Positions 1-64,000 of a stretch of DNA of 64,000 bases are shown here, in pieces. The stretch lies in IMG/VR virus record IMGVR_UViG_3300017991_000003, positions 1 through 64,000 of that record; one strand, written 5' to 3'. The notes under the pieces are model-generated. The model searched no databases, was not told where the DNA came from, and worked only from the letters and a program-made list of their open reading frames with translations. How positions within the stretch are numbered: position 1 is the stretch's first letter; the number at the start of each line of letters is the position of its first letter. Origin of the DNA: a virus. A program made the translations under genes and the position numbers.

Positions 1-76
1 CATTCGTTTTACCCAGACTCGGCGTCTGCTGGCGGGCAACGACGAGATCCAGATCCAGTACGAGGTGGCGTCCTGA
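1..76 (+). CDS. 3' end of an upstream CDS (partial, continues left of window)
   Basis: Open frame from position 2 ending at TGA 74..76 (...IQIQYEVAS*); GC-rich third positions. Confidence 0.3.
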   Translation, partial: IRFTQTRRLLAGNDEIQIQYEVAS

Positions 77-118
77 CCCCGTAGGGGGCCAGTACACTCT
101 CATTGAGGGCCCAAGGAC

Positions 119-1051
119 ATGACTACGCTAGCCAGTCCCGGAACGGTAACCGCGGCGATCCGCTTCGAGCTCGACGACGGCACCGATGTGCAGGTGACGG
201 ACCTCCAGGCGCAGGTCTACAACTCCCTCGGTGAGCTCAAGTACACGGCTACCCTGAGCAGCCCTGGGGGCGATCTCGAGATCGTCGAGGTCAACAACAG
301 CCCCGAGTACTACTACCAGATCGCCGATATCGACGTCTCGGATCACACCGAGTGGCCTGGATCGTTCCTGACGGTCACCTGGACGGTCCTGGACAGTCCC
401 GAGGTCTTCGCGCCCGTAACGAAGTTCTACTCGTTCATCCCCACGGCGCCCCTGCCCGGCACCAGCACGGTCCTGACCTGGAGCCCTGTCCGGGAAGAGC
501 CGCTGTTCGTGGGCTACACCATCTATCGTCGGCTTCCCGATGATTCGGCCTGGACATACATCGGAAGCAGTGACTTTCCGACGTTTGTGGACACCACGGC
601 GTTCTCCAGCGAGCTCATCGCCCTCACGGCGGAGTACGAGGTCCGGGCGCTGACCCAGGACGATTCGAGCCCATCTGGGACGGAGCTGATCGAGGAGCCG
701 CTCTCGAGCGACAACCCGATTGTTACCTTCCGCACCGATCAGGCGCTATGCTTGATCGTGGGTCAGGTAGTGGATGTCGGCGGGCGACCGGACCACGACC
801 AGATCGTCAACTTCTTCATCCACGAGAAGGATGCCCCGACCACCATCGGGCTTACAACCTTCAAGCAATCAGCCGTCACCGTCCCTCTGACGGTCTACGG
901 CAAGTTCGCGGCCCACTTGGTCCAAGGCACTCTGGTCACCTGCGAGATCCCTAGCGCCGGCTACACGGCGCGGTTCGTGGTGCCTTCTGAGCCCTCGGCC
1001 CTTCTCGCCGACCTGACCACCATCCCCATTGAACTACTGCGGGGAGAATAG
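119..1051 (+). CDS. hypothetical virion protein with fibronectin-III/Ig-like motif
   Basis: 310 aa ORF; W-x-P...GYTIYRR motif typical of FN3-like beta-sandwich; directly upstream of the giant fibre-like gene. Confidence 0.5.
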   Translation: MTTLASPGTVTAAIRFELDDGTDVQVTDLQAQVYNSLGELKYTATLSSPGGDLEIVEVNNSPEYYYQIADIDVSDHTEWPGSFLTVTWTVLDSPEVFAPVTKFYSFIPTAPLPGTSTVLTWSPVREEPLFVGYTIYRRLPDDSAWTYIGSSDFPTFVDTTAFSSELIALTAEYEVRALTQDDSSPSGTELIEEPLSSDNPIVTFRTDQALCLIVGQVVDVGGRPDHDQIVNFFIHEKDAPTTIGLTTFKQSAVTVPLTVYGKFAAHLVQGTLVTCEIPSAGYTARFVVPSEPSALLADLTTIPIELLRGE

Positions 1052-1053
1052 GA

Positions 1054-4000
1054 ATGGCTGACCAGAGCTACACGACGACGTCCTACATCACGCTCAAGAA
1101 GCCGGACAGCGGCAGCTTCCAGAACATCTGGGACATCCCGGTCAACGAGAACTGGGACACGATCGCTGCCCTGTTCGCGGGCGCCGTCGAGGTGGGCCAC
1201 ACGCACTCTGGTGAGGACGGCCAAGGTCCGCAGCTGGATCACGTGGACCTGCTGTCGGTGGGCAGCTACACCCACGCGCAGATCGATGCCCACATCGACT
1301 CGTCGCCGCTGCACAAGAACACGCAGGTCCAGACGATCAGTGGCGACCACCTGAACAGCCCGTCGGTCACGATCGTCTCCAACGTCAGCGAGATCCAGTT
1401 CTCGAACGCCACGGTCGTCGACAAGGGCAGCGGTGTGGTGCGCGTGATCGCGCTTGGTACCAGCACGAGCCCCGAGCTCTACTCCAAGGTCCAGTCGGCT
1501 CCTGTGGCCTGGACGGACAACTTCAACTGGCCGCACGCCACCTCGATCGGCACCTACTGCTGGGAGAGCGTGCGGACGACGGATCAGCATCCTGAGTTCC
1601 TGGCCACTGGTCCTGCGGTCGGCGCTCCCGGCACCCTGGCTCGTATCGAGCTGGACGGTGCGGTCGAGCCTCAAGGCTACGCCCTTCAACACGCCACCTG
1701 CCACGTGCCGCACGGCACCGTGCAGCGGGTGACGCTCCATGTCGATCGACTCGAGGGTCCGGCGGGTGAGGCCATCGATACCACCGATGACGTCACCCTG
1801 ACGCTCGATCTGCTCTCTGCTACCATCGGCAAGAGCTTCGACAGGCCTGCGGCCTTCGGCCTCAGCCTGGTCATCAACAAGCCGGCGGGCTCCGATACGT
1901 TGGACTTCGCTTTGAGCCTTCGTCCGCATGGGACCGATGACAACCAGGAGGTGATCTGGACTGACTTTAGCGGTCCCCTGCCGTCGGAGTACGCCGGCAC
2001 CTTTGACCAGCTTCCCCAGGCCTTCCTTGCCGGCTGCCACGAGTTCAGCCTGCGCCGGGACCCGGACGAGGCTGACGCCTTCTGGCTCCAGTACTACTAC
2101 AACGAAGGCCTGGTCTTCAGGAAGTACTTCAGCACGCTGTCGGCTGATCCGACGACGGCGCTGTTCGCATCCGGCCTACAGGATCTAGTCTCCAACCTCG
2201 GCAACTGGCCGACCGACCCGCAGCCGGTCTACGGCCGCATGGGTTGGGGCCTTGGCTACAACCTTGTCTCCGGCGCTCAGCTGATCTGCGACGTGTCCTG
2301 CGCCACGGTGTGCTCGCAGGATGACGTCGAGGTCGTCACGGGTCCGGTGACGCCCTACCCCGAGGAGGTTAGCCCGCCGGGCCAAGCCGCGGCATCCCCC
2401 TGCTGCCCGGGTTACGCCGACTTTGACGGGCTTGCGGTGGGCGACGCCTGGGACTTCGATGGTCCCGGTCTCGGCCTCCCGGAGGCCCAGTGGACGATCA
2501 CAGGCATCATCGGCGACGAGTACGGCACCCAGAACGGTCCCGGCTTCGAGGTCCAGAACCTCTCGGACGGTACCTACTGGCCGGTGTTCTGCGCGCCCCC
2601 GACACTTGACACCTTCACGTCGAACCCCATCTCGGGCTACCAGGTGGATCAGACGGTTGAGCTCACCGGCATCTCACTTCCGGCGGGCAACGATGAGCAC
2701 GCCACGCTGACGATCACCCACGGCGACAGCACTTGGCCGCTGAGCTGGCTGACCCCGGGCAGCTCGCAGTTCTACAACCAGGGCGACACGATCGCTGCTG
2801 GGATCATCACGGTCTCGGATCTGACCTGGACGGCCCAGCCGGACGGCTCGAGCAAGCTGACTGTGACCTACAACACAGGCCCGAACCTGCCTTGGGGTCG
2901 TGTCCTCGACTTCCAGGTCGAGCCGGGCTACGACGTGCTGCTTGCCTCGGACTACACCGCTAGTTGGACGGCTGCTGTTGAGGTGGTGGCGCCTCCGGGC
3001 ATTGTCACGCTTCCGGGCTTCGCTGGGGTCGTGGCGTACTGGGACGATGTGACTGATCCGGCCAACCCTGAGTGGGTCTTGGCCGACGTGCTCACCCCGA
3101 TCCCCGAAGGCTCTTGGGTCTACATTACGGTCTCGGCGGCTAACTGGCCGATGGGGGCGACGTTCTGGGACGAGGGCAACGGGTTCGTTGGCTGGACCAT
3201 CCAGGACACGGCGACTGGCGGCGTGCTTCCGAACGGCGAGTACGGCATCAACTTCCTGCCCTCGAACGGCCTCTCGCTCCTGTGGAGCCAGTTCACCCCG
3301 GACACGGTTCCTAGTGATGTGGGCGGCACCCTGCCGGCCTTCATCTCTGGAGACGAGCCGCCGTCCTCGACGGCGTTCACGACCCTGCCTCCGGGCTATC
3401 AGCTAGGCACCTCAGCTCTCCCGAGCCTAGGCGCGGTCCAGATGTACGCGATCATCAAGCTGGATGATGATTACTACACCACGCAGGGCGGAAACACGCC
3501 GGTCACGCTGGCTCTGCGCAACCCGCTGACCGGTAGCGTGATGGGTACCGGCGATCTACCCGAGACGCTCATCCCGCAGGTCAATCCGCGGGCGCCTGTC
3601 ATCGACGACGCTAGTCTCTCGATCAGCACGACCACCTTCACGCCGGGCGAGGAGGATATCACCCTCTCGTTCAAAGTCTCGTACCTAGACGCGGTGGACA
3701 ACACGATTGAGCTGGGCCTCTCGTCGGGTTGGGACGCCACGATGCCGGCTACGGTGACCATCGACGGCGCTTCTCCGGCTCCCACGATGTCCCTGACCGA
3801 TAACGGCGACGGTACGGTGACCGTCGAGGTCGATAACCTCAAGCTGGGCACCAGCGGCGCGGTCCGCACCTACATCAAGAACTCCGGGATCAGCGACACG
3901 CTGCCGAATCAGGACTCGGTGGCTTGGGGTGTGGTGGATACCACTACGGCGCCTGTCATCGCCCAGGACTCCATCGCGGTTTACGAAAACGCGGCGACGG

Positions 4001-6228
4001 ACATCACGATCCGCGTCAAAGACATCCTCACATCCGCCAATGTGCGCCTCGCTGATATCACGAACTTCACGGTTCCGATCAAGGAGACCGCGGACGAGGT
4101 CTTGGCCAAGACGCCTGATGGCGAGGGCTACTACGCCTGGGACCTGCGTGTCATCGGCATCGAGACGAGTGGTGTGTGGCCCACGACTGTCAACTTGATT
4201 GTTGATAATGGCAACGGTAACACGGATACCCTAACGCTGATCTCGGTGGAGTCAGCTCAGCCGTGCATCACCGAGATCACGGTCGATGACCCCACCCCGC
4301 AGGTTAGTGGTGGCGAGCCCTTCTGGAACTTCGAGGCTGGTATTGCGAACCAACGCACCCTCTACTTCCACACCACTGGGATCAACAACACCCTACCTGA
4401 CAAGCCGTCCTTCGTACCCACTACCGACGTGGGCCCGGGAACGCTGGCACCGGTGGGCAATGTCACACTGGTGTCGGGTGCTCCGCCCGCTGCGGCCATC
4501 TGGGCCCAGGACTTCCTGCGATCGTCCGACGTCGACGCGACGACTCAGATCTCGTTCCTCTCGAACACGGCGTCGAACGGAGACCCGAAGACTTGTACGC
4601 TCTCCTTCCCCGACTCCATCGAGTTCATCGAAGTACTAGGCCTTACCTATAGCGGCTCTGGCGGCGAGGGTGATCAGTCGGCAGGTACCGACTCCTCGAA
4701 ACTGGCTCGGGCCCAAGTGGTCTTCTCCAGCGCTCCCGAGGAGGGTCACTACTCCGAGTTCACCGTCTACGGCCGCTTCTCCCCGGCTGATGGTGCTGGT
4801 AGCGACATCACGGTCGACTTCTACGACGAGAACGGCAGCTCGGTGACCTCGAGTGTGACCGTGACCTCGGCGAGCTCGACCGCGGTCAGCGGCTACGTCA
4901 AGTTCGCCGACGACACCGCGCAGCGCATCCTGCGGGTGCGCGTGACCAACTCGACGCTATCGAAGACCACGACCGGCGTCCTCAACCGCACGGTTGTGAC
5001 GCACCCGGCGCCTCGCGTCCGCGGTGCGACCATGACCCCGCCCCACGAAGGGACGACCGGGGCGACGATCACGGTGGTGGGGTCTAACCTCACGCCCCCG
5101 GATCCGCCGACCGGCGCCTCGGCTCTCAGCTACGGCTACACCTTCTTCGATAGCGCGGCCAGCGCGGTCCTCTCGTCGGTGACCCTGGTCTCGGCCTCGA
5201 GCCGGCAGCTGGTGTTCACCGCAAACGTGGCTGCTAGTACGGCTGGCGAGACGATCGGGATCGCCATTGACTATCTGGGCGGCAACACCCACCGGGCCGG
5301 CAACCTCATCACGGTCCTCGAGGAAGAGGAAAACGACGCGTCTATCACCGACGTGCGCCTGTACGCCAAGGGCTCGGACCTCACGTCCACGACCCCGACA
5401 GCGCCGCAGACCTTCATCGACGGCACGGCATGGCTCATGGTCGTGGGCACCGGCCTCGGCGCCGCCAACGTAGCCTCCGACGGCACGGGCCTCTTCATTG
5501 AGGTGGTCGGCGAGCTCGATGACGGTAGCTCCTCGAACATCGCTGAGACGCCCCCGGGCCCCGGCACCACTGAGGCGCTGGCTAGCACGTCGATCTACCC
5601 CGGCACCTTCCGGGTCCAGAGCGACACGCAGCTCTTGATCGAGGTGCCCTGCACCCCGGCCTACTCCAACGCGCGTATCCGAGTGCACCTGGTCAAGCCG
5701 GCCACGCACCCTGATGGTGCGGTCGAGTGGGACCAGGCAGTGATCGACGACACGGGTGAAGGCACGGCGCGTAACCTGCCGAACGTGGGCTTGACGACTC
5801 GTTACGGGGCTGCGGCCCGTACCCCGAAGATCAACACTGACCCCACGGCCGGCGTCACGCACTACGACGTGGCCCGGGCCTTCCAGGCCAACAGCGGCGC
5901 CGGGACCGAGGGTGATACCTTCTCGGTGACGGTCCGTCTCGAGTCGGCGGTGACTACTGCGGACGCTCCGGCGGTCGTGGCAGTGGCTGACAGCACCTAC
6001 GGGGTCGAGTTCGAGGATGTGACGGTTGCCAAGACCGCTAATCCGCTCGAGATCCAGATCACGGTCACTGTCCCCACGCCTGGGGTGAACAACACCTACC
6101 CCCTGGCGGCGTTCGATTCGGCCACGCCGGCCGTTCCGGCCCTGCGCTTTGCTAACGGGCAGCCCATCGCGGCTGTGACCCTTGGCGCGAGTGATTGGGG
6201 CAGCATCTCCACTCAGGTTCCGTTCTAG
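1054..6228 (+). CDS. giant (1724 aa) putative tail fibre / adhesin-like structural protein
   Basis: Single uninterrupted ORF; Thr/Ser/Gly/Val/Asp-rich beta-type composition; no catalytic motif recognised; ATG at 1054 three nt after the preceding stop. Confidence 0.5.
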   Translation: MADQSYTTTSYITLKKPDSGSFQNIWDIPVNENWDTIAALFAGAVEVGHTHSGEDGQGPQLDHVDLLSVGSYTHAQIDAHIDSSPLHKNTQVQTISGDHLNSPSVTIVSNVSEIQFSNATVVDKGSGVVRVIALGTSTSPELYSKVQSAPVAWTDNFNWPHATSIGTYCWESVRTTDQHPEFLATGPAVGAPGTLARIELDGAVEPQGYALQHATCHVPHGTVQRVTLHVDRLEGPAGEAIDTTDDVTLTLDLLSATIGKSFDRPAAFGLSLVINKPAGSDTLDFALSLRPHGTDDNQEVIWTDFSGPLPSEYAGTFDQLPQAFLAGCHEFSLRRDPDEADAFWLQYYYNEGLVFRKYFSTLSADPTTALFASGLQDLVSNLGNWPTDPQPVYGRMGWGLGYNLVSGAQLICDVSCATVCSQDDVEVVTGPVTPYPEEVSPPGQAAASPCCPGYADFDGLAVGDAWDFDGPGLGLPEAQWTITGIIGDEYGTQNGPGFEVQNLSDGTYWPVFCAPPTLDTFTSNPISGYQVDQTVELTGISLPAGNDEHATLTITHGDSTWPLSWLTPGSSQFYNQGDTIAAGIITVSDLTWTAQPDGSSKLTVTYNTGPNLPWGRVLDFQVEPGYDVLLASDYTASWTAAVEVVAPPGIVTLPGFAGVVAYWDDVTDPANPEWVLADVLTPIPEGSWVYITVSAANWPMGATFWDEGNGFVGWTIQDTATGGVLPNGEYGINFLPSNGLSLLWSQFTPDTVPSDVGGTLPAFISGDEPPSSTAFTTLPPGYQLGTSALPSLGAVQMYAIIKLDDDYYTTQGGNTPVTLALRNPLTGSVMGTGDLPETLIPQVNPRAPVIDDASLSISTTTFTPGEEDITLSFKVSYLDAVDNTIELGLSSGWDATMPATVTIDGASPAPTMSLTDNGDGTVTVEVDNLKLGTSGAVRTYIKNSGISDTLPNQDSVAWGVVDTTTAPVIAQDSIAVYENAATDITIRVKDILTSANVRLADITNFTVPIKETADEVLAKTPDGEGYYAWDLRVIGIETSGVWPTTVNLIVDNGNGNTDTLTLISVESAQPCITEITVDDPTPQVSGGEPFWNFEAGIANQRTLYFHTTGINNTLPDKPSFVPTTDVGPGTLAPVGNVTLVSGAPPAAAIWAQDFLRSSDVDATTQISFLSNTASNGDPKTCTLSFPDSIEFIEVLGLTYSGSGGEGDQSAGTDSSKLARAQVVFSSAPEEGHYSEFTVYGRFSPADGAGSDITVDFYDENGSSVTSSVTVTSASSTAVSGYVKFADDTAQRILRVRVTNSTLSKTTTGVLNRTVVTHPAPRVRGATMTPPHEGTTGATITVVGSNLTPPDPPTGASALSYGYTFFDSAASAVLSSVTLVSASSRQLVFTANVAASTAGETIGIAIDYLGGNTHRAGNLITVLEEEENDASITDVRLYAKGSDLTSTTPTAPQTFIDGTAWLMVVGTGLGAANVASDGTGLFIEVVGELDDGSSSNIAETPPGPGTTEALASTSIYPGTFRVQSDTQLLIEVPCTPAYSNARIRVHLVKPATHPDGAVEWDQAVIDDTGEGTARNLPNVGLTTRYGAAARTPKINTDPTAGVTHYDVARAFQANSGAGTEGDTFSVTVRLESAVTTADAPAVVAVADSTYGVEFEDVTVAKTANPLEIQITVTVPTPGVNNTYPLAAFDSATPAVPALRFANGQPIAAVTLGASDWGSISTQVPF

Positions 6229-6268
6229 CCTATCCTTCTAACTGACGGCCAACAGGGCACTTAGCACG

Positions 6269-6811
6269 ATGACACTGGTTTCTAAGCTCCACAAGCTGGC
6301 CGCGGAGGTCATGTGGGACCCGAGTACTCGCCAGATGAGTGCTCAGCCCACTAAGCCCTCGGCGCAGCAAGCTCAGCAAGATGTGCAGGCGCAGACGGCG
6401 CAGGCTCAACAGGCGATGATGCCGGCGCAGGCTCCTCAGGGTCAGCCGGCTGCTCCTCAGATGCCGATGCAGATGCCGGACATGATGGATATGGAGAACC
6501 AACGGCTCGAGAAGCTGCTCCATAACGCCAAGCTCCGGCTAGAGATCGCCAACACGGAGCAGCAGATCCAGGACGCCAAGAACCCGGAGAAGGCCGACAA
6601 GCCTAAGGATGGGAAGGCGGAGCCGGCGAAGAAGCCCAAGGCCGAGGCTAAGCCCGAGGCCAAGGACAAGGCTGAGACCAAGCCCAAACCCAAGGGGGAG
6701 GACAAGGACCCCAAGACCAAGAATCCCGCAATCCGTGCGGCGGCGGATGCTACGGCAGCCAAGGCCAAGGCGGGGAAACCCCAGAAAGCTCCTGATAAGG
6801 AGAAGGCCTAA
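6269..6811 (+). CDS. low-complexity protein (Gln/Ala-rich N-half, Lys/Glu/Pro-rich KPEAK-type C-tail)
   Basis: 180 aa ORF; strongly biased composition; stop overlaps next start (TAATG at 6809..6813). Confidence 0.5.
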   Translation: MTLVSKLHKLAAEVMWDPSTRQMSAQPTKPSAQQAQQDVQAQTAQAQQAMMPAQAPQGQPAAPQMPMQMPDMMDMENQRLEKLLHNAKLRLEIANTEQQIQDAKNPEKADKPKDGKAEPAKKPKAEAKPEAKDKAETKPKPKGEDKDPKTKNPAIRAAADATAAKAKAGKPQKAPDKEKA

Positions 6812-7839
6812 TGGACAAGCTGGCTGGCAAGATCATCGACTTCAACGACGACCCCCGGTTCGTCACTGACCTGCGTGCTCAGGGCCTCTATGGTCATGAG
6901 CTCGTTGACCCCAAGAGCCTAGACAAGCTCCCGGACTCGGCGTTCGCTATCAAACTGGCGAGCGGGGGCCGTACCCATCGTCGATTCCCGATCCACAACC
7001 GGGTGGCTACGCAGCTTTCCGCGGCCTACTTCGCTGCTGGTGTCGAGTCTGGTGATCTAGCCAAGCTCGGCTCAGCTGCTGCGGCTGCTGTGGGGTACCG
7101 CATCGGCCAGGCGTGTGAACGTTTTGGCCTTGAGGCCCCCAGCGCCTGCGCTGGACTCGAAGACCCGGGCTCGATCGAGGTCGACGTGGACGACATCCCG
7201 CTGGATGAGCCCAAGATGGCCACTGCCGAGGCCCGAGGCTACCTTGAGCAGCGTGTGGCGTCCGGCTTCGTCGAGATGGGGCCTGAGGCACGCACTTTCG
7301 CGGTCCAGTCCCTCGTCAAGGCGGCCGGTGTCGACGCGGTCACGCGCAAGGATCTGTGGGACTACTTCCCCAAGGCGCATCTGGGCCCGGACTTCGAGGA
7401 GGGAATGCACGCCCGCGAGGTCCTGGTCAAGCGTGCTGAGGGCAACCACAGTGATTTGAGCTCGTCCATGTTTGACGCGCTCATGGAGGACCTGCGTAGC
7501 GTAGATCCGCGGGAGGCCCCGACCCTTCTAGGTACCTTCGACAAGGTGGCTGGGCTGACCGACCGGTACAAGGACGGCCTCCCGGACCCCTACCAGACCT
7601 GCTGGGGCGGCTTCTCGCTGCCCAAGGAGGCTCGAGCTCGCTTCGATGGCTCTGTGGACGCCCTCTTGGCGCCTGAGCAGGAGCGTGGTACACCTGAGGA
7701 GTACCTCGTGGACCTCGAGAAGCGCTATCCGACCCACGACGTCAACTTCCCCAAGCTGGCAGCGGTAGCCAGTGCCACAGTTGATGATCGACCCTGGCCC
7801 GACAACTACAAGAAAGCCATCCGGAGGCACTTCGCATGA
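6811..7839 (+). CDS. hypothetical protein
   Basis: 342 aa ORF, coding-like codon bias, start overlaps upstream stop; no motif recognised. Confidence 0.6.
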   Translation: MDKLAGKIIDFNDDPRFVTDLRAQGLYGHELVDPKSLDKLPDSAFAIKLASGGRTHRRFPIHNRVATQLSAAYFAAGVESGDLAKLGSAAAAAVGYRIGQACERFGLEAPSACAGLEDPGSIEVDVDDIPLDEPKMATAEARGYLEQRVASGFVEMGPEARTFAVQSLVKAAGVDAVTRKDLWDYFPKAHLGPDFEEGMHAREVLVKRAEGNHSDLSSSMFDALMEDLRSVDPREAPTLLGTFDKVAGLTDRYKDGLPDPYQTCWGGFSLPKEARARFDGSVDALLAPEQERGTPEEYLVDLEKRYPTHDVNFPKLAAVASATVDDRPWPDNYKKAIRRHFA

Positions 7840-8192
7840 GCCAAGAACACGCAGATGCCCTGATTACGGGCATGATCGCTGGTCTTGAGAAGCATGCTGG
7901 CCAGATCGGTAGCATGATGGACAAGCGTATCGAGCTCCAGAATGCAAACTCGGCTATGCGCGGCGCGGGGAAGGCGGTTGAGCCGGCCGGGCGCGCGTAC
8001 CAACGCCGCCTCGTGGCCGGTAAGCTAAGACGCGGGCGCGCCGCCGGCCTATCGAATACCGAGAACATCCGTCGAGTCAGGGGCTTTGAGCAGACCCGGC
8101 TCGACGCGGCTGAGGGGACACTGGCCGCGACCAGGAGAGCACCTCTACGCGACCGCGCCGGCTGGGCCGCTAAGAGACTCCTTCGTAAGTAG
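7836..8192 (+). CDS. hypothetical protein (Arg/Ala-rich)
   Basis: 118 aa ORF, ATGA overlap with upstream gene. Confidence 0.45.
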   Translation: MSQEHADALITGMIAGLEKHAGQIGSMMDKRIELQNANSAMRGAGKAVEPAGRAYQRRLVAGKLRRGRAAGLSNTENIRRVRGFEQTRLDAAEGTLAATRRAPLRDRAGWAAKRLLRK

Positions 8193-8194
8193 CC

Positions 8195-8812
8195 GTGAAC
8201 CAGGGTGAGGCTCTCTTCCGATCCAAGGGCATCTGGCCCGGGGTCTACCAAGCGGTCCTGAACAAGAAGTTCGGGCCCGCCTGGCTTACGTGGGAGCCCG
8301 AGACCCTCTGGGCAGAGATCAAGCGCGTCTGGAAGGCTGAGCCGAGCGGCGAGATCCAGTCCAAGATCCTCGCTACCCGGATCGCGATGACTACCGACTT
8401 GTTCTACACGGACGCCCCGGCGTTCGAGAACATGATCCTGGCGGTCAACGATGTCGAGTATGACCCCGAGCTCCTCCAGCTGGCTACCCCGGAAGAGATC
8501 GTTTACGGTGTGCGCATGCTGTCGCCTTTGCGTGACGGCTCCTTCAACCGAGAAGTGACGGGCTACATCCGAGCCTGCTGCCGTCGGGCCGGCCTCCTGC
8601 GCTATCCCGACGACCTGCGCTTTGCTGAGCCGCAGTACCCAGACAACCTGGCGCGCATCGTCTCTCAGATCACCACTAAAGAAGCTGGCGACGACCTCGA
8701 CCCGCACGATACCGTAGCGGTGCAGTCCAACAATCTGTACCGGATCCAGGTGTACGTGAACGAGAAGCTGGCCCAGATGAGCACTGACGCTCTGACCCCC
8801 TCCACAGAATGA
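8195..8812 (+). CDS. hypothetical protein
   Basis: 205 aa ORF starting with GTG at 8195; stop overlaps next start. Confidence 0.55.
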   Translation: MNQGEALFRSKGIWPGVYQAVLNKKFGPAWLTWEPETLWAEIKRVWKAEPSGEIQSKILATRIAMTTDLFYTDAPAFENMILAVNDVEYDPELLQLATPEEIVYGVRMLSPLRDGSFNREVTGYIRACCRRAGLLRYPDDLRFAEPQYPDNLARIVSQITTKEAGDDLDPHDTVAVQSNNLYRIQVYVNEKLAQMSTDALTPSTE

Positions 8813-9339
8813 CCGAGACATGGAAAGAGGTCCCGGGCTACCCCGGGTACGAGGTCTCTGATCAGGGGCGGGTACGATCGTGGCGATCCAAACGCTACCC
8901 CGGGAAGCGTCGCAAGAAGCCGTGGGTTCTGCGCCCGTGGACGAACTCGGAGGGGTACCTCCGCGTCAGCCTTTGTAAGGACGGGAAGCGGGATACGCGG
9001 CTTGTGCATCGCGTAGTGCTCTCGGCGTTTGATCCTGACCCGCCCGCAGAGCGGTTCCAGGGAGAGCATCTAGACGGGAGCAAGGACAACAACAAGCTAG
9101 CTAACCTCCGTTGGTCGACTCCAAAGGAGAACAACGCTCGGAAGCATGAGCACGGTACTCAGCCGAAGCGCGGTGAGGAGTCACACCAAGCCCGTCTAAC
9201 CGAGGATCAGGTTCGAGAGATCCGTCGGCTGAAGGCGGAGGAGGGGTGGTCGTTCACCAAGCTGGGCAAGCACTTCGGTGTCAGCGATGTGGCTTGCTCC
9301 AAGATCGTTCGCCGTAAGACCTGGAGTCACGTCAAATGA
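8809..9339 (+). CDS. free-standing HNH homing endonuclease (NUMOD4-like N-terminus)
   Basis: N-terminal W-x-x-VPGYPGYEVSDQGRVRS motif; HNH core EHLDGSKDNNKLANLRWSTPKENN (about 9064..9129). Confidence 0.7.
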   Translation: MTETWKEVPGYPGYEVSDQGRVRSWRSKRYPGKRRKKPWVLRPWTNSEGYLRVSLCKDGKRDTRLVHRVVLSAFDPDPPAERFQGEHLDGSKDNNKLANLRWSTPKENNARKHEHGTQPKRGEESHQARLTEDQVREIRRLKAEEGWSFTKLGKHFGVSDVACSKIVRRKTWSHVK

Positions 9340-11231
9340 GCTATCAGTCAAGCCAGGGTGTGACAGGGCGCGGTGTCCGCAACGATCGGACCCTGAACAC
9401 GTACCCGCACCAGTTCTTCGATCCGAGCACGAGCTACATCCCTCACTCGGTGAAGGAGATGTACCGGTGGTGCCAGTTCCTGTACATGACGCACTCCGAG
9501 ATCGCCCCGGTGATCAACAAGAAGTGCGCGTACGTCATCACCAAGCTGATCTACGACTCCGACGTCGATGCGAACGTCAAGGCGTGGAAGAACCTGCTGG
9601 AAGAGAACATCAACATCCGGGAGATGGAGTACAAGCTCCTCCTGGACTTCGAGGTCTATGGCAACGCCTTCGTCTCGATCCACTACCCCTTCGAGCGCTA
9701 TCTGACCTGCCCTAACGGTGCGTGTAAGCAGCAGCATCCGGCGCGGAACATCGACTGGGAGTACCGAGATCACGAGTTCCGGGCCAAGTGCCCTGAGTGC
9801 GGTACTACGGGGGTGTTCAAGCCGCATGATCGCAAGATCCGCAACCGCCGGCGCATCAAGCTGATCCGCTGGAACCCCAAGTTTGTCAACATCCGCTACA
9901 ACCCGTTTACCGACGACTCGGTCTACATCTACCGGATCCCCAAATGGATTCAGAAGAAGCTGACCACGGTCAAGGAGAACAAGGAGCTGGTGTCGGGCAC
10001 TCCGCTGGTCATCCTCGAGGCGGTGCGTAAGAAGCGCGACGTCGAGCTCGACCGCGACAACATCTACCACTTCAAGAACGCCAGTATCAGTCTCGAGGAC
10101 GACGCCTTTGGCATGCCCCCCATGCTGGCGGTCTTCAAGGACGCCTGGTTGTTCCAGACGTTCCGCCGCGCGCAAGAGGCCATCGCCCTTGAGCACATCC
10201 TCCCGATGACTCTCCTGATCCCGGCGCCCACGGCAGCCGGCGTCTCCCCGCACATGAGCGTGGATCTCGGGGACTGGTCGGATCGGATGAACCTGATCAT
10301 CAAGAAGTGGCGTCGAGACCCCAACGCGCTCTTCACCATCCCGTTCCCGGCTCAGGTCGAGAACGTGCGGGGTGACGCCCAAGCGCTCGCTGTCCACAAC
10401 GACATGACCCAGATCCGCCAGCAGATCACCGGCGGCCTGGACGTGCCCCAGGAGTTCATCTACGGCGGCCTGAACTGGTCTGGCTCGTCGATCAGCCTAC
10501 GAGTGCTCGAGAACCTGTTCATCGGCCGAAAGGAGCAGCTGGATGCGTTCCTCCAGTGGGTGACCGACCGCCTTCAGCGGTTCTGCCTGCTACCGGAGAT
10601 GCACATCCGTCACCGTGACTTCAAGATGGCCGACGACGCTCAGCAGAAGCAGATCGCCCTCAGCCTGCGCCAGACCAACACGATCTCTGACCAGACCTCG
10701 ATCGAGGAGCTGGGCTTCGACTACGAGCGTGAGGAGGCGCGCAAGAGGCGCGAGGAAGAGGATCGACTGGCGGCCATGGAGCGCTCACAGCTTCGCCAGG
10801 CTGAGACGCAAGGCAAGGTCATGGTCCTCCAGGCGGAGTTCCAGGCCAACGCCGAGGCTGCCCAGATGCGCCAGCAGCAAGAGCAAGAGGCGAGGGCCAC
10901 CCAAGAGGGGTACGACACGACTCCTCCGGCGGAGCCAGGCATGGAGGGCGCTCCCGGCGAGCCCGGAGCTCCGATGCCGCCCCAAGGCCCCGGCGACCCT
11001 CAGCAGGCCCCTGACCAGACGGACCCGGTCATTCTCGACATGATGGCCAACCACCTGATCAAGGGGACGCCCCCGCATCTCCTGGAGCAGGAGCTCGCGG
11101 CGCTCGAGACCACGAACCCGGCACTGGCCAAGAAGGTCCGTGAGCGCATCAAGCTGATTCAGAAGCAGACGGCTGACTACAAGCCGCTGCCTGAGCAGAA
11201 ACCCCCGCGTCGCGAGTCGACCCCCGTCTGA
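9336..11231 (+). CDS. large virion-associated protein with internal Cys4 Zn-ribbon and C-terminal coiled-coil/acidic tail (possible portal; unresolved)
   Basis: 631 aa; CPNGAC...CPEC ribbon; C-terminal EEARKRREEEDRLAAMERSQLRQAE coiled-coil-like tail as often seen in portals; no direct portal signature recognised. Confidence 0.3.
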   Translation: MSYQSSQGVTGRGVRNDRTLNTYPHQFFDPSTSYIPHSVKEMYRWCQFLYMTHSEIAPVINKKCAYVITKLIYDSDVDANVKAWKNLLEENINIREMEYKLLLDFEVYGNAFVSIHYPFERYLTCPNGACKQQHPARNIDWEYRDHEFRAKCPECGTTGVFKPHDRKIRNRRRIKLIRWNPKFVNIRYNPFTDDSVYIYRIPKWIQKKLTTVKENKELVSGTPLVILEAVRKKRDVELDRDNIYHFKNASISLEDDAFGMPPMLAVFKDAWLFQTFRRAQEAIALEHILPMTLLIPAPTAAGVSPHMSVDLGDWSDRMNLIIKKWRRDPNALFTIPFPAQVENVRGDAQALAVHNDMTQIRQQITGGLDVPQEFIYGGLNWSGSSISLRVLENLFIGRKEQLDAFLQWVTDRLQRFCLLPEMHIRHRDFKMADDAQQKQIALSLRQTNTISDQTSIEELGFDYEREEARKRREEEDRLAAMERSQLRQAETQGKVMVLQAEFQANAEAAQMRQQQEQEARATQEGYDTTPPAEPGMEGAPGEPGAPMPPQGPGDPQQAPDQTDPVILDMMANHLIKGTPPHLLEQELAALETTNPALAKKVRERIKLIQKQTADYKPLPEQKPPRRESTPV

Positions 11232-11611
11232 TGGGCGCCAAGGGCAGTGGGCGTACACGCATCGAAGCGGACCTGATGCCTCGGGTCCGTGAGGGCTTTG
11301 CACGTCGTCTCCAAGACATGGGGACGATGAGCAAGCTCGGCGCCATCCTGCTCAAGCCCAACCAAGGGACACAGCGCCGCATCCGGCGTGAGACCCTCAA
11401 TATGGACACGGTCGGTGATCAGAAGCGTTGGCAGATGCTGCACAACGACTCCGAGCGCTATGAGGTCATCACGGCCAAGGACAGCAACACCAACCGCGGT
11501 AACTACTGCCACGTGACCTACATCGAGAAGGGTGACGACCTCCCCCTCGTCAAGAGCGAGAGCGAGCTCCGTTCTGAGGATAAAGAGCGCATCAAAGAGG
11601 AGGGCGGCTGA
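11231..11611 (+). CDS. hypothetical protein
   Basis: 126 aa ORF; ATGA-type overlaps at both ends. Confidence 0.5.
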   Translation: MGAKGSGRTRIEADLMPRVREGFARRLQDMGTMSKLGAILLKPNQGTQRRIRRETLNMDTVGDQKRWQMLHNDSERYEVITAKDSNTNRGNYCHVTYIEKGDDLPLVKSESELRSEDKERIKEEGG

Positions 11612-14600
11612 TGCTCGAAGGGCAGCACTTCCGGCAGTTCAAAGAGGCGCTGACTCGGTCGGAGGGCATCGTCAAGGGTATGTTCCCGATCGAGAGCCCC
11701 ACGAAGCGGCTCGAGGTCACGAACCTGCGTTGGACGAACGTAGGCCCGGACGTGGTCTTCGACGTCGAGAAGCAGAAGCAGGCCAAGCTGAAGGAGCAGT
11801 CGATCAACGCTGTTCTGGTCGGTGACGTCACGCTGCGTGAGCTCGGCTCCAAAGGGAAAGTCCTCGACCAGACCAAGCGCTACCCGATCCTCTCGGTGCC
11901 GCACCTGACGATGAACGCTGGCTACATCGTCAACGGCAAAGAGCAGCAGGTCGTCAACCAGTTCCGTCTGCGCCCTGGCATCTACACCCGGTTCACGGGG
12001 GACGACAACGTCGAGGCGTTCCTCAACACCACGGCGATCGGTACTTACAAGATCCTCCTCGACCGCTCTACCGGTGTGATCCGTATGCGGGTCGGCACGG
12101 CCGCACGCACCCCGATCTACTCGGTTCTGATCGCGGCTGGGCTGACTGATGCCGAGATCAAGACACTGCTGGGGACGGAGCTCTACGCGGAGAACAAGCG
12201 GGCGGCCAAGCCGGATCAGGACATCCCCAAGCTCCTGAAGCGGATGCGCCCGTACCTCAACCAGCCGGCGGAGCTGGGCGAGAAGTCAAAGCTCGTGCGT
12301 CAGTATCTGGAGTCGAAGCCCCTCGACCCCGCCGTGAACAAGGTCACGGTGGGCGAGGGTCTCGACCGCATCGACCGCAATGCCCTCGTGGCGGCGATCA
12401 AGAAGGTCCTCAAGCTGTCTAAGGGTGAGGCAGAGCCCGACGACACGGAGAGCCTTGCCTTCAAGTACATCCTCTCGATCGAGGACTTCGTGCCCGAGCG
12501 GCTCCAGAAGGCGGCCGACGGGCTCAAGTACAAGATCCAGGGCGACATGCGCCGCCGGGATGAGATCCGCTTGATCCTCCCGCCCAACCGCCTGAGCCAG
12601 CCGGTGGAGTCCTTTTTCACCACCTCGGAGTTCACGCGCTACTCGAGCCAGCACAACCCGCTGGACATGGCGGCGATCTCGAGCCTGACCACCACCATGG
12701 GTGATGGCGGGATCTCGAGCTCCCATGCGATCACCGACGAGGTGCGTACGATCCACCCGAGCCACTACGGTCTCCTGGATCCCATGCACACCCCGGAGGG
12801 GTGTTGCAGCGCTGACATGGAGGTCATGACGGATCAAGGCTGGGTTGCGTGGCCCGACGTAGACCGGACCACTCGGTTTGCTTGCCTAGACGCTGATCAA
12901 GGCCTTACCTATCACCGCGCCTCCGAGCTACACGTCTACGACCACGACGGGCCTCTCTACGGGTTCAAGTCGGAGACCCTGGAATACCTGCTGACCCCGA
13001 ATCATCGTCAGTGGGTCCGCCCGATTGAGGATCGATCGACGCGTGGGTATCGGTTTGAGACCGCGGAGGAGATGTACGGTAAACGTCGGCGAGTCCGCAT
13101 CGGCGGGCATTTGGCCTACGAGGGTCAGGCCGTCGATACCTGGCAGCTCCCTGAAATCCCTAAGGGAAGCAACTCGCAGAAGGTTTTCCCGGCCTTTGCT
13201 ATTGAGGACTGGGCTGAGTTCCTTGGCTGGTACCTGAGCGAAGGGAGCAGTCGGGGTTACGTGACTTCGATCACGCAGTATGAGGCTGCGAACCCGGAGA
13301 ATGTGGCTCAGATCGAGGCGCTGTTGACACGCATGCAGGTCGCGTGGAGCCGCAGCTCCAGGAGCTTCTCGATCCCAGGTAAGCAGCTAGTCAGCTACCT
13401 GCGTCAGTTCGGCCACTCCGATACCAAGTACATCCCTAAAGAGGCGTTCGACTTCCCGGCGGCGGCGCGTGAGGCCATGCTCGAGGCGCTAATGCTCGGA
13501 GACGGTCGCAAGGGCAAGGGCCGATGCTCTTGCTACTGCACTACATCTGAGCAGCTCGCCAAGGACGTGCAGCGCTTGGCCTTCGGCCTAGGGGTGTCGA
13601 GCAAAATCACCTTTGAGCCGGATACGCGGGAGGAGCACTACCGCGGGTGCTGGATCGTCCATCTCCACGCGCTCACTGAGCGTCAGGTGCTGCCACAAAT
13701 GCGCGCAGCAGGTAACGGCCAGTTCATCGAGGAATACCAAGGCAAGGTCTACTGCGCCACGGTTCCTGGTGGCCTGCTGTACATCCGTCGAGCCGGCAAG
13801 AGCGGTTTCTGGTCCGGCAATAGCAAGGTGGGCGTGACCGGTCACTTGGCCCTGGGCGCGCGCAAGAAGGGGCAGACCCTCTACGTCCCGGTCTATGACG
13901 CCAAGACGGGCAAGCGCGTGGAGAAGTCGGTTCAAGACCTGGACCAGGCCACCATCGCGTTCCCTGATCAGTACGACAACCTGCCCGACAAGCCGGGCGC
14001 GTCGGTCAAGGGCAAGCCCACGACCAAGCTGAAGAAGGTCAAGGCCCGTAGTCGTAACGAGTTCACGGAGGTGAGTCCGTCGGCTGTGGACTACATCTTC
14101 GTCAGCTCCGACAGCTTCTTCAGCTCGACCACGGCTGCGATTCCCTTCCTCCCCAACAACGACGCCAACCGCGTCCTGATGGGTGACAAGCATATCGAGC
14201 AGTCGGTGAACCTTGAGGACCCCGACGCGCCGATGGTCCAGCACCGCATCCGAGGCCGGGGCTATGAGGAGATGTTCGGGGAGCGCCTAGCCCCCCGGGC
14301 TATCGACCCCAAGACCGGCAAGCCCGTCGGCGGAGAGGTCCTCGAGGTCACCAAGACGCATATCACCATCCGGCCGGATGGCGGCGGCCGTCGACGCATC
14401 AAGGTCCCGATCCACGACCACTACCCGCTCAACAGCCGGACGTTCCTGCACGACGAGCCGGTGGTGAAGAAGGGTGACAAGGTCAAGCCTGGCCAGATCC
14501 TGGCCCGCAACAACTTCACCAAGGACGGAGACCTGGCGGTCGGCAAGAACCTCCGAGTCGCCTACACCGCGTACAAGGGCTACAACTTCGAGGACGGCAT

Positions 14601-17600
14601 CGTCATCTCGGAAGGGGCGGCTAAGAAGTTGACCTCGGTGCACAAGTACGAGGCCCGCGTTGAGAAGGGCAAGGGCATCACGGTCGGTGCAGACGCCTAC
14701 GCTGCCGCCTACCCCTCGGAGCTGGAGCATATCCGCGACCGTGCCCGGCGCTACGACGCTGTGGGTGTTATCAAGAAGGGCCAGCAGGTCGTCAAGGGCG
14801 ATGTCCTGATCCCCGCCATCCAGGAGGTCGAGGCGCATCCCGAGTACGACTACAAGCGTCTGCACCGCAGCGCCGGTCTCCGGCACATGGATATCAGCGA
14901 GACCTGGAACCACGACTTCCCTGGTGAGGTCGTAGACGTGGTCAAGACTCGGACATTCGTGAAGGTCGTGGTCAAGAGCAAGGAACCGATGCAGGTCGGT
15001 GACAAGCTGAGCTCGCGCCACGGCGCCAAGGGCATCGTCGTCAAGATCATCCCTGATGAGGAGATGTACAAGGACGAGGAAGGTGCGACGATCGATATCC
15101 TGCTCAACCCGGCGGGGGTGCCTGGTCGCGTCAACACGGGTCAGATGCTCGAAGCCGCGGCCGGCAAGCTGGCCCGTAAGACGGGCAAGAAGTACTACAC
15201 CGACAACTTCAACGAGAAGGGCAGCACGATCAAGAACCTCCGCAAGGAACTAGCGGGGGCCGGGATCTCCGATGAGGAGACGATCGTCGACCCGAAGACG
15301 GGGCACAAGCTCGAACGCGTCCTCGTCGGCGACACGCACATCTACAAACTGACCCACCAGGTCACGGGCAAGATGAAGGCCCGCGCCTCTGTGGGTGAGC
15401 CCTACTCGGTGGACGAGCAGCCCGTGAAGGGATCAGGGTCAGGTGCCCAGCGCATCGGCATCCTCGACACCTTCAGCCTGCTTTCGGGCGACGCCACGGC
15501 GTTCCTCGAGGATGCCTTCGGCCTCAAGAGCCAGAAGAACGACGAGTACTGGCGTGCCCTCCAGACTGGGCAAACACTGCCGCCTCCGAAGACCCCGTTC
15601 ATCGAGGAGAAGTTCGTGGCCATGCTCATTGGCGCGGGCATCGACCTCAAACAGAAAGGCAGTCGCATCGACGCGGGGCCGCTGACGGATGCTGAGGTTC
15701 TCTCAATGTCCAATGGCGCCATCGAGCGCCCGGTGGCGGTCAAGGCATCGAACCTCAAACCCGAGCGTGGCGGGCTCTTCGATCCCGGCAAGACCGGCGG
15801 TCCTGGCGGCAACTACTGGAACCATATCGATCTAGCCTCTGAGGTCGTGCACCCGCTGATGACCGACGCTGCGGCGTCCGTGGGCGGGTTCAAGACCAAG
15901 AAGGAGATGGACCAGATCATCCAGGGCCTGCTCGCGGTCACCGAGGAGGGCGAGGTCGTGGAGGCAGGCACCGCGGGTGCCGTGGCCGGTGGCTCGGGAG
16001 TGAAGCGCCGACTCGCTACGATCAACGTTCCGAGGGCCATCAAAGAGACCGAGTTGGTGGCGGCGACCGCCAAGGGCGCCAAGCTGGACAAGGCCCACAA
16101 ACGGCTGCGCTACCTGCGCTCGCTTCAAGCCAGTGGCCACTCGGCTGTTGATGCCTACATCAACAAGACCCTCCCGGTCATCCCCGCCAAGTTCCGTCAG
16201 ATCGCTCCGATGCCCGACGGCAGCCTGAGTGTGGCTGACGCCAACCACGGCTACCGAGAGGTCCTTCTCATCAACGAGAAGATCAAGCAGCTGAAGGCTC
16301 TCGGAGTCGACGAGCAGAACCTGCGAGCACTCAACAAGGCTCTGGCGGACGCTACGGCCGGCCTCGTAGGCACGGCGCCTCCGATCAGCCGAGGCAAGGT
16401 CTTCCGCGGCTTCGTCAGTCAGATCCACGGCCCGACGCCTAAGTCGGGTCTGGCGCAGTCGAAGCTCATGGGACGCAACCAAGACCTGAGCGGCCGGTCG
16501 ACTGTGATCCCCAACCCCAAGCTGGGGATGGACGAGGTCGGTATCCCGGCTGAGATCGCCTACAAGATCTACAAGCCCTTCGTCATCAAGCGTCTCGTCA
16601 CCGCCGGCCACAAGCCGCTAGATGCCCGCTCCATGGTCGAGCAGGGCCACCCGGCCGCCCGTCGTGCGCTCGAGGTGGAGGCTGAAGACCGCCCGGTGCT
16701 GATGAACCGCGCGCCCTCACTGCACAAGTTCAACATCCAGGCCCTCAAGCCCCGGGTGATCGACGGTAAGGCGGTCGAGGTCAACCCGCTCATCGTGAGC
16801 GGCTACAACATGGACTTCGACGGGGATACGGCCGGTCTACACGTTCCGGTCTCTGAAGAGGCCCGGCGCGAGGCTCGTGAGAAGCTGCTCCCGTCGCGCA
16901 ACCTGTTCAGCCCTCGGGAGGAGTTCGTGGTCCATGCCCCGACCAAGGAGACGATCCTCGGGGTGTACCTGATGACTACGCCCAAGGGACTTGCCTCCAA
17001 GTCGTTCTCCTCCGACCAGGAGATGGTCAAGGCATACCAGGCCAAGGAGATCAAGGTCAACGAAGCGGTGAAGGTCCAAGGCGCTGTGACCTGCGCCGGT
17101 CAGGCCATCTTCAACACGGCGCTTCCTATGGATCTGCGCGTGGGTCGTACGTCGGTGACCGGTCCGCGTTTGAGCCAGCTCCTGGTTCGCATCGGTCGGC
17201 AGTTGGGCCCCGACCGGGCCGCTCAAGTGATCTCGAAGATCAAGGACCTAGGCAACCACTACGTGACCGAGGTCGGGTTCTCCGTGAGTCTCCGGGACCT
17301 TGAGCTTGATACGAGCAAGCGGGATCAGATCGTCAACAAGCTCAAACGAGACGCCAAGACCAAGGGGTTCGATGAGGCGGCTGGCGAGGCGCTCGAAGAC
17401 ATCGCAGCGCTGCTGGCGTCGGCAGAGGATAACCGGTTCGTGGAGGCTGGCATCACATCCGGAGCCCTAGGCTCCAAAGGCATCCACCGGATGCTGGCGA
17501 GCACCGTGGCAGTGACGGATCACAAGGGCAAGACGGTCCCGATCCCGGTCGAGAAGTCCTATGCCGAGGGCCACGATCTAGGTACCTACTTGGGTACGAC

Positions 17601-18765
17601 CCCCGGCGCCCGGAAGGGCTTGATCGACAAAGGCCTGAGCGTGGCGGATACGGGCTACTTCAGCCGCATGCTCGTCAACAGCTCGATCGAGAACCAGGTG
17701 ACCGTCGCGGACTGCGGAACCAAGTCGGGCCAGGATCTGCCGCTCAACTCCCAGGAGCTCGCGCACCGCTACGGCGCCGAGGGCCGCTACCGCAACGTCT
17801 TGATCACCTCGGACATCGCCCGCCGCCTGCGCTCCCTAGGCCAGAAAACGGTCAAGGTCCGTAGCCCTCTGACTTGTCAGGCGCAGAAGGGCGTCTGTCA
17901 GAAGTGCTTCGGCCTACTCGAGGATGGCAAACCGCCTCGCATCGGTTATCACGTCGGTGCTCTGGCCGGCCAGACCCTGGGTGAGGTGGCTACCCAGCTG
18001 ACCCTGCGCAGCTTCCACACTGGTGGCGCTGTTGGTGGGCCCGACCTGGGTTTTGAGCGCATCCGTCAGATCATGGAGATGCCTCAAAGCATCCAAGGCA
18101 AAGCCATCCTGAGCGAGGCCACCGGCCAGGTGACGCGCATCGACACAGCGCCGGCGGGCGGTAGTTACGTCTACGTCGGCTCCGAGAAGCACTTCATCCC
18201 CAAGGAGCTGGGGGTAGCGGTGAGTCGAGGCCAGCGCGTGAAGGCGGGGGATCAGCTGAGCAAGTCGGGTGTGATCAAGCCTCAGGAGCTGCTAGATACG
18301 ACAGGGGACATCAATCGTGTCCGTACCCATCTGATCAACGAGCTGGATGCTAACTACAGAGCGGCCGGCAAGAAGGTCAACCGCCGGATCTTCGAGACGG
18401 TGGTCAAGCCTCTTACTGACCGTGCGACTGTGACGGACGTCGGAGACGCCGGCCGCCATTTCCCGGTACATGCCGGGGAGGTCATGCCTGTCAACCAGAT
18501 CGAGGAGATGAACCGCAAGCTCAAGCAGCGCCGTCTTCGCCCGATCCAGTTCGAGCCTATGATCATGGGTATCAAGCAGGCCCCGTTCCAGAGCGAGGAC
18601 TTCGTGGGAACGCTCACCCATGAGAAGCTCAAGCGGACCCTCACCGAGGCCCCTAGCCTGGGTAAAGCCACGGACCTTGTGCGCGGCCACCCGATGGCCC
18701 GCCTGGGTCTCACCAACCTCCGATCCATCGAAGCCATCAAACGACCTCAAGGGGTGAAGCGATGA
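11611..18765 (+). CDS. fused beta-beta' multisubunit DNA-dependent RNA polymerase, intein-containing
   Basis: Beta motifs: SQHNPLD...HPSHYG...HTPEG, IPFLPNNDANRVLMG, GDKLSSRHGAKGIVV (14998..15033), VNTGQMLE, GAQRIGILDTFSLL. Beta' motifs in the same frame: NHIDLASEVVHPL, NMDFDGD (about 16807..16827), PSLHKFNIQA. Beta' N-terminal Zn-ribbon appears absent. Confidence 0.85.
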   Translation: MLEGQHFRQFKEALTRSEGIVKGMFPIESPTKRLEVTNLRWTNVGPDVVFDVEKQKQAKLKEQSINAVLVGDVTLRELGSKGKVLDQTKRYPILSVPHLTMNAGYIVNGKEQQVVNQFRLRPGIYTRFTGDDNVEAFLNTTAIGTYKILLDRSTGVIRMRVGTAARTPIYSVLIAAGLTDAEIKTLLGTELYAENKRAAKPDQDIPKLLKRMRPYLNQPAELGEKSKLVRQYLESKPLDPAVNKVTVGEGLDRIDRNALVAAIKKVLKLSKGEAEPDDTESLAFKYILSIEDFVPERLQKAADGLKYKIQGDMRRRDEIRLILPPNRLSQPVESFFTTSEFTRYSSQHNPLDMAAISSLTTTMGDGGISSSHAITDEVRTIHPSHYGLLDPMHTPEGCCSADMEVMTDQGWVAWPDVDRTTRFACLDADQGLTYHRASELHVYDHDGPLYGFKSETLEYLLTPNHRQWVRPIEDRSTRGYRFETAEEMYGKRRRVRIGGHLAYEGQAVDTWQLPEIPKGSNSQKVFPAFAIEDWAEFLGWYLSEGSSRGYVTSITQYEAANPENVAQIEALLTRMQVAWSRSSRSFSIPGKQLVSYLRQFGHSDTKYIPKEAFDFPAAAREAMLEALMLGDGRKGKGRCSCYCTTSEQLAKDVQRLAFGLGVSSKITFEPDTREEHYRGCWIVHLHALTERQVLPQMRAAGNGQFIEEYQGKVYCATVPGGLLYIRRAGKSGFWSGNSKVGVTGHLALGARKKGQTLYVPVYDAKTGKRVEKSVQDLDQATIAFPDQYDNLPDKPGASVKGKPTTKLKKVKARSRNEFTEVSPSAVDYIFVSSDSFFSSTTAAIPFLPNNDANRVLMGDKHIEQSVNLEDPDAPMVQHRIRGRGYEEMFGERLAPRAIDPKTGKPVGGEVLEVTKTHITIRPDGGGRRRIKVPIHDHYPLNSRTFLHDEPVVKKGDKVKPGQILARNNFTKDGDLAVGKNLRVAYTAYKGYNFEDGIVISEGAAKKLTSVHKYEARVEKGKGITVGADAYAAAYPSELEHIRDRARRYDAVGVIKKGQQVVKGDVLIPAIQEVEAHPEYDYKRLHRSAGLRHMDISETWNHDFPGEVVDVVKTRTFVKVVVKSKEPMQVGDKLSSRHGAKGIVVKIIPDEEMYKDEEGATIDILLNPAGVPGRVNTGQMLEAAAGKLARKTGKKYYTDNFNEKGSTIKNLRKELAGAGISDEETIVDPKTGHKLERVLVGDTHIYKLTHQVTGKMKARASVGEPYSVDEQPVKGSGSGAQRIGILDTFSLLSGDATAFLEDAFGLKSQKNDEYWRALQTGQTLPPPKTPFIEEKFVAMLIGAGIDLKQKGSRIDAGPLTDAEVLSMSNGAIERPVAVKASNLKPERGGLFDPGKTGGPGGNYWNHIDLASEVVHPLMTDAAASVGGFKTKKEMDQIIQGLLAVTEEGEVVEAGTAGAVAGGSGVKRRLATINVPRAIKETELVAATAKGAKLDKAHKRLRYLRSLQASGHSAVDAYINKTLPVIPAKFRQIAPMPDGSLSVADANHGYREVLLINEKIKQLKALGVDEQNLRALNKALADATAGLVGTAPPISRGKVFRGFVSQIHGPTPKSGLAQSKLMGRNQDLSGRSTVIPNPKLGMDEVGIPAEIAYKIYKPFVIKRLVTAGHKPLDARSMVEQGHPAARRALEVEAEDRPVLMNRAPSLHKFNIQALKPRVIDGKAVEVNPLIVSGYNMDFDGDTAGLHVPVSEEARREAREKLLPSRNLFSPREEFVVHAPTKETILGVYLMTTPKGLASKSFSSDQEMVKAYQAKEIKVNEAVKVQGAVTCAGQAIFNTALPMDLRVGRTSVTGPRLSQLLVRIGRQLGPDRAAQVISKIKDLGNHYVTEVGFSVSLRDLELDTSKRDQIVNKLKRDAKTKGFDEAAGEALEDIAALLASAEDNRFVEAGITSGALGSKGIHRMLASTVAVTDHKGKTVPIPVEKSYAEGHDLGTYLGTTPGARKGLIDKGLSVADTGYFSRMLVNSSIENQVTVADCGTKSGQDLPLNSQELAHRYGAEGRYRNVLITSDIARRLRSLGQKTVKVRSPLTCQAQKGVCQKCFGLLEDGKPPRIGYHVGALAGQTLGEVATQLTLRSFHTGGAVGGPDLGFERIRQIMEMPQSIQGKAILSEATGQVTRIDTAPAGGSYVYVGSEKHFIPKELGVAVSRGQRVKAGDQLSKSGVIKPQELLDTTGDINRVRTHLINELDANYRAAGKKVNRRIFETVVKPLTDRATVTDVGDAGRHFPVHAGEVMPVNQIEEMNRKLKQRRLRPIQFEPMIMGIKQAPFQSEDFVGTLTHEKLKRTLTEAPSLGKATDLVRGHPMARLGLTNLRSIEAIKRPQGVKR
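12802..13821 (+). mobile_element. intein with LAGLIDADG homing-endonuclease domain inserted after the conserved TPEG of the beta module
   Basis: Begins CCSADMEVMTDQG (block A-like), TPNH (block B-like), two LAGLIDADG-like helices (LGWYLSEGS, EALMLGDGRKG), ends ...FWSGN followed by Ser; flanks (HTPEG / SKVGV...IPFLPNNDANR) restore beta-subunit colinearity. Boundaries within a few codons. Confidence 0.65.
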
Positions 18766-19124
18766 CCAAGCGCAGCGCAGCCTACATCGAGGGTCTCCTG
18801 AAGGAGGCCGCAGGTAAAAAGAAGAAGAAGGAGAAAGACAGCCAGCCTAAGAGCTTGACTCGCTCCGACATCGACAAGGCCCGACTGAACCCGGACCTGA
18901 TGCGTCGTATGCGGATGCGTTCGAGCGTGGCTGTCCCCCTCAAAGGCGATGAGCTGCTTCAGGTGCGCCGGCTGGCGCGTCGGAACCTTCCCTTGATGCG
19001 TCAGCGCAACCCCAAGCTGACCGAGAAGGCCCTTTACGATCGCCTGGTGGCGCTGATCCAGAGCCGCCGGCCCGAGATGCGCAAGAAGCTCCTGGCAGCT
19101 GTAGCCACGGAGTACGGGACCTAG
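18762..19124 (+). CDS. hypothetical small basic protein
   Basis: 120 aa ORF; ATGA overlap with RNAP stop; Lys/Arg-rich. Confidence 0.5.
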   Translation: MTKRSAAYIEGLLKEAAGKKKKKEKDSQPKSLTRSDIDKARLNPDLMRRMRMRSSVAVPLKGDELLQVRRLARRNLPLMRQRNPKLTEKALYDRLVALIQSRRPEMRKKLLAAVATEYGT

Positions 19125-19126
19125 GA

Positions 19127-20422
19127 ATGCAGCCGCAGTATGGCGCTACCTCGTGGGCCGGGTTCGCGGAGTTCGCTGATTCCAAGGCGGGCTCCGGTGT
19201 CCACCACGTGGGCGTCGTACGCTCCTATGATCCCAGCAAGAAGCTCTACCTAGTTTCGGTCGAAGGCATCGGGGATCGACAGTGCCGCAGGCTCCTGACC
19301 GGCCTGGACAAGCCCATCCCCGTAGGCGGGGGCTGCGTGGTCGTGGAGCTCAAGGCCCGGCCGTGGCTCATTGTGGGGGAGCTGGATCGGATCTCCCGGG
19401 CCCCGGACAAAGCCCTCCCCGGGGCTAGCGAACAAGCTGCGGCCTCTGAGGCTGCGGTTGGAGCGGCGCTGACCCAGAAGGACCCGGCTCAGGCACCCTC
19501 CTTCCGCCCTCTGGATTACCAGGGGATGGCCGAGGAGCCGCAGTTTGCGGGCGATGCCGGCCTGGAGAACCGCACGAAAGACCACCTGAGGCGGTCTCGA
19601 GTGAAGGTCTACAGCTTCGGCGATATCCTGCTGTGGGCCTCTGGCCTATGCCACTCGCTGTATCACAAGGCCACCAACACCATCTACCGACGCTGCCGTA
19701 ACGAGATCTTCCAGGCAGCCGGCGTACTCCTCCAGGTCCTGACCCCTGCGGACGGGGATCAAGCGGGTAAGACGACCCGCCGATTGGTTCTACGAAGGAA
19801 CGCGCTGGATACGACCGTGATCGACAAGATCCGCTCTGAGGGCCAGATCCTGGCCTCGGACGGCGGGTCGGGCGATGAGCTCCTGATTGCCCCGGTTGCA
19901 GATCGCGGGGAGCGAACGATCTGGGGCGACCACCGTGCGGAGGAGATCGACAACGATCTGGGGACTTACCGGTTCCAGCAAGAGACGGGCGGTGAGCAGC
20001 GGATCACCGGTCAGGTGGGCTCCTTTGAGGCTGAGAACGCGGCGCACCCTGTTTCTGGCACTCAGAACCCCTCTACGCCCTCTGGCGTGGCGCATCCGGC
20101 CGCTAGTACGGCCTACGGGGACGCCGCAGAGGGGAACGTGGAGCGCGGTGTGCATCTCGATCTAGGGGGTCTCCGGGTAACCTACGACCAGGATCGGGGT
20201 GAGCTCGAGGTCCTGAATACAGCCTCTGAGGAGACTCAGCGGGTGATCATGAAGCCTGATCAGCTCCTCATGGAGCGGGCCGGGCAGTCCTTCTCGTTGG
20301 ACAACAGCGGGCTTACGATCCGCGTGAGCTCCTACACCCTCGAGGTCGACGGAGCTATCACGCAGACAGCCGGCGGGAATATGACGATCAACGCCTCTGA
20401 CATGGACGTGAACCTTGGCTGA
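19127..20422 (+). CDS. hypothetical structural protein (possible baseplate/central spike component)
   Basis: 431 aa ORF immediately upstream of the PAAR-like ORF; no catalytic motif. Confidence 0.4.
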   Translation: MQPQYGATSWAGFAEFADSKAGSGVHHVGVVRSYDPSKKLYLVSVEGIGDRQCRRLLTGLDKPIPVGGGCVVVELKARPWLIVGELDRISRAPDKALPGASEQAAASEAAVGAALTQKDPAQAPSFRPLDYQGMAEEPQFAGDAGLENRTKDHLRRSRVKVYSFGDILLWASGLCHSLYHKATNTIYRRCRNEIFQAAGVLLQVLTPADGDQAGKTTRRLVLRRNALDTTVIDKIRSEGQILASDGGSGDELLIAPVADRGERTIWGDHRAEEIDNDLGTYRFQQETGGEQRITGQVGSFEAENAAHPVSGTQNPSTPSGVAHPAASTAYGDAAEGNVERGVHLDLGGLRVTYDQDRGELEVLNTASEETQRVIMKPDQLLMERAGQSFSLDNSGLTIRVSSYTLEVDGAITQTAGGNMTINASDMDVNLG

Positions 20423-20699
20423 GGTCCAGCGAGAGGGTGACCCCATCAGCTGTGGGGACAAGCACGGCAGCGCTGCGGGGTTCCGCCTCAACGGTAAGCG
20501 TGTGGCCCTCCTAGGGGAGCTCTCGGCCGGCCATGACGGCTTCCCACCTACCCCGGTCCTCACCGGTGAGAGCCGTTTTCGGGTAAATGGGGTCCCTATC
20601 GTACTGGAGGGGGCCGCCTATGCGCCGCATACCCGCGGGGACACCACACACGCCATCCGGTTGGCGCAAGGCAGTGGCGTCGGCCTAAACGTATACTAG
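20415..20699 (+). CDS. PAAR-like spike-tip protein
   Basis: 94 aa; GDPISCGDKHGSAAGF...NGKRVALLGEL...GH...VNGVPIVLEGAAYAPHTRGD resembles PAAR repeat proteins; TTG start overlapping upstream stop. Confidence 0.35.
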   Translation: MAEVQREGDPISCGDKHGSAAGFRLNGKRVALLGELSAGHDGFPPTPVLTGESRFRVNGVPIVLEGAAYAPHTRGDTTHAIRLAQGSGVGLNVY

Positions 20700-20720
20700 A
20701 CTGGACCTTAGAGTCTTCCC

Positions 20721-21074
20721 ATGCCCGACTTCGCAACAGGAGTAATCCGAGTTCCTCCGGATAACGACAATGCGGCCTCGCCCCTAGCGGTCCGTCTAGG
20801 AGGGGTCTCGGCAGGCACAAACGCCAACATCGTAGTCGAGAACATCGGGTCTGCACGCGTCAAGGCTCGAACACGTACTACCGCCGAGACCGGTTCATTT
20901 GTCGACGTTGCCCCGGGCCGCCGAGCCCTTGTCGAGGTCAACGGCGTAGCCGGCCAAGCCATCACGTTGGACGTTTACGTCCCGCGTCAACCCCGTTTCA
21001 TTCACACTCACCAAACCGGAGCGCCGGTATCCTACCTACCGGGTCGCTTGACGGTCTATCGCGACGAAGCCTAG
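20721..21074 (+). CDS. hypothetical small beta-rich protein, paralogue A
   Basis: 117 aa; shares ASPL..V..G.VS, TLD.Y, PVSY..GR pattern with the next ORF. Confidence 0.5.
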   Translation: MPDFATGVIRVPPDNDNAASPLAVRLGGVSAGTNANIVVENIGSARVKARTRTTAETGSFVDVAPGRRALVEVNGVAGQAITLDVYVPRQPRFIHTHQTGAPVSYLPGRLTVYRDEA

Positions 21075-21075
21075 C

Positions 21076-21429
21076 ATGAGTTCCATCGGAGTCCTCCAAG
21101 TCCGGCCTGAGCACACGCAGGCCTCGCCGCTCAATGTGGCCGCCGGTAACGTCTCGCTCGTGGGCGAGGCTACCTTCACGATCCAGAACGTCGGGCACAG
21201 TGATGTCTGGTGCCGCCTCAAGAACACCAACGCGGCTACCTCGACTACCTGGGCGCGTGCTGTTCCCGGGCATCACGCGCTGCTGTCGATCGACGGTACT
21301 GCCGACGACGCCCTGACTCTGGACCTGTACAGCGCGGGACAGAGCTACCGATACATCCCGATCCACAACACAACCGCTGAACCGGTCTCCTACATCGGCC
21401 GCGTGGAGGTCACTCGCCATGGCAACTGA
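21076..21429 (+). CDS. hypothetical small beta-rich protein, paralogue B
   Basis: 117 aa; tandem duplicate of 20721..21074. Confidence 0.5.
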   Translation: MSSIGVLQVRPEHTQASPLNVAAGNVSLVGEATFTIQNVGHSDVWCRLKNTNAATSTTWARAVPGHHALLSIDGTADDALTLDLYSAGQSYRYIPIHNTTAEPVSYIGRVEVTRHGN

Positions 21430-23128
21430 TAACCCGAACCTCGGCGGCCAGCCGCTCTTCGTCTCGGCCCCCGACAACCTGCTTCAGAAGCTCGCCAGCT
21501 CCAAGCTCTCCAAGGACCCCAAGGAGTGGGAACAGGAGATCATGGACTACCTGCATGAGCAGCACCCGTACATCGCCGACCACAAGGTCGTGGTGGCCAT
21601 GAACAAGACGGATACCGACGACGGCCATGGCGTGGGCCACGTCAAGATCGGCGACAAAGTCACCATGCCGGTGATCGTCGAGAGCAACCGTCTTCAGCCG
21701 CTGGACCTGTTCGTGGCTGACGACCGTCTCCAGCCGCTGACCAAGGAGGCCTTCACCGCCGCGGTGCAGAGCCACTCCTTCGGCAAAGCCGTGAAGCCGG
21801 GCAAGGGCGAGGCGTCTGACAGCTCGATCACCTACGCGACCCTGCCGCCCTTCGACGGTAAGTACGCCTATGGCTCCTTGGGCTTCACCCGGGACCAGCT
21901 GACCGAGGTCCTCGAGCCCCTGCACGAGGCCAATCAGATGGGCTTCTGCCTGGCCAACCCTTGGTTTGGGGAGGTCCTGGGCGAGTACATCAAGCACGCC
22001 CAGCTCGAGCAAGAAGAGGAGAAGGTGGCCGGCGTCGCGTACAGCGCGCGCATGGTGACTACCCGACCCTTCGAGACCATCAAGACCGCGGGTTTTGCCC
22101 AGGTGTCGACGGATAAAGGCAACGTCCCCGCTCTAGTCTTCGATCACCATCTGACCTTTGGACGCGGTGAGGTGGCTACGCCGGGTCGGTTCTCGGTGCT
22201 CGGTCTGGATAAGGAAGCCACCTACGGTCGCGCCTGGCGAGGCTACCCCGCCGGGCGCCCTGTCCAGGAGTTCGACATCCCGGAGCGTGAGATCGGCGAC
22301 CGGGCGGTGCTCGCCCTGATCAAGGAAGGATCGGCCGTGGCTAGTGAGCCCTTCACGGTCCTGGACCAGGATGATAAGCGCACGCTGGTTGAGGCCGATG
22401 ACGGTCGGCGGTGGTCGCTGCGCTTTGATGCCGACAACCCACTGTACAAGCAGGCGGAGGATCAGATCTTCCTGTCTGACGAGTGGGCGATGTTCCCGGT
22501 GGGCCGCGAGGCGGATCTTCTGAACGTCGACGTGGCGAACCAGAAGACCCTGCCGGTAGGTATGACCTCGATTGAGAAGGTGGGCGGCCTGTTCAAGGTC
22601 CACCAGGCCGGGCGCCTCGAGAGTCTGAAGCGCGTGCCGGCCGAGGGCATGGCTCTGGATAAGCTGGCGAGCTACTTGACGGGCTTGGACGATGAGGTCC
22701 GCGGAGCGATCCTGGACCACATGGATAAGGTCGGCCGCGCCTTCTTCGTCATCTATCCCGAGGTCGAGAAGACCGCTGGCGAGACCTACTCGTTCCCCGA
22801 GCCGGATCCGTCTGTTTTCGAGTCTTGCACGCTGGCTGCTGGCCTGATCACCCCCGACCTGTGCAAGCGCGCCAAGGTCGAAGAGGAGAAGGCCAAGAAG
22901 ACCATCGATGCGATCCTGGGCTTGAACTTCCTCAATGAGGAGAACATGCACAAGTTCGTGGACCGCATCGACGCACTCGAGGAGGCCAAGGACTGCGTGG
23001 CCCAGCTGCTTCTGGCTAGTCGCCTTGGGCTATCCATCGACTCCCAGCCCCTGCGGACGGCGATGTTCTCTCTGGACTCGGTGTCTCGTGATCTCCGCGA
23101 GCTCCGCAACGCGGTGACCGCTAAGTAG
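21419..23128 (+). CDS. hypothetical protein (569 aa)
   Basis: Long ORF with coding codon bias; overlaps upstream stop; function not recognised. Confidence 0.6.
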   Translation: MATDNPNLGGQPLFVSAPDNLLQKLASSKLSKDPKEWEQEIMDYLHEQHPYIADHKVVVAMNKTDTDDGHGVGHVKIGDKVTMPVIVESNRLQPLDLFVADDRLQPLTKEAFTAAVQSHSFGKAVKPGKGEASDSSITYATLPPFDGKYAYGSLGFTRDQLTEVLEPLHEANQMGFCLANPWFGEVLGEYIKHAQLEQEEEKVAGVAYSARMVTTRPFETIKTAGFAQVSTDKGNVPALVFDHHLTFGRGEVATPGRFSVLGLDKEATYGRAWRGYPAGRPVQEFDIPEREIGDRAVLALIKEGSAVASEPFTVLDQDDKRTLVEADDGRRWSLRFDADNPLYKQAEDQIFLSDEWAMFPVGREADLLNVDVANQKTLPVGMTSIEKVGGLFKVHQAGRLESLKRVPAEGMALDKLASYLTGLDDEVRGAILDHMDKVGRAFFVIYPEVEKTAGETYSFPEPDPSVFESCTLAAGLITPDLCKRAKVEEEKAKKTIDAILGLNFLNEENMHKFVDRIDALEEAKDCVAQLLLASRLGLSIDSQPLRTAMFSLDSVSRDLRELRNAVTAK

Positions 23129-23135
23129 GTCCGCG

Positions 23136-24218
23136 ATGGCCGGCTCCACGGGGCCGTACTCGCGTTCTCAACTCTGCCGCAAGTACGGGATCACTGACAG
23201 GACCCTGAGGGCCCTCGAGGATCGAGGGACTCTTGTGCTCACGTGGTACCCCCGCAACGGGCTCATGGTCACCGACCTTGAGTCGAATGACCAAAAGCGC
23301 ATTCTGGCGATGGCGCGCAATCACGTCATGTCATTTGGGAGGGCGCAGGGGATTCCCCGGCTGCCCTTCCTGCGCTTCCTGTTCCTTCGTTTTATCCAGG
23401 TCCCGGTGGAGGATCTGTACGCGGAGCTTCTGGACAGGAACATGATTGCGGCCCGTAGCTTCAAGCTCCCTCAGCTGAAGAAGATGCACAAGGCCTTTGT
23501 GGAGGCGGTCCCGCGCCCGCTTCAGAAGAAGGTACGGGCGCATGCCGAGGCCTCGACCGCCACGGAGAAGAAGCAGCTTGACGTGCTGCTCAAGGTCTGC
23601 GGCATCTACGAGGCCTACCACAACCCACAGCAGGAGCAGAGCTTCAAGTACCTGTCGGATCCTGAGATCAAACTAGGCATCGACATGGGTTTGAGCTCTC
23701 GCGCCAAACTGCCTGAGATTGCTGACTTCATCGCAGACGTGGCGGGCTTCTCGATCAACCTCGAGGCGCTCCTGTTCTACCACGTCCTCTACCACGACAT
23801 CAGCTTCCTGGACAACGACGAGATCCAGGCCTACCTGAAGGGCCTGAAGCCGTCGCATCGGGACCTCCTAGGTAAAGCCGTCGGCTCCACGATCCCCGAG
23901 CTCCGCATGGCTCTCGGCTTCGTCGAGGACATGTCGATCGAGGACACCGTGGTCCAGCTTCGGAACGCGGTCCTAACCAAGACCTCGGCGACCCTGCTTG
24001 CCCCCGGCTCCCAAGAGAACACCCGAGAGTTCAGCGCTCTCTTGCGCAACTTCGCCTACTTGGTCGATCGCTCGAATATCGAGGGTACCGGCAAAGGAGG
24101 GGCCGCCGCGTCTATGCCCGACGTGTTCAGCCAGTTCGAGATGAAGATCTCGCAGATGGATGGGGCTGGCTTGTTTCGGCTCCCCTCCGCCGAAGGAGAA
24201 GAACTGAACCATGGATGA
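23136..24218 (+). CDS. hypothetical protein (360 aa)
   Basis: ORF ends overlapping the terminase start. Confidence 0.55.
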   Translation: MAGSTGPYSRSQLCRKYGITDRTLRALEDRGTLVLTWYPRNGLMVTDLESNDQKRILAMARNHVMSFGRAQGIPRLPFLRFLFLRFIQVPVEDLYAELLDRNMIAARSFKLPQLKKMHKAFVEAVPRPLQKKVRAHAEASTATEKKQLDVLLKVCGIYEAYHNPQQEQSFKYLSDPEIKLGIDMGLSSRAKLPEIADFIADVAGFSINLEALLFYHVLYHDISFLDNDEIQAYLKGLKPSHRDLLGKAVGSTIPELRMALGFVEDMSIEDTVVQLRNAVLTKTSATLLAPGSQENTREFSALLRNFAYLVDRSNIEGTGKGGAAASMPDVFSQFEMKISQMDGAGLFRLPSAEGEELNHG

Positions 24219-26040
24219 TGCCACGTTCGGGGGTACGCCGCTCTCCTCGAGCAATGTGGAGCTCCTTGAGGATCTGCACGAGCTCTTCCGAGATAACGAC
24301 GACATCACTGACGAGCAGTGGGAGGAGCTAGACTGGTTCGCCTACAACCAGGAAGCTGAAGAGGCCGCAGAGGAGTCTGCGGACCGGGCTGATCCGATCA
24401 ACCCGCCTCCGGGCCTTGCTGAGGGCCTGGCTCACGGCGGCGTCATTATGGCCACCATCTCGGATATGGTGGAGAACCTCCTGACGGTCGACCAGGAGCC
24501 TTTCAGCTTCGTCGGACGGGAGTACCTGAAGGGGCTGTACGACCCGGTAGAAGAGTACCCGGAGGGGTGCCGTAACCAGATCTGGATCGCCGGCCGTCAG
24601 GTCGAGAAGTCAACCACCCAGAGCGCCAAGTCCGTGGCCTTGGGGGCGCTGACCAAGAGCTACAAGACCCTGTACGTGGCGCCCCGCTTCGACCAGGTCC
24701 GGGTCTTCAGCCAGCAGCGCTTCAAGCCCATGTGCGAGGACAGCCCGAACCTCGCCCCGTGGATCAAGCCCAGCCGGACGCTGTGGCAGGTCTCCGCCCG
24801 AGAGTTCATGAACGGGGCGTTCTACAACTTCCGGAGCTGTTACCTGAGCGCCGACAACGCTCGAGGCATTACCTGCCACCACCTCAACGTCGACGAGATC
24901 CAGGACATCGTCTCTGATGCTATCCCTGTTCTGGAGGAGTGCCAAAGCCACGCTACGGCCGAACTGCGGTTCCGCTCCTATGCCGGGACGCCCAAGACGA
25001 CCTCCAATGTCCTGAGCCGGCGGTACGAGAACAGCTGCCAGTTCGAGTGGTTGAGTCAGTGCGCGGCGTGCAACCACTGGAACTTCATGGACGAGCGGAT
25101 CGTGGGCGACGACTTCTTCGCCTGCGTCCGGTGCGGCAAGGAGATCAACCCCAAGGTGGGGCAGTTCGTGCCTAAGCGCCCCGAGCTCCTCGACAAGTGC
25201 TGGGGGTTCCGAATCAGTCAGCTGATGGTCCCGTTCCAGAGTCACGCGGACATCATCGCCAAGCGGGACGACCCTAACTACAGCCGCCAGAAGTACTTCA
25301 ACGAGTGCTTGGGTCTGCCATACGACGAGGGCCAGCTGGTCCTGACCGAGGCTGTGATGCGGGACGCCTGCGACGCGGATCGAGGGATGTGGACGATCCA
25401 ACAGTGCCGCGAGCTGGCCGACCGCGGCGTGCCGCTCTTCGGCGGGGTCGATTACGGGCCGGGTGAGGGTGAGGATCCTTCTTACACAGTGCTGACTATC
25501 GGCTGGTGGGCGACCGCCGGCCACTTCGAAGTCCTCTGGATGCGCAGACTGGTTGGCGATGAGTCGAACCTGGCCCTCCAGACCAAGGTCATCAACCAGT
25601 ACTTCACCGAGGCCCGTGTCCGCTGGATGGGGGCTGACTGGGGGTTCGGTGCTGCTATCAACAAGCAGCTGATCCACGAGCACGGCTGGCACCGCGTGGC
25701 TCATCAGCGTTGCCTGCTCGAGTTCCAGTACGGCGGCCAGAAGCAGATGGCTTCCTGGAACGCCAAGGCGGAGCGGTACATCATCGACCGCAACCAGGGC
25801 ATGGAGAAGCTGATCGACTCGATCCGCACCAATCAGGTCCGATTCTTCCGAATGGAGGAGATGTCCCAGTTCGTTGACGACTTCACGACTATCTACGTGG
25901 AGTTCGATGAGCGGCGGAACACCCGGAAGTACGACCACGACCTGCCGGACGATGCTTTCCACTCGGTCAACTACGCCTACATGGCGGGCCTCCAGCACCG
26001 GAATAAGCTGGTCCCGAGCTGGCTGACTCCGCTGGATTGA
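24211..26040 (+). CDS. terminase large subunit (ATPase + RNaseH-like nuclease) with inserted Zn-ribbon
   Basis: Deviant Walker A IAGRQVEKST, Walker B-like HHLNVDEIQD, C-terminal GVDYGPGEGEDPSYTVLTIGW acidic nuclease-type motif; CAACNHW...CVRCGK ribbon. Confidence 0.55.
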   Translation: MDDATFGGTPLSSSNVELLEDLHELFRDNDDITDEQWEELDWFAYNQEAEEAAEESADRADPINPPPGLAEGLAHGGVIMATISDMVENLLTVDQEPFSFVGREYLKGLYDPVEEYPEGCRNQIWIAGRQVEKSTTQSAKSVALGALTKSYKTLYVAPRFDQVRVFSQQRFKPMCEDSPNLAPWIKPSRTLWQVSAREFMNGAFYNFRSCYLSADNARGITCHHLNVDEIQDIVSDAIPVLEECQSHATAELRFRSYAGTPKTTSNVLSRRYENSCQFEWLSQCAACNHWNFMDERIVGDDFFACVRCGKEINPKVGQFVPKRPELLDKCWGFRISQLMVPFQSHADIIAKRDDPNYSRQKYFNECLGLPYDEGQLVLTEAVMRDACDADRGMWTIQQCRELADRGVPLFGGVDYGPGEGEDPSYTVLTIGWWATAGHFEVLWMRRLVGDESNLALQTKVINQYFTEARVRWMGADWGFGAAINKQLIHEHGWHRVAHQRCLLEFQYGGQKQMASWNAKAERYIIDRNQGMEKLIDSIRTNQVRFFRMEEMSQFVDDFTTIYVEFDERRNTRKYDHDLPDDAFHSVNYAYMAGLQHRNKLVPSWLTPLD

Positions 26041-26115
26041 GTTGCTCCTTGACCGCAGCAACTTAGGATTGGCTAATAGGTTGCGCTCCTTGGACGCAGT
26101 CTCGTACCATTTCAC

Positions 26116-26137
26116 TGGCACTGGCTCCCAGTGTCAG
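26116..26137. promoter_or_regulatory. 22-nt conserved element TGGCACTGGCTCCCAGTGTCAG (copy 1)
   Basis: 20 nt upstream of the 26157 start; preceded by ATTT and hairpin-like repeats as in copy 2. Confidence 0.4.
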
Positions 26138-26156
26138 CTTCAGCTGAGCAACACGA

Positions 26157-27293
26157 ATGAACTCCCTCGCCCTCTACTTCATGGCCCGGAGCGCGGCCCG
26201 TGATCTAGTGCGTAGTGATGTCCCCCTCAACGAGGGAATCGCCAAGCACGCCTCGGAGCACGGCCTGAGCCAGCTTCAGATCCAGCGCGTGGTGGAGGCC
26301 GCCAACCACGAAGCAAACGCCCTCCTCCAGAAAACAGCGGAGGACAAGACCTTCAGCTTCGACTTGGCCAGCCTGGACGGGGTCCTCTCGGCCCTGACGC
26401 CGGGCACGGCGGCCACTACGGTCAGCCTTGGGAAGCTAGCTGAGGCTGCTGACGCCCTTCTGGAGCCTCGAACGCGGTTTGATGAGCGTGTCGAGGCTCT
26501 TCCGCGTGAGTCCGAGGACGCCAAGATTGCCCGCTTCCGCTCGACGATGCACGCCCTGGACAAGGTGGCTGATCTGGCCGCTACCCAGATGCGGGTTGTC
26601 CAGATGGACCGCATGCGTCAGATGGAGAAATGCGCCAGCGGATTCGAGCGTCTGGTGACCCAGGCCGGGGAGTACATCCGCCGCGGCGGCGCCCTCGAGG
26701 ACATGCGCAAGTACGCGCAGGCCGTCGAGCCGGGCTTCGACCGAGGCTGGGACAAGATCTTCGGCCGGGTCCAAGAAGAGCTCCAGAAGCTCGGTCACCC
26801 CTTCACGGGCGAGCTGGCCTCGGCGACCGAGCTGATGGCTGACCGCAAGGACCGGCCCGGAGGCCCGCTGCCCCACGCGGGCACCCTGAAGGTCACTAAC
26901 GGCCGCCACGCCCTGGCCGGCGAGCTCAGCACCCTCCGGGACAATGTCTCGTTCCTGGATCGCCTGGCTGACCGTACCCGGGAGATCGACAACTTCAACA
27001 GAGCTGTCCGGGTCTCTCAGCGCATGATCATCGACAACCAGGACGTGGACACCCTGTTCGCCAAGGAAGCTGAGAAACTGGCTGCCTTTACCGGGGAGGA
27101 GCTTGGGGAGCACATCGAGAAGCTCGCCAGGAAGGACTCGAACATCTCTACGGTGGAGAAGGGTCTGGTCGGCACTGCTGTTGACCATACCGGTAAAGCC
27201 TCGATCAAGGCCGTGATGAAGCGCGCCCTCTCTGATCACATCCCTGGGGCCTTTGTCGGTCCCGGTACCCCTGCTGCCTACCGCTCCAAATGA
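26157..27293 (+). CDS. hypothetical protein (378 aa)
   Basis: ORF after a 116-nt intergenic region carrying repeats; no motif recognised. Confidence 0.55.
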   Translation: MNSLALYFMARSAARDLVRSDVPLNEGIAKHASEHGLSQLQIQRVVEAANHEANALLQKTAEDKTFSFDLASLDGVLSALTPGTAATTVSLGKLAEAADALLEPRTRFDERVEALPRESEDAKIARFRSTMHALDKVADLAATQMRVVQMDRMRQMEKCASGFERLVTQAGEYIRRGGALEDMRKYAQAVEPGFDRGWDKIFGRVQEELQKLGHPFTGELASATELMADRKDRPGGPLPHAGTLKVTNGRHALAGELSTLRDNVSFLDRLADRTREIDNFNRAVRVSQRMIIDNQDVDTLFAKEAEKLAAFTGEELGEHIEKLARKDSNISTVEKGLVGTAVDHTGKASIKAVMKRALSDHIPGAFVGPGTPAAYRSK

Positions 27294-28057
27294 ACGACAT
27301 TCTGACGAAGTTCGCCGGCGTCTACGGGGGTCCCCTCGATGCAGACGAGAAGCGCGAGGTCGGTGAGTTCTCGGCCAAGCTCCTGAAGGCCGCTGCTGCG
27401 GGCGAGGGGGCTACGGTGGTTGAGATGCTGAAGGAGGCCGCTAGTCAGGTCTCCGATCCGGATGACTACGAGGCCTTGATGGGTATGCTCGAGCATCTGG
27501 AGAAAGAGGGCGCTGTCGGCTACAGGAAGGCCCTGGTCTACGGCCTACCCGCTATTGCGGCGGGCCTCAGCGCCGTACCCGCCCTAGCCTCCTTGACCCA
27601 GCACCTCGGCCGCAAGAAGCGAATCGAGCAGAGCCGGCATCAGATTCAGCGGGAGCATCCGATGCTCCGTGAGGATGTTGACTTCCACCGCTACTTCGAC
27701 ACTGTGAAGCGATTCGCTCCCGATGTCGCCGCTGATCCCCTGGTCGCCGGCAACATCATGGTCGAGATGCACCGACTTGGGCCGGCGGCTATGACGCCTA
27801 CCCGGATCAATGAGCTTCTCGGCCTCCAGGGTCGCATGAGTGAGCACCGAGGTACCATTCCTCGTCAGGTTGCTGACCTAGGTGCTGGTATCACCAGCGG
27901 CATCAAGACGCATAGCGAGTCCGCTGAGATCCTGGACCGGAACCCGCACACGGCTAAGGTTGAGCGCGCGAACCGCGCGATGTCGGCGCTCCAGAGGCGT
28001 GAGGAGCTGCTCGGGGACCAGAAGGTCCAGGACGCTATGGCCAAGCTAAAGCCCTGA
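27290..28057 (+). CDS. hypothetical protein (255 aa)
   Basis: ATGA overlap with upstream gene. Confidence 0.55.
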   Translation: MNDILTKFAGVYGGPLDADEKREVGEFSAKLLKAAAAGEGATVVEMLKEAASQVSDPDDYEALMGMLEHLEKEGAVGYRKALVYGLPAIAAGLSAVPALASLTQHLGRKKRIEQSRHQIQREHPMLREDVDFHRYFDTVKRFAPDVAADPLVAGNIMVEMHRLGPAAMTPTRINELLGLQGRMSEHRGTIPRQVADLGAGITSGIKTHSESAEILDRNPHTAKVERANRAMSALQRREELLGDQKVQDAMAKLKP

Positions 28058-28272
28058 ACTATGCGCAACGGAGCGATTAGCCACGGGGACCAAACGCGCG
28101 CGTCCTTCATCCAGCCGAGCAAAGACGCCCGGCGGATGGGGACGACGCGTCGTAAGGAGACGACCCCGCAGCAAGATCGCGATCGAGGCCCTGATTCCTA
28201 CCCTGAGCACGCCCACAACAAGTACGCAGCGATGCTTGAGGGCTTCTTGACCGTCATCAACCAGCGCATCTG

Positions 28273-38125: not shown

Positions 38126-38947
38126 GTGACTTCGCTAGGCGCTCCCGACTTCGGGGACCTGGATACCCAGGTCTTCAACCCGATGATCTACCCCAGGCGG
38201 GTGATCATCGAGGTACTTCGGAACGTCTTCGCGCAAGCCATCTTCACCGAGTTTCCCGGTCAGACGACCAACCCGTTCCTCTTCGTCACCGACGGAGATG
38301 GGGCGATCGACACGTCCAGCAAGCTGGTTATCGCCGACACGTTCAGCGACGAGCTCAGCCGCACGGACATGAGGCCCACGATCCTCGTGGGTCGAGGAGC
38401 CTTCCGGTTCAACGATCTAGCTGTCGACGGGCAGGGGTTTGGCGGGGCAGCGCCCAGCCTACTCCACGCCCCCGACGGCGAGACCGCGGTCAAGCACCTC
38501 GGTCTTGGTGGTTCGACCAAGAAGGTATTTCAGGACATGACCACCATGTCCATCGCCATCAACTGCTACGCACGTCGCAGCCAGGAGGCGGAGTCGTTGG
38601 CCTGGCACACAGCCGGGTTCATCCGCTTCTACGAGTACGAGCTCAAGCAAGGTTCGATGATCAGCAAGATCGAGAGCCCGCTTGTCGGCGACGTAGCCCC
38701 CGCCAACACCGACTCCCAGCACGATCTGTACCTGGTGCCCATTACACTGGAAGTGCACCAGTCCATCACCTGGGTCAAATCCAACGCAGCCACGGTTGCC
38801 CAGATCCTTGCCGGACTGAACCGCCCCTCGGGCAGTCAGTTCCCGCAGTACTACGGATCGCCAGCGACAGTGACCGCCAAGCCCGCGCCGATCTTCGACA
38901 GCCCCAGTCTGTTGGATCGCTGGTTCAACCTATCCCCGTCGCCCTGA
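38126..38947 (+). CDS. hypothetical structural protein (273 aa)
   Basis: Preferred over the overlapping Arg-rich frame 38119..38952. Confidence 0.5.
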   Translation: MTSLGAPDFGDLDTQVFNPMIYPRRVIIEVLRNVFAQAIFTEFPGQTTNPFLFVTDGDGAIDTSSKLVIADTFSDELSRTDMRPTILVGRGAFRFNDLAVDGQGFGGAAPSLLHAPDGETAVKHLGLGGSTKKVFQDMTTMSIAINCYARRSQEAESLAWHTAGFIRFYEYELKQGSMISKIESPLVGDVAPANTDSQHDLYLVPITLEVHQSITWVKSNAATVAQILAGLNRPSGSQFPQYYGSPATVTAKPAPIFDSPSLLDRWFNLSPSP

Positions 38948-38956
38948 TCTAAGACC

Positions 38957-41900
38957 ATGGCCCTCGAAAATCTCCGTCCCGATCTCAAGATCGAGCAGAA
39001 GTTCGTGACGGCGGCGCCGCTGGTGCCCGCGTCCTCGCTGCCCGTGGTGCTAGTCGGGCTCAACCGCGACCTTCGCTATCGGCAGCTGACCGACATTAGC
39101 GCCTGGAACGGCGGCGCCTCGGTCTCTGATGTTGACTTCCCCGGTTGGCTTGGCGGTGCCGTTGAGGACACGGACCAGACCGATACGTACCTGCGGCCTG
39201 TCGTCGAGGTCTACCACGACACCTACGGGTGGGCGGCCATCACGGACGACGTGACCTTCAAGAACATGGCGACCGCCCCGGCGATGGACATCGCCTCGGG
39301 TGTCGACGCGGTGTTCGAGGTCGCATCTGGCACGACCGGAGCCTTCGCTGTGGACACCAGCGCCCCGGCGGCTAGTGCCTTTACCGACGCCAACGCGGAC
39401 TTCATCGATGACCAGGTGGCAGCTGGGGACGTCATCAAGGTCGATGGGATCGCCACCTACGAGGTCAACTCTCTAGGCCTTGTGAGCGACACCGAGCTCG
39501 AGGTGCGCCGCATGGACAAGGGTCCCGGCACGGCGGGGGCGGCCGAAGCGGCCAAGATCTTCGTCAGCGCGGAGGACACCAACGACGTTCGCACCCTCTA
39601 CAACACCTCGACGGGGTTCACCGCTGCGGGCGGCTTCACCTCCTCGGGTGTGGCTGTGGGCGATCTGGTCCGCCTAGATCACTGGAACATCGTCAGCCAG
39701 GGCTCAGGCATCACCTTCGAGGCGGTGGGCGCGGATACCACGACTGCGAACAACGCCGGCGACACCGCGAGCGCGACCGAGCGCGTCGTGACGCTGCCGA
39801 CCGCTGACGCGCTTACGGCCTGGGACAACACCACTTACACCGGTGGTGTCTTCTTCACGGCCAACGCAGACGGCGACCTGATGCCGGCTTTCTACCTGAG
39901 CCACGCTGTGGCGGGCCCTGAGACTGTGGCCATCGCCACCGACTACGGCTCCAACCACCTGGTGGATACTGAAGACGCGGACTTCGGTGTGAAGTTCCAG
40001 TTGTTCGACTACGTCTATCGCACGGCCAGCGCCAGCACCACGGGTGCTTTCACCGCTGAGAACGCTGACGGCTATCGGACCTTCACCGACTCCTCGGTCA
40101 CGACCTTCAACGGCAGCCCGACTACTGTTCAGCTCGGCGATCACATCGCTATCAAGGACGAGGATGGGATCTACCGCCCGGTCTTCCAGGTCATCGGCTT
40201 TGGTGACGCGGGTAGCCCGGCCAGCGAGAGCCCGGATACGGACGCCACTCTGGCGGTCCAGCAGTTCGGTGACATCCTCGGCTCGGCGGTCTTTGCCTCC
40301 AACGTCGACTATGTGATCCTCGGAGCCGAGGTCGAGCAGGAGTACCTGGGCGCGACCATCTCGGCCGAGAACGCCGACGCCTACGGTGCTACGACCCGCC
40401 TGCTTGAGGCGACCGGTGAGGACTTCAACGCCGATGGCGTGACCGCTGGCGATCTGGTCTTCAGCGACTCTGGCACCCTGATGTTCATCGTGGTGCAGGT
40501 GGGTGACACCGTGAGCCCGCTGACCTACGACACCCTCGTGGTCGTGGATCACCCCAACGCCGGTACTACTCTCGGGACGACCGATACGATCGCTGAGTTC
40601 GGCTACAGCGTCCGCACCTCGGCTCGCTCTGACTTCCAAGTCAAGCGAGTGGTCGACGCGGACACGCTCGAGATCACCGCGCTCTCGACGACCCCGAACG
40701 TGATTCCGGGGACTCGCTCGATCCGCGGCGCTATCTACTTCCAGACGGCTCCCAGCATTGCGGCCAGCCCCGACGAGCTAGGTACCAACCCCGTGCTGGT
40801 GACTGCTGGCGACTCCGACAGCGCCATCAACTACACCATCGAGAAGACCCTGAGCGGGGCCTCTCTCGAGGGCGATGTCTATGTCACCTACGCGGAGATC
40901 CTGAACACGAACAGCGCTTCGCTGCTCAGCTTCAACTCCTCGACCGTCACGGACGTTCTGGGCGACGCGGTCCCGGGTAACCCGCTGGGTCTGGCTGGCG
41001 CCATCGCTGCCCAGAACACCGATGCGACCATGTACGCGATCCAGGTGACCGCGGACACCTCGGCTGCGTGGCAGACGGCTCTCGAGGTCGCCAAGACCGA
41101 CACGGTCTACAGCCTCGTGCCGCTGACCCAGAACGACACGTACCTGACGCTCTTCCAGAGCCACGTGACCACGCAGAGCCTGCCCGACAACAAGCGTGAG
41201 CGGATCCTCTGGCAGTCCAAGTGGTTCAAGACCCAAGTCGACCGCACGTCCTATGACTCCTCGGTGGACACGTCCAACGCCACGGTCAGCCGATCGGCGC
41301 TCGGTGTTCAGACCCTGACGGTCTACAAGGACGTCGTGGCCCTTGGGGTCATCATCGGTGACGAGGTCACCATGACGACCTTCAACGGCACTTCCGAGGT
41401 CTCGGTCTCCGGCCGGATCACGGACATCGACAACACGACGCCGGCCCAACCGGTCCTGACGATGGTGGCGGACGGCAACGTCCCGCTCTCGACCACGGAT
41501 CTGACGGTTCTGACCTACGACATCAAGTCGAAGAGTCTGTCTCAGACGGAGCTGGCCACGTCGGTCACGACCTACCTCACGGCCCTCAGCGAGCGCCGCG
41601 TCCGCAACATCTTCCCCAGCCGCTATCAGGTGACCTTCACCGACACGACGGGGATCTACGACTCGGGCCTCGGCGATGTCGAGGATTACGAGGTCGGTGG
41701 TGAGTACGTCGGAGCCATCATGGCAGCGCTGCGTCAGGCTCGCGGGCCGGCCCAGCCGCTGACCAAGGTTGCCGGCTCGGGTATCCAGCTCGTGATCGAC
41801 CCCTTCAGCGACTCGGTGACTCTGCAAGACCAGATCATCGATGGCGGCGGCTTCTACATCGAGCAGCCGGCTGGTGAAGGCGGTTCGGTCCAGGCGATCC

Positions 41901-42214
41901 GCGCCCTGACCACGGACGTTACGACCCTGACCTTCGCCGAAGAGTCGGTGACGAGCCAGGCTGACAACTTCGCCCGGAAGCTCCGCGGCGCTTTGAAGCC
42001 TATCCTCGGTCCCTACATCCTGGATGAGGGCTTCTACACGCTGGTCAGCACCATCGCCTCCGGCGTGGTCAACAGCGTGGTTCCCGACGAACTGAAGGAC
42101 GCCCTGCTCCTCTCGATCACCGAAGACGAGACCGCGGCCGACAGCTTCATCATGGAGTACAAGATCGACGTCTGGTTCTCCGGTGCCCGCGGCACGATCA
42201 CCATCTACATCTAG
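38957..42214 (+). CDS. large structural protein (1085 aa), possible extended tail sheath
   Basis: Long Thr/Ser/Asp/Val-rich ORF followed by a 250-aa tube-like ORF; assignment by gene order only. Confidence 0.2.
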   Translation: MALENLRPDLKIEQKFVTAAPLVPASSLPVVLVGLNRDLRYRQLTDISAWNGGASVSDVDFPGWLGGAVEDTDQTDTYLRPVVEVYHDTYGWAAITDDVTFKNMATAPAMDIASGVDAVFEVASGTTGAFAVDTSAPAASAFTDANADFIDDQVAAGDVIKVDGIATYEVNSLGLVSDTELEVRRMDKGPGTAGAAEAAKIFVSAEDTNDVRTLYNTSTGFTAAGGFTSSGVAVGDLVRLDHWNIVSQGSGITFEAVGADTTTANNAGDTASATERVVTLPTADALTAWDNTTYTGGVFFTANADGDLMPAFYLSHAVAGPETVAIATDYGSNHLVDTEDADFGVKFQLFDYVYRTASASTTGAFTAENADGYRTFTDSSVTTFNGSPTTVQLGDHIAIKDEDGIYRPVFQVIGFGDAGSPASESPDTDATLAVQQFGDILGSAVFASNVDYVILGAEVEQEYLGATISAENADAYGATTRLLEATGEDFNADGVTAGDLVFSDSGTLMFIVVQVGDTVSPLTYDTLVVVDHPNAGTTLGTTDTIAEFGYSVRTSARSDFQVKRVVDADTLEITALSTTPNVIPGTRSIRGAIYFQTAPSIAASPDELGTNPVLVTAGDSDSAINYTIEKTLSGASLEGDVYVTYAEILNTNSASLLSFNSSTVTDVLGDAVPGNPLGLAGAIAAQNTDATMYAIQVTADTSAAWQTALEVAKTDTVYSLVPLTQNDTYLTLFQSHVTTQSLPDNKRERILWQSKWFKTQVDRTSYDSSVDTSNATVSRSALGVQTLTVYKDVVALGVIIGDEVTMTTFNGTSEVSVSGRITDIDNTTPAQPVLTMVADGNVPLSTTDLTVLTYDIKSKSLSQTELATSVTTYLTALSERRVRNIFPSRYQVTFTDTTGIYDSGLGDVEDYEVGGEYVGAIMAALRQARGPAQPLTKVAGSGIQLVIDPFSDSVTLQDQIIDGGGFYIEQPAGEGGSVQAIRALTTDVTTLTFAEESVTSQADNFARKLRGALKPILGPYILDEGFYTLVSTIASGVVNSVVPDELKDALLLSITEDETAADSFIMEYKIDVWFSGARGTITIYI

Positions 42215-42232
42215 TCCCGACGGACCTGAAAC

Positions 42233-42985
42233 ATGAGTAGCTACGTCAACTGGAGCTGGGCCTCCGAGCACGTTCAAACCGAGATCACTAACGGCGAGTA
42301 CGTCAGCTCGGAGAGCACCCTCGTGCTCGCCGGCCCGTCCCGGCTGTCGATGCTCTCGGGTGATGCTTCCGGCAACCTCTCCACCACGAACTCGGTCATC
42401 CCCTTGGGTCTGATCCAGAACATCGGCATCACGCAGCAGCGCCAGCTGAGCCGCCTGTTCGAGATCGGCTCCAAGCGCGCGTACTTCGTGCCCGGCCGCC
42501 TGTTCTCGAACTTCACCATCGGCCGGATCCTGTTCTACGGTCCCAGCCTCCTGCGCTTGCTCTACGCGCTGGCGCCGCTGAACGACTCGCAGCTGGGTAC
42601 GGTGGGTACGGACCTGAACGTCGACCCGGACAGTCAGGGCGATCCGATCTCGATCCCCACGGACTACGCGGATCTCTTCCAGAGCGGGCAGCTTCAACTG
42701 AAGCCGGGCTACGGTGGTACGATCGGCGAGGCCCAGAACCGGGACTTCTTCATCAACCTAGCCAGTGAGCTCTTCAACGTGCCCTTCGGCATGATCCTGG
42801 TGTTCAAGGACACCCGGAACCGCCCGTATGGCGCGGCCTTCCTCGAGGACTGCTACATCGAGACCCACCAGATGGGTGTCGACGCCAACGCCGTGGTGAT
42901 CGGTGAGTCGGCGACGGGTCAGTTCGACAGTGTGGCCCCGATCCAGCTGGCTACCCAGAGCTCGATCTACGGGCCGACCCCGTGA
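42233..42985 (+). CDS. hypothetical structural protein (250 aa), possible tail tube
   Basis: Position after the large protein; beta-rich composition; no motif-level support. Confidence 0.2.
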   Translation: MSSYVNWSWASEHVQTEITNGEYVSSESTLVLAGPSRLSMLSGDASGNLSTTNSVIPLGLIQNIGITQQRQLSRLFEIGSKRAYFVPGRLFSNFTIGRILFYGPSLLRLLYALAPLNDSQLGTVGTDLNVDPDSQGDPISIPTDYADLFQSGQLQLKPGYGGTIGEAQNRDFFINLASELFNVPFGMILVFKDTRNRPYGAAFLEDCYIETHQMGVDANAVVIGESATGQFDSVAPIQLATQSSIYGPTP

Positions 42986-42991
42986 GCTGAG

Positions 42992-43108
42992 ATGAACCTA
43001 ACAGCGGCGCTGATGCTCGGTGCCCTAGTGCTGGGGGTGGCTATCGTTCTCTTGGACGATCGCCGCTCCCAGCGGCGTAAACGGGCCAAAAGGAATAGGC
43101 GGAGCTAA
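42992..43108 (+). CDS. small membrane peptide (38 aa; hydrophobic helix + Arg/Lys tail)
   Basis: ATG 42992, TAA 43106; MNLTAALMLGALVLGVAIVLLDDRRSQRRKRAKRNRRS; below the ORF-track length cutoff. Confidence 0.3.
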   Translation: MNLTAALMLGALVLGVAIVLLDDRRSQRRKRAKRNRRS

Positions 43109-43142
43109 AAAGAAGGAGAAGGGGGCTGCCGCTCCCTTCTCC
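43105..43142 (-). terminator. rho-independent terminator for the - strand block
   Basis: Perfect 9-bp stem GGAGAAGGG/CCCTTCTCC (43115..43123 / 43134..43142), extendable to about 12 bp; on the - strand it is followed by TTCTTTTT (complement of 43105..43114). Confidence 0.6.
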
Positions 43143-43174
43143 GTGCTCACCGAGGGCTTCTCGATAAGGGGCCG

Positions 43175-43516
43175 CTAGTCCCGGAGCAGTGCGACGCTCG
43201 CGAGGGCGTCGCGATGCCTGACCAGCTCACCGGTCGTAGGGAACCGCGTGATGCCGAGGAGTTTCAGGGCTTCCGTTGCGCTGTCCGCAATGGCCCAGAA
43301 CTGCTTACCATACGGGTCCGTGTACTGGTACAGGTTCACCACGGTCTCAGCGCGCTCGAACTCGTCCCAGGCATCTACACTCCCGATCCACTTGAGCGTG
43401 GACCAGTCGAGCTCGAAGGCAACATCCCGGTTCAGGAATTGATAGGGCCCTTGGGCCGCATCGGCCAGATTGAGGGCCACAACCAGATGCTGGTCTAGTT
43501 GATAGATCTGCATCAT
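43175..43516 (-). CDS. hypothetical protein (113 aa)
   Basis: First (distal) gene of the - strand block; ATGA overlap with upstream gene. Confidence 0.5.
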   Translation of the reverse strand: MMQIYQLDQHLVVALNLADAAQGPYQFLNRDVAFELDWSTLKWIGSVDAWDEFERAETVVNLYQYTDPYGKQFWAIADSATEALKLLGITRFPTTGELVRHRDALASVALLRD

Positions 43517-43908
43517 AGGTGGATCCTCCGCTTCGGCTCCTCAGCCTGCTTACCCCGCGCCTCTCGGCAGGAGGTGCACAGGGCGACCTCGCCGGCCCAG
43601 GAGCCGGCGTCGTCGATCCACTGATCGATGATCTGACAGCCGCAGATCAGCGTCAGTGGCTCCGGCTTAGACTCGAAGAGCGGCTCCTCCTCGTCCTCCT
43701 TCGGAGGTGCGAAGAAGTTGCGGGGCCTGAAGGTGCCGCACACCTGCCCAGAGAGCAGGATGTGGTGCAGCAGCTCGTAGGAGCCGAGCCCTCGCCGGGA
43801 TCCACACGCGTCGCAGAAGTGAGCACGGGCCGGGTAGTGGTCCGGATCCATCTTCAACATCTGCTTGAGATACGCGAGATCGTCGGCCCTGCTGTCAGTC
43901 CGCGTCAT
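43513..43908 (-). CDS. hypothetical Cys-rich protein (131 aa)
   Basis: CDACGS...CGCQ...CTSC putative metal-binding residues. Confidence 0.5.
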   Translation of the reverse strand: MTRTDSRADDLAYLKQMLKMDPDHYPARAHFCDACGSRRGLGSYELLHHILLSGQVCGTFRPRNFFAPPKEDEEEPLFESKPEPLTLICGCQIIDQWIDDAGSWAGEVALCTSCREARGKQAEEPKRRIHL

Positions 43909-44132
43909 TGCGCCCTCCTGGGCCAGTGCTGGCGGCAGAGCCGCTCAGCGTAGGCCTCAAGGGCCGCGGCCCGGTTGGCCTCGGCCGTGGCGATGCCCTC
44001 GGCCAGCTCCTCGCTGAGACCCTTGGCGGTCTCGACGTCGAGCTGGTCCTGCCGGGCCAGGAACGCCGTCACCGAGGTGACGTGTTCCTGAACGGAGGGG
44101 TGCTGGACCACACCGAGGCGTGGCACCCTCAC
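43905..44132 (-). CDS. hypothetical small protein
   Basis: GTG at 44132..44130 overlapping the upstream stop (GTGA); the longer track ORF to 44312 overlaps the membrane-protein gene. Confidence 0.3.
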   Translation of the reverse strand: MRVPRLGVVQHPSVQEHVTSVTAFLARQDQLDVETAKGLSEELAEGIATAEANRAAALEAYAERLCRQHWPRRAQ

Positions 44133-44554
44133 CGGGTCACCTCGTCGATGTAGTCCTTGATGGGCTTGTCCATCTCGATGGCGGCCTTCATGGCCGCCCA
44201 GATTTTGTCCGCATCCGCAAGCCGAAGGACCACACAGGTCCCGTAGATCGCGATGACGCTGAGCATCAGCGCGGCGGAGCCGACCACGGCGCTCGTAGTC
44301 CACCACATCCACGTGGGAAGCGGCAGGATCGTCAGGTCGTACACGCCGGCGACGACCACGATCGTGTAGACCGCGACCAGGGTCGCCACGATGGCGTACG
44401 CGGAGCGGTTGAGGTCCTTGAGGACCCCGGCGTGCATCAGCACGATGCTGATCACGCAGGTCGCCGACACGACCAGACCCGTGTTGGGGCCCAGTCCGAA
44501 GAAGGCGACGACGGCCCAGAACAGGCCGTACAGGGTGTTGAAGGTGCGCGACAT
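44129..44554 (-). CDS. small integral membrane protein
   Basis: Four hydrophobic segments; ATG at 44554..44552 preceded by GGAGG (track start 44620 also possible). Confidence 0.55.
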   Translation of the reverse strand: MSRTFNTLYGLFWAVVAFFGLGPNTGLVVSATCVISIVLMHAGVLKDLNRSAYAIVATLVAVYTIVVVAGVYDLTILPLPTWMWWTTSAVVGSAALMLSVIAIYGTCVVLRLADADKIWAAMKAAIEMDKPIKDYIDEVTR

Positions 44555-44703
44555 GGTCGGCCTCCAGTGTTGGGGTGATGATGGTGCCGGGGTAGACATT
44601 CCCCGGATCACTAAACTCATGCCCGAACCCTCGCTTGTTCTGGCGCTTTTGGGTACCTACACTTCTTGTCGATGATGAGTCGGCGCCTCTGCGGGGCGGC
44701 TTC

Positions 44704-44736
44704 TTTCATGGGCAGGGCCTCGACGCAGCGGCAGCG
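44704..44736 (+). terminator. long GC hairpin followed by ATTTT on + strand; orientation and function unresolved
   Basis: AGGGCCTCGACGC-AGCGGCA-GCGTCGGGGCCCT, about 13 bp with one G-U; sits between sigma-factor stop and membrane-protein start. Confidence 0.35.
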
Positions 44737-44753
44737 TCGGGGCCCTATTTTGT

Positions 44754-44775
44754 GGCACTGGCTCCCAGTGTCAGA
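44754..44775. promoter_or_regulatory. 22-nt conserved element TGGCACTGGCTCCCAGTGTCAG (copy 2), palindromic core ACTGG-N3-CCAGT
   Basis: Exact duplicate of 26116..26137; overlaps sigma-factor stop codon. Confidence 0.4.
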
Positions 44776-45619
44776 GATTGGGATCGATGTCCTCGAGCAG
44801 CACCCACAGCTCTCGAAGCCCCTCGTTCTCGATCTGCCTCACACGCTCCCGAGTCCGCCGGTAGAAGCGTGCGAGCTCCCCATAGGGGGTCGGGTTCTCG
44901 TGCCCGAACCCGTAGTGCCGGCGGATGATGTCCTCAGCCTCCGGCTTCAGCTGCGCCAGGGCCCAGTTCAAGAGGTCCCGGTTCTCCTGATTGATGACCC
45001 GATCGAGCATCGCCGGGGCCGGTCCTAGCTGAACCCCCTGCGCTGTGTCCTGGGTGAGCCGGCCGCACGCCTCGGTGATCTCGGTGTCCAGGGTCACCAA
45101 CCGACTATCCCGAGCGTGCCTGTACTTCCGGATCTTGTCCGGGTCCCAGCCGAGCTCCTCGAAGATCTCCTCCTCGTCCGGGTAGTAGCCGTTGGTCTTC
45201 AACATCCGGTACGCCTTGGTCTGGTAGTCGGTGACCAGGGACCGGTGGCGAATAGGCTTGGCTGAGAGGTTGCGGTACTCCCGACGGACCTCGGCGTCGA
45301 TCCACCAGACGGCGTAGGTACTGAACTTGACGTGGCTCTTCGTGCCCTTGACGACCCGGTCAAGGTCGAAATCCCTGAGCGCCTTCATAAGCCCCACGAA
45401 CCCCGCGGAGATCATGTCGTGATAGCGCGCGTCCTTGGCCTCGACGAAGCGCTGCACTCGTCGGATTACCAGGCGGACATTGTGTTCGACCAGCCGCTGA
45501 GCTGCGGCATCATCCCCCTCGCGTAGCGCTTTGACGAGCAGCTCGCGTTCTTCCTCCTTCGACAGGACTGGGTGATCAGCTGCCTTGTGTAGGGCGATCT
45601 CGTCGAAGGACCAGTCCAC
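44771..45619 (-). CDS. sigma-70-family RNA polymerase sigma factor
   Basis: Region 2: LVEHNVRLVIRRVQRF...GFVGLMKALRDFD...KFSTYAVWWI; region 4 helix-turn-helix: NPTPYGELARFYRRTRERVRQIENEGLREL. Confidence 0.75.
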   Translation of the reverse strand: MDWSFDEIALHKAADHPVLSKEEERELLVKALREGDDAAAQRLVEHNVRLVIRRVQRFVEAKDARYHDMISAGFVGLMKALRDFDLDRVVKGTKSHVKFSTYAVWWIDAEVRREYRNLSAKPIRHRSLVTDYQTKAYRMLKTNGYYPDEEEIFEELGWDPDKIRKYRHARDSRLVTLDTEITEACGRLTQDTAQGVQLGPAPAMLDRVINQENRDLLNWALAQLKPEAEDIIRRHYGFGHENPTPYGELARFYRRTRERVRQIENEGLRELWVLLEDIDPNL

Positions 45620-45620
45620 G

Positions 45621-46067
45621 TCAACAGCCGAACGTGTCGAGGAGAGCCTTTGCGATGCGGCGCAAAGTCTCCTTCTCGCGTAGGCGTGGTACCCCGAGAA
45701 GGACGAAGTCGTACTGGTTACGGAAGAGGGGACTCACGCCAGCCTCGGCTTGGGTCCCCTGGATATTCAGCTTGCGAGCCACGAGATCATAGAGGTATGC
45801 ACTGAGCTCCTCTAGATCCGCAGACACGATCTGCTTGAAGTGGATGAACACCTTGGATTGATCGCCCAAGGCCTGTGTTCCAATGTGAGCCTGGTAGCGC
45901 CGGCCGCCGCTGCTCTGAAGCTCCAGAACATCGGGGACGACTGCCACGCCTTTAGCCCCCTCGTAGAGGCTGGCGTCTTCAAGAGCCTTGGCGTCTTCAA
46001 GAGCGTTTTTCCACTCCTTAGATCCGGGCTTGATGACGGAGAAGGACGGGTCAGGTGTCGAGGACAT
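45621..46067 (-). CDS. hypothetical protein (148 aa)
   Basis: ORF one nt downstream of sigma-factor start. Confidence 0.5.
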   Translation of the reverse strand: MSSTPDPSFSVIKPGSKEWKNALEDAKALEDASLYEGAKGVAVVPDVLELQSSGGRRYQAHIGTQALGDQSKVFIHFKQIVSADLEELSAYLYDLVARKLNIQGTQAEAGVSPLFRNQYDFVLLGVPRLREKETLRRIAKALLDTFGC

Positions 46068-46527
46068 CGTTGTGCCTCAGGATGCGGGCGATGATGTCTT
46101 CGCCCTGGTAGAAGAGCTCAACCCAGTAATCGTCGGGTTTTCGAGCCAACTGGCGCTCAATCCCTAGACCGAGGAGATGAGATGCACTATTGCAGTAGAC
46201 CTCAAGCTCCCAGGCTTTGTCAACAAACTGTTGCAACCACCTAGGGGGAGCGTAGAAGGTAACCACCGGGCCTTTCTTTCGGCTAGCCCCAGGGACGCGT
46301 GCTTGTGGGAGGAGGCTGTCGAGCGTACCGTCTAGGTAAGCCTCCTCAGCGAGCCACATGATAGGCCCGCTCGCGGCCCGGTCCGCCTTCTTCAGGATGC
46401 GTAGAAGGCGTTTCTTGGTCGGGGCGGTCAAAAACGCCCGACAGTCTTGACCAGTGCTTCGGTAGCTAGTGCCGAATGGCCTGGAAACCGTGCCCGCAGG
46501 AGGCGCAGCAGTAGGACTCTCGGACAT
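46051..46527 (-). CDS. hypothetical protein
   Basis: Internal ATG (MSESPTAAPP) chosen to reduce overlap with the next ORF; start uncertain. Confidence 0.35.
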   Translation of the reverse strand: MSESPTAAPPAGTVSRPFGTSYRSTGQDCRAFLTAPTKKRLLRILKKADRAASGPIMWLAEEAYLDGTLDSLLPQARVPGASRKKGPVVTFYAPPRWLQQFVDKAWELEVYCNSASHLLGLGIERQLARKPDDYWVELFYQGEDIIARILRHNDVLDT

Positions 46528-46678
46528 GGGTCCCGAGCCTAGCTGCCTCAGCCATCTTCTGTAGGTCTCGATCTCCCTGTTCCTCGAGCTGTCCGACATC
46601 CGTAGCCTCGCGGCTGGGGGCAGGCGTGCAGTCTGCGCTGTTGCATTCAGGGCAGGAAACGACTCCGTACTTCTCCAT
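46466..46678 (-). CDS. small Zn-ribbon protein (70 aa)
   Basis: CPEC...CCASC; competes with the overlapping frame 46051..46599. Confidence 0.35.
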   Translation of the reverse strand: MEKYGVVSCPECNSADCTPAPSREATDVGQLEEQGDRDLQKMAEAARLGTHVRESYCCASCGHGFQAIRH

Positions 46679-46680
46679 GT

Positions 46681-47208
46681 TCAGTCTTCGCTAGCAGCTT
46701 GTTGTCGACGGACCTCCGCAGATGCAGCGTAGCAGAGCACCATCGCATCCGAGATGTCCTCGTGGGCTTTGGGCACACCATCAGGATAGCCCAAATCGGC
46801 CAAGTCATCGGAAAACCGTTCATTCATTCGAGCCCGCGCCCCGTCCTTATCCTTGGCCTTGACGCGACTGCGGGCCGTCTTAGCTGTGATCAGGACCGGC
46901 TCGTAACCCGCTCGGGCGACCTCCGACATCACGGCCCCGATAGCCATGGCGACCTTGCCCATGGATGATAGGTTCCTGGCGTGCTTGTTGAACTTCAAGT
47001 CCTCGATGATCACGTGATCCGGGTTCCACTTGGCGAGCACCTCCCGCACCCGCTTCCCTAGCTGCCCGATCCGAGCAGCGAAGGTGTCCTTGGCGCGCAA
47101 CCGAAGGAGCTCGACATGCAGCATCTCCCACTCATCGCTCTCATCCATCCGCATCAAGGCCACCCCTGTTTTGAGGCTGCCGCAGTCGAATCCCATTACA
47201 ACGGTCAT
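46681..47208 (-). CDS. RuvC-like Holliday junction resolvase
   Basis: GFDCGSLKTGVAL (cf. RuvC GIDPGSRVTGYGV), HVIIEDL, DAMVLCYA acidic catalytic positions. Confidence 0.6.
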   Translation of the reverse strand: MTVVMGFDCGSLKTGVALMRMDESDEWEMLHVELLRLRAKDTFAARIGQLGKRVREVLAKWNPDHVIIEDLKFNKHARNLSSMGKVAMAIGAVMSEVARAGYEPVLITAKTARSRVKAKDKDGARARMNERFSDDLADLGYPDGVPKAHEDISDAMVLCYAASAEVRRQQAASED

Positions 47209-47609
47209 TCACGCCCCCCGGCTCCTCGGCCGCGGTTACGGATGGCCCGCTGAATGGCCTCTCGCCGGCTCGGCGGGATCTTGTGCAGGGGGAGCTCGAC
47301 CGGAGCTTCGGGGACCTTCTGGAAGGGCAGGTCACCGAAGATCTTGATCAGGGATCCAAGAACGTCTTGAGCATTCATCGTGTCGAGACGCCCATCGACC
47401 ATGGAGATCGGCAGCTCGAAGGTCATCGGCTGATCGAACGGGGTCAAGTAGTGCATTCGGAGCCCCATGTGCTCCTCATCACCTTCGGGGGCGATGTTCG
47501 TCACGTGACACCAGATGAACCAGCCGGTCACGTGGATACCGGAGGCGCCGAATCGAATGTCCTTGGAGCTGAAGGTCCAGAAAGGCTTAGGAGCGTTGGG
47601 GTTATCCAT
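47205..47609 (-). CDS. hypothetical protein (134 aa)
   Basis: ATGA overlap with RuvC-like gene. Confidence 0.5.
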   Translation of the reverse strand: MDNPNAPKPFWTFSSKDIRFGASGIHVTGWFIWCHVTNIAPEGDEEHMGLRMHYLTPFDQPMTFELPISMVDGRLDTMNAQDVLGSLIKIFGDLPFQKVPEAPVELPLHKIPPSRREAIQRAIRNRGRGAGGRE

Positions 47610-47611
47610 AG

Positions 47612-47654
47612 CTAAAAGAGAGGAAGGGGCGAGGCCGGCACCCCGAAGGGCGCC
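47612..47654 (-). terminator. terminator-like hairpin plus U-tract on - strand
   Basis: GGCaCCC-CGAA-GGGcGCC stem (47636..47654), then TCTCTTTTAGC on - strand; shares AGCTAAAAG with the 43105 terminator. Confidence 0.4.
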
Positions 47655-47668
47655 GACCTCTGGGGGAC

Positions 47669-49387
47669 TCAGATGATCGCGTTCCAGTCGACGATGACAC
47701 CGGCCTCGTCGAGCAAGTCGTAGAACCAGGTCACGACGTGGACGTAAGCACCTAGCGGGTCCTTGGGGTGGCGCTTCTGGGCCTCCTCGCGCTTGGCACC
47801 GAACTCGTCGGTCTTGGCCAGCTTGTGCTTCTTGCAGGTCTGGCCGAGCAGGCTGAGCAGGGCACGCTGCTGAGTGGAGTTGAGCTTCGAGTAGTCAGGG
47901 CGCACGTTCTCGTCGAACGGCTCCTCTTCTTCCTCTTCTTCCTCTTCCTCCTCCTCGCCAGGCTCCTCCTCGTCCTCCTCCTCAAGATCGTCGAGCTCCT
48001 CATCGCTGGGCTCTTCTTCGTCGAGGTCCTCCTCGTCGAGCTCCTCGTCTTCTTCCTCGTCAGGCTCCTCCTCGTCGAGGTCCTCGTCTTCTTCCTCCTC
48101 CTCGTCGAGGTCCTCCTCGTCGTCTAGCTCCTCCTCGAGCTCTTCTTCTTCGAGCTCCTCGAGCTCCTCGAGCTCCTCCTCTTCTTCCTCCACATCAGGG
48201 GCGGAGGCAGCAACCGGAGCCTCCCGCTTGCCGATCATGTCGTCAGGCGGGATAGGGGTGTGAAGAGGGCCGGAGACAGCGATAGGGAACGCGCGGATCG
48301 TGTCCTCGGGAACGCCGAGCGTATCCGCGGCCTCCGCGAGGCTGGTGGCCAGCACGTAGCGCAGCGTGTCGGAGCCGTCCTCGTCTTGGCTGTAGGCCTG
48401 GTACACGGCATGGACCGACGGGAGCCCGATATGCTCTTGCATGTAGTTGGGGTCACCATCGGGCGCGACGAAGACAGCGCTGACGCCCGGGCAGCAACGC
48501 TCAGCCGCTTCTTTGAGGCGCATCAGGCCCACGGCCCGCCACGCATCGTCAGCGCCTTCGGTCAGGTGCGAGGACGCGGCCACGAGGGCCTCGATCATCA
48601 CATCACCGTCGGTCGGCCAGCGGTCAGAGTCGTCAGTACCGGACGCGGCCCGCTTGAGCAGCTCCTGGTAGGAGTAGTAGAGGTCCAGCTGCGGCTGGGT
48701 GAGTCGGAGCTTGAGCTCGCGGTACTTGGCCTCGCCGGGCTCGAGCCCCTCGTCCTCCTCGTCGTTCATGTCCTGGATCGCCTGCTGCACCCGGCGCTTG
48801 AGGTCTGCGGAGCGCAGCGCGTGCGGGTGACCCAGGGGCTCGCAGAAGGGCAGCCACTCGGAGATGTTGTCCTCGTGGATAGCGCCGGCGCGGACGCCCG
48901 GGCTCAGCTCGACAAGCCGGTCCCAGACCACGTGGCGCAGGACGGCGGGGTTCAGGCTCAGCGACAGCAGCATGGCCCACTGGCCTGCTAGCTGGTTGGC
49001 CTTGGCCGGGTTCATGTTGAGCCGCATGTCCGCGACCTGCTCGAAGCTCTCGGCGGCCGGCAGATCACCGACAGGAGCCGCGACCTCGATCCACGCACCT
49101 TCTCGCAGGTTGAACAGGTGGCAGGCCAGCTCAGCAGTCTGAGCGCCTCGGGCCTGCTGGAGCTCGACACACCGGTCCAGACGCTTGATCGCCGGGAGCT
49201 TGCCGGTGCCGGCGAAGGGGGCTCGCTGCCCCTGTAGGAGGTTCTGGGTTGCGTACTCGGCGCGCTCTTGAGCCTCTTCGAGGGCCACCAGTGCGGCGTT
49301 CTCGGAGCCCGGCTGCGGTTGGGTAGTCGGCGCAGCAGCCGCTTTCTTCTTCGTGGCCTTCTTGGCGGCCTTCTTTTTCTTAGCCAT
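47669..49387 (-). CDS. protein with Lys-rich N-terminal tail and ~100-residue poly-acidic (E/D/L) C-terminal tract
   Basis: ATG at 49387 (MAKKKKAAKKATKKKAAAA); acidic tract encoded at about 47910..48195. Confidence 0.6.
   Translation of the reverse strand: MAKKKKAAKKATKKKAAAAPTTQPQPGSENAALVALEEAQERAEYATQNLLQGQRAPFAGTGKLPAIKRLDRCVELQQARGAQTAELACHLFNLREGAWIEVAAPVGDLPAAESFEQVADMRLNMNPAKANQLAGQWAMLLSLSLNPAVLRHVVWDRLVELSPGVRAGAIHEDNISEWLPFCEPLGHPHALRSADLKRRVQQAIQDMNDEEDEGLEPGEAKYRELKLRLTQPQLDLYYSYQELLKRAASGTDDSDRWPTDGDVMIEALVAASSHLTEGADDAWRAVGLMRLKEAAERCCPGVSAVFVAPDGDPNYMQEHIGLPSVHAVYQAYSQDEDGSDTLRYVLATSLAEAADTLGVPEDTIRAFPIAVSGPLHTPIPPDDMIGKREAPVAASAPDVEEEEEELEELEELEEEELEEELDDEEDLDEEEEEDEDLDEEEPDEEEDEELDEEDLDEEEPSDEELDDLEEEDEEEPGEEEEEEEEEEEEPFDENVRPDYSKLNSTQQRALLSLLGQTCKKHKLAKTDEFGAKREEAQKRHPKDPLGAYVHVVTWFYDLLDEAGVIVDWNAII
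47910..48195. repeat. GAG/CTC-type low-complexity coding repeat (poly-Glu/Asp/Leu)
   Basis: Repeated CCTCGTCGAGGTCCTC units on + strand. Confidence 0.7.
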
Positions 49388-50429
49388 GGGCGGGGGTCTT
49401 CTTCTTCTTGGTTCTTTTGTAGGGGAAGCAGTCAAGGCGGTTGCGGCATCGCTTGGCCTTGGCGGTGTTGCGGCTAGAGCAGGCCTTCGGGCCAGCTAGG
49501 GGCTGTCCAAGCTCTACGAGGCGATGGACAGAGTCGATGTAGGGGTCGACGACCATGGGCAGGAAGTCGGGGTCATAGGCGATCTCGTAGGCCCGGTCGG
49601 CAAGTCGGTCCCTGTCAAGATATAGCAACGAAGTGCCCTCACAGAGGTCAGGATCTAGCGGAAAGATTCCTTGACGCCCCTGCTCGACCAAGATGGCCGG
49701 GTAGAGCTTGCCTTGGTAGGTGTCCTTCTCCAGAGGGAGCGGGCCCTGCCGGGGCTTGAGCACGAAGGTTCCGGGCTCTTTGCCCCGGACGCGCGACATA
49801 CTGTCGAACTGGTCCCGCTCCTTGCTCTTCATCTCCAGCACTCGCCAGTGCCCGGTGGGCTTGATCCAGATACCGTCAGCACGGCCGCGGATCATCCACG
49901 CGTCACCGCGATTCTTGGGGTCGGGCCGACGAATGCGGATCTCCTCGTAGCGCCATCTGACACGCTCCCGGGCTAGGACCCGATCGCAGTTGTTCTCGTG
50001 GACTACCCCATCCGCATCACGGTAGGCGACGGTGTTGGTGCACACCTCCTCGGGCCTGAACCCTTCGACGACCTGGTGACAGCTCATACACCTCCACAGG
50101 CCCCAGAGGCGCCCGACGTCGCCTGTGATCTCAGGTAGGATCACGGACTGGAAGTGGTCATGAACAGCGTGCCCAGCTGCGAACAAGCGTAGCGCCTGGG
50201 GACTAAAGCCCTGAGCGTCGCCCCACATATCGTGGAGGCGCTTGAAAGCGTCTTGGACCATACACCCGTTGCAGAGGCTGCTTGGGTTGAAGGCTCTGGA
50301 GACATACCCCTCACGCTCTTCTCGACGGAGAAGCGCCTGGTCGATGGCCGGCGTCCAAGACTGATCGGCCTCGACCCTCGTCGTCATCTTGCAGATGAAG
50401 TCGACGATGTCTTGTGTGAAGGTGTTCAC
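49380..50429 (-). CDS. putative PD-(D/E)xK nuclease with Cys cluster
   Basis: GRADGIWI...WRVLEMKSK (D...E-x-K); CNGC and CMSC upstream. Confidence 0.35.
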   Translation of the reverse strand: MNTFTQDIVDFICKMTTRVEADQSWTPAIDQALLRREEREGYVSRAFNPSSLCNGCMVQDAFKRLHDMWGDAQGFSPQALRLFAAGHAVHDHFQSVILPEITGDVGRLWGLWRCMSCHQVVEGFRPEEVCTNTVAYRDADGVVHENNCDRVLARERVRWRYEEIRIRRPDPKNRGDAWMIRGRADGIWIKPTGHWRVLEMKSKERDQFDSMSRVRGKEPGTFVLKPRQGPLPLEKDTYQGKLYPAILVEQGRQGIFPLDPDLCEGTSLLYLDRDRLADRAYEIAYDPDFLPMVVDPYIDSVHRLVELGQPLAGPKACSSRNTAKAKRCRNRLDCFPYKRTKKKKTPAHG

Positions 50430-50430
50430 G

Positions 50431-50667
50431 CTACTCCTCGTTGAGTCCCTCAGGTGCCCAACTGAACGCGCCTCGGATCTCCCGAGGGGTTGCAGCTTCT
50501 TTCAAGTTGCCGATCTCGGCTACACCCACACGGTCCTCCTCAGGCTGCTCCTTGCCCGGGTCGGCGAGGAGGACTACGTTACCTGAGGGCGATACGAAGA
50601 TGTGGTACGGCTGCTCCGGTTGATCGGCGTAGGCGGCCGCGACCTTGGCGATTAGCTCTTGTTCCAT
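50431..50667 (-). CDS. hypothetical small protein
   Basis: 78 aa ORF between two genes. Confidence 0.4.
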   Translation of the reverse strand: MEQELIAKVAAAYADQPEQPYHIFVSPSGNVVLLADPGKEQPEEDRVGVAEIGNLKEAATPREIRGAFSWAPEGLNEE

Positions 50668-51395
50668 GCGTAGTGTCTCTGTAGGTGGATGAAGGCGAGG
50701 GCTGCGGCTTCGGCAGCGTCGTACTCTTTGTCGATGTACAACCAGTTCTTGAAGCGGTTGTTGAAGGCTTGTCGATCCGGGTTTGACATGGCCCGCGCCA
50801 TCTCGGCCTCAAGCCTCGGGTCCCGAGCGGTCGGATCTAGGTTGTCGCGGCCAGGGCCTAGTAGCCCCTCCAAAGCTATGTAGAGGTGCCTCACGTGCCG
50901 GTGCTGCCCTAGGTCTGTGAAGTGGTCCTCAGGGCCTTGGTGCCCGTGAGATCCGGTCATCACGATCACCTGATCGAAGGACTCGTCTACCAAGGATCTG
51001 TAGGCCGTCCAGATGGCGCGAACCATGGTAGGGCCTCCTTTCATGAACCCTTGATAGATCAACGTGGTCAAGATTGATCGGTCGCGCAGAGCAACAGGGA
51101 TCTCACCTCCAGCTGATACAAACCCGGCCCACTCCTGCACCTGCACCGCTGTCTGTGCCATCCCTGCGATGAACAGAGCGGCGCTGGCCTGAGTACAAGG
51201 GATCTGCGACTCACCCGTACCCCCCGTCGCCTGGCCGTGGAGCACTAGCTCCCGGAGGCCTTGGATGCTATCCCCCGGTTCCCGGAAGACTCGAGCCTTC
51301 CACCCCCCGACGTTGTTGTTGATGTCGTCGCAGAGGGATTGAGCTAGGGTGCTCTTCCCGCTGCCGTCAGGGCCTTCGAGGATGATCTGGTGCAT
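50652..51395 (-). CDS. dTMP/dNMP kinase-like P-loop kinase
   Basis: N-terminal ILEGPDGSGKSTLA matches thymidylate-kinase-type P-loop. Confidence 0.45.
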   Translation of the reverse strand: MHQIILEGPDGSGKSTLAQSLCDDINNNVGGWKARVFREPGDSIQGLRELVLHGQATGGTGESQIPCTQASAALFIAGMAQTAVQVQEWAGFVSAGGEIPVALRDRSILTTLIYQGFMKGGPTMVRAIWTAYRSLVDESFDQVIVMTGSHGHQGPEDHFTDLGQHRHVRHLYIALEGLLGPGRDNLDPTARDPRLEAEMARAMSNPDRQAFNNRFKNWLYIDKEYDAAEAAALAFIHLQRHYAWNKS

Positions 51396-51952
51396 CAGGT
51401 GGTCTGGGCGATTACGCGTTGGAGAAGGGAGCCATGAGTCACGACCAGCTCGTGCTTGGCGGTCAGGGGATCCAGCTTGGCCTTGAAGGTCAAGCCAAGG
51501 GACCCGAGCATCCCAGTGCGCTGTCGCTCCAAGTCCTCTTGGATGACCTCTACGGGGATGCGGGTCTCCTTGGTGGTGATGTCGAAGTACCGAAACGGCC
51601 CGTCAACGAACTGCTCGAGCTCCTCAGTCATGGGCATGATCAGGAGATCAGCGGGGAAACCCTCAAACACGCGATACGTGTTGTGGTCCGTGAAGTGGTA
51701 GGCGAGGGCGATGTTCGGGCGCGCTAGCTTGCGCGCGTCTTGCACCGCCTTCTCCCACCACCGAGGCTGGAACCGGAAGTCGGTCCCTGTTCTCGACTTG
51801 GCCTCGACAAACCACCCGTAAGGGGTGCCGAGGTCTCCTCGGAAGAACGAGCCGCAGCCAGATCCGGGGACCCGCTGCAAGCCGGTCTCTCGCATCAGGC
51901 GAAGCTCGTGCGCGTCACCCGTCCTCTTGTTCGAGGCCGGCCTCGAGCGCAT
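51395..51952 (-). CDS. hypothetical protein, possible PD-(D/E)xK-type nuclease
   Basis: GDLGTPYGWFVEAKSR motif; start uncertain (51952 or 51895; track ORF to 52075 overlaps RecA-like gene). Confidence 0.3.
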   Translation of the reverse strand: MRSRPASNKRTGDAHELRLMRETGLQRVPGSGCGSFFRGDLGTPYGWFVEAKSRTGTDFRFQPRWWEKAVQDARKLARPNIALAYHFTDHNTYRVFEGFPADLLIMPMTEELEQFVDGPFRYFDITTKETRIPVEVIQEDLERQRTGMLGSLGLTFKAKLDPLTAKHELVVTHGSLLQRVIAQTT

Positions 51953-53525
51953 CGAGGGGGTCACCTCCCTCTGCTTCTTCTGAATCTTCGGCAGCCCCAG
52001 CGGCTGGCTGATGTCCTTTGAGTCGGTCATGGGCTTCGTGAATGAGATCCTGGAGAGGGTCGTCGAAAGGCCCATAGAGATGGGCCTCTGCGTCGAGGTG
52101 GCCTCGGAAGGTCCGCGGCATGATTGCGGCAGCCAGCGGATAGCGCAGGCGATAACCGATGTCGGGCCGGCTCAGGAAGGCCTTGATGTCCGCGATCTTG
52201 GTGAAGGTGCGGCCGAGGATCTCATACCCCCGCGAGGTCTTCTTGAACCACCTGTCATCAGGCGGCAGCTCCCAAGCGCCCTCAGATAGGGCTTTCAGGA
52301 GCTCAAACACGCGCGCACCCTCGTCGGTCTCGCCGGCTTCGTAGTGGACACGGTCAAACAGACGATCCTTGAGGAACAGCCGAGCCTGGGCGCTAGCGTT
52401 GGTGCCGCCCCCGGACGCCTTGTCCTTCTTCATCGTCATCGTCATCTCCGCCATGGCGGCGGGCTCACGGTAGCCGCCGTCCCACGGGTTGTAGCGGGTG
52501 CGGATCTCCATGTTCTGCATGAGCGCGTACTTGAGGGCGTTACCGCCCGACGCGATCTTGGAGGGACCGCCGTAGCCCCCGGGGCCCGACTGGATGTTGG
52601 CGCGCCACTGGTTGGTCTGGATGAACGTGGGCATCACGCCCGACTGGTTCCAGGCCTCGTTTTGCGCGCTGATCAGCTTCGGGTACAGGCGGGACAGCTC
52701 ACGAGCCCGGGACGCGGTCTGCTTACGACCCGCCAGGTCCTCGTCAATCGCAGCCATGGCCACACTGTCGAGGATGATCAGATCGGCAGCGCCGTTCTTG
52801 ATCAGGTGGGAAGAGAGGATCTCGACCTGGTTCAAGGACGTGATGCGGGCCACAGCTACTGTCGAATCCGGGCTGATGAGTAGGCCCTCTTCGACCTCCT
52901 CGTACTCAGCCATCGGATCGCTCATGTCCACACGATCCGCGATCTTGAACCCCCAGGACTGTGCCCATAGCGGGTCGAAGTCACCCTCGACATCGATGAA
53001 GAGGACGGTCGACACATCGTTGGCACCGCAGCCGCAGCGGATCACGTTATCCCGCTCACCCAGGTCATCATGGAAGGTGAGGATCGGAGTCATGCAGCGC
53101 CGGCAAGTGCGCTGGAAGGAGCCGGCCAGTAGGTAGCACATGAGCGACTTGCCCACATGCTCCGGGCCAATGATCTGCGTCCGGGTGCCGATGGCCATGC
53201 GGATGTTCATGTCCATCTCGACCAGTCCCGTGAACAGGAGCCGGCGGCGGAACTCAGCTGCGGCCTGCGTCGCTCGCCAAGAACCCGTGGGCTGCTTGTT
53301 GAGCTCGACTGTCGCAGACTTCATCCCGTCGCTGAACCGAGCGCTGGTGCGTGTGTCGCGCGGGCTCTTCACTCCGGCCGTCAGCGCCCGCTTCGGAGCG
53401 TCGTCCTTGGCTGCGGCCTTCTTGGTCCGCTTCTTGGCCTTCTTCTTGGTCGCCTTCTTCTTGGTGGCCTTCTTGGTCACCTTCTTTGTGGCTTTTTTGG
53501 CGACCTTCTTCTTCTTGGCCGCCAT
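51915..53525 (-). CDS. RecA/UvsX-family recombinase with Lys-rich N-tail and Cys-cluster insertion
   Basis: KKKKVAKKATKK tail; Walker A GPEHVGKS; LIILDSVAMAAIDEDL (cf. RecA IVVDSVAAL); CRRC...CGC; acidic C-terminus. Confidence 0.5.
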   Translation of the reverse strand: MAAKKKKVAKKATKKVTKKATKKKATKKKAKKRTKKAAAKDDAPKRALTAGVKSPRDTRTSARFSDGMKSATVELNKQPTGSWRATQAAAEFRRRLLFTGLVEMDMNIRMAIGTRTQIIGPEHVGKSLMCYLLAGSFQRTCRRCMTPILTFHDDLGERDNVIRCGCGANDVSTVLFIDVEGDFDPLWAQSWGFKIADRVDMSDPMAEYEEVEEGLLISPDSTVAVARITSLNQVEILSSHLIKNGAADLIILDSVAMAAIDEDLAGRKQTASRARELSRLYPKLISAQNEAWNQSGVMPTFIQTNQWRANIQSGPGGYGGPSKIASGGNALKYALMQNMEIRTRYNPWDGGYREPAAMAEMTMTMKKDKASGGGTNASAQARLFLKDRLFDRVHYEAGETDEGARVFELLKALSEGAWELPPDDRWFKKTSRGYEILGRTFTKIADIKAFLSRPDIGYRLRYPLAAAIMPRTFRGHLDAEAHLYGPFDDPLQDLIHEAHDRLKGHQPAAGAAEDSEEAEGGDPLDALEAGLEQEDG

Positions 53526-53953
53526 CAGGCTCCTTCGTCAGCCCCCTCAGTGAGCTGCTCGGTGTGGAACAGCGGGTCCTTGCCGACCGACTGTAGGACG
53601 CGGTTGAAGATGTCGCGGTTGGCCACGACGCAGCGGTGCTGGAACTCCTCGACGATGCCCTCCATGTTCTCGGCAATCTCTTCCCGGGAAGCAGGCACGT
53701 TCACGGTGACGTGAACCTCATGGCTCGAGTAGGCGCCGTAGACCTCGGAGATGCGGGCGTGGTGGCCGACCGAGATCGATCCGACATTAGCGGGGTTGGT
53801 CATGATGTGGCGGGTGTCGATGATGTGGGTGTTGCTATAGCGGAGGACGTACTTGGTGCGTCCTCGCGGGATGGCTCGAATCGTCACCTCGAGGGTGACC
53901 GGGCGGGCTGTGATCTCACAGCCCTGGATAGTCGATGACATGGCAGCGGGCAT
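53525..53953 (-). CDS. hypothetical protein (142 aa)
   Basis: ATGA-type coupling with neighbours. Confidence 0.5.
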   Translation of the reverse strand: MPAAMSSTIQGCEITARPVTLEVTIRAIPRGRTKYVLRYSNTHIIDTRHIMTNPANVGSISVGHHARISEVYGAYSSHEVHVTVNVPASREEIAENMEGIVEEFQHRCVVANRDIFNRVLQSVGKDPLFHTEQLTEGADEGA

Positions 53954-55379
53954 CCTTGTAGGAGGCTAGCCGGCGGCGCCCGAGCGCGGCCAGAACGGGG
54001 GAGTTGGTGTGGACCGGGTCCACCACGATCGGGACCGGCTTCCCGTCGACCTCTCGCTCGATACGCCCTCGGGTCTGGCGAACATCACGACGGGGAGAGG
54101 CGAGTACAGCGGCATCCTTCCATGGTACATCAAGGGCCTTGTCAGCAATGCCGTAAGTGCAGAAGGTGACCGGCTTGTCGAGGGAGGCGTCCCGGCCGAC
54201 GCGCCCAACCTTGGCATGCTTACCGAAGAACAACCCGCTCGAGCCCGGATGCCGGGCTTCCCATAGCTCGTGCAGGTGGATGAGCTGCTTCTGGAACTGG
54301 CCGAATACCATGACCTGACGCCCCTTTTGGAACAGGTGGCCGACGATGTTAACCAACCAGGCTGAGTACGCAGGGTCAGCGATGACCGTCTGAATGTAGG
54401 CCGTGTAGTTGTGCTTGTCCTTCCAGGCGACGTCCGGGGGAGTCACCATCGGGTTGAGCGGGGGCCGGCCCGGGCAGCTAGTGGGAAAGCCGGCGAAGTC
54501 CGGGCACTCACGGCATCCTGCGAGTGTTGTCATCCCGACCTTCGCCTTGCACCACGCCATCCGGTAGTCGTCGTACTCGACGAGGGTCGTAACTGGGTAG
54601 CGGTAGATCGTGGCAGGGACCAGCTTGGCCGCGGCTTCGACCACGTGGTTACCCAGCGCCGCCTTGAACACCCACTCGAGCCCATCCCGGCGATCCGGGG
54701 TGGCGGTCAGGGCGATGCTCCAGGTGAAGGCTAGGTTCGTGAGGCTGCCGAAAAAGCAAGGTGCTGAGAACACATGCGCCTCGTCGACGAGGAGCATGTC
54801 GAGTTCCATCGGGTCTTCGGCCCACTCTTGTCGCCAGAGGCTCTGACCGACCATGATCGTGAACCGAGCTCGCGTGTCTCGACGCATCTGCCCGTGGCCT
54901 CCGCCGAGGATCTCGACGGTGGCCTCGGGCAGGAAGCGCTCGATCGCACCTTTCCACTGCTCGGCGATGTCGACCTGATCGACCAGCACGCCGACCCGCG
55001 CCGCTTGCAACGCGTCAGCGCAGTAGAGGCCCATGACTGTCTTGCCAGTGCCGCAATCAGCCCGCAGAAGCAGCCCCTCCTTGCGAGGCAGCTCATGTAG
55101 GATCTCACTGACCGGCGTCTTCTGGTTGTCTCTCAGCTCGCCCTTGAACTGCCGCTGTGGGTGCTCTTGGATCGGAGCCCGAGCCGGCAGCGCTCGGGTG
55201 AAGTTCTCTAGCCAGAAGCGAGGTACAAGCAGGGAGCCGTCACTGAACTCATGCCACAACGGGAAGGGCTCTCGATCTCCTTCAGGGCGCGCGATAAGGT
55301 CTTGGTCCCGATCAAAGGGCCACAAGGCAGGATCGCCGAGGATCTCGGCAGGGACGTGGACGAGGCCGCGTAGTTTCAT
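53916..55379 (-). CDS. superfamily-2 DEAH-box helicase
   Basis: Motif I ADCGTGKT, motif II LLVDEAHVF, C-terminal helicase-like region. Confidence 0.65.
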   Translation of the reverse strand: MKLRGLVHVPAEILGDPALWPFDRDQDLIARPEGDREPFPLWHEFSDGSLLVPRFWLENFTRALPARAPIQEHPQRQFKGELRDNQKTPVSEILHELPRKEGLLLRADCGTGKTVMGLYCADALQAARVGVLVDQVDIAEQWKGAIERFLPEATVEILGGGHGQMRRDTRARFTIMVGQSLWRQEWAEDPMELDMLLVDEAHVFSAPCFFGSLTNLAFTWSIALTATPDRRDGLEWVFKAALGNHVVEAAAKLVPATIYRYPVTTLVEYDDYRMAWCKAKVGMTTLAGCRECPDFAGFPTSCPGRPPLNPMVTPPDVAWKDKHNYTAYIQTVIADPAYSAWLVNIVGHLFQKGRQVMVFGQFQKQLIHLHELWEARHPGSSGLFFGKHAKVGRVGRDASLDKPVTFCTYGIADKALDVPWKDAAVLASPRRDVRQTRGRIEREVDGKPVPIVVDPVHTNSPVLAALGRRRLASYKDARCHVIDYPGL

Positions 55380-55396
55380 GGCATTGGTAGGGGGTG

Positions 55397-55804
55397 TCAG
55401 TAAACAGTGGTCAGGATCGGGGTAGCCATCGACAAGTCAAAGACCCAGGTCATCTCCAGGTACCGGTGCTTGGCCATAGGTCTTCCGTGATGGTTGTGCT
55501 GCGCAGGCTTGGTCTGTTCAACAGCCTCCAGAGCCGTTCGGCAAAGCCAGGTATGGAGCCCCTCATTCGTCTCTTCGTCGCGGTGCTTGAGGAACACGTC
55601 AAGGCAGCGGATCGATGCTCGATCCACCGCGTGGGCGGTGACTTCAAGGCTTGTGGCCTGCATCAACATGCCGCGCCGCTTCAGTTCTTCAGCAGCGTCT
55701 TTCGCTTGATCGTGCTCTACACGCACCATCCAGCGCAGGTACCCAGGCGGTACACGTGTGATCGGCTCACCTGTATGTTTTCCGCGTTGCATCACAACCG
55801 CCAT
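55397..55804 (-). CDS. hypothetical protein (135 aa)
   Basis: ORF. Confidence 0.45.
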   Translation of the reverse strand: MAVVMQRGKHTGEPITRVPPGYLRWMVRVEHDQAKDAAEELKRRGMLMQATSLEVTAHAVDRASIRCLDVFLKHRDEETNEGLHTWLCRTALEAVEQTKPAQHNHHGRPMAKHRYLEMTWVFDLSMATPILTTVY

Positions 55805-56046
55805 GGCTCACAGCCCTCCTCGTCGGCCAGGAGACGCGCTAGCGCCTCGTCCTTGGTGTAATCCTTTGGCCACTCTCTGACTTCCACTGTAGGGTTGCGG
55901 AGACCGGCGCTAAGGCTTTGAAGATCCTTCCCCAGCCGGCGGAGGACCCCATCGAAGAGGTCCTCCTCTGGCTCGAGGAAGATGCGGGGAAGTTCGATGT
56001 AGGAGTCGAACCCCTCTGCACAGACTCGGACGTCAATACCCCTCAC
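55792..56046 (-). CDS. hypothetical protein (84 aa)
   Basis: ORF overlapping neighbours by a few nt. Confidence 0.4.
   Translation of the reverse strand: MRGIDVRVCAEGFDSYIELPRIFLEPEEDLFDGVLRRLGKDLQSLSAGLRNPTVEVREWPKDYTKDEALARLLADEEGCEPWRL

Positions 56047-64000: not shown

What the first reader, a model, noticed from the sequence alone, without database searches (positions are those of the whole stretch)
26041..26101. Two imperfect direct copies of a hairpin-forming ~20-nt unit after the terminase gene
GTTGCTCCTTGACCGCAGCAAC (26041..26062) and GTTGCGCTCCTTGGACGCAGTC (26080..26101) share GCTCCTTG-R-MCGCAG and each contains an inverted repeat. Together with the 22-mer this makes the 116-nt terminase-downstream spacer one of the few sizeable non-coding regions in the + block; candidate terminator/operator array or packaging-related site.
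Basis: seen in the sequence. Interest (0 to 1): 0.4.

Follow-up and report, generated by a model that had tools for sequence, protein, structure and literature searches.

The report
Tandem promoters after the terminase gene
The two similar 20-base units after this phage's terminase gene are most likely the upstream halves of two back-to-back promoters that restart transcription for the head genes, and the element beside them that looks functional is a 23-base palindrome repeated elsewhere in the genome.

Summary
Copy 1 (26041-26062) and copy 2 (26080-26101) share a 15-mer at 13/15. This is rare for the 116-nt spacer (6 of 5000 shuffles) but not for the window, which holds 31 comparable local repeats.

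The hairpins are weak (-5.5 and -4.8 kcal/mol, no better than shuffles) and are absent in relatives. No terminator, Rfam family or packaging signal was found.

Three related phage lineages (TerL 76-79% identical) keep the spacer: 109-120 nt, plus a 118-nt duplication in one. They do not keep the repeat core. They keep two TTGnnn-N16-18-TAnnnT arrangements at fixed distances from the next gene's ATG: P1 26042-26069 and P2 26081-26110.

A third conserved promoter of the same form lies near the phage's own sigma gene. In one lineage's duplicated spacer, the only two non-coding differences fall on the key -10 bases.

Just downstream of P2 is a 23-bp palindrome (26115-26137, part of 'the 22-mer'). 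Its arms differ between lineages but match a second copy at the sigma gene's stop codon. The window has five sites (0.1 expected).

Best reading: tandem sigma-70-type promoters followed by an operator or 5' hairpin. No transcript data exist.

The parts
24211..26040 (+). Large terminase subunit gene (609 aa)
   Evidence: phrog_675 E 2.9e-64. Pfam GpA_ATPase E 3.4e-9.
26041..26156 (+). 116-nt non-coding spacer. It is the only gap over 40 nt in the packed + strand genes between 8809 and 29682.
   Evidence: Homologous spacers are 117, 109 and 120(+118) nt in lineages A, B and C.
26041..26062 (+). It corresponds to the -35 element plus spacer of predicted promoter P1.
   Evidence: The hairpin is only -5.5 kcal/mol and is not conserved.
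26042..26047 (+). P1 -35 hexamer, TTGCTC
   Evidence: The TTG is invariant in four lineages, 0-3 nt after the terL stop.
26064..26069 (+). P1 -10 hexamer, TAGGAT, 16 nt after the -35
   Evidence: TAnnnT is kept in W, A, B and the downstream copy of C. The upstream duplicate in C has TGCCCT.
26067..26085 (+). Best-conserved block of the spacer, GATTGGCTAATAGGTTGCG. It contains the predicted P1 start site (about 26075-26077) and the start of copy 2.
   Evidence: Alignment A3. The block is unique in the window. The start site is inferred from spacing only.
26080..26101 (+). It corresponds to the -35 element plus spacer of predicted promoter P2.
   Evidence: The hairpin is -4.8 kcal/mol and 54 of 200 shuffles fold as well.
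26081..26086 (+). P2 -35 hexamer, TTGCGC
   Evidence: TTGTGC sits at the same place in lineages A and C and is absent in B.
26105..26110 (+). P2 -10 hexamer, TACCAT, 18 nt after the -35
   Evidence: Lineage A has TACCCT and C has TACACT (the upstream duplicate in C has TACACC). The hexamer ends 46-48 nt before the ATG in W, A and C.
26115..26137 (+). 23-bp palindrome with 10-3-10 layout, CTGGCACTGG-CTC-CCAGTGTCAG. It contains 'the 22-mer', 26116-26137. Read as an operator at the P2 start site or a 5'-terminal RNA hairpin.
   Evidence: -14.6 kcal/mol, 0 of 200 shuffles fold as well. Its centre is 31-32 nt before the ATG in all four lineages (read). Compensatory changes are shown.
26138..26156 (+). 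19-nt leader without a Shine-Dalgarno motif, ending ..CACGA before the ATG
26157..27293 (+). First gene after the spacer (378 aa, no family match). It is followed by a protease-like gene and a capsid-like gene.
   Evidence: Homologues follow terL in L002, L007-L010 and L014-L018.
44752..44774 (+). Second copy of the palindrome (exact 22-mer, 44753-44774). It overlaps the stop codon of the sigma gene.
   Evidence: Lineages A and B carry their own arm sequences at the same place.
44771..45619 (-). Phage sigma-70-family factor gene (282 aa)
   Evidence: Pfam Sigma70_r2 E 1.5e-9 and r4 E 1.7e-8. The translation shows TRERVRQIE and YAVWW.
44635..44663 (+). Third conserved promoter of the same form, TTGTTC-17-TACACT. 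It points antisense towards the end of the sigma gene.
   Evidence: It is the only such match in this spacer in each of the four lineages, always on the terL-sense strand.
62205..62227 (+). Third palindrome site. The arms are kept and the centre differs. It lies inside a 121-aa - strand ORF.
36030..36052 (+). Weaker palindrome site (2 mismatches to the arm pattern), inside a + strand gene
4444..4466 (+). Weaker palindrome site (2 mismatches to the arm pattern), inside the 1724-aa ORF

Best explanation
The spacer after terL is an internal promoter region. It carries two tandem sigma-70-type promoters. P1 is TTGCTC (26042-47), 16 nt, TAGGAT (26064-69). P2 is TTGCGC (26081-86), 18 nt, TACCAT (26105-10). 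They add transcription for the head-assembly genes that begin at 26157, which are needed in larger amounts than the RNA polymerase and terminase genes upstream. In this genome the two promoters still look alike because of a small tandem duplication or homogenisation. In relatives only the functional hexamers remain alike. P2 is predicted to start at about 26117, the first bases of a 23-bp palindrome. That palindrome would act either as an operator for a lineage-specific dimeric DNA-binding protein or as a 5'-terminal stem-loop on the mRNA. Shown: the sequence features, their conservation and positions, and the co-variation of the palindrome between two loci. Inferred: promoter activity, the start sites, which sigma factor is used, and the role of the palindrome.
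For: Rarity: TTGnnn-N16-18-TAnnnT occurs only 11 times on both strands of the 64-kb window (13.6 expected), yet two of these lie in the 116-nt spacer. Two or more hits arise in 0.1% (W), 0.2% (A) and 0.55% (C) of spacer shuffles.

Conservation: the same two arrangements are the only matches in the spacers of lineages A and C. P1 alone is present in B. The -10 hexamers end 86-88 nt (79 in B) and 46-48 nt before the ATG, while the bases between the hexamers diverge.

Natural mutation test: in lineage C the spacer module is tandemly duplicated (118 nt, 95% identical) and is present in two samples. The only two non-coding differences between the copies are A to G at position 2 of the P1 -10 and T to C at position 6 of the P2 -10.

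Independent instance: a third promoter of the same form (TTGnnn-17-TACACT, or TACATT in C) is conserved in all four lineages next to the sigma gene. It is followed by a 13-bp GC hairpin and a T run.

Sigma factor: the phage encodes a sigma-70-family factor. Its sequence keeps TRERVRQIE and YAVWW. From my knowledge of E. coli sigma-70, these are the helix that reads the -35 TTG and the aromatic residues that capture the -10 bases.

Context: this is the only gap in about 21 kb of overlapping genes. No terminator-like site is present, and the hairpins are weak and not conserved.
Against: There are no transcript data of any kind. The hexamers are weak by E. coli standards (P1 scores 3/6 plus 4/6), and the consensus scan found no promoter-like site in the spacer. 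I chose the pattern TTGnnn-N16-18-TAnnnT after looking at the alignment, so its statistics are partly post hoc. P2 is missing in lineage B. The conserved block GATTGGnTAATnGGTTG extends beyond what a -10 hexamer and start site need, and it is unexplained. The host and its promoter grammar are unknown. More distant relatives (TerL about 50% identical) have a different, shorter spacer. W also has a second candidate pair, TTGACC-17-GCTAAT (26049-26077), which is not conserved.
Confidence: 0.5

Rival explanations
1. The spacer is a terminator or attenuator for the terL operon. The hairpin in copy 2 followed by a pyrimidine-rich tail (TCTCGTACCATTTC) stops or reduces read-through, and the downstream genes are re-initiated elsewhere.
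For: Each lineage has a small GC hairpin followed by a C/T-rich stretch at this position, for example GGGCTTCCGCCC+CCCTCTCTCT in B. Other likely terminators in this genome also have C/T-rich tails (31702-31800 and 47610-47668).
Against: The scan found no terminator-like site between 22000 and 30000. The hairpins have only 4-7 pairs, fold at -4.8 to -6.8 kcal/mol, and are no better than shuffles. Stem sequence and shape are not conserved. The conserved bases are TTG and TAnnnT, not stem positions.
Confidence: 0.12
2. The two units are a pair of direct-repeat binding sites, GTTGY spaced 39 nt apart, for a DNA-binding protein such as a regulator or the small terminase. That is, an operator or recognition array rather than promoters.
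For: GTTGY at both unit starts, with 39-nt spacing, is kept in W, A and C.
Against: Only 4-5 bases are shared in relatives, and the second GTTG is lost in B. The 15-nt core is specific to this genome. The motif occurs nowhere else in the window. No small-terminase gene or DNA-binding gene was identified nearby. The GTTG bases are equally explained as -35 TTG elements.
Confidence: 0.1
3. The repeat is a neutral remnant of a small tandem duplication (about 39-41 nt, starting at GGATTGA, which includes the terL stop codon). It has no function of its own.
For: GGATTG precedes both units. Lineage C shows that tandem duplication across the terL stop codon does happen here (118 nt). The core similarity is absent in relatives. 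The window holds 31 comparable local repeats.
Against: Spacer length and the positions of the conserved bases are maintained in four lineages that differ at 35-42% of spacer positions. Substitutions in the duplicated copy in C fall on the predicted key bases. A duplication origin is compatible with the promoter explanation and does not compete with it.
Confidence: 0.15
4. The spacer is a packaging site (cos or pac) recognised by terminase.
For: It lies next to terL. TerL has a GpA-type ATPase domain, as in cos phages. The neighbouring palindrome has the two-fold symmetry that a nicking site might have.
Against: None of the related contigs begins or ends in the spacer. The palindrome occurs at five or more places in the genome, including inside genes. 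No terminal repeat or small-terminase gene was seen.
Confidence: 0.04

Closest known systems
Tandem sigma-70-type promoters, such as E. coli rrn P1/P2 and the phage T7 early promoters A1-A3 (from my own knowledge)
   Same: There are two -35/-10 pairs in the same orientation a few tens of bases apart, upstream of one highly expressed operon. The hexamer spacing is 16-18 nt.
   Different: The hexamers here are weak (TTGnnn and TAnnnT only). Promoter activity is not demonstrated. The promoters sit inside a long phage structural operon, directly after the terminase stop codon.
Dispersed phage repressor sites: the 'stoperators' of Cluster A mycobacteriophages (PMC9283540, PMC6550527)
   Same: This comparison concerns the 23-bp palindrome only. 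It is a short specific motif scattered over the genome, also near stop codons and inside genes. Its sequence differs between related phages while staying uniform within a genome.
   Different: Stoperators are 13-bp asymmetric sites bound by a monomer and oriented with transcription, and there are dozens per genome. Here the sites are 10-3-10 palindromes, about six were found, and all lie on the same DNA strand whatever the gene direction. No repressor was identified and no integrase was seen among the proteins I scanned.
Lambda nutL/nutR boxB hairpins (from my own knowledge)
   Same: A phage-specific hairpin is present at two loci. One lies upstream of a gene start and the other directly after a gene's stop codon. 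The sequence differs between related phages.
   Different: BoxB is recognised through its loop. Here the centres differ between copies within a genome and only the arms are kept. No boxA or N-like protein was seen. Two sites lie inside coding regions.
5'-terminal stem-loops that stabilise mRNAs, such as the E. coli ompA leader and T7 phi10 transcripts (from my own knowledge)
   Same: A stable hairpin would sit at the predicted first bases of the P2 transcript, followed by a single-stranded leader of about 20 nt and then the start codon.
   Different: A generic stabiliser would not need the same arm sequence at other loci in the genome.

Membership tests
Sigma-70-type (-35/-10) bacterial promoter | A -35 hexamer resembling TTGACA and a -10 hexamer resembling TATAAT, with A at position 2 and T at position 6, 16-18 nt apart | tested here: inconclusive
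   P1 is TTGCTC-16-TAGGAT and P2 is TTGCGC-18-TACCAT. Spacing and the key bases TTG, A2 and T6 are met, but only 7/12 and 7/12 match the consensus, so the stricter scan did not report them.
Sigma-70-type (-35/-10) bacterial promoter | Hexamers conserved among relatives while the inter-hexamer spacer diverges | tested here: met
   four lineages for P1, three for P2. The duplicate copy in C carries changes at A2 and T6.
Sigma-70-type (-35/-10) bacterial promoter | A mapped transcription start 6-8 nt after the -10 hexamer | not testable with these tools
   No transcript data are available. The starts at about 26075-77 and 26116-18 are predictions.
Intrinsic (Rho-independent) terminator | A GC-rich stem-loop followed directly by a T/U run | tested here: not met
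   No site was found in 22000-30000. The unit hairpins fold at -5.5 and -4.8 kcal/mol, no better than shuffles, and are not conserved.
   The core GCTCCTTGRMCGCAG is absent from lineages A, B and C and from the rest of the window.
cos/pac packaging site | Coincides with genome ends or contig ends, with small-terminase binding repeats next to a small-terminase gene | tested here: inconclusive
   No related contig ends in the spacer. No small-terminase gene was recognised. Physical genome ends cannot be determined from assemblies.
Known RNA families (Rfam 15) | A match at or above the family's gathering score | tested here: not met
   There were no hits at gathering score in the whole window. 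Only chance-level hits were found in 25000-27000.
Dispersed repressor sites (stoperator-like); applies to the 23-bp palindrome | Many copies of one motif per genome, above chance | tested here: met
   There are 5 sites in the window against 0.10 expected, plus 1 more in the source contig.
Dispersed repressor sites (stoperator-like); applies to the 23-bp palindrome | A cognate repressor encoded by the phage, and sites oriented with transcription | tested here: not met
   No HTH, repressor or ParB family was found among 36 window proteins and one protein from L074 scanned. All sites lie on the + strand even in the - strand gene block.
Lambda-type nut/boxB antitermination hairpin | The loop sequence is conserved between copies, and a boxA and an N-like protein are present | tested here: not met
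   Centres differ between copies: CTC, TTC and GGG in W; TTA and TAT in A; AAC and GCC in B. BoxA and N were not searched for specifically.
N4-type hairpin promoter for a virion RNA polymerase | A 5-7 bp stem with a 3-nt loop used by a single-subunit N4-like polymerase | tested here: not met
   The stems are 10 bp. The only polymerase found is a fused bacterial-type beta-beta'. This resemblance was a lead from memory only.

The most novel reading that the evidence does not exclude
The 23-bp palindromes are binding sites for a still unidentified, lineage-specific factor. In each genome this factor sits both at the start of the head-gene transcript (P2) and at the end of a small antisense transcription unit that points into the phage's own sigma gene. 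The factor would couple the switch-on of head genes to antisense control of sigma. That would be a new kind of timing circuit, in a phage lineage that unusually carries both a fused bacterial-type beta-beta' RNA polymerase and an RpoD-like sigma factor.
Probability: 0.2. Interest if true: 0.65.

Novelty: new member of a known kind. Interest (0 to 1): 0.4.

Why it matters
Taken alone, the two units are an ordinary feature: probable tandem promoters in the one gap of a long phage structural operon. They are useful for another reason. With the conserved promoter near the sigma gene, they give a first candidate promoter grammar (TTGnnn-N16-18-TAnnnT) for an uncultured, roughly 190-kb aquatic phage lineage that encodes its own RNA polymerase core and sigma factor. 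They also lie directly beside a co-evolving palindrome network that could be tested as a regulatory switch. A metatranscriptome with 5'-end information from the source sites would test all of this.

Tried and rejected
Database and consensus scans. Rfam gave nothing in the spacer, the whole window or the sigma spacer. The promoter and terminator consensus scan found no terminator, and its only promoter-like hit was one - strand site inside terL. A near-identity search of GenBank phages found no match; TerL is under 30% identical to Bacillus and Listeria phage terminases.

Recurrence of motifs. I looked in the window for other copies of the unit motif, the conserved block GATTGGnTAATnGGTTG, GTTG-N14-YAAC, TATACTA, CTAATAG and AGTGTAGGTAC. 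All were unique or at chance level.

Whole-spacer RNA structure. The z-score is -2.5 in W but only -1.1 to -1.7 in relatives. Apart from the palindrome there is no common fold.

Ideas considered and dropped:
- Sigma-54 promoter: TGGCAC is present but the -12 TTGC element is not.
- CrAss-like phage: the giant ORF is a bacterial-type beta-beta', not a crAss-type polymerase.
- N4-type hairpin promoter: the stems are too long and there is no N4-like polymerase.
- parS/ParB-type centromere: no ParB was found.
- Site-specific recombination sites: the centres differ between copies.
- Peptide motif encoded by the palindrome: the frames do not agree between lineages.
- Regular spacing of palindrome sites: the gaps are 8.7-22.6 kb and irregular.
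- Small ORF in the spacer: the length differences are not multiples of three.

Tests that gave no answer. I tried to test the 62.2-kb palindrome site in relatives, but the 121-aa ORF has no homologues. More distant clades have no palindrome at their sigma stop codon. G-T wobble bias as evidence for an RNA rather than a DNA role was equivocal. Two literature searches for phages with a fused beta-beta' polymerase plus a sigma factor found no description of this lineage.

Full report
**Observation.**
- terL (24211-26040; phrog_675 E 2.9e-64, Pfam GpA_ATPase) ends with TGA at 26038-26040.
- Copy 1, GTTGCTCCTTGACCGCAGCAAC, is at 26041-26062 and copy 2, GTTGCGCTCCTTGGACGCAGTC, is at 26080-26101.
- The next gene (378 aa) starts at 26157.
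- The 15-nt core matches 13/15 at a 41-nt offset.
- Within the spacer this is unlikely by chance (6 of 5000 shuffles). Window-wide there are 31 comparable local repeats against 3.75 in simulations, so the repeat is real but not exceptional.
- The motif does not recur in the window.
- The 'hairpin-forming' part is weak: -5.5 and -4.8 kcal/mol, with 12 and 54 of 200 shuffles folding as well.
- The spacer is the only gap over 40 nt among tightly packed + strand genes from 8809 to 29682.

**Context.**
- The window comes from an uncultured phage (IMGVR_UViG_3300018080_003942). It has no close relative among GenBank phages.
- An identical TerL sits on a 193-kb contig, so the genome is probably much larger than the window.
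- The phage encodes a 2384-aa fused bacterial-type RNA polymerase beta-beta' and a sigma-70-family factor (44771-45619, - strand).

**Relatives.** Three further lineages with TerL 76-79% identical were recovered.
- A: L027-L031.
- B: L032-L036.
- C: L002 and L011.
- All keep the order terL, spacer, homologue of the 378-aa gene. The spacers are 117, 109 and 238 nt.
- The 238 nt of C is 120 nt plus a 118-nt tandem duplication that starts inside the end of terL (95% identical copies). It is present in two different samples.
- Overall spacer identity is 58-65%, against 66-80% for the coding flanks. Conservation is therefore confined to islands.

**What is and is not conserved.**
- What is conserved is: GTTG within 0-3 nt of the terL stop; a block GATTGGnTAATnGGTTGyGC; a second GTTGy 39 nt after the first (W, A, C); and a strong palindrome whose centre is always 31-32 nt before the ATG.

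**Promoter reading.** Every lineage has TTGnnn-N16-TAnnnT directly after the terL stop (P1):

| Lineage | P1 |
|---|---|
| W | TTGCTC-16-TAGGAT |
| A | TTGCTT-16-TACGAT |
| B | TTGACC-16-TACGAT |
| C | TTGTAT-16-TACCCT |

W, A and C have a second one (P2):

| Lineage | P2 |
|---|---|
| W | TTGCGC-18-TACCAT |
| A | TTGTGC-17-TACCCT |
| C | TTGTGC-17-TACACT |

- These are the only matches in those spacers. Their -10 hexamers end 86-88 nt (79 in B) and 46-48 nt before the ATG.
- The pattern is rare: 11 matches on both strands of the 64-kb window, with 13.6 expected. Two of them fall in this 116-nt spacer.
- Two or more hits occur in only 0.1-0.55% of spacer shuffles.
With a 2-nt gap, the W repeat extends to 22/31 and includes both TAnnAT hexamers (read from the sequence).

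**Independent support for the promoter reading.**
- The duplicated spacer of lineage C acts as a natural mutation experiment. The two 118-nt copies differ at six positions. Four are in the part derived from terL coding sequence. The only two in the non-coding part change A to G at position 2 of the P1 -10 and T to C at position 6 of the P2 -10, both in the upstream copy.
- A third promoter of the same form is conserved in all four lineages in the spacer next to the sigma gene, always on the terL-sense strand (W: TTGTTC-17-TACACT, 44635-44663). It is followed by a 13-bp GC hairpin and UAUUUUG. The predicted RNA folds at -63.4 kcal/mol, z -4.5.
- The phage sigma keeps TRERVRQIE and YAVWW. From my knowledge of E. 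coli sigma-70, these correspond to the helix that reads the -35 TTG and the residues that capture the -10 bases. Either the host primary sigma or the phage sigma could therefore use such promoters.

**Limits of the promoter reading.** I chose the pattern after seeing the alignment, the hexamers are weak, and no transcript data exist.

**The palindrome ('the 22-mer').**
- The sequence at 26115-26137 is CTGGCACTGG-CTC-CCAGTGTCAG. It folds at -14.6 kcal/mol, and 0 of 200 shuffles fold as well.
- It begins 4-5 nt after the P2 -10 in W, A and C, so it covers the predicted P2 start.
- An exact 22-mer copy lies at 44753-44774, overlapping the stop codon of the sigma gene.
- I fetched the sigma regions of the relatives. 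Lineages A and B carry, at the same place, palindromes whose arms match their own terL-spacer palindrome and not that of W. A has GTGGTAC..GTACCAC at both sites and B has TGATAGTGG..CCACTATCA at both sites. The centres differ between the two sites.
- Lineage C has a different, longer hairpin at the sigma stop.
- Across 11 sites the 10-3-10 pairing holds in 88% of cells. Five of ten pairs show compensatory changes, and no shuffle reaches the covariation score.
- In W the arm pattern occurs at five places in the window (0.10 expected). It occurs once more in the source contig outside the window. Several sites are inside genes, and all are on the + strand.
- Clades further away lack the element at their sigma stop codon.
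- This pattern (arms uniform within a genome, different between genomes, centres free) points to a sequence-specific trans-acting factor. No candidate protein was found. Whether it acts on DNA or RNA could not be decided.

**Rejected readings.**
- Terminator: none found, and the hairpins are weak and not conserved.
- Operator array made of the two units: the core is not conserved and not repeated elsewhere.
- Packaging site: no contig ends here, there is no small-terminase gene, and the palindrome is multi-copy.
- Known RNA families: none.
- Sigma-54, N4-type, crAss-type, parS and recombinase-site ideas each failed on a defining feature.

**Verdict.** The two units are best explained as the upstream halves of two tandem sigma-70-type promoters (confidence about 0.5). 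These feed the head-gene cluster and are followed by a co-evolving 23-bp palindrome that is the more interesting element. As a kind of feature this is a new member of a known class. The surrounding system (own RNA polymerase, own sigma factor, dispersed lineage-specific palindromes, antisense unit at the sigma gene) deserves separate follow-up.

Noticed in passing
window 11611-18765 (+): A 2384-aa ORF is a single-chain fusion of bacterial-type RNA polymerase beta and beta'. The matches are E 5e-111 to beta' and E 1e-80 to beta of solved bacterial enzymes. A 2021 overview reports that jumbo phages with their own polymerases lack sigma factors and vice versa (PMC7824862), so this phage, which has both, looks unusual.
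   Followed up: partly
window 44771-45619 (-): This is a phage-encoded sigma-70-family factor with regions 2, 3 and 4. Its nearest cellular match is RpoD of a Rhodothermales bacterium at about 31% identity. It keeps TRERVRQIE but has DAEVRR where E. coli sigma-70 has RQAITR.
   Followed up: partly
window 44635-44774 (+): A conserved promoter (TTGTTC-17-TACACT) is followed by a predicted structured RNA of about 80 nt, ending in a 13-bp GC hairpin and UAUUUUG, and then by the palindrome. The unit is antisense to the spacer after the sigma gene. It folds at -63.4 kcal/mol, z -4.5, has no Rfam match, and is a candidate small antisense RNA.
   Followed up: partly
L002 6781-7016 and L011 (same region): There is a 118-nt tandem duplication covering the last 43 nt of terL and most of the spacer, present in two samples. 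The upstream copy carries changes at the two key -10 positions.
   Followed up: yes
window 4445, 36031, 62206; L074 5736: These are further copies of the palindrome arm pattern TGGCACT-N6-CAGTGTCA. They lie inside coding regions, all on the + strand, 8.7-22.6 kb apart.
   Followed up: partly
window 44553-44625 (-): The non-coding stretch CATGAGTTTAGTGATCCGGGGAATGTCTACCCCGGCACCATCATCACCCC is conserved in lineages W, A and B, just upstream of a GGAGG-type ribosome-binding site and the ATG of the gene after sigma. It forms a GATCCGGGG/CCCCGG hairpin, and its role is unknown.
   Followed up: no
window 47900-48190 (- strand gene 47669-49435): A long run of degenerate CTC/TTC/GTC repeats on the + strand encodes an acidic (Glu/Asp-rich) low-complexity region of a 588-aa protein.
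   Followed up: no
TerL homologues P0042, P0047, P0051, P0055 and others: Some related terminases are about 1000-1056 aa and carry intein and LAGLIDADG homing-endonuclease domains (PF14890, PF14528).
   Followed up: no
window 1-16651 versus the IMG/VR contig: The window starts 16.6 kb upstream of the first base of the IMG/VR contig, which begins inside the polymerase gene. Related TerL genes sit on contigs of 183-196 kb, which suggests a genome near 190 kb.
   Followed up: partly
window 1054-6228 (+): A 1724-aa ORF has no PHROG match.
   Followed up: no
L015-L017 spacer after terL: The clade with TerL about 50% identical has a different, well-conserved 70-nt spacer: AATATACTAATAGTGGATGGCCATCCCTTGGGCGAAGAGCCCACC. 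It contains a perfect 12-bp palindrome (GGATGGCCATCC) and a second hairpin ending 16 nt before the ATG.
   Followed up: partly
L003 / L012, downstream of terL: After a clear intrinsic terminator, the sequence holds many degenerate copies of a unit like CGCGGCGTTACTCACGTACAG.
   Followed up: no

What the first reader, a model, noticed from the sequence alone, without database searches (positions are those of the whole stretch)
26116..26137. Exact 22-nt element TGGCACTGGCTCCCAGTGTCAG present twice in intergenic DNA
Identical copies at 26116..26137 and 44754..44775, both preceded by ATTT and by GC-rich hairpins. The core ACTGG-N3-CCAGT is palindromic, so it could be a dimeric regulator operator or a promoter for the element's own transcription machinery. 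In a window with little other non-coding DNA, an exact 22-mer repeat is unlikely by chance.
Basis: seen in the sequence. Interest (0 to 1): 0.6.

Follow-up and report, generated by a model that had tools for sequence, protein, structure and literature searches.

The report
Dispersed 21-bp palindromic repeat in phage
The exact 22-mer is real and is the best-preserved pair of a small family of 21-bp palindromic sites in an uncultured large phage that encodes its own RNA polymerase and sigma factor; related phages carry their own co-varying versions at the same gene junctions, so it is most likely a binding site for a phage-encoded factor, a known kind of feature whose function is still unproven.

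Summary
It is not a two-copy curiosity. The unit is a 21-nt inverted repeat, TGGCAC-N9-GTGTCA, ideally a 9-bp stem with a 3-nt loop. The phage has at least six copies: four in the window, including 55379-55399 and 62206-62226, and two just beyond it. Three related uncultured phages carry their own versions (TGGTAC..GTACCA, TGATAG..CTATCA) at the same syntenic junctions. Arms match within a genome and co-vary between genomes. Copy 1 starts 5 nt after a conserved sigma70-like promoter (TTGCGC-18-TACCAT), 19 nt before the first head-module gene. Copy 2 overlaps the stop codon of the phage sigma-factor gene. My best reading (about 0.4) is a dispersed operator or roadblock site for a phage-encoded sequence-specific, probably dimeric, DNA-binding factor. 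The closest analogues are the 17-bp dyad repeats of Cluster O mycobacteriophages and the dispersed repressor sites of phiC31. A strand-specific hairpin (RNA or ssDNA) is the main rival, supported by a G.T-versus-A.C mismatch bias. The promoter, sigma54 and terminator readings are not supported. This is a new member of a known kind; interest is moderate.

The parts
26116..26137 (+). Copy s1 of the element (exact 22-mer). The 21-nt dyad is TGGCACTGG-CTC-CCAGTGTCA. It lies 5 nt after a -10-like TACCAT and 19 nt before the ATG at 26157.
   Evidence: (27.5 bits)
44753..44774 (+). Copy s2 (exact 22-mer). Bases 44771-44773 are the TGA stop codon of the minus-strand sigma gene. On the + strand it directly follows a terminator-like hairpin and T-run.
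55379..55399 (+). Copy s3 (degenerate), TGGCATTGGTAGGGGGTGTCA. It fills the whole gap between the stop codon of the 135-aa gene and the ATG of the ResIII helicase gene. Phages B, C and D have a site at the same place.
   Evidence: 19.3 bits
62206..62226 (+). Copy s4, TGGCACTCCTTCGCAGTGTCA, with perfect arms. By GC3 it lies inside the real minus-strand gene 62441..62076, about 125 nt upstream of the next ATG at 62083.
   Evidence: 25.9 bits
7757..7777 (-). Weak candidate copy. The minus strand reads TGGCACTGGCTACCGCTGCCA, identical at 13 of 14 bases to the left part of the 22-mer. It lies in the 3' end of gene 6811-7839.
   Evidence: 18 bits, E 0.012
36031..36051 (+). Weak candidate copy, TGACACTGGACGACGGTGTCA, inside gene 35781-36674. 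It may be a chance match.
   Evidence: 17.7 bits, E 0.019
26081..26110 (+). Sigma70-like promoter TTGCGC-18-TACCAT immediately upstream of s1. Phages B and C have TTGTGC-17-TACCCT and TTGTGC-17-TACACT at the same place.
44635..44663 (+). Second promoter of the same type, TTGTTC-17-TACACT, 90 nt upstream of s2. The TACACT is conserved in phages B and D.
44714..44752 (+). Terminator-like hairpin (13 pairs) plus ATTTTG between that promoter and s2. Together with the promoter it would define a + strand RNA of about 85 nt.
44771..45619 (-). Phage sigma-70-family factor gene (282 aa). Its stop codon lies inside s2.
11611..18765 (+). Fused beta-beta' multisubunit RNA polymerase gene (2384 aa). It is listed as context, as the phage's own transcription machinery.
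   Evidence: homologues appear
24211..26040 (+). Large terminase gene, the gene upstream of s1.
26157..27293 (+). First gene of the head module, downstream of s1 (378 aa, conserved, function unknown).
53916..55379 (-). ResIII/DEAD helicase gene. Its start codon shares its A with the last base of s3.

Best explanation
The 22-mer is the best-preserved pair of a family of 21-bp dyad-symmetric sites with consensus TG-R-Y-A-S-N9-S-T-R-Y-CA. In this phage the arms are TGGCAC..GTGTCA. I propose that a phage-encoded, sequence-specific and probably dimeric DNA-binding protein binds these sites on duplex DNA. Bound at s1, it would cover the predicted start site of the conserved sigma70-type promoter of the head-tail operon and so gate late-gene initiation. 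Bound at s2, at the end of the sigma-factor gene, it would block read-through from the replication/sigma operon into the small membrane-protein cassette. The two strongest sites would therefore guard the two entrances of the 18.6-kb head, tail and small-cassette block. The weaker sites, before the helicase gene and inside or next to other genes, would act as additional roadblocks or low-affinity sites. What is shown: the site family, its syntenic conservation, the co-variation of the arms, and the position of s1 relative to a conserved promoter-like sequence. What is inferred: protein binding, duplex rather than hairpin recognition, repression or roadblock action, and the timing.
For: (1) The repeat is exact and far beyond chance. 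The arm pattern is enriched at 15 hits against 5.8 expected. (2) The sites are syntenic in relatives and carry genome-specific arms. Phage B has TGGTAC..GTACCA after the sigma stop codon, before the head gene and before the helicase gene. Phage C has TGGCAC..GTACCA. Phage D has TGATAG..CTATCA at two sites. In 147 kb of relatives' loci the covariance model finds only these sites. (3) The invariant positions are symmetric (T1 G2 A5 / T17 C20 A21), and the length is fixed at 21 nt in all 12 distinct sites (11 aligned, plus s6), as expected for two half-sites. (4) At site 3 the arms are conserved although the sense-RNA hairpin is essentially absent in the window phage, B and C (0 to -0.6 kcal/mol). 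Sequence is kept there, not an mRNA fold. (5) s1 starts 5-6 nt after a conserved -10 in three phages, a classical operator position. (6) There is precedent. Cluster O mycobacteriophages carry more than 30 copies of a 7+3+7 dyad repeat, one third of them in ORFs, predicted to bind a dimeric protein (PMC4351075). phiC31 and L5 have 18-30 dispersed repressor sites (PMC4557955).
Against: No DNA-binding regulator was recognised among the roughly 60 ORFs I scanned with Pfam and the 20 of those also run against PHROGs, or in 3 PDB sequence searches covering the 1724-aa protein and two small proteins next to the sites. Departures from perfect symmetry are almost all G.T on one strand: 14 cells against 1 A.C cell, or 10 against 1 unique events, p about 0.01. 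The hairpin is more stable on that strand at 10 of 12 sites. A symmetric duplex-binding dimer does not predict this. The inner 3 bp are palindromic in 5 of the 12 distinct sites (6 of 12 if one G.T is allowed), and s5 changes them on both sides (TCC/GGA against TGG/CCA). That points to pairing, or to quasi-palindrome template switching. The centre-to-centre spacing of the conserved arms, about 15 bp, is long for a simple helix-turn-helix dimer. No integrase or lysogeny genes were seen, so this is not a classical immunity repressor.
Confidence: 0.4

Rival explanations
1. The functional form is a strand-specific stem-loop in RNA. At s1 it would be the 5'-terminal hairpin of the late mRNA, acting as a stabiliser or as a promoter-proximal nut/put-like signal. 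Elsewhere it would be a hairpin in the transcript antisense to the local genes, for example stopping or processing antisense transcription. A factor would recognise the base of the stem.
For: On the G.U-capable strand 89.9% of cells pair, against 76.8% on the complement, and the covariation score of 0.41 was reached by 2 of 500 shuffles. The G.T against A.C bias is 10 to 1 in unique events. RNA energies favour one strand at 10 of 12 sites. With the conserved promoter, the predicted start is G2 of the element, so the RNA would begin with a fully paired 8-bp hairpin. The inverted sixth copy lies in a gene of the opposite orientation, so the better hairpin is antisense to the local gene at s2-s6.
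Against: Loops are not conserved (CTC, TCG, AGT, TAT, GCC). The sense-RNA hairpin vanishes at site 3 in three phages although the arm sequence is kept. The antisense reading needs long antisense transcripts, and no local + strand promoter was found upstream of s3, s4 or s5. There is no U-run after the hairpin on either strand. The orientation rule fails at s1 in the window phage and in B. There are no Rfam hits.
Confidence: 0.25
2. The element is a functionless or selfish short palindrome. It would be a REP- or MITE-like repeat, or a quasi-palindrome kept perfect by template switching, that persists where coding constraint is low.
For: Copies sit in the few non-coding gaps or at ORF ends. s1 and s2 are identical, as if copied recently. 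Some copies are degenerate. Symmetric inner changes can arise by template-switch mutation (established knowledge, not tested here).
Against: The same three junctions carry the element in phages whose flanking proteins are only 56-78% identical, and the arms are homogenised within each genome. No HUH or tyrosine transposase was found in the scanned ORFs. The relatives have no extra copies, so there is no sign of spread.
Confidence: 0.1
3. The element is a single-stranded DNA hairpin signal tied to replication or to a hairpin-type promoter. Candidates are a primase or ssi-like loading site, or an N4-like template-strand promoter hairpin.
For: The ideal form has a 9-bp stem and a 3-nt loop. The better hairpin is on the template strand of the local gene at s2-s6. 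Orientation flips across the divergent junction next to the Toprim primase and PolA genes. The stem base is conserved while the top and loop vary, as for hairpins recognised at their foot (my knowledge of RSF1010 ssiA and RepB').
Against: With DNA parameters several copies do not fold at all. No N4-like single-subunit polymerase was detected. A start site right after s3 or s5 would fall on or inside the next ORF. s1 would fire antisense into the terminase gene.
Confidence: 0.08
4. The element is itself a promoter for the phage RNA polymerase-sigma holoenzyme. One form is a minus-strand promoter using CTGACA as -35 and the downstream AAAT as -10.
For: The scan calls CTGACA-16-CAAAAT on the minus strand at s2. 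All in-window copies read xTGACA on that strand, and 4 of 5 have RAAAY 16-17 nt later (read).
Against: The arms of B, C and D do not resemble a -35 element, although the sigma region 4.2 and region 2 residues are invariant in the family (mapping them to the E. coli contact residues is my inference). The start would fall inside the ORF at s3 and s5. s1 would be antisense. I recognised no promoter for most operons, by this or any consensus.
Confidence: 0.07

Closest known systems
17-bp dyad-symmetric repeats of Cluster O mycobacteriophages (5'-TGTTCGGNNNCCGAACA; PMC4351075)
   Same: Both are short inverted repeats with a 3-nt centre, dispersed through a phage genome that is not obviously temperate. 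Both occur partly between genes and partly inside ORFs, and most copies are not at promoters. The function is unknown in both, and the Cluster O repeat is predicted to bind a dimeric protein.
   Different: Corndog has 34 invariant copies. Here I found at least 6 copies in about 108 kb, with degenerate inner arms. Here one copy sits at a conserved promoter start site. Relatives carry co-varying versions at syntenic junctions, and there is a strand-biased G.T pattern.
Dispersed repressor sites of Streptomyces phage phiC31 (conserved inverted repeats) and the stoperators of mycobacteriophage L5 (PMC4557955; details from my own knowledge)
   Same: Many copies of one binding site are scattered in short intergenic gaps of both gene arms, and they act on elongation as well as on initiation. 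In L5 the orientation follows the direction of transcription, as it does here at 5 of 6 sites.
   Different: Those phages are temperate and their repressors are known. L5 sites are asymmetric 13-mers bound by a monomer. Here the site is a dyad, no repressor or integrase was found, and the phage carries its own RNA polymerase.
Lambda nutL/nutR boxB and HK022 putL/putR
   Same: Identical small hairpins occur in a few copies per genome, close to promoters and terminators. Cognate specificity differs between related phages.
   Different: Recognition of boxB depends on the loop, and those signals act in the sense RNA. Here the loops vary and the sense hairpin is lost at one conserved site. No N- or Q-like protein was identified.
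N4 virion-RNA-polymerase hairpin promoters
   Same: Both are DNA hairpins with a short stem and a 3-nt loop, and the better hairpin is on the template strand.
   Different: N4 needs an N4-type single-subunit polymerase, which was not detected here. The positions relative to ORFs do not fit start sites.
Sigma54 -24/-12 promoter (TGGCAC-N5-TTGCW)
   Same: It shares the TGGCAC hexamer.
   Different: There is no GC or TTGC at the -12 position, since GG-N10 is followed by CA. The phage sigma factor belongs to the sigma70 family. Relatives have TGGTAC or TGATAG instead.

Membership tests
Sigma54-dependent promoter | GG and GC dinucleotides 10 nt apart (TGGCAC-N5-TTGCW) | tested here: not met
   Read directly from TGGCACTGGCTCCCAG. 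The bases 10 nt after GG are CA and there is no TTGC.
Sigma54-dependent promoter | An RpoN-type sigma factor is available | tested here: not met
   The phage sigma factor matches Sigma70_r2, r3 and r4. The host is unknown.
Sigma70-type promoter (the element itself) | -35 and -10 hexamers 16-18 nt apart, kept in relatives, with a start site upstream of a gene | tested here: not met
   There is only one minus-strand consensus call, at s2. The arms vary between phages while the sigma contact regions are invariant. The start would lie inside ORFs at s3 and s5.
Intrinsic terminator | A GC-rich hairpin followed by a U-run | tested here: not met
   The element is not called by the scan. There is no T-run after it on either strand. 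The neighbouring hairpin at 44714-44746 does qualify.
Dispersed dyad repeats or operators (Cluster O 17-mer, phiC31 inverted repeats) | Inverted-repeat arms conserved among several dispersed copies in one genome | tested here: met
   Searches show six copies with arms TGGYAY/GTGTCA.
Dispersed dyad repeats or operators (Cluster O 17-mer, phiC31 inverted repeats) | A cognate DNA-binding protein that binds the duplex site | not testable with these tools
   No HTH or RHH hit passed threshold in Pfam or PHROGs, and the three PDB sequence searches found nothing. EMSA is needed.
L5-type stoperator | An asymmetric site whose orientation follows transcription, in a temperate phage with a repressor | tested here: inconclusive
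   The orientation of the G.T asymmetry follows local transcription at s2-s6 but not at s1. The site is a dyad, not asymmetric. No lysogeny genes were seen.
nut/boxB-type or put-type RNA signal | A hairpin with a conserved loop, present in the sense transcript downstream of a promoter | tested here: not met
   The loops differ at every copy. The sense hairpin is 0 to -0.6 kcal/mol at site 3 in three phages.
N4-type hairpin promoter | A template-strand DNA hairpin plus an N4-like virion RNA polymerase | tested here: inconclusive
   The hairpin geometry fits. No such polymerase was detected in the window. About 100 kb of the genome was not seen.
REP/RAYT or IS200-type hairpin repeats | Many copies, a flanking GTAG or cleavage motif, and an HUH or Y1 transposase | tested here: not met
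   There are few copies, at syntenic positions. No transposase appeared in the scanned ORFs.
Any Rfam family | A match at the gathering threshold | tested here: not met
   One search returned 0 matches in the window.

The most novel reading that the evidence does not exclude
The element is a polarity-aware hairpin signal, read as a single strand whose orientation follows transcription or replication direction, and used by the machinery of a phage lineage that carries its own bacterial-type fused beta-beta' RNA polymerase and sigma factor. Possible forms are a promoter-proximal nut/put-like modifier of that polymerase, a device that stops antisense transcription, or a replication-linked loading site. 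Its specificity would have co-evolved in each phage.
Probability: 0.15. Interest if true: 0.7.

Novelty: new member of a known kind. Interest (0 to 1): 0.45.

Why it matters
These phages belong to an uncultured lineage with no cultured relative above 30% terminase identity. They encode a fused beta-beta' RNA polymerase and a sigma factor, and nothing is known about how such phages schedule gene expression. This site family, together with the two conserved sigma70-like promoters next to its strongest copies, gives the first concrete cis-elements to test. The experiments would be pulldown of the binding factor, start-site mapping, and swapping the window-type and D-type arms. If the sites are operators or roadblocks, they extend the dispersed dyad repeat phenomenon of actinobacteriophages, which is still unexplained, to a very different phage group. 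They also add syntenic, co-varying versions that make the cognate factor findable by correlation.

Tried and rejected
1. The exact and loop-degenerate 22-mer was scanned in metagenome and genome collections. Only unrelated coding hits with other loops came back, and the source contig is not in those collections.
2. Megablast of 24-30 kb against phages found nothing. tblastn with the terminase gave at most 30% identity to cultured phages.
3. The sigma-factor profile scan of IMG/VR returned mostly unrelated sigma factors.
4. The sigma54 promoter, intrinsic terminator, Rfam family, tRNA and CRISPR-like array readings are all rejected (there is no regular spacing).
5. I first thought all copies were co-oriented on the + strand, which would suggest a packaging- or replication-polar signal. 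The sixth copy is inverted, so that is rejected.
6. I thought the TGA embedded in the element explained the asymmetry because it serves as a stop codon. It is a real stop codon only at s2 and s3. At 62206 the ORF ending there is spurious by GC3.
7. A search for local + strand promoters before s3-s5 found none.
8. I looked for the binding protein with Pfam on about 60 ORFs, PHROGs on 20 of those ORFs, and PDB profile searches of two small proteins next to the sites. Nothing was found.
9. Strain-level variants of B, C and D are identical at the sites, so microdiversity gave no information.
10. More distant relatives have other small hairpins before the head gene, but too little sequence was available to define their repeat families.

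Full report
**Observation.** The 22-mer TGGCACTGGCTCCCAGTGTCAG occurs exactly twice in the window, both times on the + strand, at 26116-26137 and 44753-44774. No dinucleotide shuffle gave any match, even with 3 mismatches allowed. The ATTT upstream of both copies is there. The hairpin upstream of copy 2 is strong: 44714-44746, 13 pairs, followed by ATTTTG. The hairpins upstream of copy 1 are weaker.

**Context.**
- The window is the first 64 kb of a 174,660-bp metagenomic contig. Gene coordinates in ENA ERZ27256773 k141_2423138 match the window's exactly.
- A 91.6-kb IMG/VR fragment of the same phage covers window position 16652 onward plus 44 kb beyond the window end.
- The element is a high-GC (63%) tailed phage. 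Plus-strand genes run to 42985 and minus-strand genes run from 63841 down to 43175.
- It encodes a fused beta-beta' multisubunit RNA polymerase (11611-18765), a sigma70-family factor (44771-45619, minus strand) and a large terminase (24211-26040).
- It also encodes a head protease and a major capsid protein, plus UvrD, ResIII, RecA-like and RuvC proteins. PolA and a Toprim primase lie just past the window.
- There is no close cultured relative: terminase identity is at most 30%.
- The nearest described group by theme is the RNA-polymerase-encoding Caudovirales of PMC7481178. I did not test membership in that group.

**Placement of the two exact copies.** Copy 1 (s1) lies between the terminase gene and the first gene of the head module, 19 nt before its ATG. 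Copy 2 (s2) begins at the stop codon of the sigma gene; the TGA is part of the element. It is followed, in sigma sense, by an A-rich spacer and the strong hairpin.

**It is a family, not a pair.**
- A search for the arms alone (TGGCAC-N9-GTGTCA, up to 2 mismatches) gave 15 hits against 5.8 expected.
- 62206-62226 (s4) has perfect arms. By GC3 it lies inside the real gene 62441..62076.
- 55379-55399 (s3) has one arm mismatch. It fills the gap between the stop codon of a 135-aa gene and the ATG of the ResIII helicase gene.
- Just beyond the window, s5 (TGGCACTCCTCGGGAGTGTCA, about 66.04 kb) ends 3 nt before the next ATG.
- s6 (TGGTACTGGAGTCCAGTGTCAG, about 74.2 kb) is inverted relative to s1-s5. 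It lies inside a 1258-aa gene that is itself on the opposite strand.
- A covariance model built from the sites adds two weak in-window candidates, 7757-7777 and 36031-36051.

**Relatives.** I fetched relatives through the sigma factor, the head-module protein and UvrD. Three related uncultured phages share the gene order.

| Phage | Source loci | Site before head gene (s1) | Site after sigma stop (s2) | Site before helicase (s3) |
|---|---|---|---|---|
| B (54 kb assembled) | L141, L028, L037 | TGGTACTGGTTACAGGTACCA | TGGTACTGGTATCTAGTACCA | TGGCACCAGTTCCCCGTACCA |
| C | L004, L041, L031 | TGGCACCCCATACCGGTACCA | a longer imperfect hairpin instead | TGACACCCATAACCAGTACCA |
| D | L034, L143 | region not recovered | TGATAGTGGGGCCCACTATCA | TGATACTGGGCCCCACTATCA |

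The assignment of L031 to phage C rests on sample co-occurrence and motif similarity, and is not proven.
- The covariance model finds nothing else in 147 kb of these loci.
- All 12 distinct sites are 21 nt long, and T1 G2 A5 / T17 C20 A21 are invariant (the 11 aligned, plus s6).
- Arms match within a genome and co-vary between genomes. There is no strain-level variation.

**Neighbouring signals.**
- The s1 intergenic region is conserved in the window phage, B and C, with 77% mean column identity.
- It contains a sigma70-like promoter: TTGCGC-18-TACCAT in the window, and TTGTGC-17-TACCCT and TTGTGC-17-TACACT in B and C. This promoter ends 5-6 nt before the element.
- The predicted start site therefore falls on G2 of the element. 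No start site has been mapped.
- Only five matches to TTGNNN-16/18-TACNNT exist in the whole window. A second one (44635-44663, TTGTTC-17-TACACT) is conserved in B and D, 90 nt upstream of s2 on the + strand.
- The terminator-like hairpin lies between that promoter and s2. This predicts a + strand RNA of about 85 nt. The fold of 44669-44775 is -58.4 kcal/mol, z -4.1.

**What the element is not.**
- It is not a sigma54 promoter. There is no GC or TTGC at the -12 position, the phage sigma is a sigma70-family protein, and relatives have TGGTAC or TGATAG.
- It is not an intrinsic terminator. There is no T-run after it on either strand.
- It matches no Rfam family and there are no tRNAs in the window.
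- It is unlikely to be the promoter of the phage polymerase. The residues I take to be the -35 and -10 reading residues of the sigma factor are invariant across the family (the mapping is my inference), while the arms change. A start site would fall inside ORFs at s3 and s5. The single minus-strand consensus call at s2 is not reproduced in B or C.

**Duplex site or hairpin?**

For a sequence-specific duplex site:
- The outer arms are conserved within a genome even at site 3, where the sense-RNA hairpin is essentially absent in the window phage, B and C.
- The invariant positions are symmetric and the length is fixed.
- s1 sits in an operator position, on the predicted start site.
- s1 and s2, the two identical and strongest copies, sit at the two entrances of the 18.6-kb head, tail and small-cassette block.

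For a single-stranded hairpin:
- On one strand 89.9% of cells pair, against 76.8% on the other.
- Transition-type mismatches are G.T on that strand in 14 cells, against 1 A.C cell. That is 10 against 1 unique events, p about 0.01.
- The hairpin is more stable on that strand at 10 of 12 sites.
- s5 changes the inner stem on both sides (TCC/GGA against TGG/CCA).

The better-pairing strand is antisense to the local gene at s2-s6, but it is the sense strand at s1 in the window phage and in B. Orientation therefore tracks transcription, or the divergent junction next to the primase gene, only imperfectly. General strand composition explains only about a 1.3-fold bias (my estimate). I regard this asymmetry as unexplained.

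**Verdict.** My best-supported reading, at about 0.4, is a dispersed operator or roadblock site for a phage-encoded sequence-specific factor. It would gate the late promoter at s1 and insulate the late block at s2. The rivals are:
- a strand-specific RNA hairpin (0.25);
- a functionless palindromic repeat (0.1);
- a single-stranded DNA signal (0.08);
- a promoter in its own right (0.07).

The closest known analogue is the 17-bp 7+3+7 dyad repeat of Cluster O mycobacteriophages. Corndog has 34 copies, one third of them in ORFs. Their function is unknown and they are predicted to bind a dimeric protein (PMC4351075). The next closest are the dispersed repressor sites of phiC31 and L5 (PMC4557955). 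This is a new member of a known but poorly understood kind. It gains interest from its host, a phage lineage with its own bacterial-type transcription machinery, and from the syntenic co-varying versions that make the factor identifiable.

**Limits.** About 66 kb of the genome was never scanned for the 22-mer, and about 95 kb was never scanned with the degenerate model. The host is unknown. No expression data were available. No binding protein was identified.

Noticed in passing
window 11611-18765 (+): A single 2384-aa ORF fuses RNA polymerase beta (Rpb2 domains 3 and 6) and beta' (Rpb1 domains 1, 2, 3 and 5). There is a weak LAGLIDADG-like hit at residues 622-681, which could be an intein or homing-endonuclease insertion. 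Homologues of 2380 aa and 2041 aa occur in relatives.
   Followed up: partly
window 44635-44752 (+): A conserved sigma70-like promoter (TTGTTC-17-TACACT) plus a strong terminator hairpin with a T-run predict a + strand small RNA of about 85 nt. It would be antisense to the leader between the sigma gene and the membrane-protein cassette. The promoter and hairpin are kept in phages B and D, with compensatory changes.
   Followed up: partly
window 44587-44624: A non-coding block, which on the minus strand reads GGGCATGAGTTTAGTGATCCGGGGAATGTCTACCCCGG, is nearly identical in phages B and D despite indels that break any reading frame. It lies upstream of the cassette's start codon and its function is unknown.
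   Followed up: no
window 8809-9339 (+): An HNH homing endonuclease (NUMOD4 + HNH_3) sits among the genes upstream of the RNA polymerase gene.
   Followed up: no
window 20415-20699 (+): A small PAAR-motif protein is encoded upstream of the terminase gene. Some virion or spike genes therefore lie outside the s1-s2 block.
   Followed up: no
window 47900-48200 and 53376-53516: Long low-complexity codon repeats lie in minus-strand genes. One is an acidic (E/D-rich) tract in the 588-aa protein and the other is a lysine/alanine-rich tract in the RecA-like 536-aa protein.
   Followed up: no
L004 about 5800-6020 (phage C, also L041 and L043): A tandem duplication of about 115 bp covers the 3' end of the terminase gene and the promoter region just upstream of phage C's copy of the element. 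The first promoter copy has a mutated -10 (TACACC) and is followed by a different small palindrome.
   Followed up: no
L143 782-3550 (phage D): The UvrD-like helicase of phage D is 922 aa long and carries an intein (PF14890). The window phage's 648-aa homologue lacks it.
   Followed up: no
window 31702-31800, 33064-33158, 47610-47668, 43100-43170: Terminator-like GC hairpins followed by T-rich tails flank the major capsid gene. Others follow the 588-aa gene and close the minus-strand cassette at the convergence point (read).
   Followed up: no
window 63025-63375 (-): A 116-aa protein gives weak, sub-threshold hits to TFIIB-type zinc ribbons (E 0.003). This is of possible interest in a phage with its own multisubunit polymerase, but it may be noise.
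   Followed up: no
L254 4619-4753 and L141 2799-2858: The divergent junction between a large gene and the Toprim primase gene carries a conserved TTAGCTTAT motif in this phage and in B. It is a candidate early-promoter or origin region, and the orientation of the element flips across it.
   Followed up: partly
window 45621-46067 (-): The 148-aa protein translationally coupled to the sigma gene is conserved in all four phages (55-62% identity). It has only marginal PDB profile hits: mitochondrial IF3 at E 0.002 and a chain named Gp39 at E 0.05.
   Followed up: partly

Follow-up and report, generated by a model that had tools for sequence, protein, structure and literature searches.

A micro-gene missed by annotation behind a phage tail-tube-fold gene is predicted to encode a single-pass membrane peptide

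Introduction

Does the short open reading frame (ORF) that ends the plus-strand gene block of an uncultured phage encode a protein, and if so, what kind of protein might it be? The frame lies at 42992..43108 in the window, by which we mean the whole 64,000-nucleotide stretch of viral DNA that was analysed (IMGVR_UViG_3300017991_000003:1-64000). A previous reading of the locus, made from the sequence alone and called here the sequence-only reading, described an unannotated membrane peptide of 38 codons at the end of the structural block, and compared it with holin/antiholin-like or membrane-anchored peptides. Here we report a computational analysis that followed up this description.

Several classes of small membrane protein bear on the question. 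Holins are roughly 60-220 aa long; their genes are in most cases found beside that of the endolysin, and all members of a phage group depend on them for lysis. Single-pass micro-proteins of bacteria and type I toxins, such as AcrZ, MgrB, KdpF, TisB, Ldr and Fst, have 20-50 residues and one helix with charged ends that set the topology, and they bind larger membrane proteins or depolarise the membrane. The E protein of phiX174 blocks MraY, and the Sgl proteins of ssRNA phages are similar inhibitors. The Pf3 and M13 g8p coat proteins are short N-out/C-in helices whose basic C-terminal tail is cytoplasmic before assembly and binds ssDNA in the filamentous virion.

Results

A 38-codon frame follows the tail-tube-fold gene

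The window has a G+C content of 63% and belongs to an uncultured phage. The same sequence was also found on IMG/VR contig UViG_3300018080_003942 and on contigs of 175-193 kb, and we take the phage to be a myovirus-like dsDNA phage of roughly 190 kb. Genes run on the plus strand from about position 119 to 43108 and on the minus strand from 43175 on, and the encoded proteins include a terminase, a tail-tube-fold protein, a fused RNA polymerase and helicases. The frame at 42992..43108 is the last plus-strand ORF of the window and starts 6 nt after the stop codon of the tube-fold protein, so its placement at the end of the structural block by the sequence-only reading holds. The features at and next to the frame are as follows, where L032-type and L035-type denote the two nearest phage lineages.

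42233..42985, plus strand: gene for the tail-tube-fold protein (250 aa), directly 5' of the peptide gene and in the same frame, with its TGA stop 6 nt before the ATG
42992..43108, plus strand: micro-protein gene including its stop codon, from the ORF listing, with orthologs in the L032-type and L035-type lineages and evidence of purifying selection
42998..43054, plus strand: predicted transmembrane (TM) helix LTAALMLGALVLGVAIVLL, codons 3-21, with 19-residue hydropathy of 2.70-3.20 in three of three orthologs
43055..43105, plus strand: invariant DD and then a polybasic tail (10 K/R), codons 22-38, predicted to be cytoplasmic by the positive-inside rule
43106..43142, minus strand: predicted intrinsic terminator of the convergent minus-strand operon, from folding

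The tube protein has at least 155 metagenomic homologs. Its AF2 model (pLDDT 76) matched the PVC, AFP and phage 812 tubes in Foldseek at E values of about 1e-6 to 1e-5, and diffocin and others at values up to 1e-4. A distant tblastn match was found to gp237 of Salmonella phage Arash, annotated as 'structural protein'; in the Arash paper, mass spectrometry of virions was the basis on which proteins were given a structural annotation. The one host clue in GTDB, a single Verrucomicrobia MAG contig whose tube protein is 35% identical, was uninformative.

The 38-codon ORF has an ATG start and a TAA stop at the coordinates first noted, and its product is MNLTAALMLGALVLGVAIVLLDDRRSQRRKRAKRNRRS. We confirmed the hydrophobic helix and the highly basic tail that had been described: residues 3-21 give the highest Kyte-Doolittle mean over 19 residues, 2.70, and the tail, DDRRSQRRKRAKRNRRS, has 10 K/R and two D among its 17 residues. 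In G+C-rich DNA, open frames of 38 codons are nothing unusual, but the architecture of the micro-gene is. Of 487 six-frame ORFs of 25-80 aa in the 64-kb window, the micro-gene alone reached a 17-mer hydropathy of at least 2.5. When the 64 kb were randomised 20 times with a first-order Markov model, a mean of 0.1 ORFs had such hydropathy, and no ORF in any of the 20 randomised windows combined the hydrophobic segment with a basic tail. We conclude that the architecture of the micro-gene is not a chance product.

The distance from the tube stop to the peptide start is 6 nt in the window, 12 nt in the L035-type lineage and 25 nt in the L032-type lineage, and no good Shine-Dalgarno sequence was found before the peptide start. 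Given this spacing and the lack of a good Shine-Dalgarno sequence, translation of the peptide is likely to be re-initiated or coupled. The start context, ...GCTGAG-ATG, resembles the CTGAAC-ATG of several clear phage genes and of the L032-type peptide. On neither strand did a scan for sigma-70 consensus sites show a promoter-like site within or close to the ORF.

The 3' end of the ORF overlaps the predicted terminator of the convergent genes. The hairpin (43115..43142) has 12 bp and is G+C-rich, and folding gave energies of -26.7 kcal/mol (z -2.6) for the minus strand and -29.2 for the plus strand. The U-tract of the terminator is the complement of the A-tract TAAAAAGAA (43106..43114), which includes the TAA stop of the peptide, such that the minus strand reads as the hairpin and then CUUCUUUUUA. 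Owing to a mismatch inside its stem, the hairpin escaped a scanner for consensus terminators, and folding was used instead. The same arrangement was found in the L032-type and L035-type lineages and in L039, a 76% relative.

The frame is absent from public annotation and has no database homologs

The description of the frame as unannotated also stood. Public gene calls on identical contigs leave the interval 42992..43108 empty, and an exact look-up of the three orthologous peptides among 15 billion proteins found none. In the L032 relative, the JGI caller took an antisense ORF instead. A phmmer search with the peptide against 1.84 billion representative proteins gave no hits, and pattern scans built from the three-peptide alignment found nothing in IMG/VR, JGI metagenome contigs or GTDB genomes beyond the window's own contig. 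Similarly, an HMM of the three peptides recovered the known three variants alone from all short ORFs of 124 fetched loci. At the nucleotide level, the 7.2 kb surrounding the ORF had no megablast match among 50,697 phage records, and no Rfam family matched the region.

PHROGs and Pfam scans of the peptide gave no useful match. The one profile to score with the window peptide was Pfam PF21314 (EGFR TM-juxtamembrane), at E 1.2e-4 and 22 bits against a cutoff of 27, and two orthologs did not match it. The three orthologs match three different unrelated Pfam models, all below threshold, which points to composition as the cause. We conclude that the PF21314 match is a compositional analogy only, although it picks out independently the layout of a TM helix plus a basic juxtamembrane stretch; in the EGFR/ErbB1 segment, as in the peptide, a polybasic stretch comes after a TM helix that contains small-xxx-small motifs. 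The peptide founds a small new family that has no homologs and is of a known general kind, the phage-encoded single-pass membrane peptides.

Three lineages show a coding pattern of substitution

About 125 loci around tube-protein homologs were fetched for comparison. In the two nearest lineages an ortholog was found at the same place, with its start codon at the same aligned position:

Window lineage: start ATG, peptide MNLTAALMLGALVLGVAIVLLDDRRSQRRKRAKRNRRS
L032-type lineage: tube protein 90% identical to that of the window, start ATG, peptide MLTFILVVGAVVLGIVIIFIDDAQTRKRRRHFHK
L035-type lineage: tube protein 81% identical to that of the window, start GTG, peptide MSLTLGLVIGAAVLGIVIVLVDDARAPRRRRRRRR

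Each variant is identical to the nucleotide in 3-4 independent assemblies. The peptides are 34, 35 and 38 aa long, with one or two residues ahead of the helix and 6-10 K/R in the last 14-17 residues, which gives the tails a net charge of +4 to +8. The invariant helix positions are L3, T4, L7, G10, A11, V13, L14, G15 and I18, and include an A11-x3-G15 small-xxx-small motif; the other invariant positions are D22, D23 and two arginines in the tail.

The genes share 49-62% DNA identity in pairwise comparison, and the third codon position changes most (differences at positions 1/2/3 of 14/11/22, 16/11/25 and 10/9/20 for the three pairs). We found pS values of 0.63-0.74 and pN values of 0.28-0.42, with Fisher p-values for the synonymous excess of 2e-4, 4e-3 and 3e-3, from three pairwise comparisons among three lineages that are mutually non-independent. 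BLOSUM62 scores of the sense frame were 93, 72 and 89 for the three pairs, while every other frame scored 58 or less. In simulations with an equal number of random substitutions, 0 of 20,000 reached the observed sense-frame scores. Taken together, the substitution pattern indicates that 42992..43108 is a genuine protein-coding gene under purifying selection.

In the same three lineages the adjacent tube gene has pS of 0.51-0.65 and pN of 0.09-0.15, and the peptide evolves 2-4 times faster at the protein level than the tube protein. Synonymous divergence is similar in the two genes, which suggests vertical co-inheritance and a peptide gene as old as the split of the three lineages. The reading frame that had been picked out from the sequence alone is therefore conserved in relatives: frame, start, TM helix, DD and basic tail are kept in both nearest lineages despite near-saturated synonymous sites, and a membrane-anchored peptide is well supported as a result.

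A lineage-specific island at a variable tube/sigma junction holds the peptide gene

In most relatives the conserved convergent neighbour of the tube gene is a sigma-factor gene. About 1.8 kb separate these two genes in the window and hold the peptide gene on the plus strand and four genes on the minus strand, listed here with the sigma gene:

43175..43516, minus strand: 113-aa gene in this lineage only, no hydrophobic segment, no Pfam or PHROG match
43513..43908, minus strand: 131-aa gene in this lineage only, Cys-rich with CxxC pairs, no family match
43905..44132, minus strand: 75-aa gene, from the gene call on an identical contig
44129..44554, minus strand: 141-aa predicted multi-pass membrane protein with 3-4 hydrophobic segments, no Pfam or PHROG match
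44771..45619, minus strand: sigma-70-family factor gene at the far edge of the island (phrog_351, E 6e-40)

Weak homologs of the 75-aa protein were found in the L035-type lineage (67 aa) and in the L032-type lineage (78 aa), with 38% identity over 61 aa in BLASTP, and the 141-aa protein has a homolog in the L035-type phage only, at 61% identity. The L035-type island also holds an unrelated 121-aa membrane protein with four segments and a 137-aa protein whose hydrophobic N-terminus ends in Cys. In the L032-type island, a 91-aa membrane protein adjoins the peptide, and each of the two islands has a further, unrelated membrane protein beside it.

A tblastn search placed the sigma gene after the tube gene in 52 loci, nearly all convergent and mostly about 25-130 nt apart. 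The peptide was found in three of about 60 related lineages and was absent from more than 55 distinct relatives. In these other relatives the tube and sigma genes almost abut, or different inserts lie between them, and the regions 3' of the tube gene in 55 of them, all distinct, contained no convincing TM ORF of comparable kind. In L039, both the spacer and the minus-strand terminator are kept, and a plus-strand terminator-like hairpin lies where the ORF would be. On this comparison of loci, the peptide is part of a lineage-specific island rich in predicted membrane proteins at a variable junction, and not a core gene.

The favoured reading is a late accessory membrane peptide

The reading that we favour, with modest confidence, is that the peptide is an accessory membrane micro-protein, made late and oriented N-out/C-in, and that it is not the core holin of the group. 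It would be transcribed as the last gene of the late tail operon, immediately 3' of the tube gene, and its product would be a 34-38-residue single-pass peptide of the inner membrane. With only one or two residues before the helix and a strongly positive tail, the positive-inside rule predicts an N-terminus outside and a C-terminus in the cytoplasm, where the polybasic tail may lie on the anionic inner leaflet. The N-terminus has no positive Sec n-region and the peptide has no Cys, so it is predicted to be neither a signal peptide nor a lipoprotein.

The invariant residues L7, G10, A11, V13, L14, G15 and I18, together with the A-x3-G motif, suggest a face for helix-helix packing. Through it the peptide may self-associate or dock onto another membrane protein, possibly one of the island's own. 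The motif is short, and such motifs are common by composition in helices rich in Gly, Ala, Leu and Val, as this one is. Insertion of the island at a variable hot-spot points to an accessory, moron-like function. Made late with the tail proteins and dispensable for the group, the peptide would be an accessory modifier of the infected cell's membrane or of a membrane protein in it. Candidate late effects are modulation of a membrane protein, exclusion, or tuning of membrane energisation or of lysis timing.

Among known proteins, the bacterial single-pass micro-proteins and type I toxins resemble the peptide in their length, their one helix and their charged ends, but the peptide is phage-encoded, has no sequence relationship to them and shows no apparent antisense RNA arrangement. 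With Pf3 and M13 g8p the peptide shares a short helix, predicted to be N-out/C-in, and a basic C-terminal tail, but its setting is the structural genes of a tailed phage, and nothing suggests that it is a virion component. The choice of an accessory over a holin reading leans partly on negative profile searches, in a genome most of whose proteins match nothing.

A role in lysis timing is the first rival

We also considered that the peptide is a lysis-timing protein, that is, a minimal holin or pinholin, or an antiholin, that would accumulate in the inner membrane during late expression. It would either depolarise or permeabilise the membrane at a critical concentration, or bind the real holin and delay it. 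We think this rather unlikely. Holins and pinholins are marked in general by TM domains (TMDs), one being enough, and a positive charge at the C-terminal end (PMC9025707), and the gene lies in a late operon. Canonical holins of classes I-III resemble the peptide in being small membrane proteins made late, with one TMD or more and a positive charge at the C-terminus (PMC9025707), but the peptide gene comes after a tail-tube gene and most relatives lack it. With its 34-38 aa the peptide is also about half the size of natural holins, and no holin family of Pfam or PHROGs matched the peptide or its orthologs, even at E values up to 10. Only three of about 60 related lineages carry the peptide, although all must lyse their hosts.

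The closest likeness is to pinholin S21 68 of phage 21, whose TMD2 has been described as necessary and sufficient for pore formation (bioRxiv 10.1101/2021.04.20.440580). A fragment of TMD2 plus the tail (residues 30-68, 39 aa) has the same size and layout as the 38-residue peptide and still forms transient pores (bioRxiv 10.1101/2021.04.20.440580). Both have a single N-out/C-in helix, as predicted for the peptide, with small-residue motifs (LGSLVLG in S21, LGALVLG in the peptide). An acidic pair or a mixture of acidic and basic residues comes next, and a basic tail on the cytoplasmic side last, and both are late. A BLASTP alignment of LGALVLG...DDRRSQRRKRAK with LGSLVLG...REDRRKAAR gave 12 of 29 identical positions, using an S21 sequence that was checked only against the fragments quoted in bioRxiv 10.1101/2021.04.20.440580. 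The E value of 0.003, however, holds for one pair of sequences compared in a low-complexity TM stretch and would have no statistical meaning in a database search, so the similarity to S21 is not evidence of homology.

Other properties set the two apart. S21 has two TMDs, of which TMD1 controls timing. It is linked to a SAR endolysin (PMC9025707). In the peptide we found a single hydrophobic segment in place of two TMDs with a SAR-like first one, and no recognisable SAR endolysin partner within the 64-kb window. The helix lacks the polar Ser, Thr, Asn and Tyr of S21 TMD2 and has T4 alone. For the glycine zipper of S21 the comparison is mixed: G10, A11 and G15 are invariant and give an A-x3-G motif, the first Gly of the zipper is Leu here, and such motifs are common in Gly/Ala-rich helices.

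Adjacency to an endolysin gene was also not observed: on one side lies the gene for the tail-tube-fold protein and on the other small genes of unassigned function. Among about 55 window ORFs scanned with Pfam and PHROGs, none showed a muralytic domain, whether nearby or elsewhere, in agreement with the sequence-only reading, which had recognised no lysis genes in the window. Most window proteins match nothing, so this absence is weak negative evidence. On the other side, no lysis genes have been identified for this phage group, and a holin gene may be unlinked from the lysin gene, as for P1 lydA/lydB (PMC9025707). In the 16 kb of the Arash annotation that were examined, the sole lysis-related gene encodes a 1165-aa virion cell-wall hydrolase, and the words 'holin' and 'endolysin' are absent from the Arash paper.

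A narrower form of the proposal, in which this one-helix peptide of 34-38 residues would be a natural pinholin or holin-like depolariser and serve a large dsDNA phage as an add-on lysis trigger or timer, is in our judgement quite unlikely; the 141-aa membrane protein of the island would perhaps be its partner. If true, it would be the smallest natural holin-type protein, the equivalent of the engineered TMD2-only S21 fragment. Taken together, we conclude that lysis timing is not the best-supported reading. Of the two descriptions offered from the sequence alone, membrane-anchored is well supported, whereas holin/antiholin-like goes no further than a resemblance of architecture, with family, size, lysin linkage and conservation all against it. 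We do not file the peptide as a holin.

Toxin, chance-frame and readthrough readings

A small membrane toxin or target inhibitor, either a depolariser like the type I toxins or an 'amurin'-like TM blocker of an essential membrane enzyme, is improbable in our view. The N-terminal TM helix with a basic C-terminal part resembles phiX174 E and many Sgl and type I toxin peptides, and a hydrophobic product of fewer than 60 aa falls within the small-hydrophobic-peptide definition of type I toxins. Like phiX174 E and the Sgl proteins of ssRNA phages, the peptide is tiny, has one TMD, evolves fast, is lineage-specific and was missed by annotation (PMC7693330). In the Sgl study, which sought ORFs of at least 25 codons with one TMD, such proteins were described as arising de novo and evolving fast (PMC7693330), and the pN of 0.28-0.42 found here is in keeping with this. 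Yet phiX174 E and Sgl genes are embedded in other genes of minimal ssDNA and ssRNA phages, whereas the peptide gene lies in an intergenic island of a myovirus-like dsDNA phage of about 190 kb. Nor is an antisense RNA arrangement apparent: the predicted minus-strand terminator would end convergent transcripts at the 3' end of the ORF, and the scan, which covered sigma-70 consensus sites, showed no promoter-like site in or next to the ORF. Of 293 TMD-bearing candidate ORFs in the Sgl study, 178 had no effect on expression (PMC7693330), which suggests that TMD architecture alone predicts little.

We regard it as very improbable that the frame is not a gene at all, being either a chance ORF in the spacer between tube gene and terminator or the reverse of a real antisense ORF of 40 codons at 42967..43089 (minus strand). 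By a base-composition calculation, an open frame of about 36 codons at 63% G+C has a chance of roughly 1 in 3, the start has no clear Shine-Dalgarno sequence, and L039 keeps the spacer and terminator with no ORF. The antisense frame is open in all three lineages and was the choice of the JGI caller in L032. Against this, the antisense frame scores 53, 18 and 58 where the sense frame scores 93, 72 and 89, and the synonymous excess in the sense frame is significant. The extreme hydropathy and basic tail, unique among the 487 short ORFs, are kept at about 50% nucleotide divergence. We rejected the antisense ORF, which has weaker, mirror-image conservation and a featureless product and lies downstream of the minus-strand terminator. 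An RNA element was likewise rejected, with no Rfam match and a substitution pattern that is coding.

Finally, stop-codon readthrough to yield a C-terminal extension of the tube protein, and with it a minor membrane-anchored tube variant, is extremely improbable. The window peptide is in frame with the tube gene after TGA and two codons and the L035-type peptide after TAG and four, but the L032-type peptide is in the +1 frame with a second in-frame stop following the tube gene, and chance alone would put two of three peptides in frame in about a quarter of cases. Each of the three orthologs has its own ATG or GTG at the aligned position, and no relative's tube protein has such a tail. We reject the reading because the frame relation is not conserved.

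Discussion

The locus illustrates how gene callers miss phage micro-genes that are under selection, since here the interval was skipped or the wrong strand was called. Patterns of synonymous and non-synonymous change in only three diverged relatives sufficed to rescue the gene. The comparison of loci also suggests that the tube/sigma junction is a hot-spot for islands of membrane proteins in an uncultured group distantly related to Arash.

For the peptide itself, which we favour as a late accessory membrane micro-protein, the meaning depends on what it does in the infected cell. If it has no effect on membrane energisation or lysis timing, it would be an ordinary accessory micro-protein. If it does affect either of them, it would represent a minimal natural helix of the pinholin type, and one that would be easy to study as a synthetic peptide.

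The tail-tube/sigma-factor junction is a variable hot-spot

We compared the loci of relatives around the junction between the tail-tube gene, which encodes a 250-aa tube-fold protein, and the convergent sigma-70-family gene.

Window 42986..44770; L035 4754..7040; L128-L130: variable tube-sigma junction

The two genes are separated by 25-130 nt in most relatives, and in the window clade the junction holds a membrane-protein-rich island of 1.8-2.3 kb. In further relatives (L129, L130, L040 and L013) the junction carries unrelated inserts. We conclude that this junction is a variable hot-spot.

The position of the peptide in relatives that lack it

The 38-codon peptide, a predicted single-transmembrane micro-protein with a basic tail, directly follows the tube gene in the window. 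We examined the same position in two relatives.

L039 4775..4835: inverted repeat in the post-tube spacer
L040 4807..5175, + strand: ORF of 122 aa after the tube gene

In L039, a 76% relative without the peptide, inspection by eye found that the spacer carries the inverted repeat GACCGGAGCCG...CGGCTCCGGTC, then TTTTCG, in the peptide's stead. Such an arrangement resembles a terminator for the + strand that stands back-to-back with the conserved one on the - strand. In L040, a 70% relative, the 122-aa ORF fills the post-tube position and is, by position, an analogue of the peptide. In its C-terminus (GGALGLAWYLFRRRVAIPGIKTG), RRR comes after a short hydrophobic stretch, and no sequence relationship between this ORF and the peptide was detectable.

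Other proteins of the island

Two further island proteins were considered, the second from the L035-type phage, one of the two nearest lineages with an ortholog of the peptide.

Window 44129..44554, - strand: multi-pass membrane protein of 141 aa, with 3-4 hydrophobic segments
L035 5844..6257, - strand: island protein of 137 aa, starting MKNILCLSLIILGVSSC

The 141-aa protein had no Pfam or PHROG match. A search of 5.8 billion clustered proteins returned a sole homolog, in the L035-type phage, which is the only other peptide-bearing lineage with the island entirely on one contig. The 141-aa protein is a candidate partner of the peptide. The 137-aa protein is missing from the window. Its start resembles a lipoprotein signal in which VSSC is lipobox-like, and the protein may accordingly be a lipoprotein of the outer membrane or the periplasm.

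Translation-start contexts

Many genes of the window phage lack a Shine-Dalgarno sequence. In several of them a CTGAAC-like motif (CTGA[AG]) abuts the ATG instead, often right behind the previous stop codon.

Upstream of window starts 24211, 31801, 36716, 42233 and 42992; L032 4765..4781: CTGAAC-like start contexts

The motif may be a coupling or re-initiation context peculiar to this phage.

Other genes of the + strand block

Window 8809..9339, + strand: HNH homing-endonuclease-like gene (NUMOD4 plus HNH_3)
Window 11611..18765, + strand: fused beta-beta' RNA polymerase ORF of 2384 aa, predicted from Pfam domains
Window 29679..31019, - strand: ORF of 446 aa, on the opposite strand
Window 38957..42214, + strand: gene for a 1085-aa protein, directly 5' of the tube-fold gene

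The HNH gene lies within the + strand gene block. The 446-aa ORF, inside an otherwise + strand block, gave no family match and may be either a genuine gene or a shadow ORF. The 1085-aa protein had no Pfam or PHROG match; its gene sits where a tail sheath would be expected.

A Pfam scan of the 2384-aa ORF identified beta domains (Rpb2 3 and 6) together with beta' domains (Rpb1 1, 2, 3 and 5). Because both sets occur in one ORF, we assign it as a fused beta-beta' multisubunit-type RNA polymerase gene. In the distantly related Salmonella phage Arash, beta and beta' are two separate proteins, both present in the virion.

What the first reader, a model, noticed from the sequence alone, without database searches (positions are those of the whole stretch)
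44704..44775. Strong hairpin plus the 22-mer overlapping the sigma-factor stop, oriented on the opposite strand
A ~13-bp GC stem (44704..44736) is followed on the + strand by ATTTT and then the 22-mer, which overlaps the sigma stop codon (44771..44773). If the 22-mer is a rightward promoter as at 26116, transcription would run antisense into the sigma gene; alternatively the palindromic element works in either orientation as an operator for the downstream membrane-protein gene.
Basis: inference. Interest (0 to 1): 0.5.

Follow-up and report, generated by a model that had tools for sequence, protein, structure and literature searches.

The report
Dispersed phage dyad beside a terminator hairpin
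The 22-mer at the end of the sigma-factor gene is one copy of a 21-bp palindromic site that recurs about eleven times in this uncultivated large phage and changes its sequence from one phage lineage to the next, which suggests a binding site for a phage-specific factor, while the neighbouring hairpin looks like an ordinary transcription terminator pointing the opposite way from the sigma gene.

Summary
The stem is 44714..44746 (13 bp, 7-nt loop), followed by ATTTTG and then the 22-mer at 44753..44774, which overlaps the sigma stop codon.

The 22-mer is a near-palindrome, TGGCACTGG-CTC-CCAGTGTCA. The pattern TGRCAY-N9-RTGYCA occurs 11 times in 99 kb of this phage, against under 0.1 expected. 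Six copies sit at gene boundaries and five are intragenic.

Three related phage lineages (sigma 57-59% identical) carry their own version of the dyad (TGGTAC.., TGATAG.., mixed). It occupies the same three places in each: just after sigma, just before a helicase gene, and 20-21 nt before the gene after the large terminase.

I read the dyad as the recognition site of a lineage-specific factor, most probably a dimeric DNA-binding protein acting as an operator or roadblock. No such protein was found. It is not a rightward sigma-70-type or sigma-54-type promoter.

The hairpin is conserved through compensatory changes and carries its U-tract on the + strand. It is a terminator for rightward transcription, possibly of an ~80-nt RNA from a conserved TTGTTC-17-TACACT promoter at 44635..44663. 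On the minus strand, a separate family-wide promoter-like module (GGCATGAGTTT in this window; consensus GGCATGAGTCT) precedes the membrane-protein gene. The function remains inferred.

The parts
44753..44773 (.). 21-bp dyad, copy S3 (the 22-mer is 44753..44774): TGGCACTGG-CTC-CCAGTGTCA. Positions 3 and 19 form G:T on the + strand and A:C on the minus strand. The TGA of the sigma gene is dyad positions 19-21 read on the minus strand.
44714..44746 (+). GC-rich stem-loop (13 bp, 7-nt loop) followed by ATTTTG at 44747..44752. It looks like an intrinsic terminator for rightward (+) transcription.
   Evidence: It is kept by compensatory changes in L004 and L010.
44684..44698 (+). Small hairpin CGCCTCTGCGGGGCG inside the putative short + strand transcript.
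44635..44663 (+). Candidate sigma-70-like promoter TTGTTC-17-TACACT, with a predicted start near 44670, about 80 nt before the terminator's T-run.
   Evidence: TTG-N3-N17-TACAYT is kept in all four lineages at the same distance from the dyad. This is an inference with no transcript data.
44556..44665 (-). Conserved ~100-nt promoter/leader module for the membrane-protein gene. Core GGCATGAGTTT at 44613..44623, hairpin CCGGGG..CCCCGG, then a GGAGG ribosome-binding site before the ATG at 44555.
44771..45619 (-). Sigma-70-family factor gene (282 aa; regions 2, 3 and 4).
44129..44555 (-). Small hydrophobic (membrane-like) protein gene downstream of the region. The ATG at 44555 is preceded by GGAGG.
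   Evidence: The start codon was chosen by reading the sequence.
26116..26136 (.). Dyad copy S2, identical to S3. It lies 75 nt after the TerL stop and 20 nt before the ATG at 26157.
26081..26110 (+). Candidate sigma-70-like promoter TTGCGC-18-TACCAT, ending 5 nt before dyad S2.
   Evidence: It is kept in L013 (TTGTGC-17-TACCCT) and L014 (TTGTGC-17-TACACT), but not clearly in L015.
55379..55399 (.). Dyad copy S4 (TGGCATTGGTAGGGGGTGTCA on +). It fills the whole gap between the stop of the 135-aa ORF and the ATG of the ResIII-type helicase gene.
62206..62226 (.). Dyad copy S5 (TGGCACTCCTTCGCAGTGTCA), inside the 121-aa ORF 62076..62441.
4445..4465 (.). Intragenic match to the dyad pattern (TGGCACCGGTGGGCAATGTCA), inside the 1724-aa ORF.
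36031..36051 (.). Intragenic match (TGACACTGGACGACGGTGTCA), encoding the conserved RLTLDDGVN. No dyad is present at this spot in relatives.
7757..7777 (.). Weaker intragenic match with one mismatch to the half-site pattern (TGGCAGCGGTAGCCAGTGCCA).

Best explanation
The interval is a boundary between transcription units in a large uncultivated phage. It holds two separate elements.

(1) The 22-mer is one copy of a dispersed 21-bp dyad, TGRCAY-N9-RTGYCA, ancestrally 9-bp arms around a 3-bp centre. I propose that a lineage-specific factor reads it as double-stranded DNA. The factor is most probably a dimeric DNA-binding protein encoded by the phage. Bound at gene boundaries, it would act as an operator or roadblock that gates transcription: across the sigma-to-membrane-gene junction, into the helicase/replication genes, and at about +1..+21 of a sigma-70-like promoter for the head genes after the large terminase.

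(2) The GC hairpin at 44714..44746 plus ATTTTG is a rho-independent terminator for rightward (+) transcription. It probably ends an ~80-nt transcript from the conserved promoter TTGTTC-17-TACACT at 44635..44663. That promoter lies back-to-back with the leftward GGCATGAGTTT promoter-like module of the membrane-protein gene. The terminator would keep rightward transcription from running antisense into the sigma gene.

Shown: the anatomy, the copy number, the syntenic conservation, and the lineage-specific half-sites. Inferred: protein binding, the roadblock effect, and the promoter and transcript.
For: Family and significance. There are 2 exact 22-mers with 0 expected. There are 7 matches at two mismatches or fewer against 0.65 expected. 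There are 11 exact matches to the half-site pattern in 99 kb against 0.04-0.09 expected.

Syntenic conservation with lineage-specific sequence.
- After sigma: window TGACACTGGGAGCCAGTGCCA, L004 TGGTACTAGATACCAGTACCA, L010 TGATAGTGGGGCCCACTATCA, L007 degenerate.
- Before the helicase gene, each phage has its own version.
- 20-21 nt before the gene after TerL, again each phage's own version.

Double-stranded DNA reading. At the helicase sites of three of four lineages the inner stem is not complementary, and only the outer 6-nt half-sites are kept. L010-type sites are perfect palindromes, so orientation carries no information. Five copies lie inside long ORFs, where a terminator would be harmful.

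The dyad varies between lineages, whereas the nearby GGCATGAGTCT motif is constant across the family. The two are therefore read by different factors.

Precedent. Cluster A mycobacteriophage stoperators are dispersed repressor sites, mostly not promoter-associated, at which the repressor blocks elongation, with lineage-specific motifs (PMC6550527).

Hairpin. It is the strongest terminator-like site in 40-50 kb on the + strand. The + strand fold is about 10 kcal/mol better than the minus strand fold. Its stems in L004 and L010 differ in sequence but remain paired, and L010 has TTTTT on the same side.

Promoter. TTGNNN-17-TACAYT is kept in four lineages at a constant distance from the dyad. TTGNNN-16..18-TANNNT is rare in the window (11 observed against 29 in shuffles), and about half of the hits (5 of 11 labelled intergenic, a sixth ending at a gene start) lie in intergenic DNA.
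Against: No DNA-binding regulator was detected among 59 window ORFs with Pfam, PHROGs or NCBIfam, or in PDB sequence searches of four small proteins.

Some copies show changes on both arms that keep the inner stem paired: S6 TCC/GGA against TGG/CCA, L100:1955 CGG/CCG, and S5 C9-G13. This hints at selection for a hairpin or cruciform rather than for sequence alone.

Half-sites 15 bp apart centre to centre are unusual for a simple helix-turn-helix dimer.

In the window phage the extended motif is asymmetric: C-TGACAC...GTGCCA-NN-AAAT in four of the six copies compared (S1-S6), and positions 3 and 19 form G:T/A:C in seven of the eight strong copies (S7 has G-C). A purely symmetric operator does not explain this.

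The + strand promoter is only 7 of 12 matches to consensus. It overlaps a block that is also conserved as part of the minus-strand module, and its key bases are not kept in the second module copies of L004 and L010. No + strand gene ends at the hairpin.

There are no expression data at all.
Confidence: 0.4

Rival explanations
1. The dyad is a promoter for a phage-encoded transcription machine, either the 2384-aa fused beta-beta' RNA polymerase or the phage sigma. It would possibly be recognised as an extruded hairpin, as bacteriophage N4 virion RNA polymerase recognises its early promoters. Transcription would start at or just after the 3' edge of the dyad.
For: The phage encodes its own polymerase and a sigma factor.

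The copies are long and highly conserved within a genome, and they evolve in concert between lineages, as phage-polymerase promoters do.

Start codons follow several dyads closely: 0-5 nt for the helicase gene in four lineages, 3 nt at S6, 7 nt at S7, and 20-21 nt at the TerL site.

The element has a 9-bp stem and 3-nt loop. N4 promoters are 5-7-bp stems with a 3-nt loop centred at -11 (PMC4496689).

Some inner-stem changes are compensatory.

In 6 of the 7 strong copies that are asymmetric at positions 3 and 19, the G:T-containing (more stable) hairpin lies on the template strand of the local genes.

Read on the minus strand, the site resembles CTGACA-16-CAAAAT, 9 of 12 matches to consensus.
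Against: The element is a perfect palindrome in one lineage, so it carries no direction.

The helicase-site copies cannot form a good hairpin in three of four lineages.

The extended motif at 26116 points away from the downstream gene.

A -10-like hexamer is absent at S1 and S6, and in relatives the -35-like TGACA is replaced by TGGTA.

Lack of a ribosome-binding site after the dyads is not special. 52% of window genes have a weak site or none.

Five copies are intragenic.

The polymerase here is unrelated to the N4 enzyme.
Confidence: 0.15
2. The dyad acts as an RNA hairpin in the transcript. It would be a U-tract-less terminator or attenuator, a 3'-end stabiliser, or a processing site placed right after stop codons. 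At the sigma gene it would form a tandem hairpin with the GC stem.
For: Most boundary copies start 0-5 nt after the stop codon of the upstream gene. The sigma sites do so in four lineages (0-1 nt) and the helicase sites in three of four (12 nt in L007), as does S1.

At the sigma site the dyad is followed 6-11 nt later by a second strong hairpin in three lineages.

The inner stem is paired in most strong copies.
Against: In the sense RNA most window copies carry an A:C mismatch, and the helicase copy has three mismatches in seven pairs.

There is no U-tract on the sense side. This phage's recognisable terminators do have one: 43118..43146 plus UUCUUUUU, and the terminators before the second module copies.

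The loop sequence is not conserved. A 9-bp stem is too short for RNase III.

The five intragenic copies would truncate long essential genes.

The two identical 22-mers give different RNAs, because one lies in a + strand unit and the other in a minus-strand unit.
Confidence: 0.15
3. The dyad binds a factor with a non-transcriptional role, for example centromere-like, condensation, replication or recombination sites spread along the genome. Alternatively it is a selfish palindromic repeat kept alike by gene conversion.
For: The copies are spaced roughly 4-10 kb apart, with one 21.7-kb gap, regardless of gene orientation, and half of them are intragenic.

The two 22-mers are identical including the asymmetric centre, which suggests recent homogenisation.

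The phage encodes UvsX/RecA-like and RuvC-like proteins, which act on recombination intermediates and cruciforms.
Against: The three positions conserved across lineages are all precise gene boundaries.

In about 42 kb of each of two relatives, only those three boundary copies exist.

No ParB, initiator or recombinase gene was detected in the window.
Confidence: 0.15
4. This is the first reader's primary reading: the 22-mer is a rightward sigma-70-type or sigma-54-type promoter that drives antisense RNA into the sigma gene.
For: Both exact copies lie on the + strand. The left half, TGGCAC, equals the -24 element of sigma-54 promoters (from my own knowledge).
Against: No TTGC or GC element lies at the -12 spacing, and no -10 hexamer is shared after the 22-mer at the two sites.

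The + strand scan for TTGNNN-16..18-TANNNT finds promoters upstream of the dyads, not in them.

A terminator directly precedes the element on the + strand.

Relatives replace TGGCAC with TGGTAC or TGATAG, and the partner arm changes in step.
Confidence: 0.04

Closest known systems
Stoperators of Cluster A mycobacteriophages (L5 gp71 and Bxb1 repressor sites)
   Same: They are many copies of one short site dispersed over the whole phage genome. Most are not promoter-associated, and a few lie in real promoters. Bound repressor blocks elongating polymerase. The motif differs between related phages and tracks the cognate protein (PMC6550527).
   Different: Stoperators are 13-14 bp without dyad symmetry, are bound by a monomer, number 20-30 per ~50-kb genome, and are oriented with transcription. 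They belong to temperate phages with an identified repressor. Here the site is a 21-bp dyad, with about 11 copies in 99 kb and no orientation rule. No repressor or integrase was seen, and the phage carries its own RNA polymerase.
Hairpin promoters of bacteriophage N4 virion RNA polymerase
   Same: Both are short inverted repeats with a 3-nt loop, repeated in the genome. In N4, conserved stem bases and hairpin formation are both needed, and non-conserved stem positions need only stay paired (PMC4496689).
   Different: N4 has three promoters, all at one genome end and in one orientation, with 5-7-bp stems, read by a T7-like single-subunit enzyme. Here the stem is 9 bp, the copies are dispersed in both gene orientations and inside genes, and the phage polymerase is a fused beta-beta' two-barrel enzyme.
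Rho-independent (intrinsic) terminators
   Same: The hairpin at 44714..44746 has a GC-rich 13-bp stem, a 7-nt loop and an immediately following T-run (ATTTTG; TTTTT in L010), like the phage's own terminator at 43118..43146.
   Different: The T-run is short, with four T. It lies on the strand opposite to all annotated neighbouring genes, so the transcript it would end is only predicted.
Dyad operators and activator sites of phage regulators (Arc/Mnt 21-bp operators; Mu C and P2 Ogr dyad sites at late promoters)
   Same: These are dyad-symmetric sites of about 20 bp next to phage promoters, read by small oligomeric proteins. This comparison rests on my own knowledge.
   Different: Those sites sit at one or a few promoters at fixed positions. 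Here the copies are dispersed and partly intragenic, and only one copy (26116) clearly abuts a promoter-like sequence.

Membership tests
Rho-independent terminator (hairpin 44714..44746, + strand) | GC-rich stem of at least 5 bp with a loop of 3-8 nt | tested here: met
   13 pairs, 10 of them G-C, with a 7-nt loop. The fold is -43 kcal/mol for 81 nt, z = -4.5.
Rho-independent terminator (hairpin 44714..44746, + strand) | U-rich tract directly 3' of the stem on the transcribed strand | tested here: met
   ATTTTGTGG follows on the + strand and passes the scanner's rule of 5 T in 8. L010 has TTTTTGGTTTG, while L004 has only GTTCCG. No T-run exists on the minus strand.
Rho-independent terminator (hairpin 44714..44746, + strand) | Lies at the 3' end of a transcription unit on that strand | tested here: inconclusive
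   No + strand gene ends here. There is only a predicted ~80-nt unit from TTGTTC-17-TACACT, or read-through from the + strand operon that lacks a + oriented terminator at 43118..43146.
Sigma-70-type promoter (22-mer read rightward) | -35-like and -10-like hexamers 16-18 bp apart on the + strand | tested here: not met
   Neither the consensus scan nor the TTGNNN-16..18-TANNNT scan places a + strand promoter in or after the 22-mer. The sequences after the two copies differ.
Sigma-54 promoter | GG at -24 and GC at -12 (TGGCAC-N5-TTGCW) | tested here: not met
   TGGCAC is followed by TGGCT and then CCCA, not TTGC. Relatives change TGGCAC to TGGTAC or TGATAG.
Protein-binding dyad operator | Two inverted half-sites at fixed spacing, conserved among copies within a genome | tested here: met
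   TGRCAY-N9-RTGYCA occurs 11 times against under 0.1 expected. At the helicase sites the half-sites are kept while the centre varies.
Protein-binding dyad operator | Site overlaps or directly follows a promoter | tested here: inconclusive
   This holds for copy 26116 (TTGCGC-18-TACCAT, then 5 nt, then the dyad), kept in two of three relatives. It was not shown for 44753, 55379 or the other copies.
Protein-binding dyad operator | A cognate DNA-binding protein | tested here: not met
   No helix-turn-helix, ribbon-helix-helix or ParB-type family was found among 59 ORFs. Four PDB sequence searches found nothing. Only part of the genome was searched, and many ORFs have no detectable family.
Stoperator system (Cluster A mycobacteriophages) | 13-14-bp asymmetric site oriented with transcription, read by an immunity repressor of a temperate phage | tested here: not met
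   The site here is a 21-bp dyad. Orientation relative to the genes is 5 of 6, not a rule. No repressor or integrase was detected. It resembles stoperators in possible function only.
N4-type hairpin promoter | Hairpin-forming inverted repeat with a 3-nt loop at every copy, upstream of genes and in one orientation | tested here: not met
   The helicase-site copies lack inner pairing in three of four lineages. The copies occur in both orientations and inside ORFs. Recognition by the polymerase cannot be tested with these tools.
Known RNA families (Rfam) | Covariance-model match at the gathering score | tested here: not met
   There is no hit in the window at gathering thresholds. The only hit in 44450..44850 is Scr3202 at 21 bits against a threshold of 52, E = 0.78.

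The most novel reading that the evidence does not exclude
The dyads are cruciform or hairpin promoters, or loading sites, for the phage's giant fused beta-beta' RNA polymerase. The strand whose hairpin carries the G:T wobble would be the template strand. This would be an independent invention of the structure-specific promoter recognition so far known only for the unrelated single-subunit N4 virion polymerase.
Probability: 0.12. Interest if true: 0.85.

Novelty: new variant of a known kind. Interest (0 to 1): 0.5.

Why it matters
The window belongs to an uncultivated clade of large phages. Relatives lie on contigs of up to about 190 kb. The clade combines a 2384-aa fused beta-beta' RNA polymerase, encoded among the virion genes, with a sigma-70-family factor. 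A survey of jumbo phages did not find that pairing in its RNA-polymerase-encoding group (PMC7824862).

In such a phage the cis-elements are the only handle on how three possible transcription machines divide the genome: host polymerase, host polymerase with the phage sigma, and the phage polymerase. This work separates two elements:
- a family-constant promoter-like motif, GGCATGAGTCT in the GC-rich lineages and TGGCATAAGAT in the AT-richer ones;
- a lineage-variable 21-bp dyad at syntenic gene boundaries.

Together they give concrete, testable targets. If the dyad is a roadblock or operator, it extends the stoperator idea to a lytic-looking large phage, with a dimeric site. If it is a hairpin promoter, it would be a second, independent case of structure-specific promoter recognition.

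Tried and rejected
1. Megablast of 43-47 kb against INPHARED phages found no match.
2. Rfam gave no hit at gathering thresholds and one insignificant hit in E-value mode. There are no tRNAs.
3. An exact 22-mer scan of IMG/VR found only the source contig. A single-protein sigma scan found only itself.
4. A metagenome scan with TGRCACTGGNNNCCAGTGYCA returned 80 single hits. None is homologous to this phage, so all are chance.
5. More distant relatives (TerL 57% identical or less; sigma 38-42%) lack the dyad at the orthologous spots, so the element is confined to the closest lineages.
6. I tested whether all copies share one absolute orientation, or one orientation relative to the genes. Either way it is 5 of 6, which is not significant. 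Relatives are symmetric.
7. I tested the argument that genes right after dyads lack a ribosome-binding site and must therefore be leaderless. I rejected it as evidence, because 52% of all window genes score weaker than -4 kcal/mol.
8. I tested reading the dyad on the minus strand as -35 CTGACA plus -10 nnAAAT. The -10 is missing at S1 and S6, and the -35 is not kept in L004.
9. The 36031 copy encodes a conserved peptide and is absent in relatives, although as a group the intragenic copies are far above chance.
10. The search for a cognate regulator with Pfam, PHROGs, NCBIfam and PDB sequence searches found nothing. PHROG searches of genes next to the extra copies also found nothing.
11. The repeat AGTGTAGGTACCCAAAAG is unique in the window and is not a dispersed motif.
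Full report
**What is at the coordinates**

Reading 44400..45000 shows four elements in order on the + strand:
- a stem-loop, AGGGCCTCGACGC-AGCGGCA-GCGTCGGGGCCCT, at 44714..44746;
- ATTTTG at 44747..44752;
- TGGCACTGGCTCCCAGTGTCAG at 44753..44774;
- the TCA at 44771..44773, which is the TGA stop of a minus-strand ORF at 44771..45619.

That ORF is a sigma-70-family factor with Pfam regions 2, 3 and 4 and a match to PHROG 351 at 6e-40.

The consensus scanner lists the stem as a + strand terminator-like site with 13 pairs. The + strand RNA folds to -43 kcal/mol (z = -4.5), against -33.3 kcal/mol for the minus strand. The difference arises because both the stem and the 22-mer have a G:U pair on the + strand where the minus strand has A:C.

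**The 22-mer is a dyad, and one of a family**

The sequence reads TGGCACTGG-CTC-CCAGTGTCA, with 9-nt arms. The exact 22-mer occurs twice, at 26116 and 44753, both on the + strand, with none expected.

A third copy at 62206 keeps only the outer arms. The arms-only pattern gives 7 matches at two mismatches or fewer, against 0.65 expected.

The window is part of IMG/VR contig 3300018080_003942. It starts about 16.6 kb to the left of that contig. I fetched about 35 kb more of the same phage and found further copies:
- L100:8291, intergenic, 5 nt after a stop codon;
- L100:1955, intragenic;
- L099:2745, 3 nt before a start codon;
- L102:5143, a perfect palindrome 7 nt before the start of a 684-aa gene;
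- L103:5736, intragenic.

In all, TGRCAY-N9-RTGYCA occurs 11 times in 99 kb, against 0.04-0.09 in composition-preserving shuffles. Six copies are at gene boundaries and five are inside ORFs.

**The genome context**

The window is a phage with 63% G+C and no near match among sequenced phages.
- Plus-strand genes run from 119 to 43108. They include a lambda-gpA-type large terminase at 24211..26040. They also include a 2384-aa protein whose relatives match the Pfam Rpb2 and Rpb1 domains, which makes it a fused beta-beta' RNA polymerase.
- Minus-strand genes run from 43175 to beyond 64000. They encode helicases, a UvsX/RecA-like protein, RuvC-like proteins, a thymidylate kinase, an exonuclease and the sigma factor.
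- The two blocks converge at about 43.1 kb. There a hairpin followed by UUCUUUUU forms a normal terminator for the minus strand only.

**Comparative evidence**

The sigma protein has homologues at 57-59% identity in three other lineages, with conserved gene order.

Directly after each sigma stop codon there is a 21-nt dyad, but with lineage-specific arms. Written in the sigma sense direction:
- window: TGACACTGGGAGCCAGTGCCA;
- L004: TGGTACTAGATACCAGTACCA;
- L010: TGATAGTGGGGCCCACTATCA, a perfect palindrome;
- L007: a degenerate TTGCATCGGTGACCTGTGCCG.

Each phage has a second copy of its own version filling the gap between a 135-137-aa gene and the ResIII helicase gene.

Each phage also has a third copy 20-21 nt before the start of the gene that follows the large terminase:
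- window: TGGCACTGGCTCCCAGTGTCA;
- L013: TGGTACTGGTTACAGGTACCA;
- L015: TGATAGTGGAACCCACTATCA;
- L014: TGGCACCCCATACCGGTACCA.

So three positions are conserved across four lineages. Within a genome the copies resemble one another, while orthologous copies differ between genomes by changes on both arms. This concerted evolution implies a trans-acting reader whose specificity changes with the lineage.

More distant relatives (TerL 57% identical or less, sigma 38-42%) do not have the element at these spots.

**Double-stranded site or hairpin?**

Evidence for reading as double-stranded DNA by a dimer:
- At the helicase sites of the window, L004 and L007, positions 7-9 and 13-15 are not complementary and only the outer six-base half-sites are kept. 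These copies cannot fold well, yet their position is conserved.
- L010-type copies are perfect palindromes, so they carry no direction.
- Five copies lie inside long ORFs, where a terminator would be harmful.

Evidence for a structural component:
- Several copies keep the inner stem paired with different bases: TCC/GGA at L099:2745, CGG/CCG at L100:1955, and C9-G13 at 62206.
- In the window phage, positions 3 and 19 form G:T/A:C rather than a Watson-Crick pair in seven of the eight strong copies (L102:5143 has G-C).
- Four of the six copies compared (S1-S6) share an asymmetric extension, C-TGACAC...GTGCCA-NN-AAAT.

Orientation follows neither the genome nor the genes strictly, at 5 of 6 either way.

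I therefore rank a dimeric DNA-binding factor first. A hairpin or cruciform role remains a serious rival.

**Is the dyad a promoter?**

Read rightward, it is not. No -10 follows on the + strand, the flanks of the two exact copies differ, and the sigma-54 spacing does not fit.

At 26116, a sigma-70-like pair lies just upstream: TTGCGC-18-TACCAT, ending 5 nt before the dyad. It is kept in L013 as TTGTGC-17-TACCCT and in L014 as TTGTGC-17-TACACT. This places the dyad at about +1..+21, the classical position of a repressing operator.

Read leftward, the site resembles CTGACA-16-CAAAAT. However, the -10 part is missing at two copies, and the -35 part is not kept in L004.

Start codons do sit 0-7 nt after several dyads without a ribosome-binding site, which would suit leaderless messages. 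I tested that argument, and it is weak. Half of all genes in the window lack a good ribosome-binding site.

**A separate, family-constant promoter-like motif**

The ~150 nt between the hairpin and the membrane-protein gene are strongly conserved. Their core is GGCATGAGTTT at 44613..44623 on the minus strand, 57 nt before the ATG at 44555.

The same motif, usually GGCATGAGTCT, recurs elsewhere:
- four times in L004, each 55-65 nt before a small gene;
- twice in L010;
- at L099:330;
- at a divergent junction in L102, again 57 nt before the leftward gene.

AT-richer relatives carry TGGCATAAGAT or TGGCATAAGACT in the same kinds of places.

This motif does not change between lineages, whereas the dyad does. 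Different factors must therefore read the two. The membrane-protein gene thus has its own likely promoter, so the dyad is not simply its operator.

**The hairpin**

Its stem differs in sequence but stays paired in L004 (AGGCCCCCGACA/TGTCGGGGGCCT) and in L010 (GGAACCCCGAGGAC/GTCTTCGGGGTTCC). Its T-run is on the window's + strand: ATTTTG here, TTTTT in L010, and weak in L004. It matches the style of this phage's other terminators. I therefore read it as a terminator for rightward transcription.

Two sources of rightward transcripts are possible:
- read-through from the + strand virion-gene operon, which has no + oriented terminator at the convergence point;
- a local promoter. TTGTTC-17-TACACT at 44635..44663 is kept as TTGATC, TTGTAA or TTGTAG, then 17 nt, then TACACT or TACATT, in all four lineages. 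It lies at a constant distance from the dyad and would give an ~80-nt RNA.

The pattern TTGNNN-16..18-TANNNT is rare in the window, at 11 observed against 29 in shuffles. About half of the hits (5 of 11 labelled intergenic, a sixth ending at a gene start) lie in the few per cent of DNA that is intergenic.

There is a caveat. The promoter overlaps the upstream part of the minus-strand module, and its key bases are not kept in the second module copies. I put its reality at about even odds.

**Who reads the dyad?**

This is unknown. Pfam, PHROGs and NCBIfam scans of 59 window ORFs found the following, but no recognisable DNA-binding regulator:
- an HNH/NUMOD4 endonuclease;
- a RuvC-like protein;
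- a PAAR protein;
- a HAD domain;
- weaker PHROG matches to phosphoheptose isomerase and polynucleotide kinase.

PDB sequence searches of four small conserved proteins were empty. Roughly half of the genome was not examined.

**Comparison with known systems**

- The closest functional analogue is the stoperator system of Cluster A mycobacteriophages (PMC6550527). Its sites are dispersed, mostly not promoter-associated and lineage-specific, and they block elongation. However, they are short, asymmetric, read by a monomer, and belong to temperate phages.
- N4 virion-polymerase promoters (PMC4496689) share the 3-nt-loop hairpin. They differ in number, placement and enzyme.
- The hairpin at 44714..44746 is an ordinary intrinsic terminator in form.

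**Verdict**

The rightward-promoter reading is not supported. The operator-like reading is the best available, but it is unproven at about 0.4. The main rivals are a phage-polymerase hairpin promoter (0.15), an RNA hairpin (0.15) and a non-transcriptional binding site or selfish repeat (0.15).

Noticed in passing
window 11611..18765 (+), together with 44771..45619 (-): A 2384-aa ORF among the virion genes is a fused beta-beta' RNA polymerase. It matches phiKZ-type RNA polymerase PHROGs, and its relatives match Pfam Rpb2_3/6 and Rpb1_1/2/3/5. The same phage also encodes a sigma-70-family factor. A jumbo-phage survey reported no sigma factor in its RNA-polymerase-encoding group (PMC7824862).
   Followed up: partly
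window 44556..44665 (-); L004 10993, 11558, 12137, 12499; L010 10992, 11921; L099 330; L102 3458 (-); L097 10853, 11606; L098 10823; L019 20699 (-): A promoter-like motif is constant across the family: GGCATGAGTCT, or TGGCATAAGAT/ACT in AT-richer relatives. It usually lies 55-65 nt before the start codons of small genes. It sits within a ~100-nt module whose hairpin shows covariation (GGTG..CACC against GATG..CATC). It matches no Rfam family and is a candidate target of the phage sigma.
   Followed up: partly
window 44635..44752 (+): A possible ~80-nt rightward small RNA runs from TTGTTC-17-TACACT to the terminator. Its body is not conserved in relatives. The only Rfam hit is Scr3202 at 21 bits (E = 0.78), which is not significant.
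   Followed up: partly
window 42992..43146: An unlisted 38-codon ORF (MNLTAALMLGALVLGVAIVLL...) ends the + strand block. It is followed by a hairpin at 43118..43146 that has a U-run (UUCUUUUU) only for the minus strand. Rightward transcription therefore has no canonical terminator at the convergence point.
   Followed up: partly
window 26041..26115, with L013, L014, L015 and L018: The spacer after the large terminase is conserved at the nucleotide level (GTTGC..GCAAC hairpin; GATTGGnTAATrGG), even in a relative with 57% TerL identity. L014 and L017 carry a tandem duplication of about 95 nt spanning the TerL 3' end and this spacer.
   Followed up: no
window 47900..48200 (ORF 47669..49435, -) and 53376..53516 (ORF 51915..53525, -): Long low-complexity coding repeats occur here. 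One is an acidic Glu/Asp-rich tract. The other is a Lys/Ala-rich basic tract at the N-terminal end of the UvsX/RecA-like protein.
   Followed up: no
window 31720..31762 (+) and 47609..47651 (-): Two intergenic regions share a hairpin with a TTCG loop (GCCCTTCGGGGC), followed by a C/T-rich tail (CCCCTTCC..CTTT). These look like this phage's usual terminators, placed before highly expressed genes.
   Followed up: no
whole window (71 ORF starts): Only about 35% of genes have a strong Shine-Dalgarno match, and about 52% have a weak one or none. The host may rely little on Shine-Dalgarno pairing, or many start codons are misplaced.
   Followed up: partly
window, one of the 59 ORFs in alignment A4 (not resolved which): The scans also detected an HNH/NUMOD4 homing-type endonuclease, a PAAR-domain protein and a HAD (Swiss-army-knife RNA repair type) domain protein.
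   Followed up: no
L102 3393..3527: This is a divergent junction of the same phage, outside the window. It carries the GGCATGAGTCC motif pointing left. Overlapping it is a one-mismatch dyad-like sequence, TGGCTCACAGGACTCATGCCA.
   Followed up: no

What the first reader, a model, noticed from the sequence alone, without database searches (positions are those of the whole stretch)
44771..45619. Element-encoded sigma-70-family factor alongside the element-encoded RNAP core
Clear region 2 (KFSTYAVWWI) and region 4 HTH. With the fused beta-beta' this implies a partly self-sufficient transcription system. Whether the sigma partners with the phage core, the host core or both is unknown.
Basis: partly seen in the sequence, partly recalled or inferred. 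Interest (0 to 1): 0.7.

Follow-up and report, generated by a model that had tools for sequence, protein, structure and literature searches.

The report
Phage sigma factor for phage polymerase
A large tailed phage encodes a genuine bacterial-type sigma factor together with a single-chain beta-beta' RNA polymerase, and sequence evidence suggests the two work as a pair, which would let the phage transcribe its genes without the host enzyme; cultured relatives with the same gene pair are already on record.

Summary
ORF 44771-45619(-) encodes a 282-aa sigma-70-family protein: Pfam regions 2 and 4 pass their cut-offs, the AlphaFold model shows sigma2-sigma3-sigma4, and the best PDB matches are sigmaS, sigmaA and sigma32. 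ORF 11611-18765(+) is a 2384-aa fused beta-beta' RNA polymerase that contains an intein. The element is a tailed phage of at least 175 kb. The sigma belongs to a small clade of about 10 clusters in a 5.8-billion-protein database. In all 3 clade contigs long enough to test, it co-occurs with the fused polymerase. The clade keeps the DNA-melting residues and the -35 recognition helix, but it has lost the canonical beta'-binding residues (QEGN becomes SAGF). Those residues are kept in 75 of 78 other viral sigmas and 108 of 110 cellular ones. The matching beta' clamp-helix residues R275 and E295 are hydrophobic in every polymerase of the family that was examined. The best reading is a dedicated sigma for the phage core. 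This is not unprecedented: phages YerA41 (2020) and Arash (2023) were reported with beta, beta' and sigma all in virions, and the window shares Arash's portal-then-polymerase gene order. No promoter motif was found and pairing is not shown directly. Verdict: a new member of a known but uncharacterised kind, of moderate to high interest.

The parts
44771..45619 (-). Sigma-70-family factor, 282 aa, with domains sigma1.2-like/sigma2, sigma3, a sigma3.2 linker and sigma4. It has no region 1.1.
45266..45493 (-). Sigma region 2 (residues 43-118). It holds the region 2.2 core-binding helix DMISAGFVGLMKA (45380-45418) and the region 2.3-2.4 segment KFSTYAVWWIDAEVRRE (45278-45328).
   Evidence: Pfam hit; residue mapping to sigma70.
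45104..45244 (-). Sigma region 3, a three-helix domain (residues 126-172). The disordered sigma3.2 linker (residues 174-200) follows it.
   Evidence: AF2 helices 126-143, 149-156 and 160-172, with block-mean pLDDT about 84-90. The Pfam region 3 hit is below its cut-off.
44786..45010 (-). Sigma region 4 (residues 204-278), including the -35 recognition helix TRERVRQIENEGLRELW (44804-44854).
11611..18765 (+). Single-chain fused beta-beta' RNA polymerase, 2384 aa. The catalytic NMDFDGD motif is at 16807-16827.
16237..16368 (+). Beta' clamp-helix coiled coil (RNAP residues 1543-1586), the docking site for sigma region 2.2. E. coli R275 is Ile here and E295 is Leu.
   Evidence: Residue roles are taken from PMC8321222.
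14824..14877 (+). Beta flap-tip segment EVEAHPEYDYKRLHRSAG (RNAP residues 1072-1089), the presumed docking site for sigma region 4. It is divergent from E. coli but conserved within the phage family.
12802..13821 (+). Intein with a LAGLIDADG homing-endonuclease domain (RNAP residues 398-737), inserted in the beta TPEG motif. It must splice out for the polymerase to be active.
9336..11231 (+). Portal protein. It lies two genes upstream of the RNAP, the same order as in Arash (gp204 portal, gp205, gp206 RNAP).
   Evidence: tblastn E 1e-62 to Arash gp204 and 3e-71 to D69; Arash annotation.
45621..46067 (-). Conserved 148-aa ORF of unknown function. Its stop codon lies 1 nt before the sigma GTG start, so it may be a sigma-associated partner.
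44646..44774 (-). Non-coding tract downstream of sigma. It holds a hairpin over the stop codon (44753-44774), a GC-rich hairpin (about 44711-44745) and a perfectly conserved 18-nt block AGTGTAGGTACCCAAAAG (44646-44663). The tract is a candidate terminator plus promoter or operator for the next genes.

Best explanation
The ORF encodes the promoter-specificity subunit of the phage's own single-chain beta-beta' RNA polymerase. Together they would form a minimal holoenzyme of two polypeptides, with no alpha or omega homolog detected in the window. Shown: the protein is a complete sigma2-sigma3-sigma4 factor, and it keeps the aromatic residues that melt the -10 element and the helix that reads a -35 element. 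Shown: the phage core keeps both sigma-docking elements, the beta' clamp helices and the beta flap tip. Shown: the contact residues on both sides of the sigma2.2 / clamp-helix interface have changed from charged or polar to small or hydrophobic. Inferred: these changes make the sigma fit the phage core better than a canonical host core. Inferred from homology to Arash and YerA41, and from the polymerase gene lying directly after the portal gene in the virion module: the polymerase, and possibly the sigma, is packaged in the virion and injected to start early transcription. The sigma gene itself closes the helicase-RecA-RuvC DNA-metabolism operon, so new sigma is probably also made during infection.
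For: (1) Identity. (2) Co-occurrence: the sigma clade (P0001-P0010; next-best homologs drop from E 1e-43 to E 3e-23) lies on the same contig as a fused RNAP in the window, in the 94,506-bp contig (sigma P0005; RNAP L008/P0135) and in the 69,116-bp contig (sigma P0002; RNAP P0124 with the same longest-contig length). Gene order around sigma is conserved in the window, L002, L018, L182 and L184. (3) More distant RNAP-encoding phages also carry a sigma: D69, IMG/VR 3300000227_000004, where sigma lies 2.3 kb from the RNAP, Arash and YerA41. (4) Interface, sigma side: sigma70 Q406/E407/N409 read S/A/F in the window. Across the clade, position 407 is A in 9 and S in 1, while 108 of 110 cellular homologs have E and 75 of 78 sigmas on other viral contigs have E. 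The other RNAP-linked sigmas read SDGI, SEGF and NAGC. (5) Interface, core side: beta' R275 is I, V or L and E295 is L or A in all phage RNAPs examined, including Arash and D69. PMC8321222 documents these beta' residues as required for holoenzyme formation, lists sigma70 403, 406, 407 and 409 as the contact residues, and reports a precedent of paired change in Hodgkinia. (6) The core retains a clamp coiled coil, a conserved flap-tip helix and an intact NMDFDGD motif. (7) Virion link: Arash beta, beta' and sigma were detected in purified virions, with beta giving the highest spectral count (PMC10585845). YerA41 RNAP subunits and sigma were particle-associated (PMC7354516). The window's virion module is collinear with Arash and D69, and the RNAP follows the portal gene.
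Against: There is no direct evidence of binding. The interface argument is a correlation, and both sides could have drifted independently in fast-evolving phage genes. The sigma gene is 26 kb from the RNAP gene, on the other strand and in a DNA-metabolism operon, not next to the polymerase. The -35 recognition helix is identical to that of cellular sigmas, yet TTGACA-N16-18-TAnnnT sites are not enriched in the window (3 found, 4.3 expected), and no repeated promoter motif was found, so the cognate promoter is unknown. Only 1 of 80 RNAP loci had a detectable sigma within 10 kb, so the sigma status of most of the wider family is untested. Only 64 of at least 175 kb were available, so an alpha- or omega-like subunit elsewhere cannot be excluded. 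The Arash and D69 sigmas are so divergent from this one (28% identity over region 2, or unalignable) that orthology is uncertain, and transferring the virion-packaging result is an extrapolation.
Confidence: 0.6

Rival explanations
1. The sigma redirects the host RNA polymerase core to phage middle or late promoters, as proposed for sigmas of RNAP-less jumbo phages and shown for T4 gp55 and SPO1 gp28/gp34. The phage polymerase would use some other initiation factor, or none.
For: This is the textbook role of phage sigmas (reviews PMC7598289, PMC7824862 and PMC13282480). The gene lies in the DNA-metabolism operon and converges on the virion block, a placement that would suit a middle-to-late switch. 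The -35 helix and the melting residues are fully cellular-like, so in principle the protein could function on a bacterial core.
Against: Three of the four documented beta'-contact residues in region 2.2 are replaced in the window's sigma. Sigmas on other viral contigs, none of which showed an RNAP gene in the fetched flanks and which presumably use host core, keep these residues in 68-75 of 78 cases. The sigma clade was found only in phages that also carry the fused RNAP, wherever this could be tested. The phage core retains both sigma-docking elements, which would be unexplained if it did not use a sigma.
Confidence: 0.15
2. The sigma serves both cores. It works with the injected or newly made phage polymerase and can also load onto host core, for example to boost phage transcription or to compete host sigmas off the host enzyme.
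For: Most of the sigma-core interface outside region 2.2 is conserved: N383, R385, L386, V387, D403, G408, G411 and L412 are unchanged. PMC8321222 notes that mutations at the region 2.2 contact residues only weaken binding to the coiled coil rather than abolish it.
Against: The interface changes are the same as listed above. Nothing positively supports host binding. The host is unidentified, so its beta' could not be inspected.
Confidence: 0.2
3. The gene is a recently captured cellular sigma with no dedicated role, either a passenger or a decaying gene.
For: Its motifs are much closer to cellular group 1/2 sigmas than the Arash or D69 sigmas are.
Against: It is a conserved clade, with 37-59% identity among members, 60 invariant columns and conserved gene order across lineages whose RNAPs are only 55% identical. 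The closest cellular homologs are only about 30% identical and no donor lineage is evident. The third-position GC of the ORF (0.84) matches neighbouring phage genes.
Confidence: 0.05

Closest known systems
Salmonella phage Arash (gp206/gp216 RNAP plus gp10 sigma; PMC10585845) and Vibrio phage D69 (OZ195729.1)
   Same: Both are tailed phages of about 180-190 kb with a cellular-type beta-beta' gene placed directly after the portal gene, a collinear virion module (portal, terminase, protease, major capsid and tail genes) and a sigma-70-family gene in the same genome. Their beta' clamp helices carry the same R275 and E295 replacements.
   Different: Their RNAP is only about 28-31% identical and is split within beta' into a 1525-aa beta+beta'N protein and a roughly 606-aa beta'C protein. 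Their sigmas are highly diverged: Arash gp10 lacks the FSTYAxWWI and RERxRQ motifs, and D69 is 28% identical over region 2 only. The sigma gene sits elsewhere in those genomes (in the virion block in Arash). GC content and hosts differ. Virion association is shown for Arash and is not known here.
Yersinia phage YerA41 (PMC7354516)
   Same: It is a phage with beta and beta' subunits and a sigma factor. All were detected in phage particles, and the sigma was expressed late. Its RNAP is homologous to the window's.
   Different: Its RNAP is in several subunit genes, and its DNA is hypermodified. The sequence relationship of its sigma to this one was not examined.
mReC, the multisubunit-RNAP-encoding Caudovirales (Weinheimer & Aylward 2020, PMC7481178)
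   Same: These are tailed phages from metagenomes with beta and beta' close enough to cellular enzymes to be found by COG or Pfam profiles.
   Different: The published contigs seen in the supplement are low-GC (35-42%) with separate beta and beta' genes. The paper's main text never mentions sigma. Membership of this phage in the mReC clade was not tested phylogenetically.
Sigma factors of RNAP-less phages (T4 gp55, SPO1 gp28/gp34, cyanophage and jumbo-phage RpoD-like sigmas)
   Same: They are phage-encoded sigma-70-family proteins that reprogramme promoter choice.
   Different: Those phages have no polymerase of their own, so their sigmas must bind host core. The 78 viral sigmas sampled here keep the canonical QEGN core-binding residues, and this clade does not.
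phiKZ / AR9 non-canonical multisubunit RNAPs with gp68 / gp226
   Same: They give host-independent phage transcription using a beta/beta'-derived enzyme plus a specificity subunit, and one version of the enzyme is packaged in the virion.
   Different: Those enzymes are split into 4-5 highly diverged polypeptides. They lack any sequence-recognisable sigma, and AR9 reads the template strand. Here the core is a single chain detectable by Pfam, and the specificity factor is a bona fide sigma-70 protein.
E. coli sigmaS / group 2 sigmas
   Same: The architecture is the same: region 1.2 through region 4 with no region 1.1 and no non-conserved insert. These give the best profile and fold matches.
   Different: The score of 101.9 bits is far below the 378.7-bit equivalog cut-off. 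There is no Pfam region 1.2 hit, there is a 4-residue deletion between regions 2.4 and 3.0, and near-invariant residues are replaced (E407, Q437, R554, R562, L573).

Membership tests
Sigma-70 family (Pfam Sigma70_r2/r4; NCBIfam TIGR02937) | A region 2 domain scoring above the curated cut-off | tested here: met
   PF04542 scores 37.9 bits against a cut-off of 24, over residues 43-118.
Sigma-70 family (Pfam Sigma70_r2/r4; NCBIfam TIGR02937) | A region 4 HTH domain scoring above the curated cut-off | tested here: met
   PF04545 scores 34.2 bits against 24.1, over residues 220-271. TIGR02937 scores 67.3 against 42.9.
Sigma-70 family (Pfam Sigma70_r2/r4; NCBIfam TIGR02937) | Aromatic and basic residues of region 2.3 that nucleate -10 melting (sigma70 Y430, W433, W434) | tested here: met
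   These residues are invariant in the clade, within FSTYAVWWI.
Sigma-70 family (Pfam Sigma70_r2/r4; NCBIfam TIGR02937) | The overall sigma2-sigma3-sigma4 fold | tested here: met
   The AF2 model has mean pLDDT 79.5 and three helical domains. The top Foldseek PDB hits are sigmaS, sigmaA and sigma32 over about 280 aligned columns, E 4e-11. Pfam region 3 alone is below its cut-off (19 against 25.3).
Sigma-70 family (Pfam Sigma70_r2/r4; NCBIfam TIGR02937) | Binds an RNAP core and confers promoter-specific initiation | not testable with these tools
   This needs biochemistry.
Group 1/2 sigmas (RpoD / RpoS equivalogs) | A score above the NCBIfam equivalog cut-off | tested here: not met
   RpoS TIGR02394 scores 101.9 against 378.7, and RpoD_Cterm TIGR02393 scores 98.7 against 354.
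Group 1/2 sigmas (RpoD / RpoS equivalogs) | A recognisable region 1.2 (PF00140) | tested here: not met
   The window protein has no PF00140 hit, and none of P0001-P0010 has it in the precomputed Pfam column, whereas most of the cellular homologs listed carry it. A diverged region 1.2-like stretch does align.
Phage sigmas that redirect host RNAP (T4 gp55 type; RpoD-like sigmas of RNAP-less jumbo phages) | The phage lacks its own multisubunit RNAP | tested here: not met
   A fused beta-beta' gene is present in the same genome.
Phage sigmas that redirect host RNAP (T4 gp55 type; RpoD-like sigmas of RNAP-less jumbo phages) | Canonical region 2.2 residues for binding a bacterial beta' coiled coil (sigma70 Q406, E407, N409) | tested here: not met
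   The window reads S, A, F. Among 78 other viral sigmas, Q406 is kept in 73, E407 in 75 and N409 in 68.
Arash / D69 / YerA41-type phages (cellular-type beta-beta' plus sigma, virion-associated) | A beta-beta' gene homologous to theirs and placed after the portal gene in a collinear virion module | tested here: met
   tblastn gives 28-31% identity over 63-80% of the query. Portal, terminase, protease, capsid and tail homologs lie in the same order.
Arash / D69 / YerA41-type phages (cellular-type beta-beta' plus sigma, virion-associated) | A sigma-70-family gene in the same genome | tested here: met
Arash / D69 / YerA41-type phages (cellular-type beta-beta' plus sigma, virion-associated) | The sigma is orthologous to Arash gp10 or D69 gp0246 | tested here: inconclusive
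   D69 matches at 28% identity over residues 17-165 only (E 3e-8). Arash gp10 aligns poorly and lacks the key motifs.
Arash / D69 / YerA41-type phages (cellular-type beta-beta' plus sigma, virion-associated) | RNAP and sigma are present in purified virions | not testable with these tools
   This is known only for Arash and YerA41 from mass spectrometry.
mReC clade (Weinheimer & Aylward 2020) | Phylogenetic placement of beta and beta' in the deep-branching Caudovirales clade | not tested
   No tree was built. The published examples seen have low GC and separate beta and beta' genes.
phiKZ / AR9 non-canonical msRNAPs | Beta and beta' split into 4-5 highly diverged polypeptides, with no sigma homolog | tested here: not met
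   Here there is a single 2384-aa chain with strong Pfam hits and a canonical sigma. The family is as described in the reviews.

The most novel reading that the evidence does not exclude
The fused beta-beta' chain plus this sigma form a complete, alpha- and omega-less bacterial-type holoenzyme of two polypeptides. It would be packaged in the capsid and injected, making the whole phage transcription programme independent of the host. Its remodelled sigma2.2 / clamp-helix interface (SAGF facing Ile275 and Leu295) would insulate it in both directions: host sigmas could not use the phage core, and the phage sigma could not be captured by the host core. It would be the simplest known sigma-dependent multisubunit RNA polymerase and a natural orthogonal transcription module.
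Probability: 0.35. Interest if true: 0.8.

Novelty: new member of a known kind. Interest (0 to 1): 0.58.

Why it matters
Reviews of phage transcription up to 2026 divide large phages into two groups: those with non-canonical polymerases and no sigma, and those with sigmas and no polymerase. This phage and its relatives fit neither group. They combine a polymerase detectable with standard profiles and a textbook sigma, and the polymerase family is large (264 IMG/VR contigs). If the two proteins pair, the system is a naturally minimised sigma-dependent holoenzyme. That would be useful for asking what alpha and omega are really needed for and how sigma-core specificity is encoded. It could also serve as an orthogonal transcription module. 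It also bears on the claim that these phage polymerases branched off before the bacterial radiation, because a co-inherited sigma would push sigma-dependence equally deep. Cultured relatives (Arash on Salmonella, D69 on Vibrio) make the question directly testable.

Tried and rejected
1. Promoter discovery. A TTGACA-N16-18-TAnnnT scan found 3 sites against 4.3 expected. A whole-window repeat search found no multi-copy intergenic motif. The conserved 18-nt block downstream of sigma is single-copy. A scan_promoters_terminators call failed on its size limit and was not repeated. A home-made intergenic extraction from relatives was too noisy to use.

2. Sigma within 10 kb of the RNAP across the family. 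Only 1 of 80 loci was positive with a cellular-type sigma HMM or with D69 and Arash seeds. This says little, because in the window the genes are 26 kb apart.

3. Alpha- or omega-like subunits near the RNAP. Pfam found none in ten flanking ORFs.

4. The 148-aa ORF coupled to sigma. It has no Pfam family and only 2 hits in 5.8 billion proteins. The AF2 model (pLDDT 63.7) has no significant PDB match, with best E 0.02 to T3SS-chaperone/YbjN-like folds.

5. Modelling of the sigma-core complex. It was not attempted, because the tool takes single chains from the window only and returns no inter-domain error or coordinates, so an interface could not be judged.

6. Near-identical deposited phage. There is no megablast hit.

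7. Literature searches for 'mReC' plus sigma returned nothing relevant.

8. Confirming the 69,116-bp contig by record name.
Full report
THE OBSERVATION

It is a sigma-70-family protein beyond reasonable doubt.
- Pfam Sigma70_r2 (37.9 bits) and Sigma70_r4 (34.2 bits) both exceed their curated cut-offs. Sigma70_r3 is sub-threshold at 19 bits.
- NCBIfam aligns the protein end to end with the RpoS and RpoD C-terminal profiles (E 4e-29 and 4e-28). The score of about 100 bits is far below the 350-380-bit equivalog cut-offs, and the protein passes only the superfamily model TIGR02937.
- PHROG phrog_351, annotated 'RNA polymerase sigma factor', matches at E 6e-40.
- Against PDB sequences the best hits are SigA, RpoS and RpoD chains from holoenzyme structures, best E 8.9e-22.
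- An AlphaFold2 model built on a 60-sequence alignment has mean pLDDT 79.5. It shows helices for regions 1.2-2.4 (residues 5-118), a three-helix sigma3 domain (126-172), a disordered sigma3.2 linker (174-200) and sigma4 (204-278).
- Foldseek returns E. coli sigmaS, sigmaA and sigma32 over the full length.
- There is no region 1.1.

The second half of the observation also holds. ORF 11611..18765(+) is one 2384-aa chain with Rpb2 domains followed by Rpb1 domains. It aligns to E. coli beta 50-1295 and then to beta' 30-1344, and its catalytic NMDFDGD motif is intact.

WHAT THE ELEMENT IS

The window is bases 1-64000 of a 174,660-bp metagenomic contig (ENA ERZ27256773). Identical sigma-neighbour and RNAP proteins also occur on a 193,018-bp contig. 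The element is a tailed phage.
- It encodes a large terminase (24211-26040), a prohead protease (28273-29682) and a major head protein (31801-33063).
- It encodes a portal (9336-11231; tblastn E 1e-62 to Arash gp204).
- Genes form a plus-strand virion block (119-42985) that contains the polymerase. This block converges on a minus-strand DNA-metabolism block (43175-63841) that contains the sigma.
- No near-identical phage is deposited.

THE SIGMA CLADE AND ITS LINK TO THE POLYMERASE

In a 5.8-billion-protein database the sigma has only nine close relatives besides itself (37-59% identity). The next homologs drop sharply from E 1e-43 to E 3e-23 and are cellular group 1/2 sigmas at about 30% identity.

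Gene order around the sigma is conserved in every clade member examined. The order is ResIII helicase, RecA-like, RuvC, a gene of about 190 aa, a gene of about 145 aa, then sigma, converging on a gene of about 250 aa and one of about 1085 aa in the virion block.

The fused polymerase is present wherever the contig is long enough to reach it:
- the window itself;
- the 94,506-bp contig (sigma P0005; RNAP 55% identical);
- the 69,116-bp contig (sigma P0002; RNAP P0124 is 80% identical and has the same longest-contig length; both genes also occur in sister sample ERZ28668940).

The single-ORF fusion is itself conserved, and the family is large. 264 IMG/VR contigs encode relatives, and some of these contigs approach 200 kb.

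More distant RNAP-encoding phages also carry sigmas:
- Vibrio phage D69: sigma about 9 kb from the RNAP gene, and the RNAP is annotated only as 'hypothetical';
- IMG/VR 3300000227_000004: sigma 2.3 kb from the RNAP;
- Salmonella phage Arash and Yersinia phage YerA41.

WHICH CORE DOES IT BIND?

I mapped the clade onto E. coli sigma70 and compared each position with 110 cellular homologs.
- Functional residues are kept. The melting motif FSTYAVWWI (Y430, W433, W434) is invariant, and so is the -35 recognition helix (R584, E585, R586, R588, Q589).
- Several near-invariant positions are uniformly replaced: E407 becomes A or S (E in 108 of 110 cellular sequences); Q437 becomes A (Q in 106 of 110), which is the -12 reader by my own knowledge of sigma70; R554 becomes E or V; R562 becomes H; L573 becomes Y; R599 becomes W.
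- There is a 4-residue deletion between regions 2.4 and 3.0, and E458 is lost. By my own knowledge E458 reads the extended -10 element.
- The region 2.2 helix reads DMISAGFVGL where sigma70 reads DLIQEGNIGL.

PMC8321222, citing the original mutagenesis, lists sigma70 403, 406, 407 and 409 as the residues that contact the beta' coiled coil. It lists beta' R275, E295 and A302 as required for holoenzyme formation.

On the core side, the clamp-helix coiled coil is present in every phage polymerase examined. R275 is Ile, Val or Leu and E295 is Leu or Ala in all of them, including Arash and D69. Position 302 is Ala in most and Ser or Gly in the rest.

As a control, I examined 78 sigma homologs on other IMG/VR viral contigs. 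None showed an RNAP gene in the fetched flanks. They keep Q406 in 73 cases, E407 in 75, N409 in 68 and Q437 in 75. The single strong outlier, L018 (SDGI), has the same gene order as the window and is therefore a distant clade member. The other RNAP-linked sigmas read SEGF (L223) and NAGC (D69).

Loss of the polar contact residues is therefore specific to sigmas that live alongside this polymerase family, and the complementary charged residues are missing from that polymerase. The same paper reports a precedent of paired change in Hodgkinia endosymbionts.

The beta flap tip, which docks sigma4, is also present. It is divergent from E. coli but conserved within the family (HPEYDYKRLHRS against TPEEKLLRAIFGE). 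Several sigma4 positions have changed in parallel.

This is correlative evidence. It points to the phage core as the partner and away from a canonical host core.

HOW IT PROBABLY WORKS

- Shown: a complete sigma, a core with both sigma-docking elements, and conserved co-occurrence.
- Inferred: the two form a two-polypeptide holoenzyme. Pfam found no alpha- or omega-like protein in ten ORFs flanking the RNAP gene, but only 64 of at least 175 kb could be searched.
- Inferred by homology: the holoenzyme is associated with the virion. In Arash the RNAP beta protein gave the highest spectral count in purified virions, and beta' and sigma were also detected (PMC10585845). In YerA41 the RNAP subunits and the late-expressed sigma were particle-associated (PMC7354516). 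The window shares Arash's portal, small ORF, RNAP order and an otherwise collinear virion module.
- Here the sigma gene closes the DNA-metabolism operon. It starts 1 nt after the stop codon of a conserved 148-aa ORF of unknown function.

The cognate promoter is unknown. E. coli-type promoters are not enriched and no repeated motif was found. Given the conserved -35 helix but altered -12 and extended -10 readers, I expect a TTGAC-like -35 element combined with a non-canonical upstream edge of the -10 element. This is a prediction only.

COMPARISON WITH WHAT IS KNOWN

Reviews from 2020, 2021 and 2026 describe two kinds of large phage. One kind has non-canonical split polymerases with no sigma, alpha or omega homologs (phiKZ, AR9). 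The other has sigma homologs and no polymerase. The mReC paper on cellular-like phage polymerases does not mention sigma in its main text.

The window fits neither category, but it is not the first of its kind. YerA41 (2020) and Arash (2023) were annotated with beta, beta' and sigma, and their virion proteomics detected all three. None of these systems has been characterised biochemically.

Compared with those phages, the window's polymerase is an uninterrupted single chain, apart from its intein. Its sigma is much closer to cellular sigmas, and the sigma gene sits in a different module.

I file this as a new member of a known but unstudied kind. It adds a newly defined sigma subfamily and a specific, testable interface signature.

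SIDE OBSERVATIONS

- A 340-aa LAGLIDADG intein interrupts the polymerase inside the conserved beta TPEG motif (12802-13821). Inteins and homing-endonuclease domains are common across the family.
- An exact 22-nt hairpin occurs twice, once over the sigma stop codon and once after the terminase gene. A relative whose sigma is 59% identical has a hairpin with a compensatory change at the same place.
- That hairpin is followed by a GC-rich hairpin and an 18-nt block that is perfectly conserved between the window and this relative.

CONFIDENCE

- That this is a real sigma-70-family factor in a phage with its own fused beta-beta': about 0.98.
- That it is the dedicated partner of the phage core: about 0.6.
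- That it binds both cores: 0.2.
- That it binds host core only: 0.15.
- That it is a passenger gene: 0.05.

Noticed in passing
window 12802-13821 (+), RNAP residues 398-737: A 340-aa intein (Cys1 ... Asn, with Ser at +1) carrying a LAGLIDADG homing-endonuclease domain (23.5 bits, above the cut-off when scanned alone) sits inside the conserved beta 'TPEG' motif of the fused polymerase. It is absent from the 78%-identical relative. Many family members carry intein or homing-endonuclease domains (PF14528, PF14890, PF05204).
   Followed up: yes
window 26116-26137 and 44753-44774: An exact 22-nt inverted-repeat hairpin, TGGCACTGGCTCCCAGTGTCAG, occurs twice (0.02 copies expected by chance). One copy lies just after the terminase gene and the other overlaps the sigma stop codon. 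The sequence is not found in relatives, but L184 has a hairpin with a compensatory base-pair change at the same position after its sigma gene.
   Followed up: partly
window 44646-44663 (-): An 18-nt block, AGTGTAGGTACCCAAAAG, is 100% conserved with a relative whose sigma is 59% identical (L184). The surrounding spacer has otherwise diverged. The block lies about 25-30 nt upstream of the next ORF (44129-44620) and is single-copy in the window. It is a candidate promoter or operator.
   Followed up: partly
window 45621-46067 (-): A 148-aa ORF has its stop codon 1 nt before the sigma start codon. It is conserved upstream of sigma in four lineages (28-62% identity). It has no Pfam family and only 2 hits in 5.8 billion proteins. 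The low-confidence AF2 alpha/beta model has no significant PDB match. It may be a sigma-associated factor.
   Followed up: partly
window 8809-9339 (+): A NUMOD4/HNH homing endonuclease gene is wedged between virion-block genes immediately upstream of the portal gene. D69 and Arash also carry homing endonucleases around their RNAP genes.
   Followed up: no
window 47909-48202 and 53376-53516 (-): Two low-complexity coding repeats. One is a long acidic Glu/Asp-rich tract in the 588-aa ORF 47669-49435. The other is a Lys-rich tract at the N-terminus of the RecA-like ORF 51915-53525.
   Followed up: no
window 1054-6228 (+) and 38957-42214 (+): Two very large virion-block ORFs (1724 aa and 1085 aa) have no Pfam or PHROG family. 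The 1085-aa protein is conserved next to the sigma locus in all relatives and is weakly similar to a D69 protein.
   Followed up: partly
L098 43288-50339 (Vibrio phage D69) and L101 4094-15262 (Salmonella phage Arash): In these cultured phages the beta-beta' enzyme is a 1525-1527-aa beta+beta'N fusion plus a separate beta'C protein of about 606 aa. The D69 genes are annotated only as 'hypothetical protein', so the polymerase has gone unrecognised in that deposited record.
   Followed up: partly
whole window: There are no tRNA genes. TTGACA-N16-18-TAnnnT promoter-like sites are not enriched (3 found, 4.3 expected). GC-rich hairpins without clear U-tracts follow the major capsid gene (33064-33158) and lie at the convergent junction (42986-43174).
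   Followed up: partly
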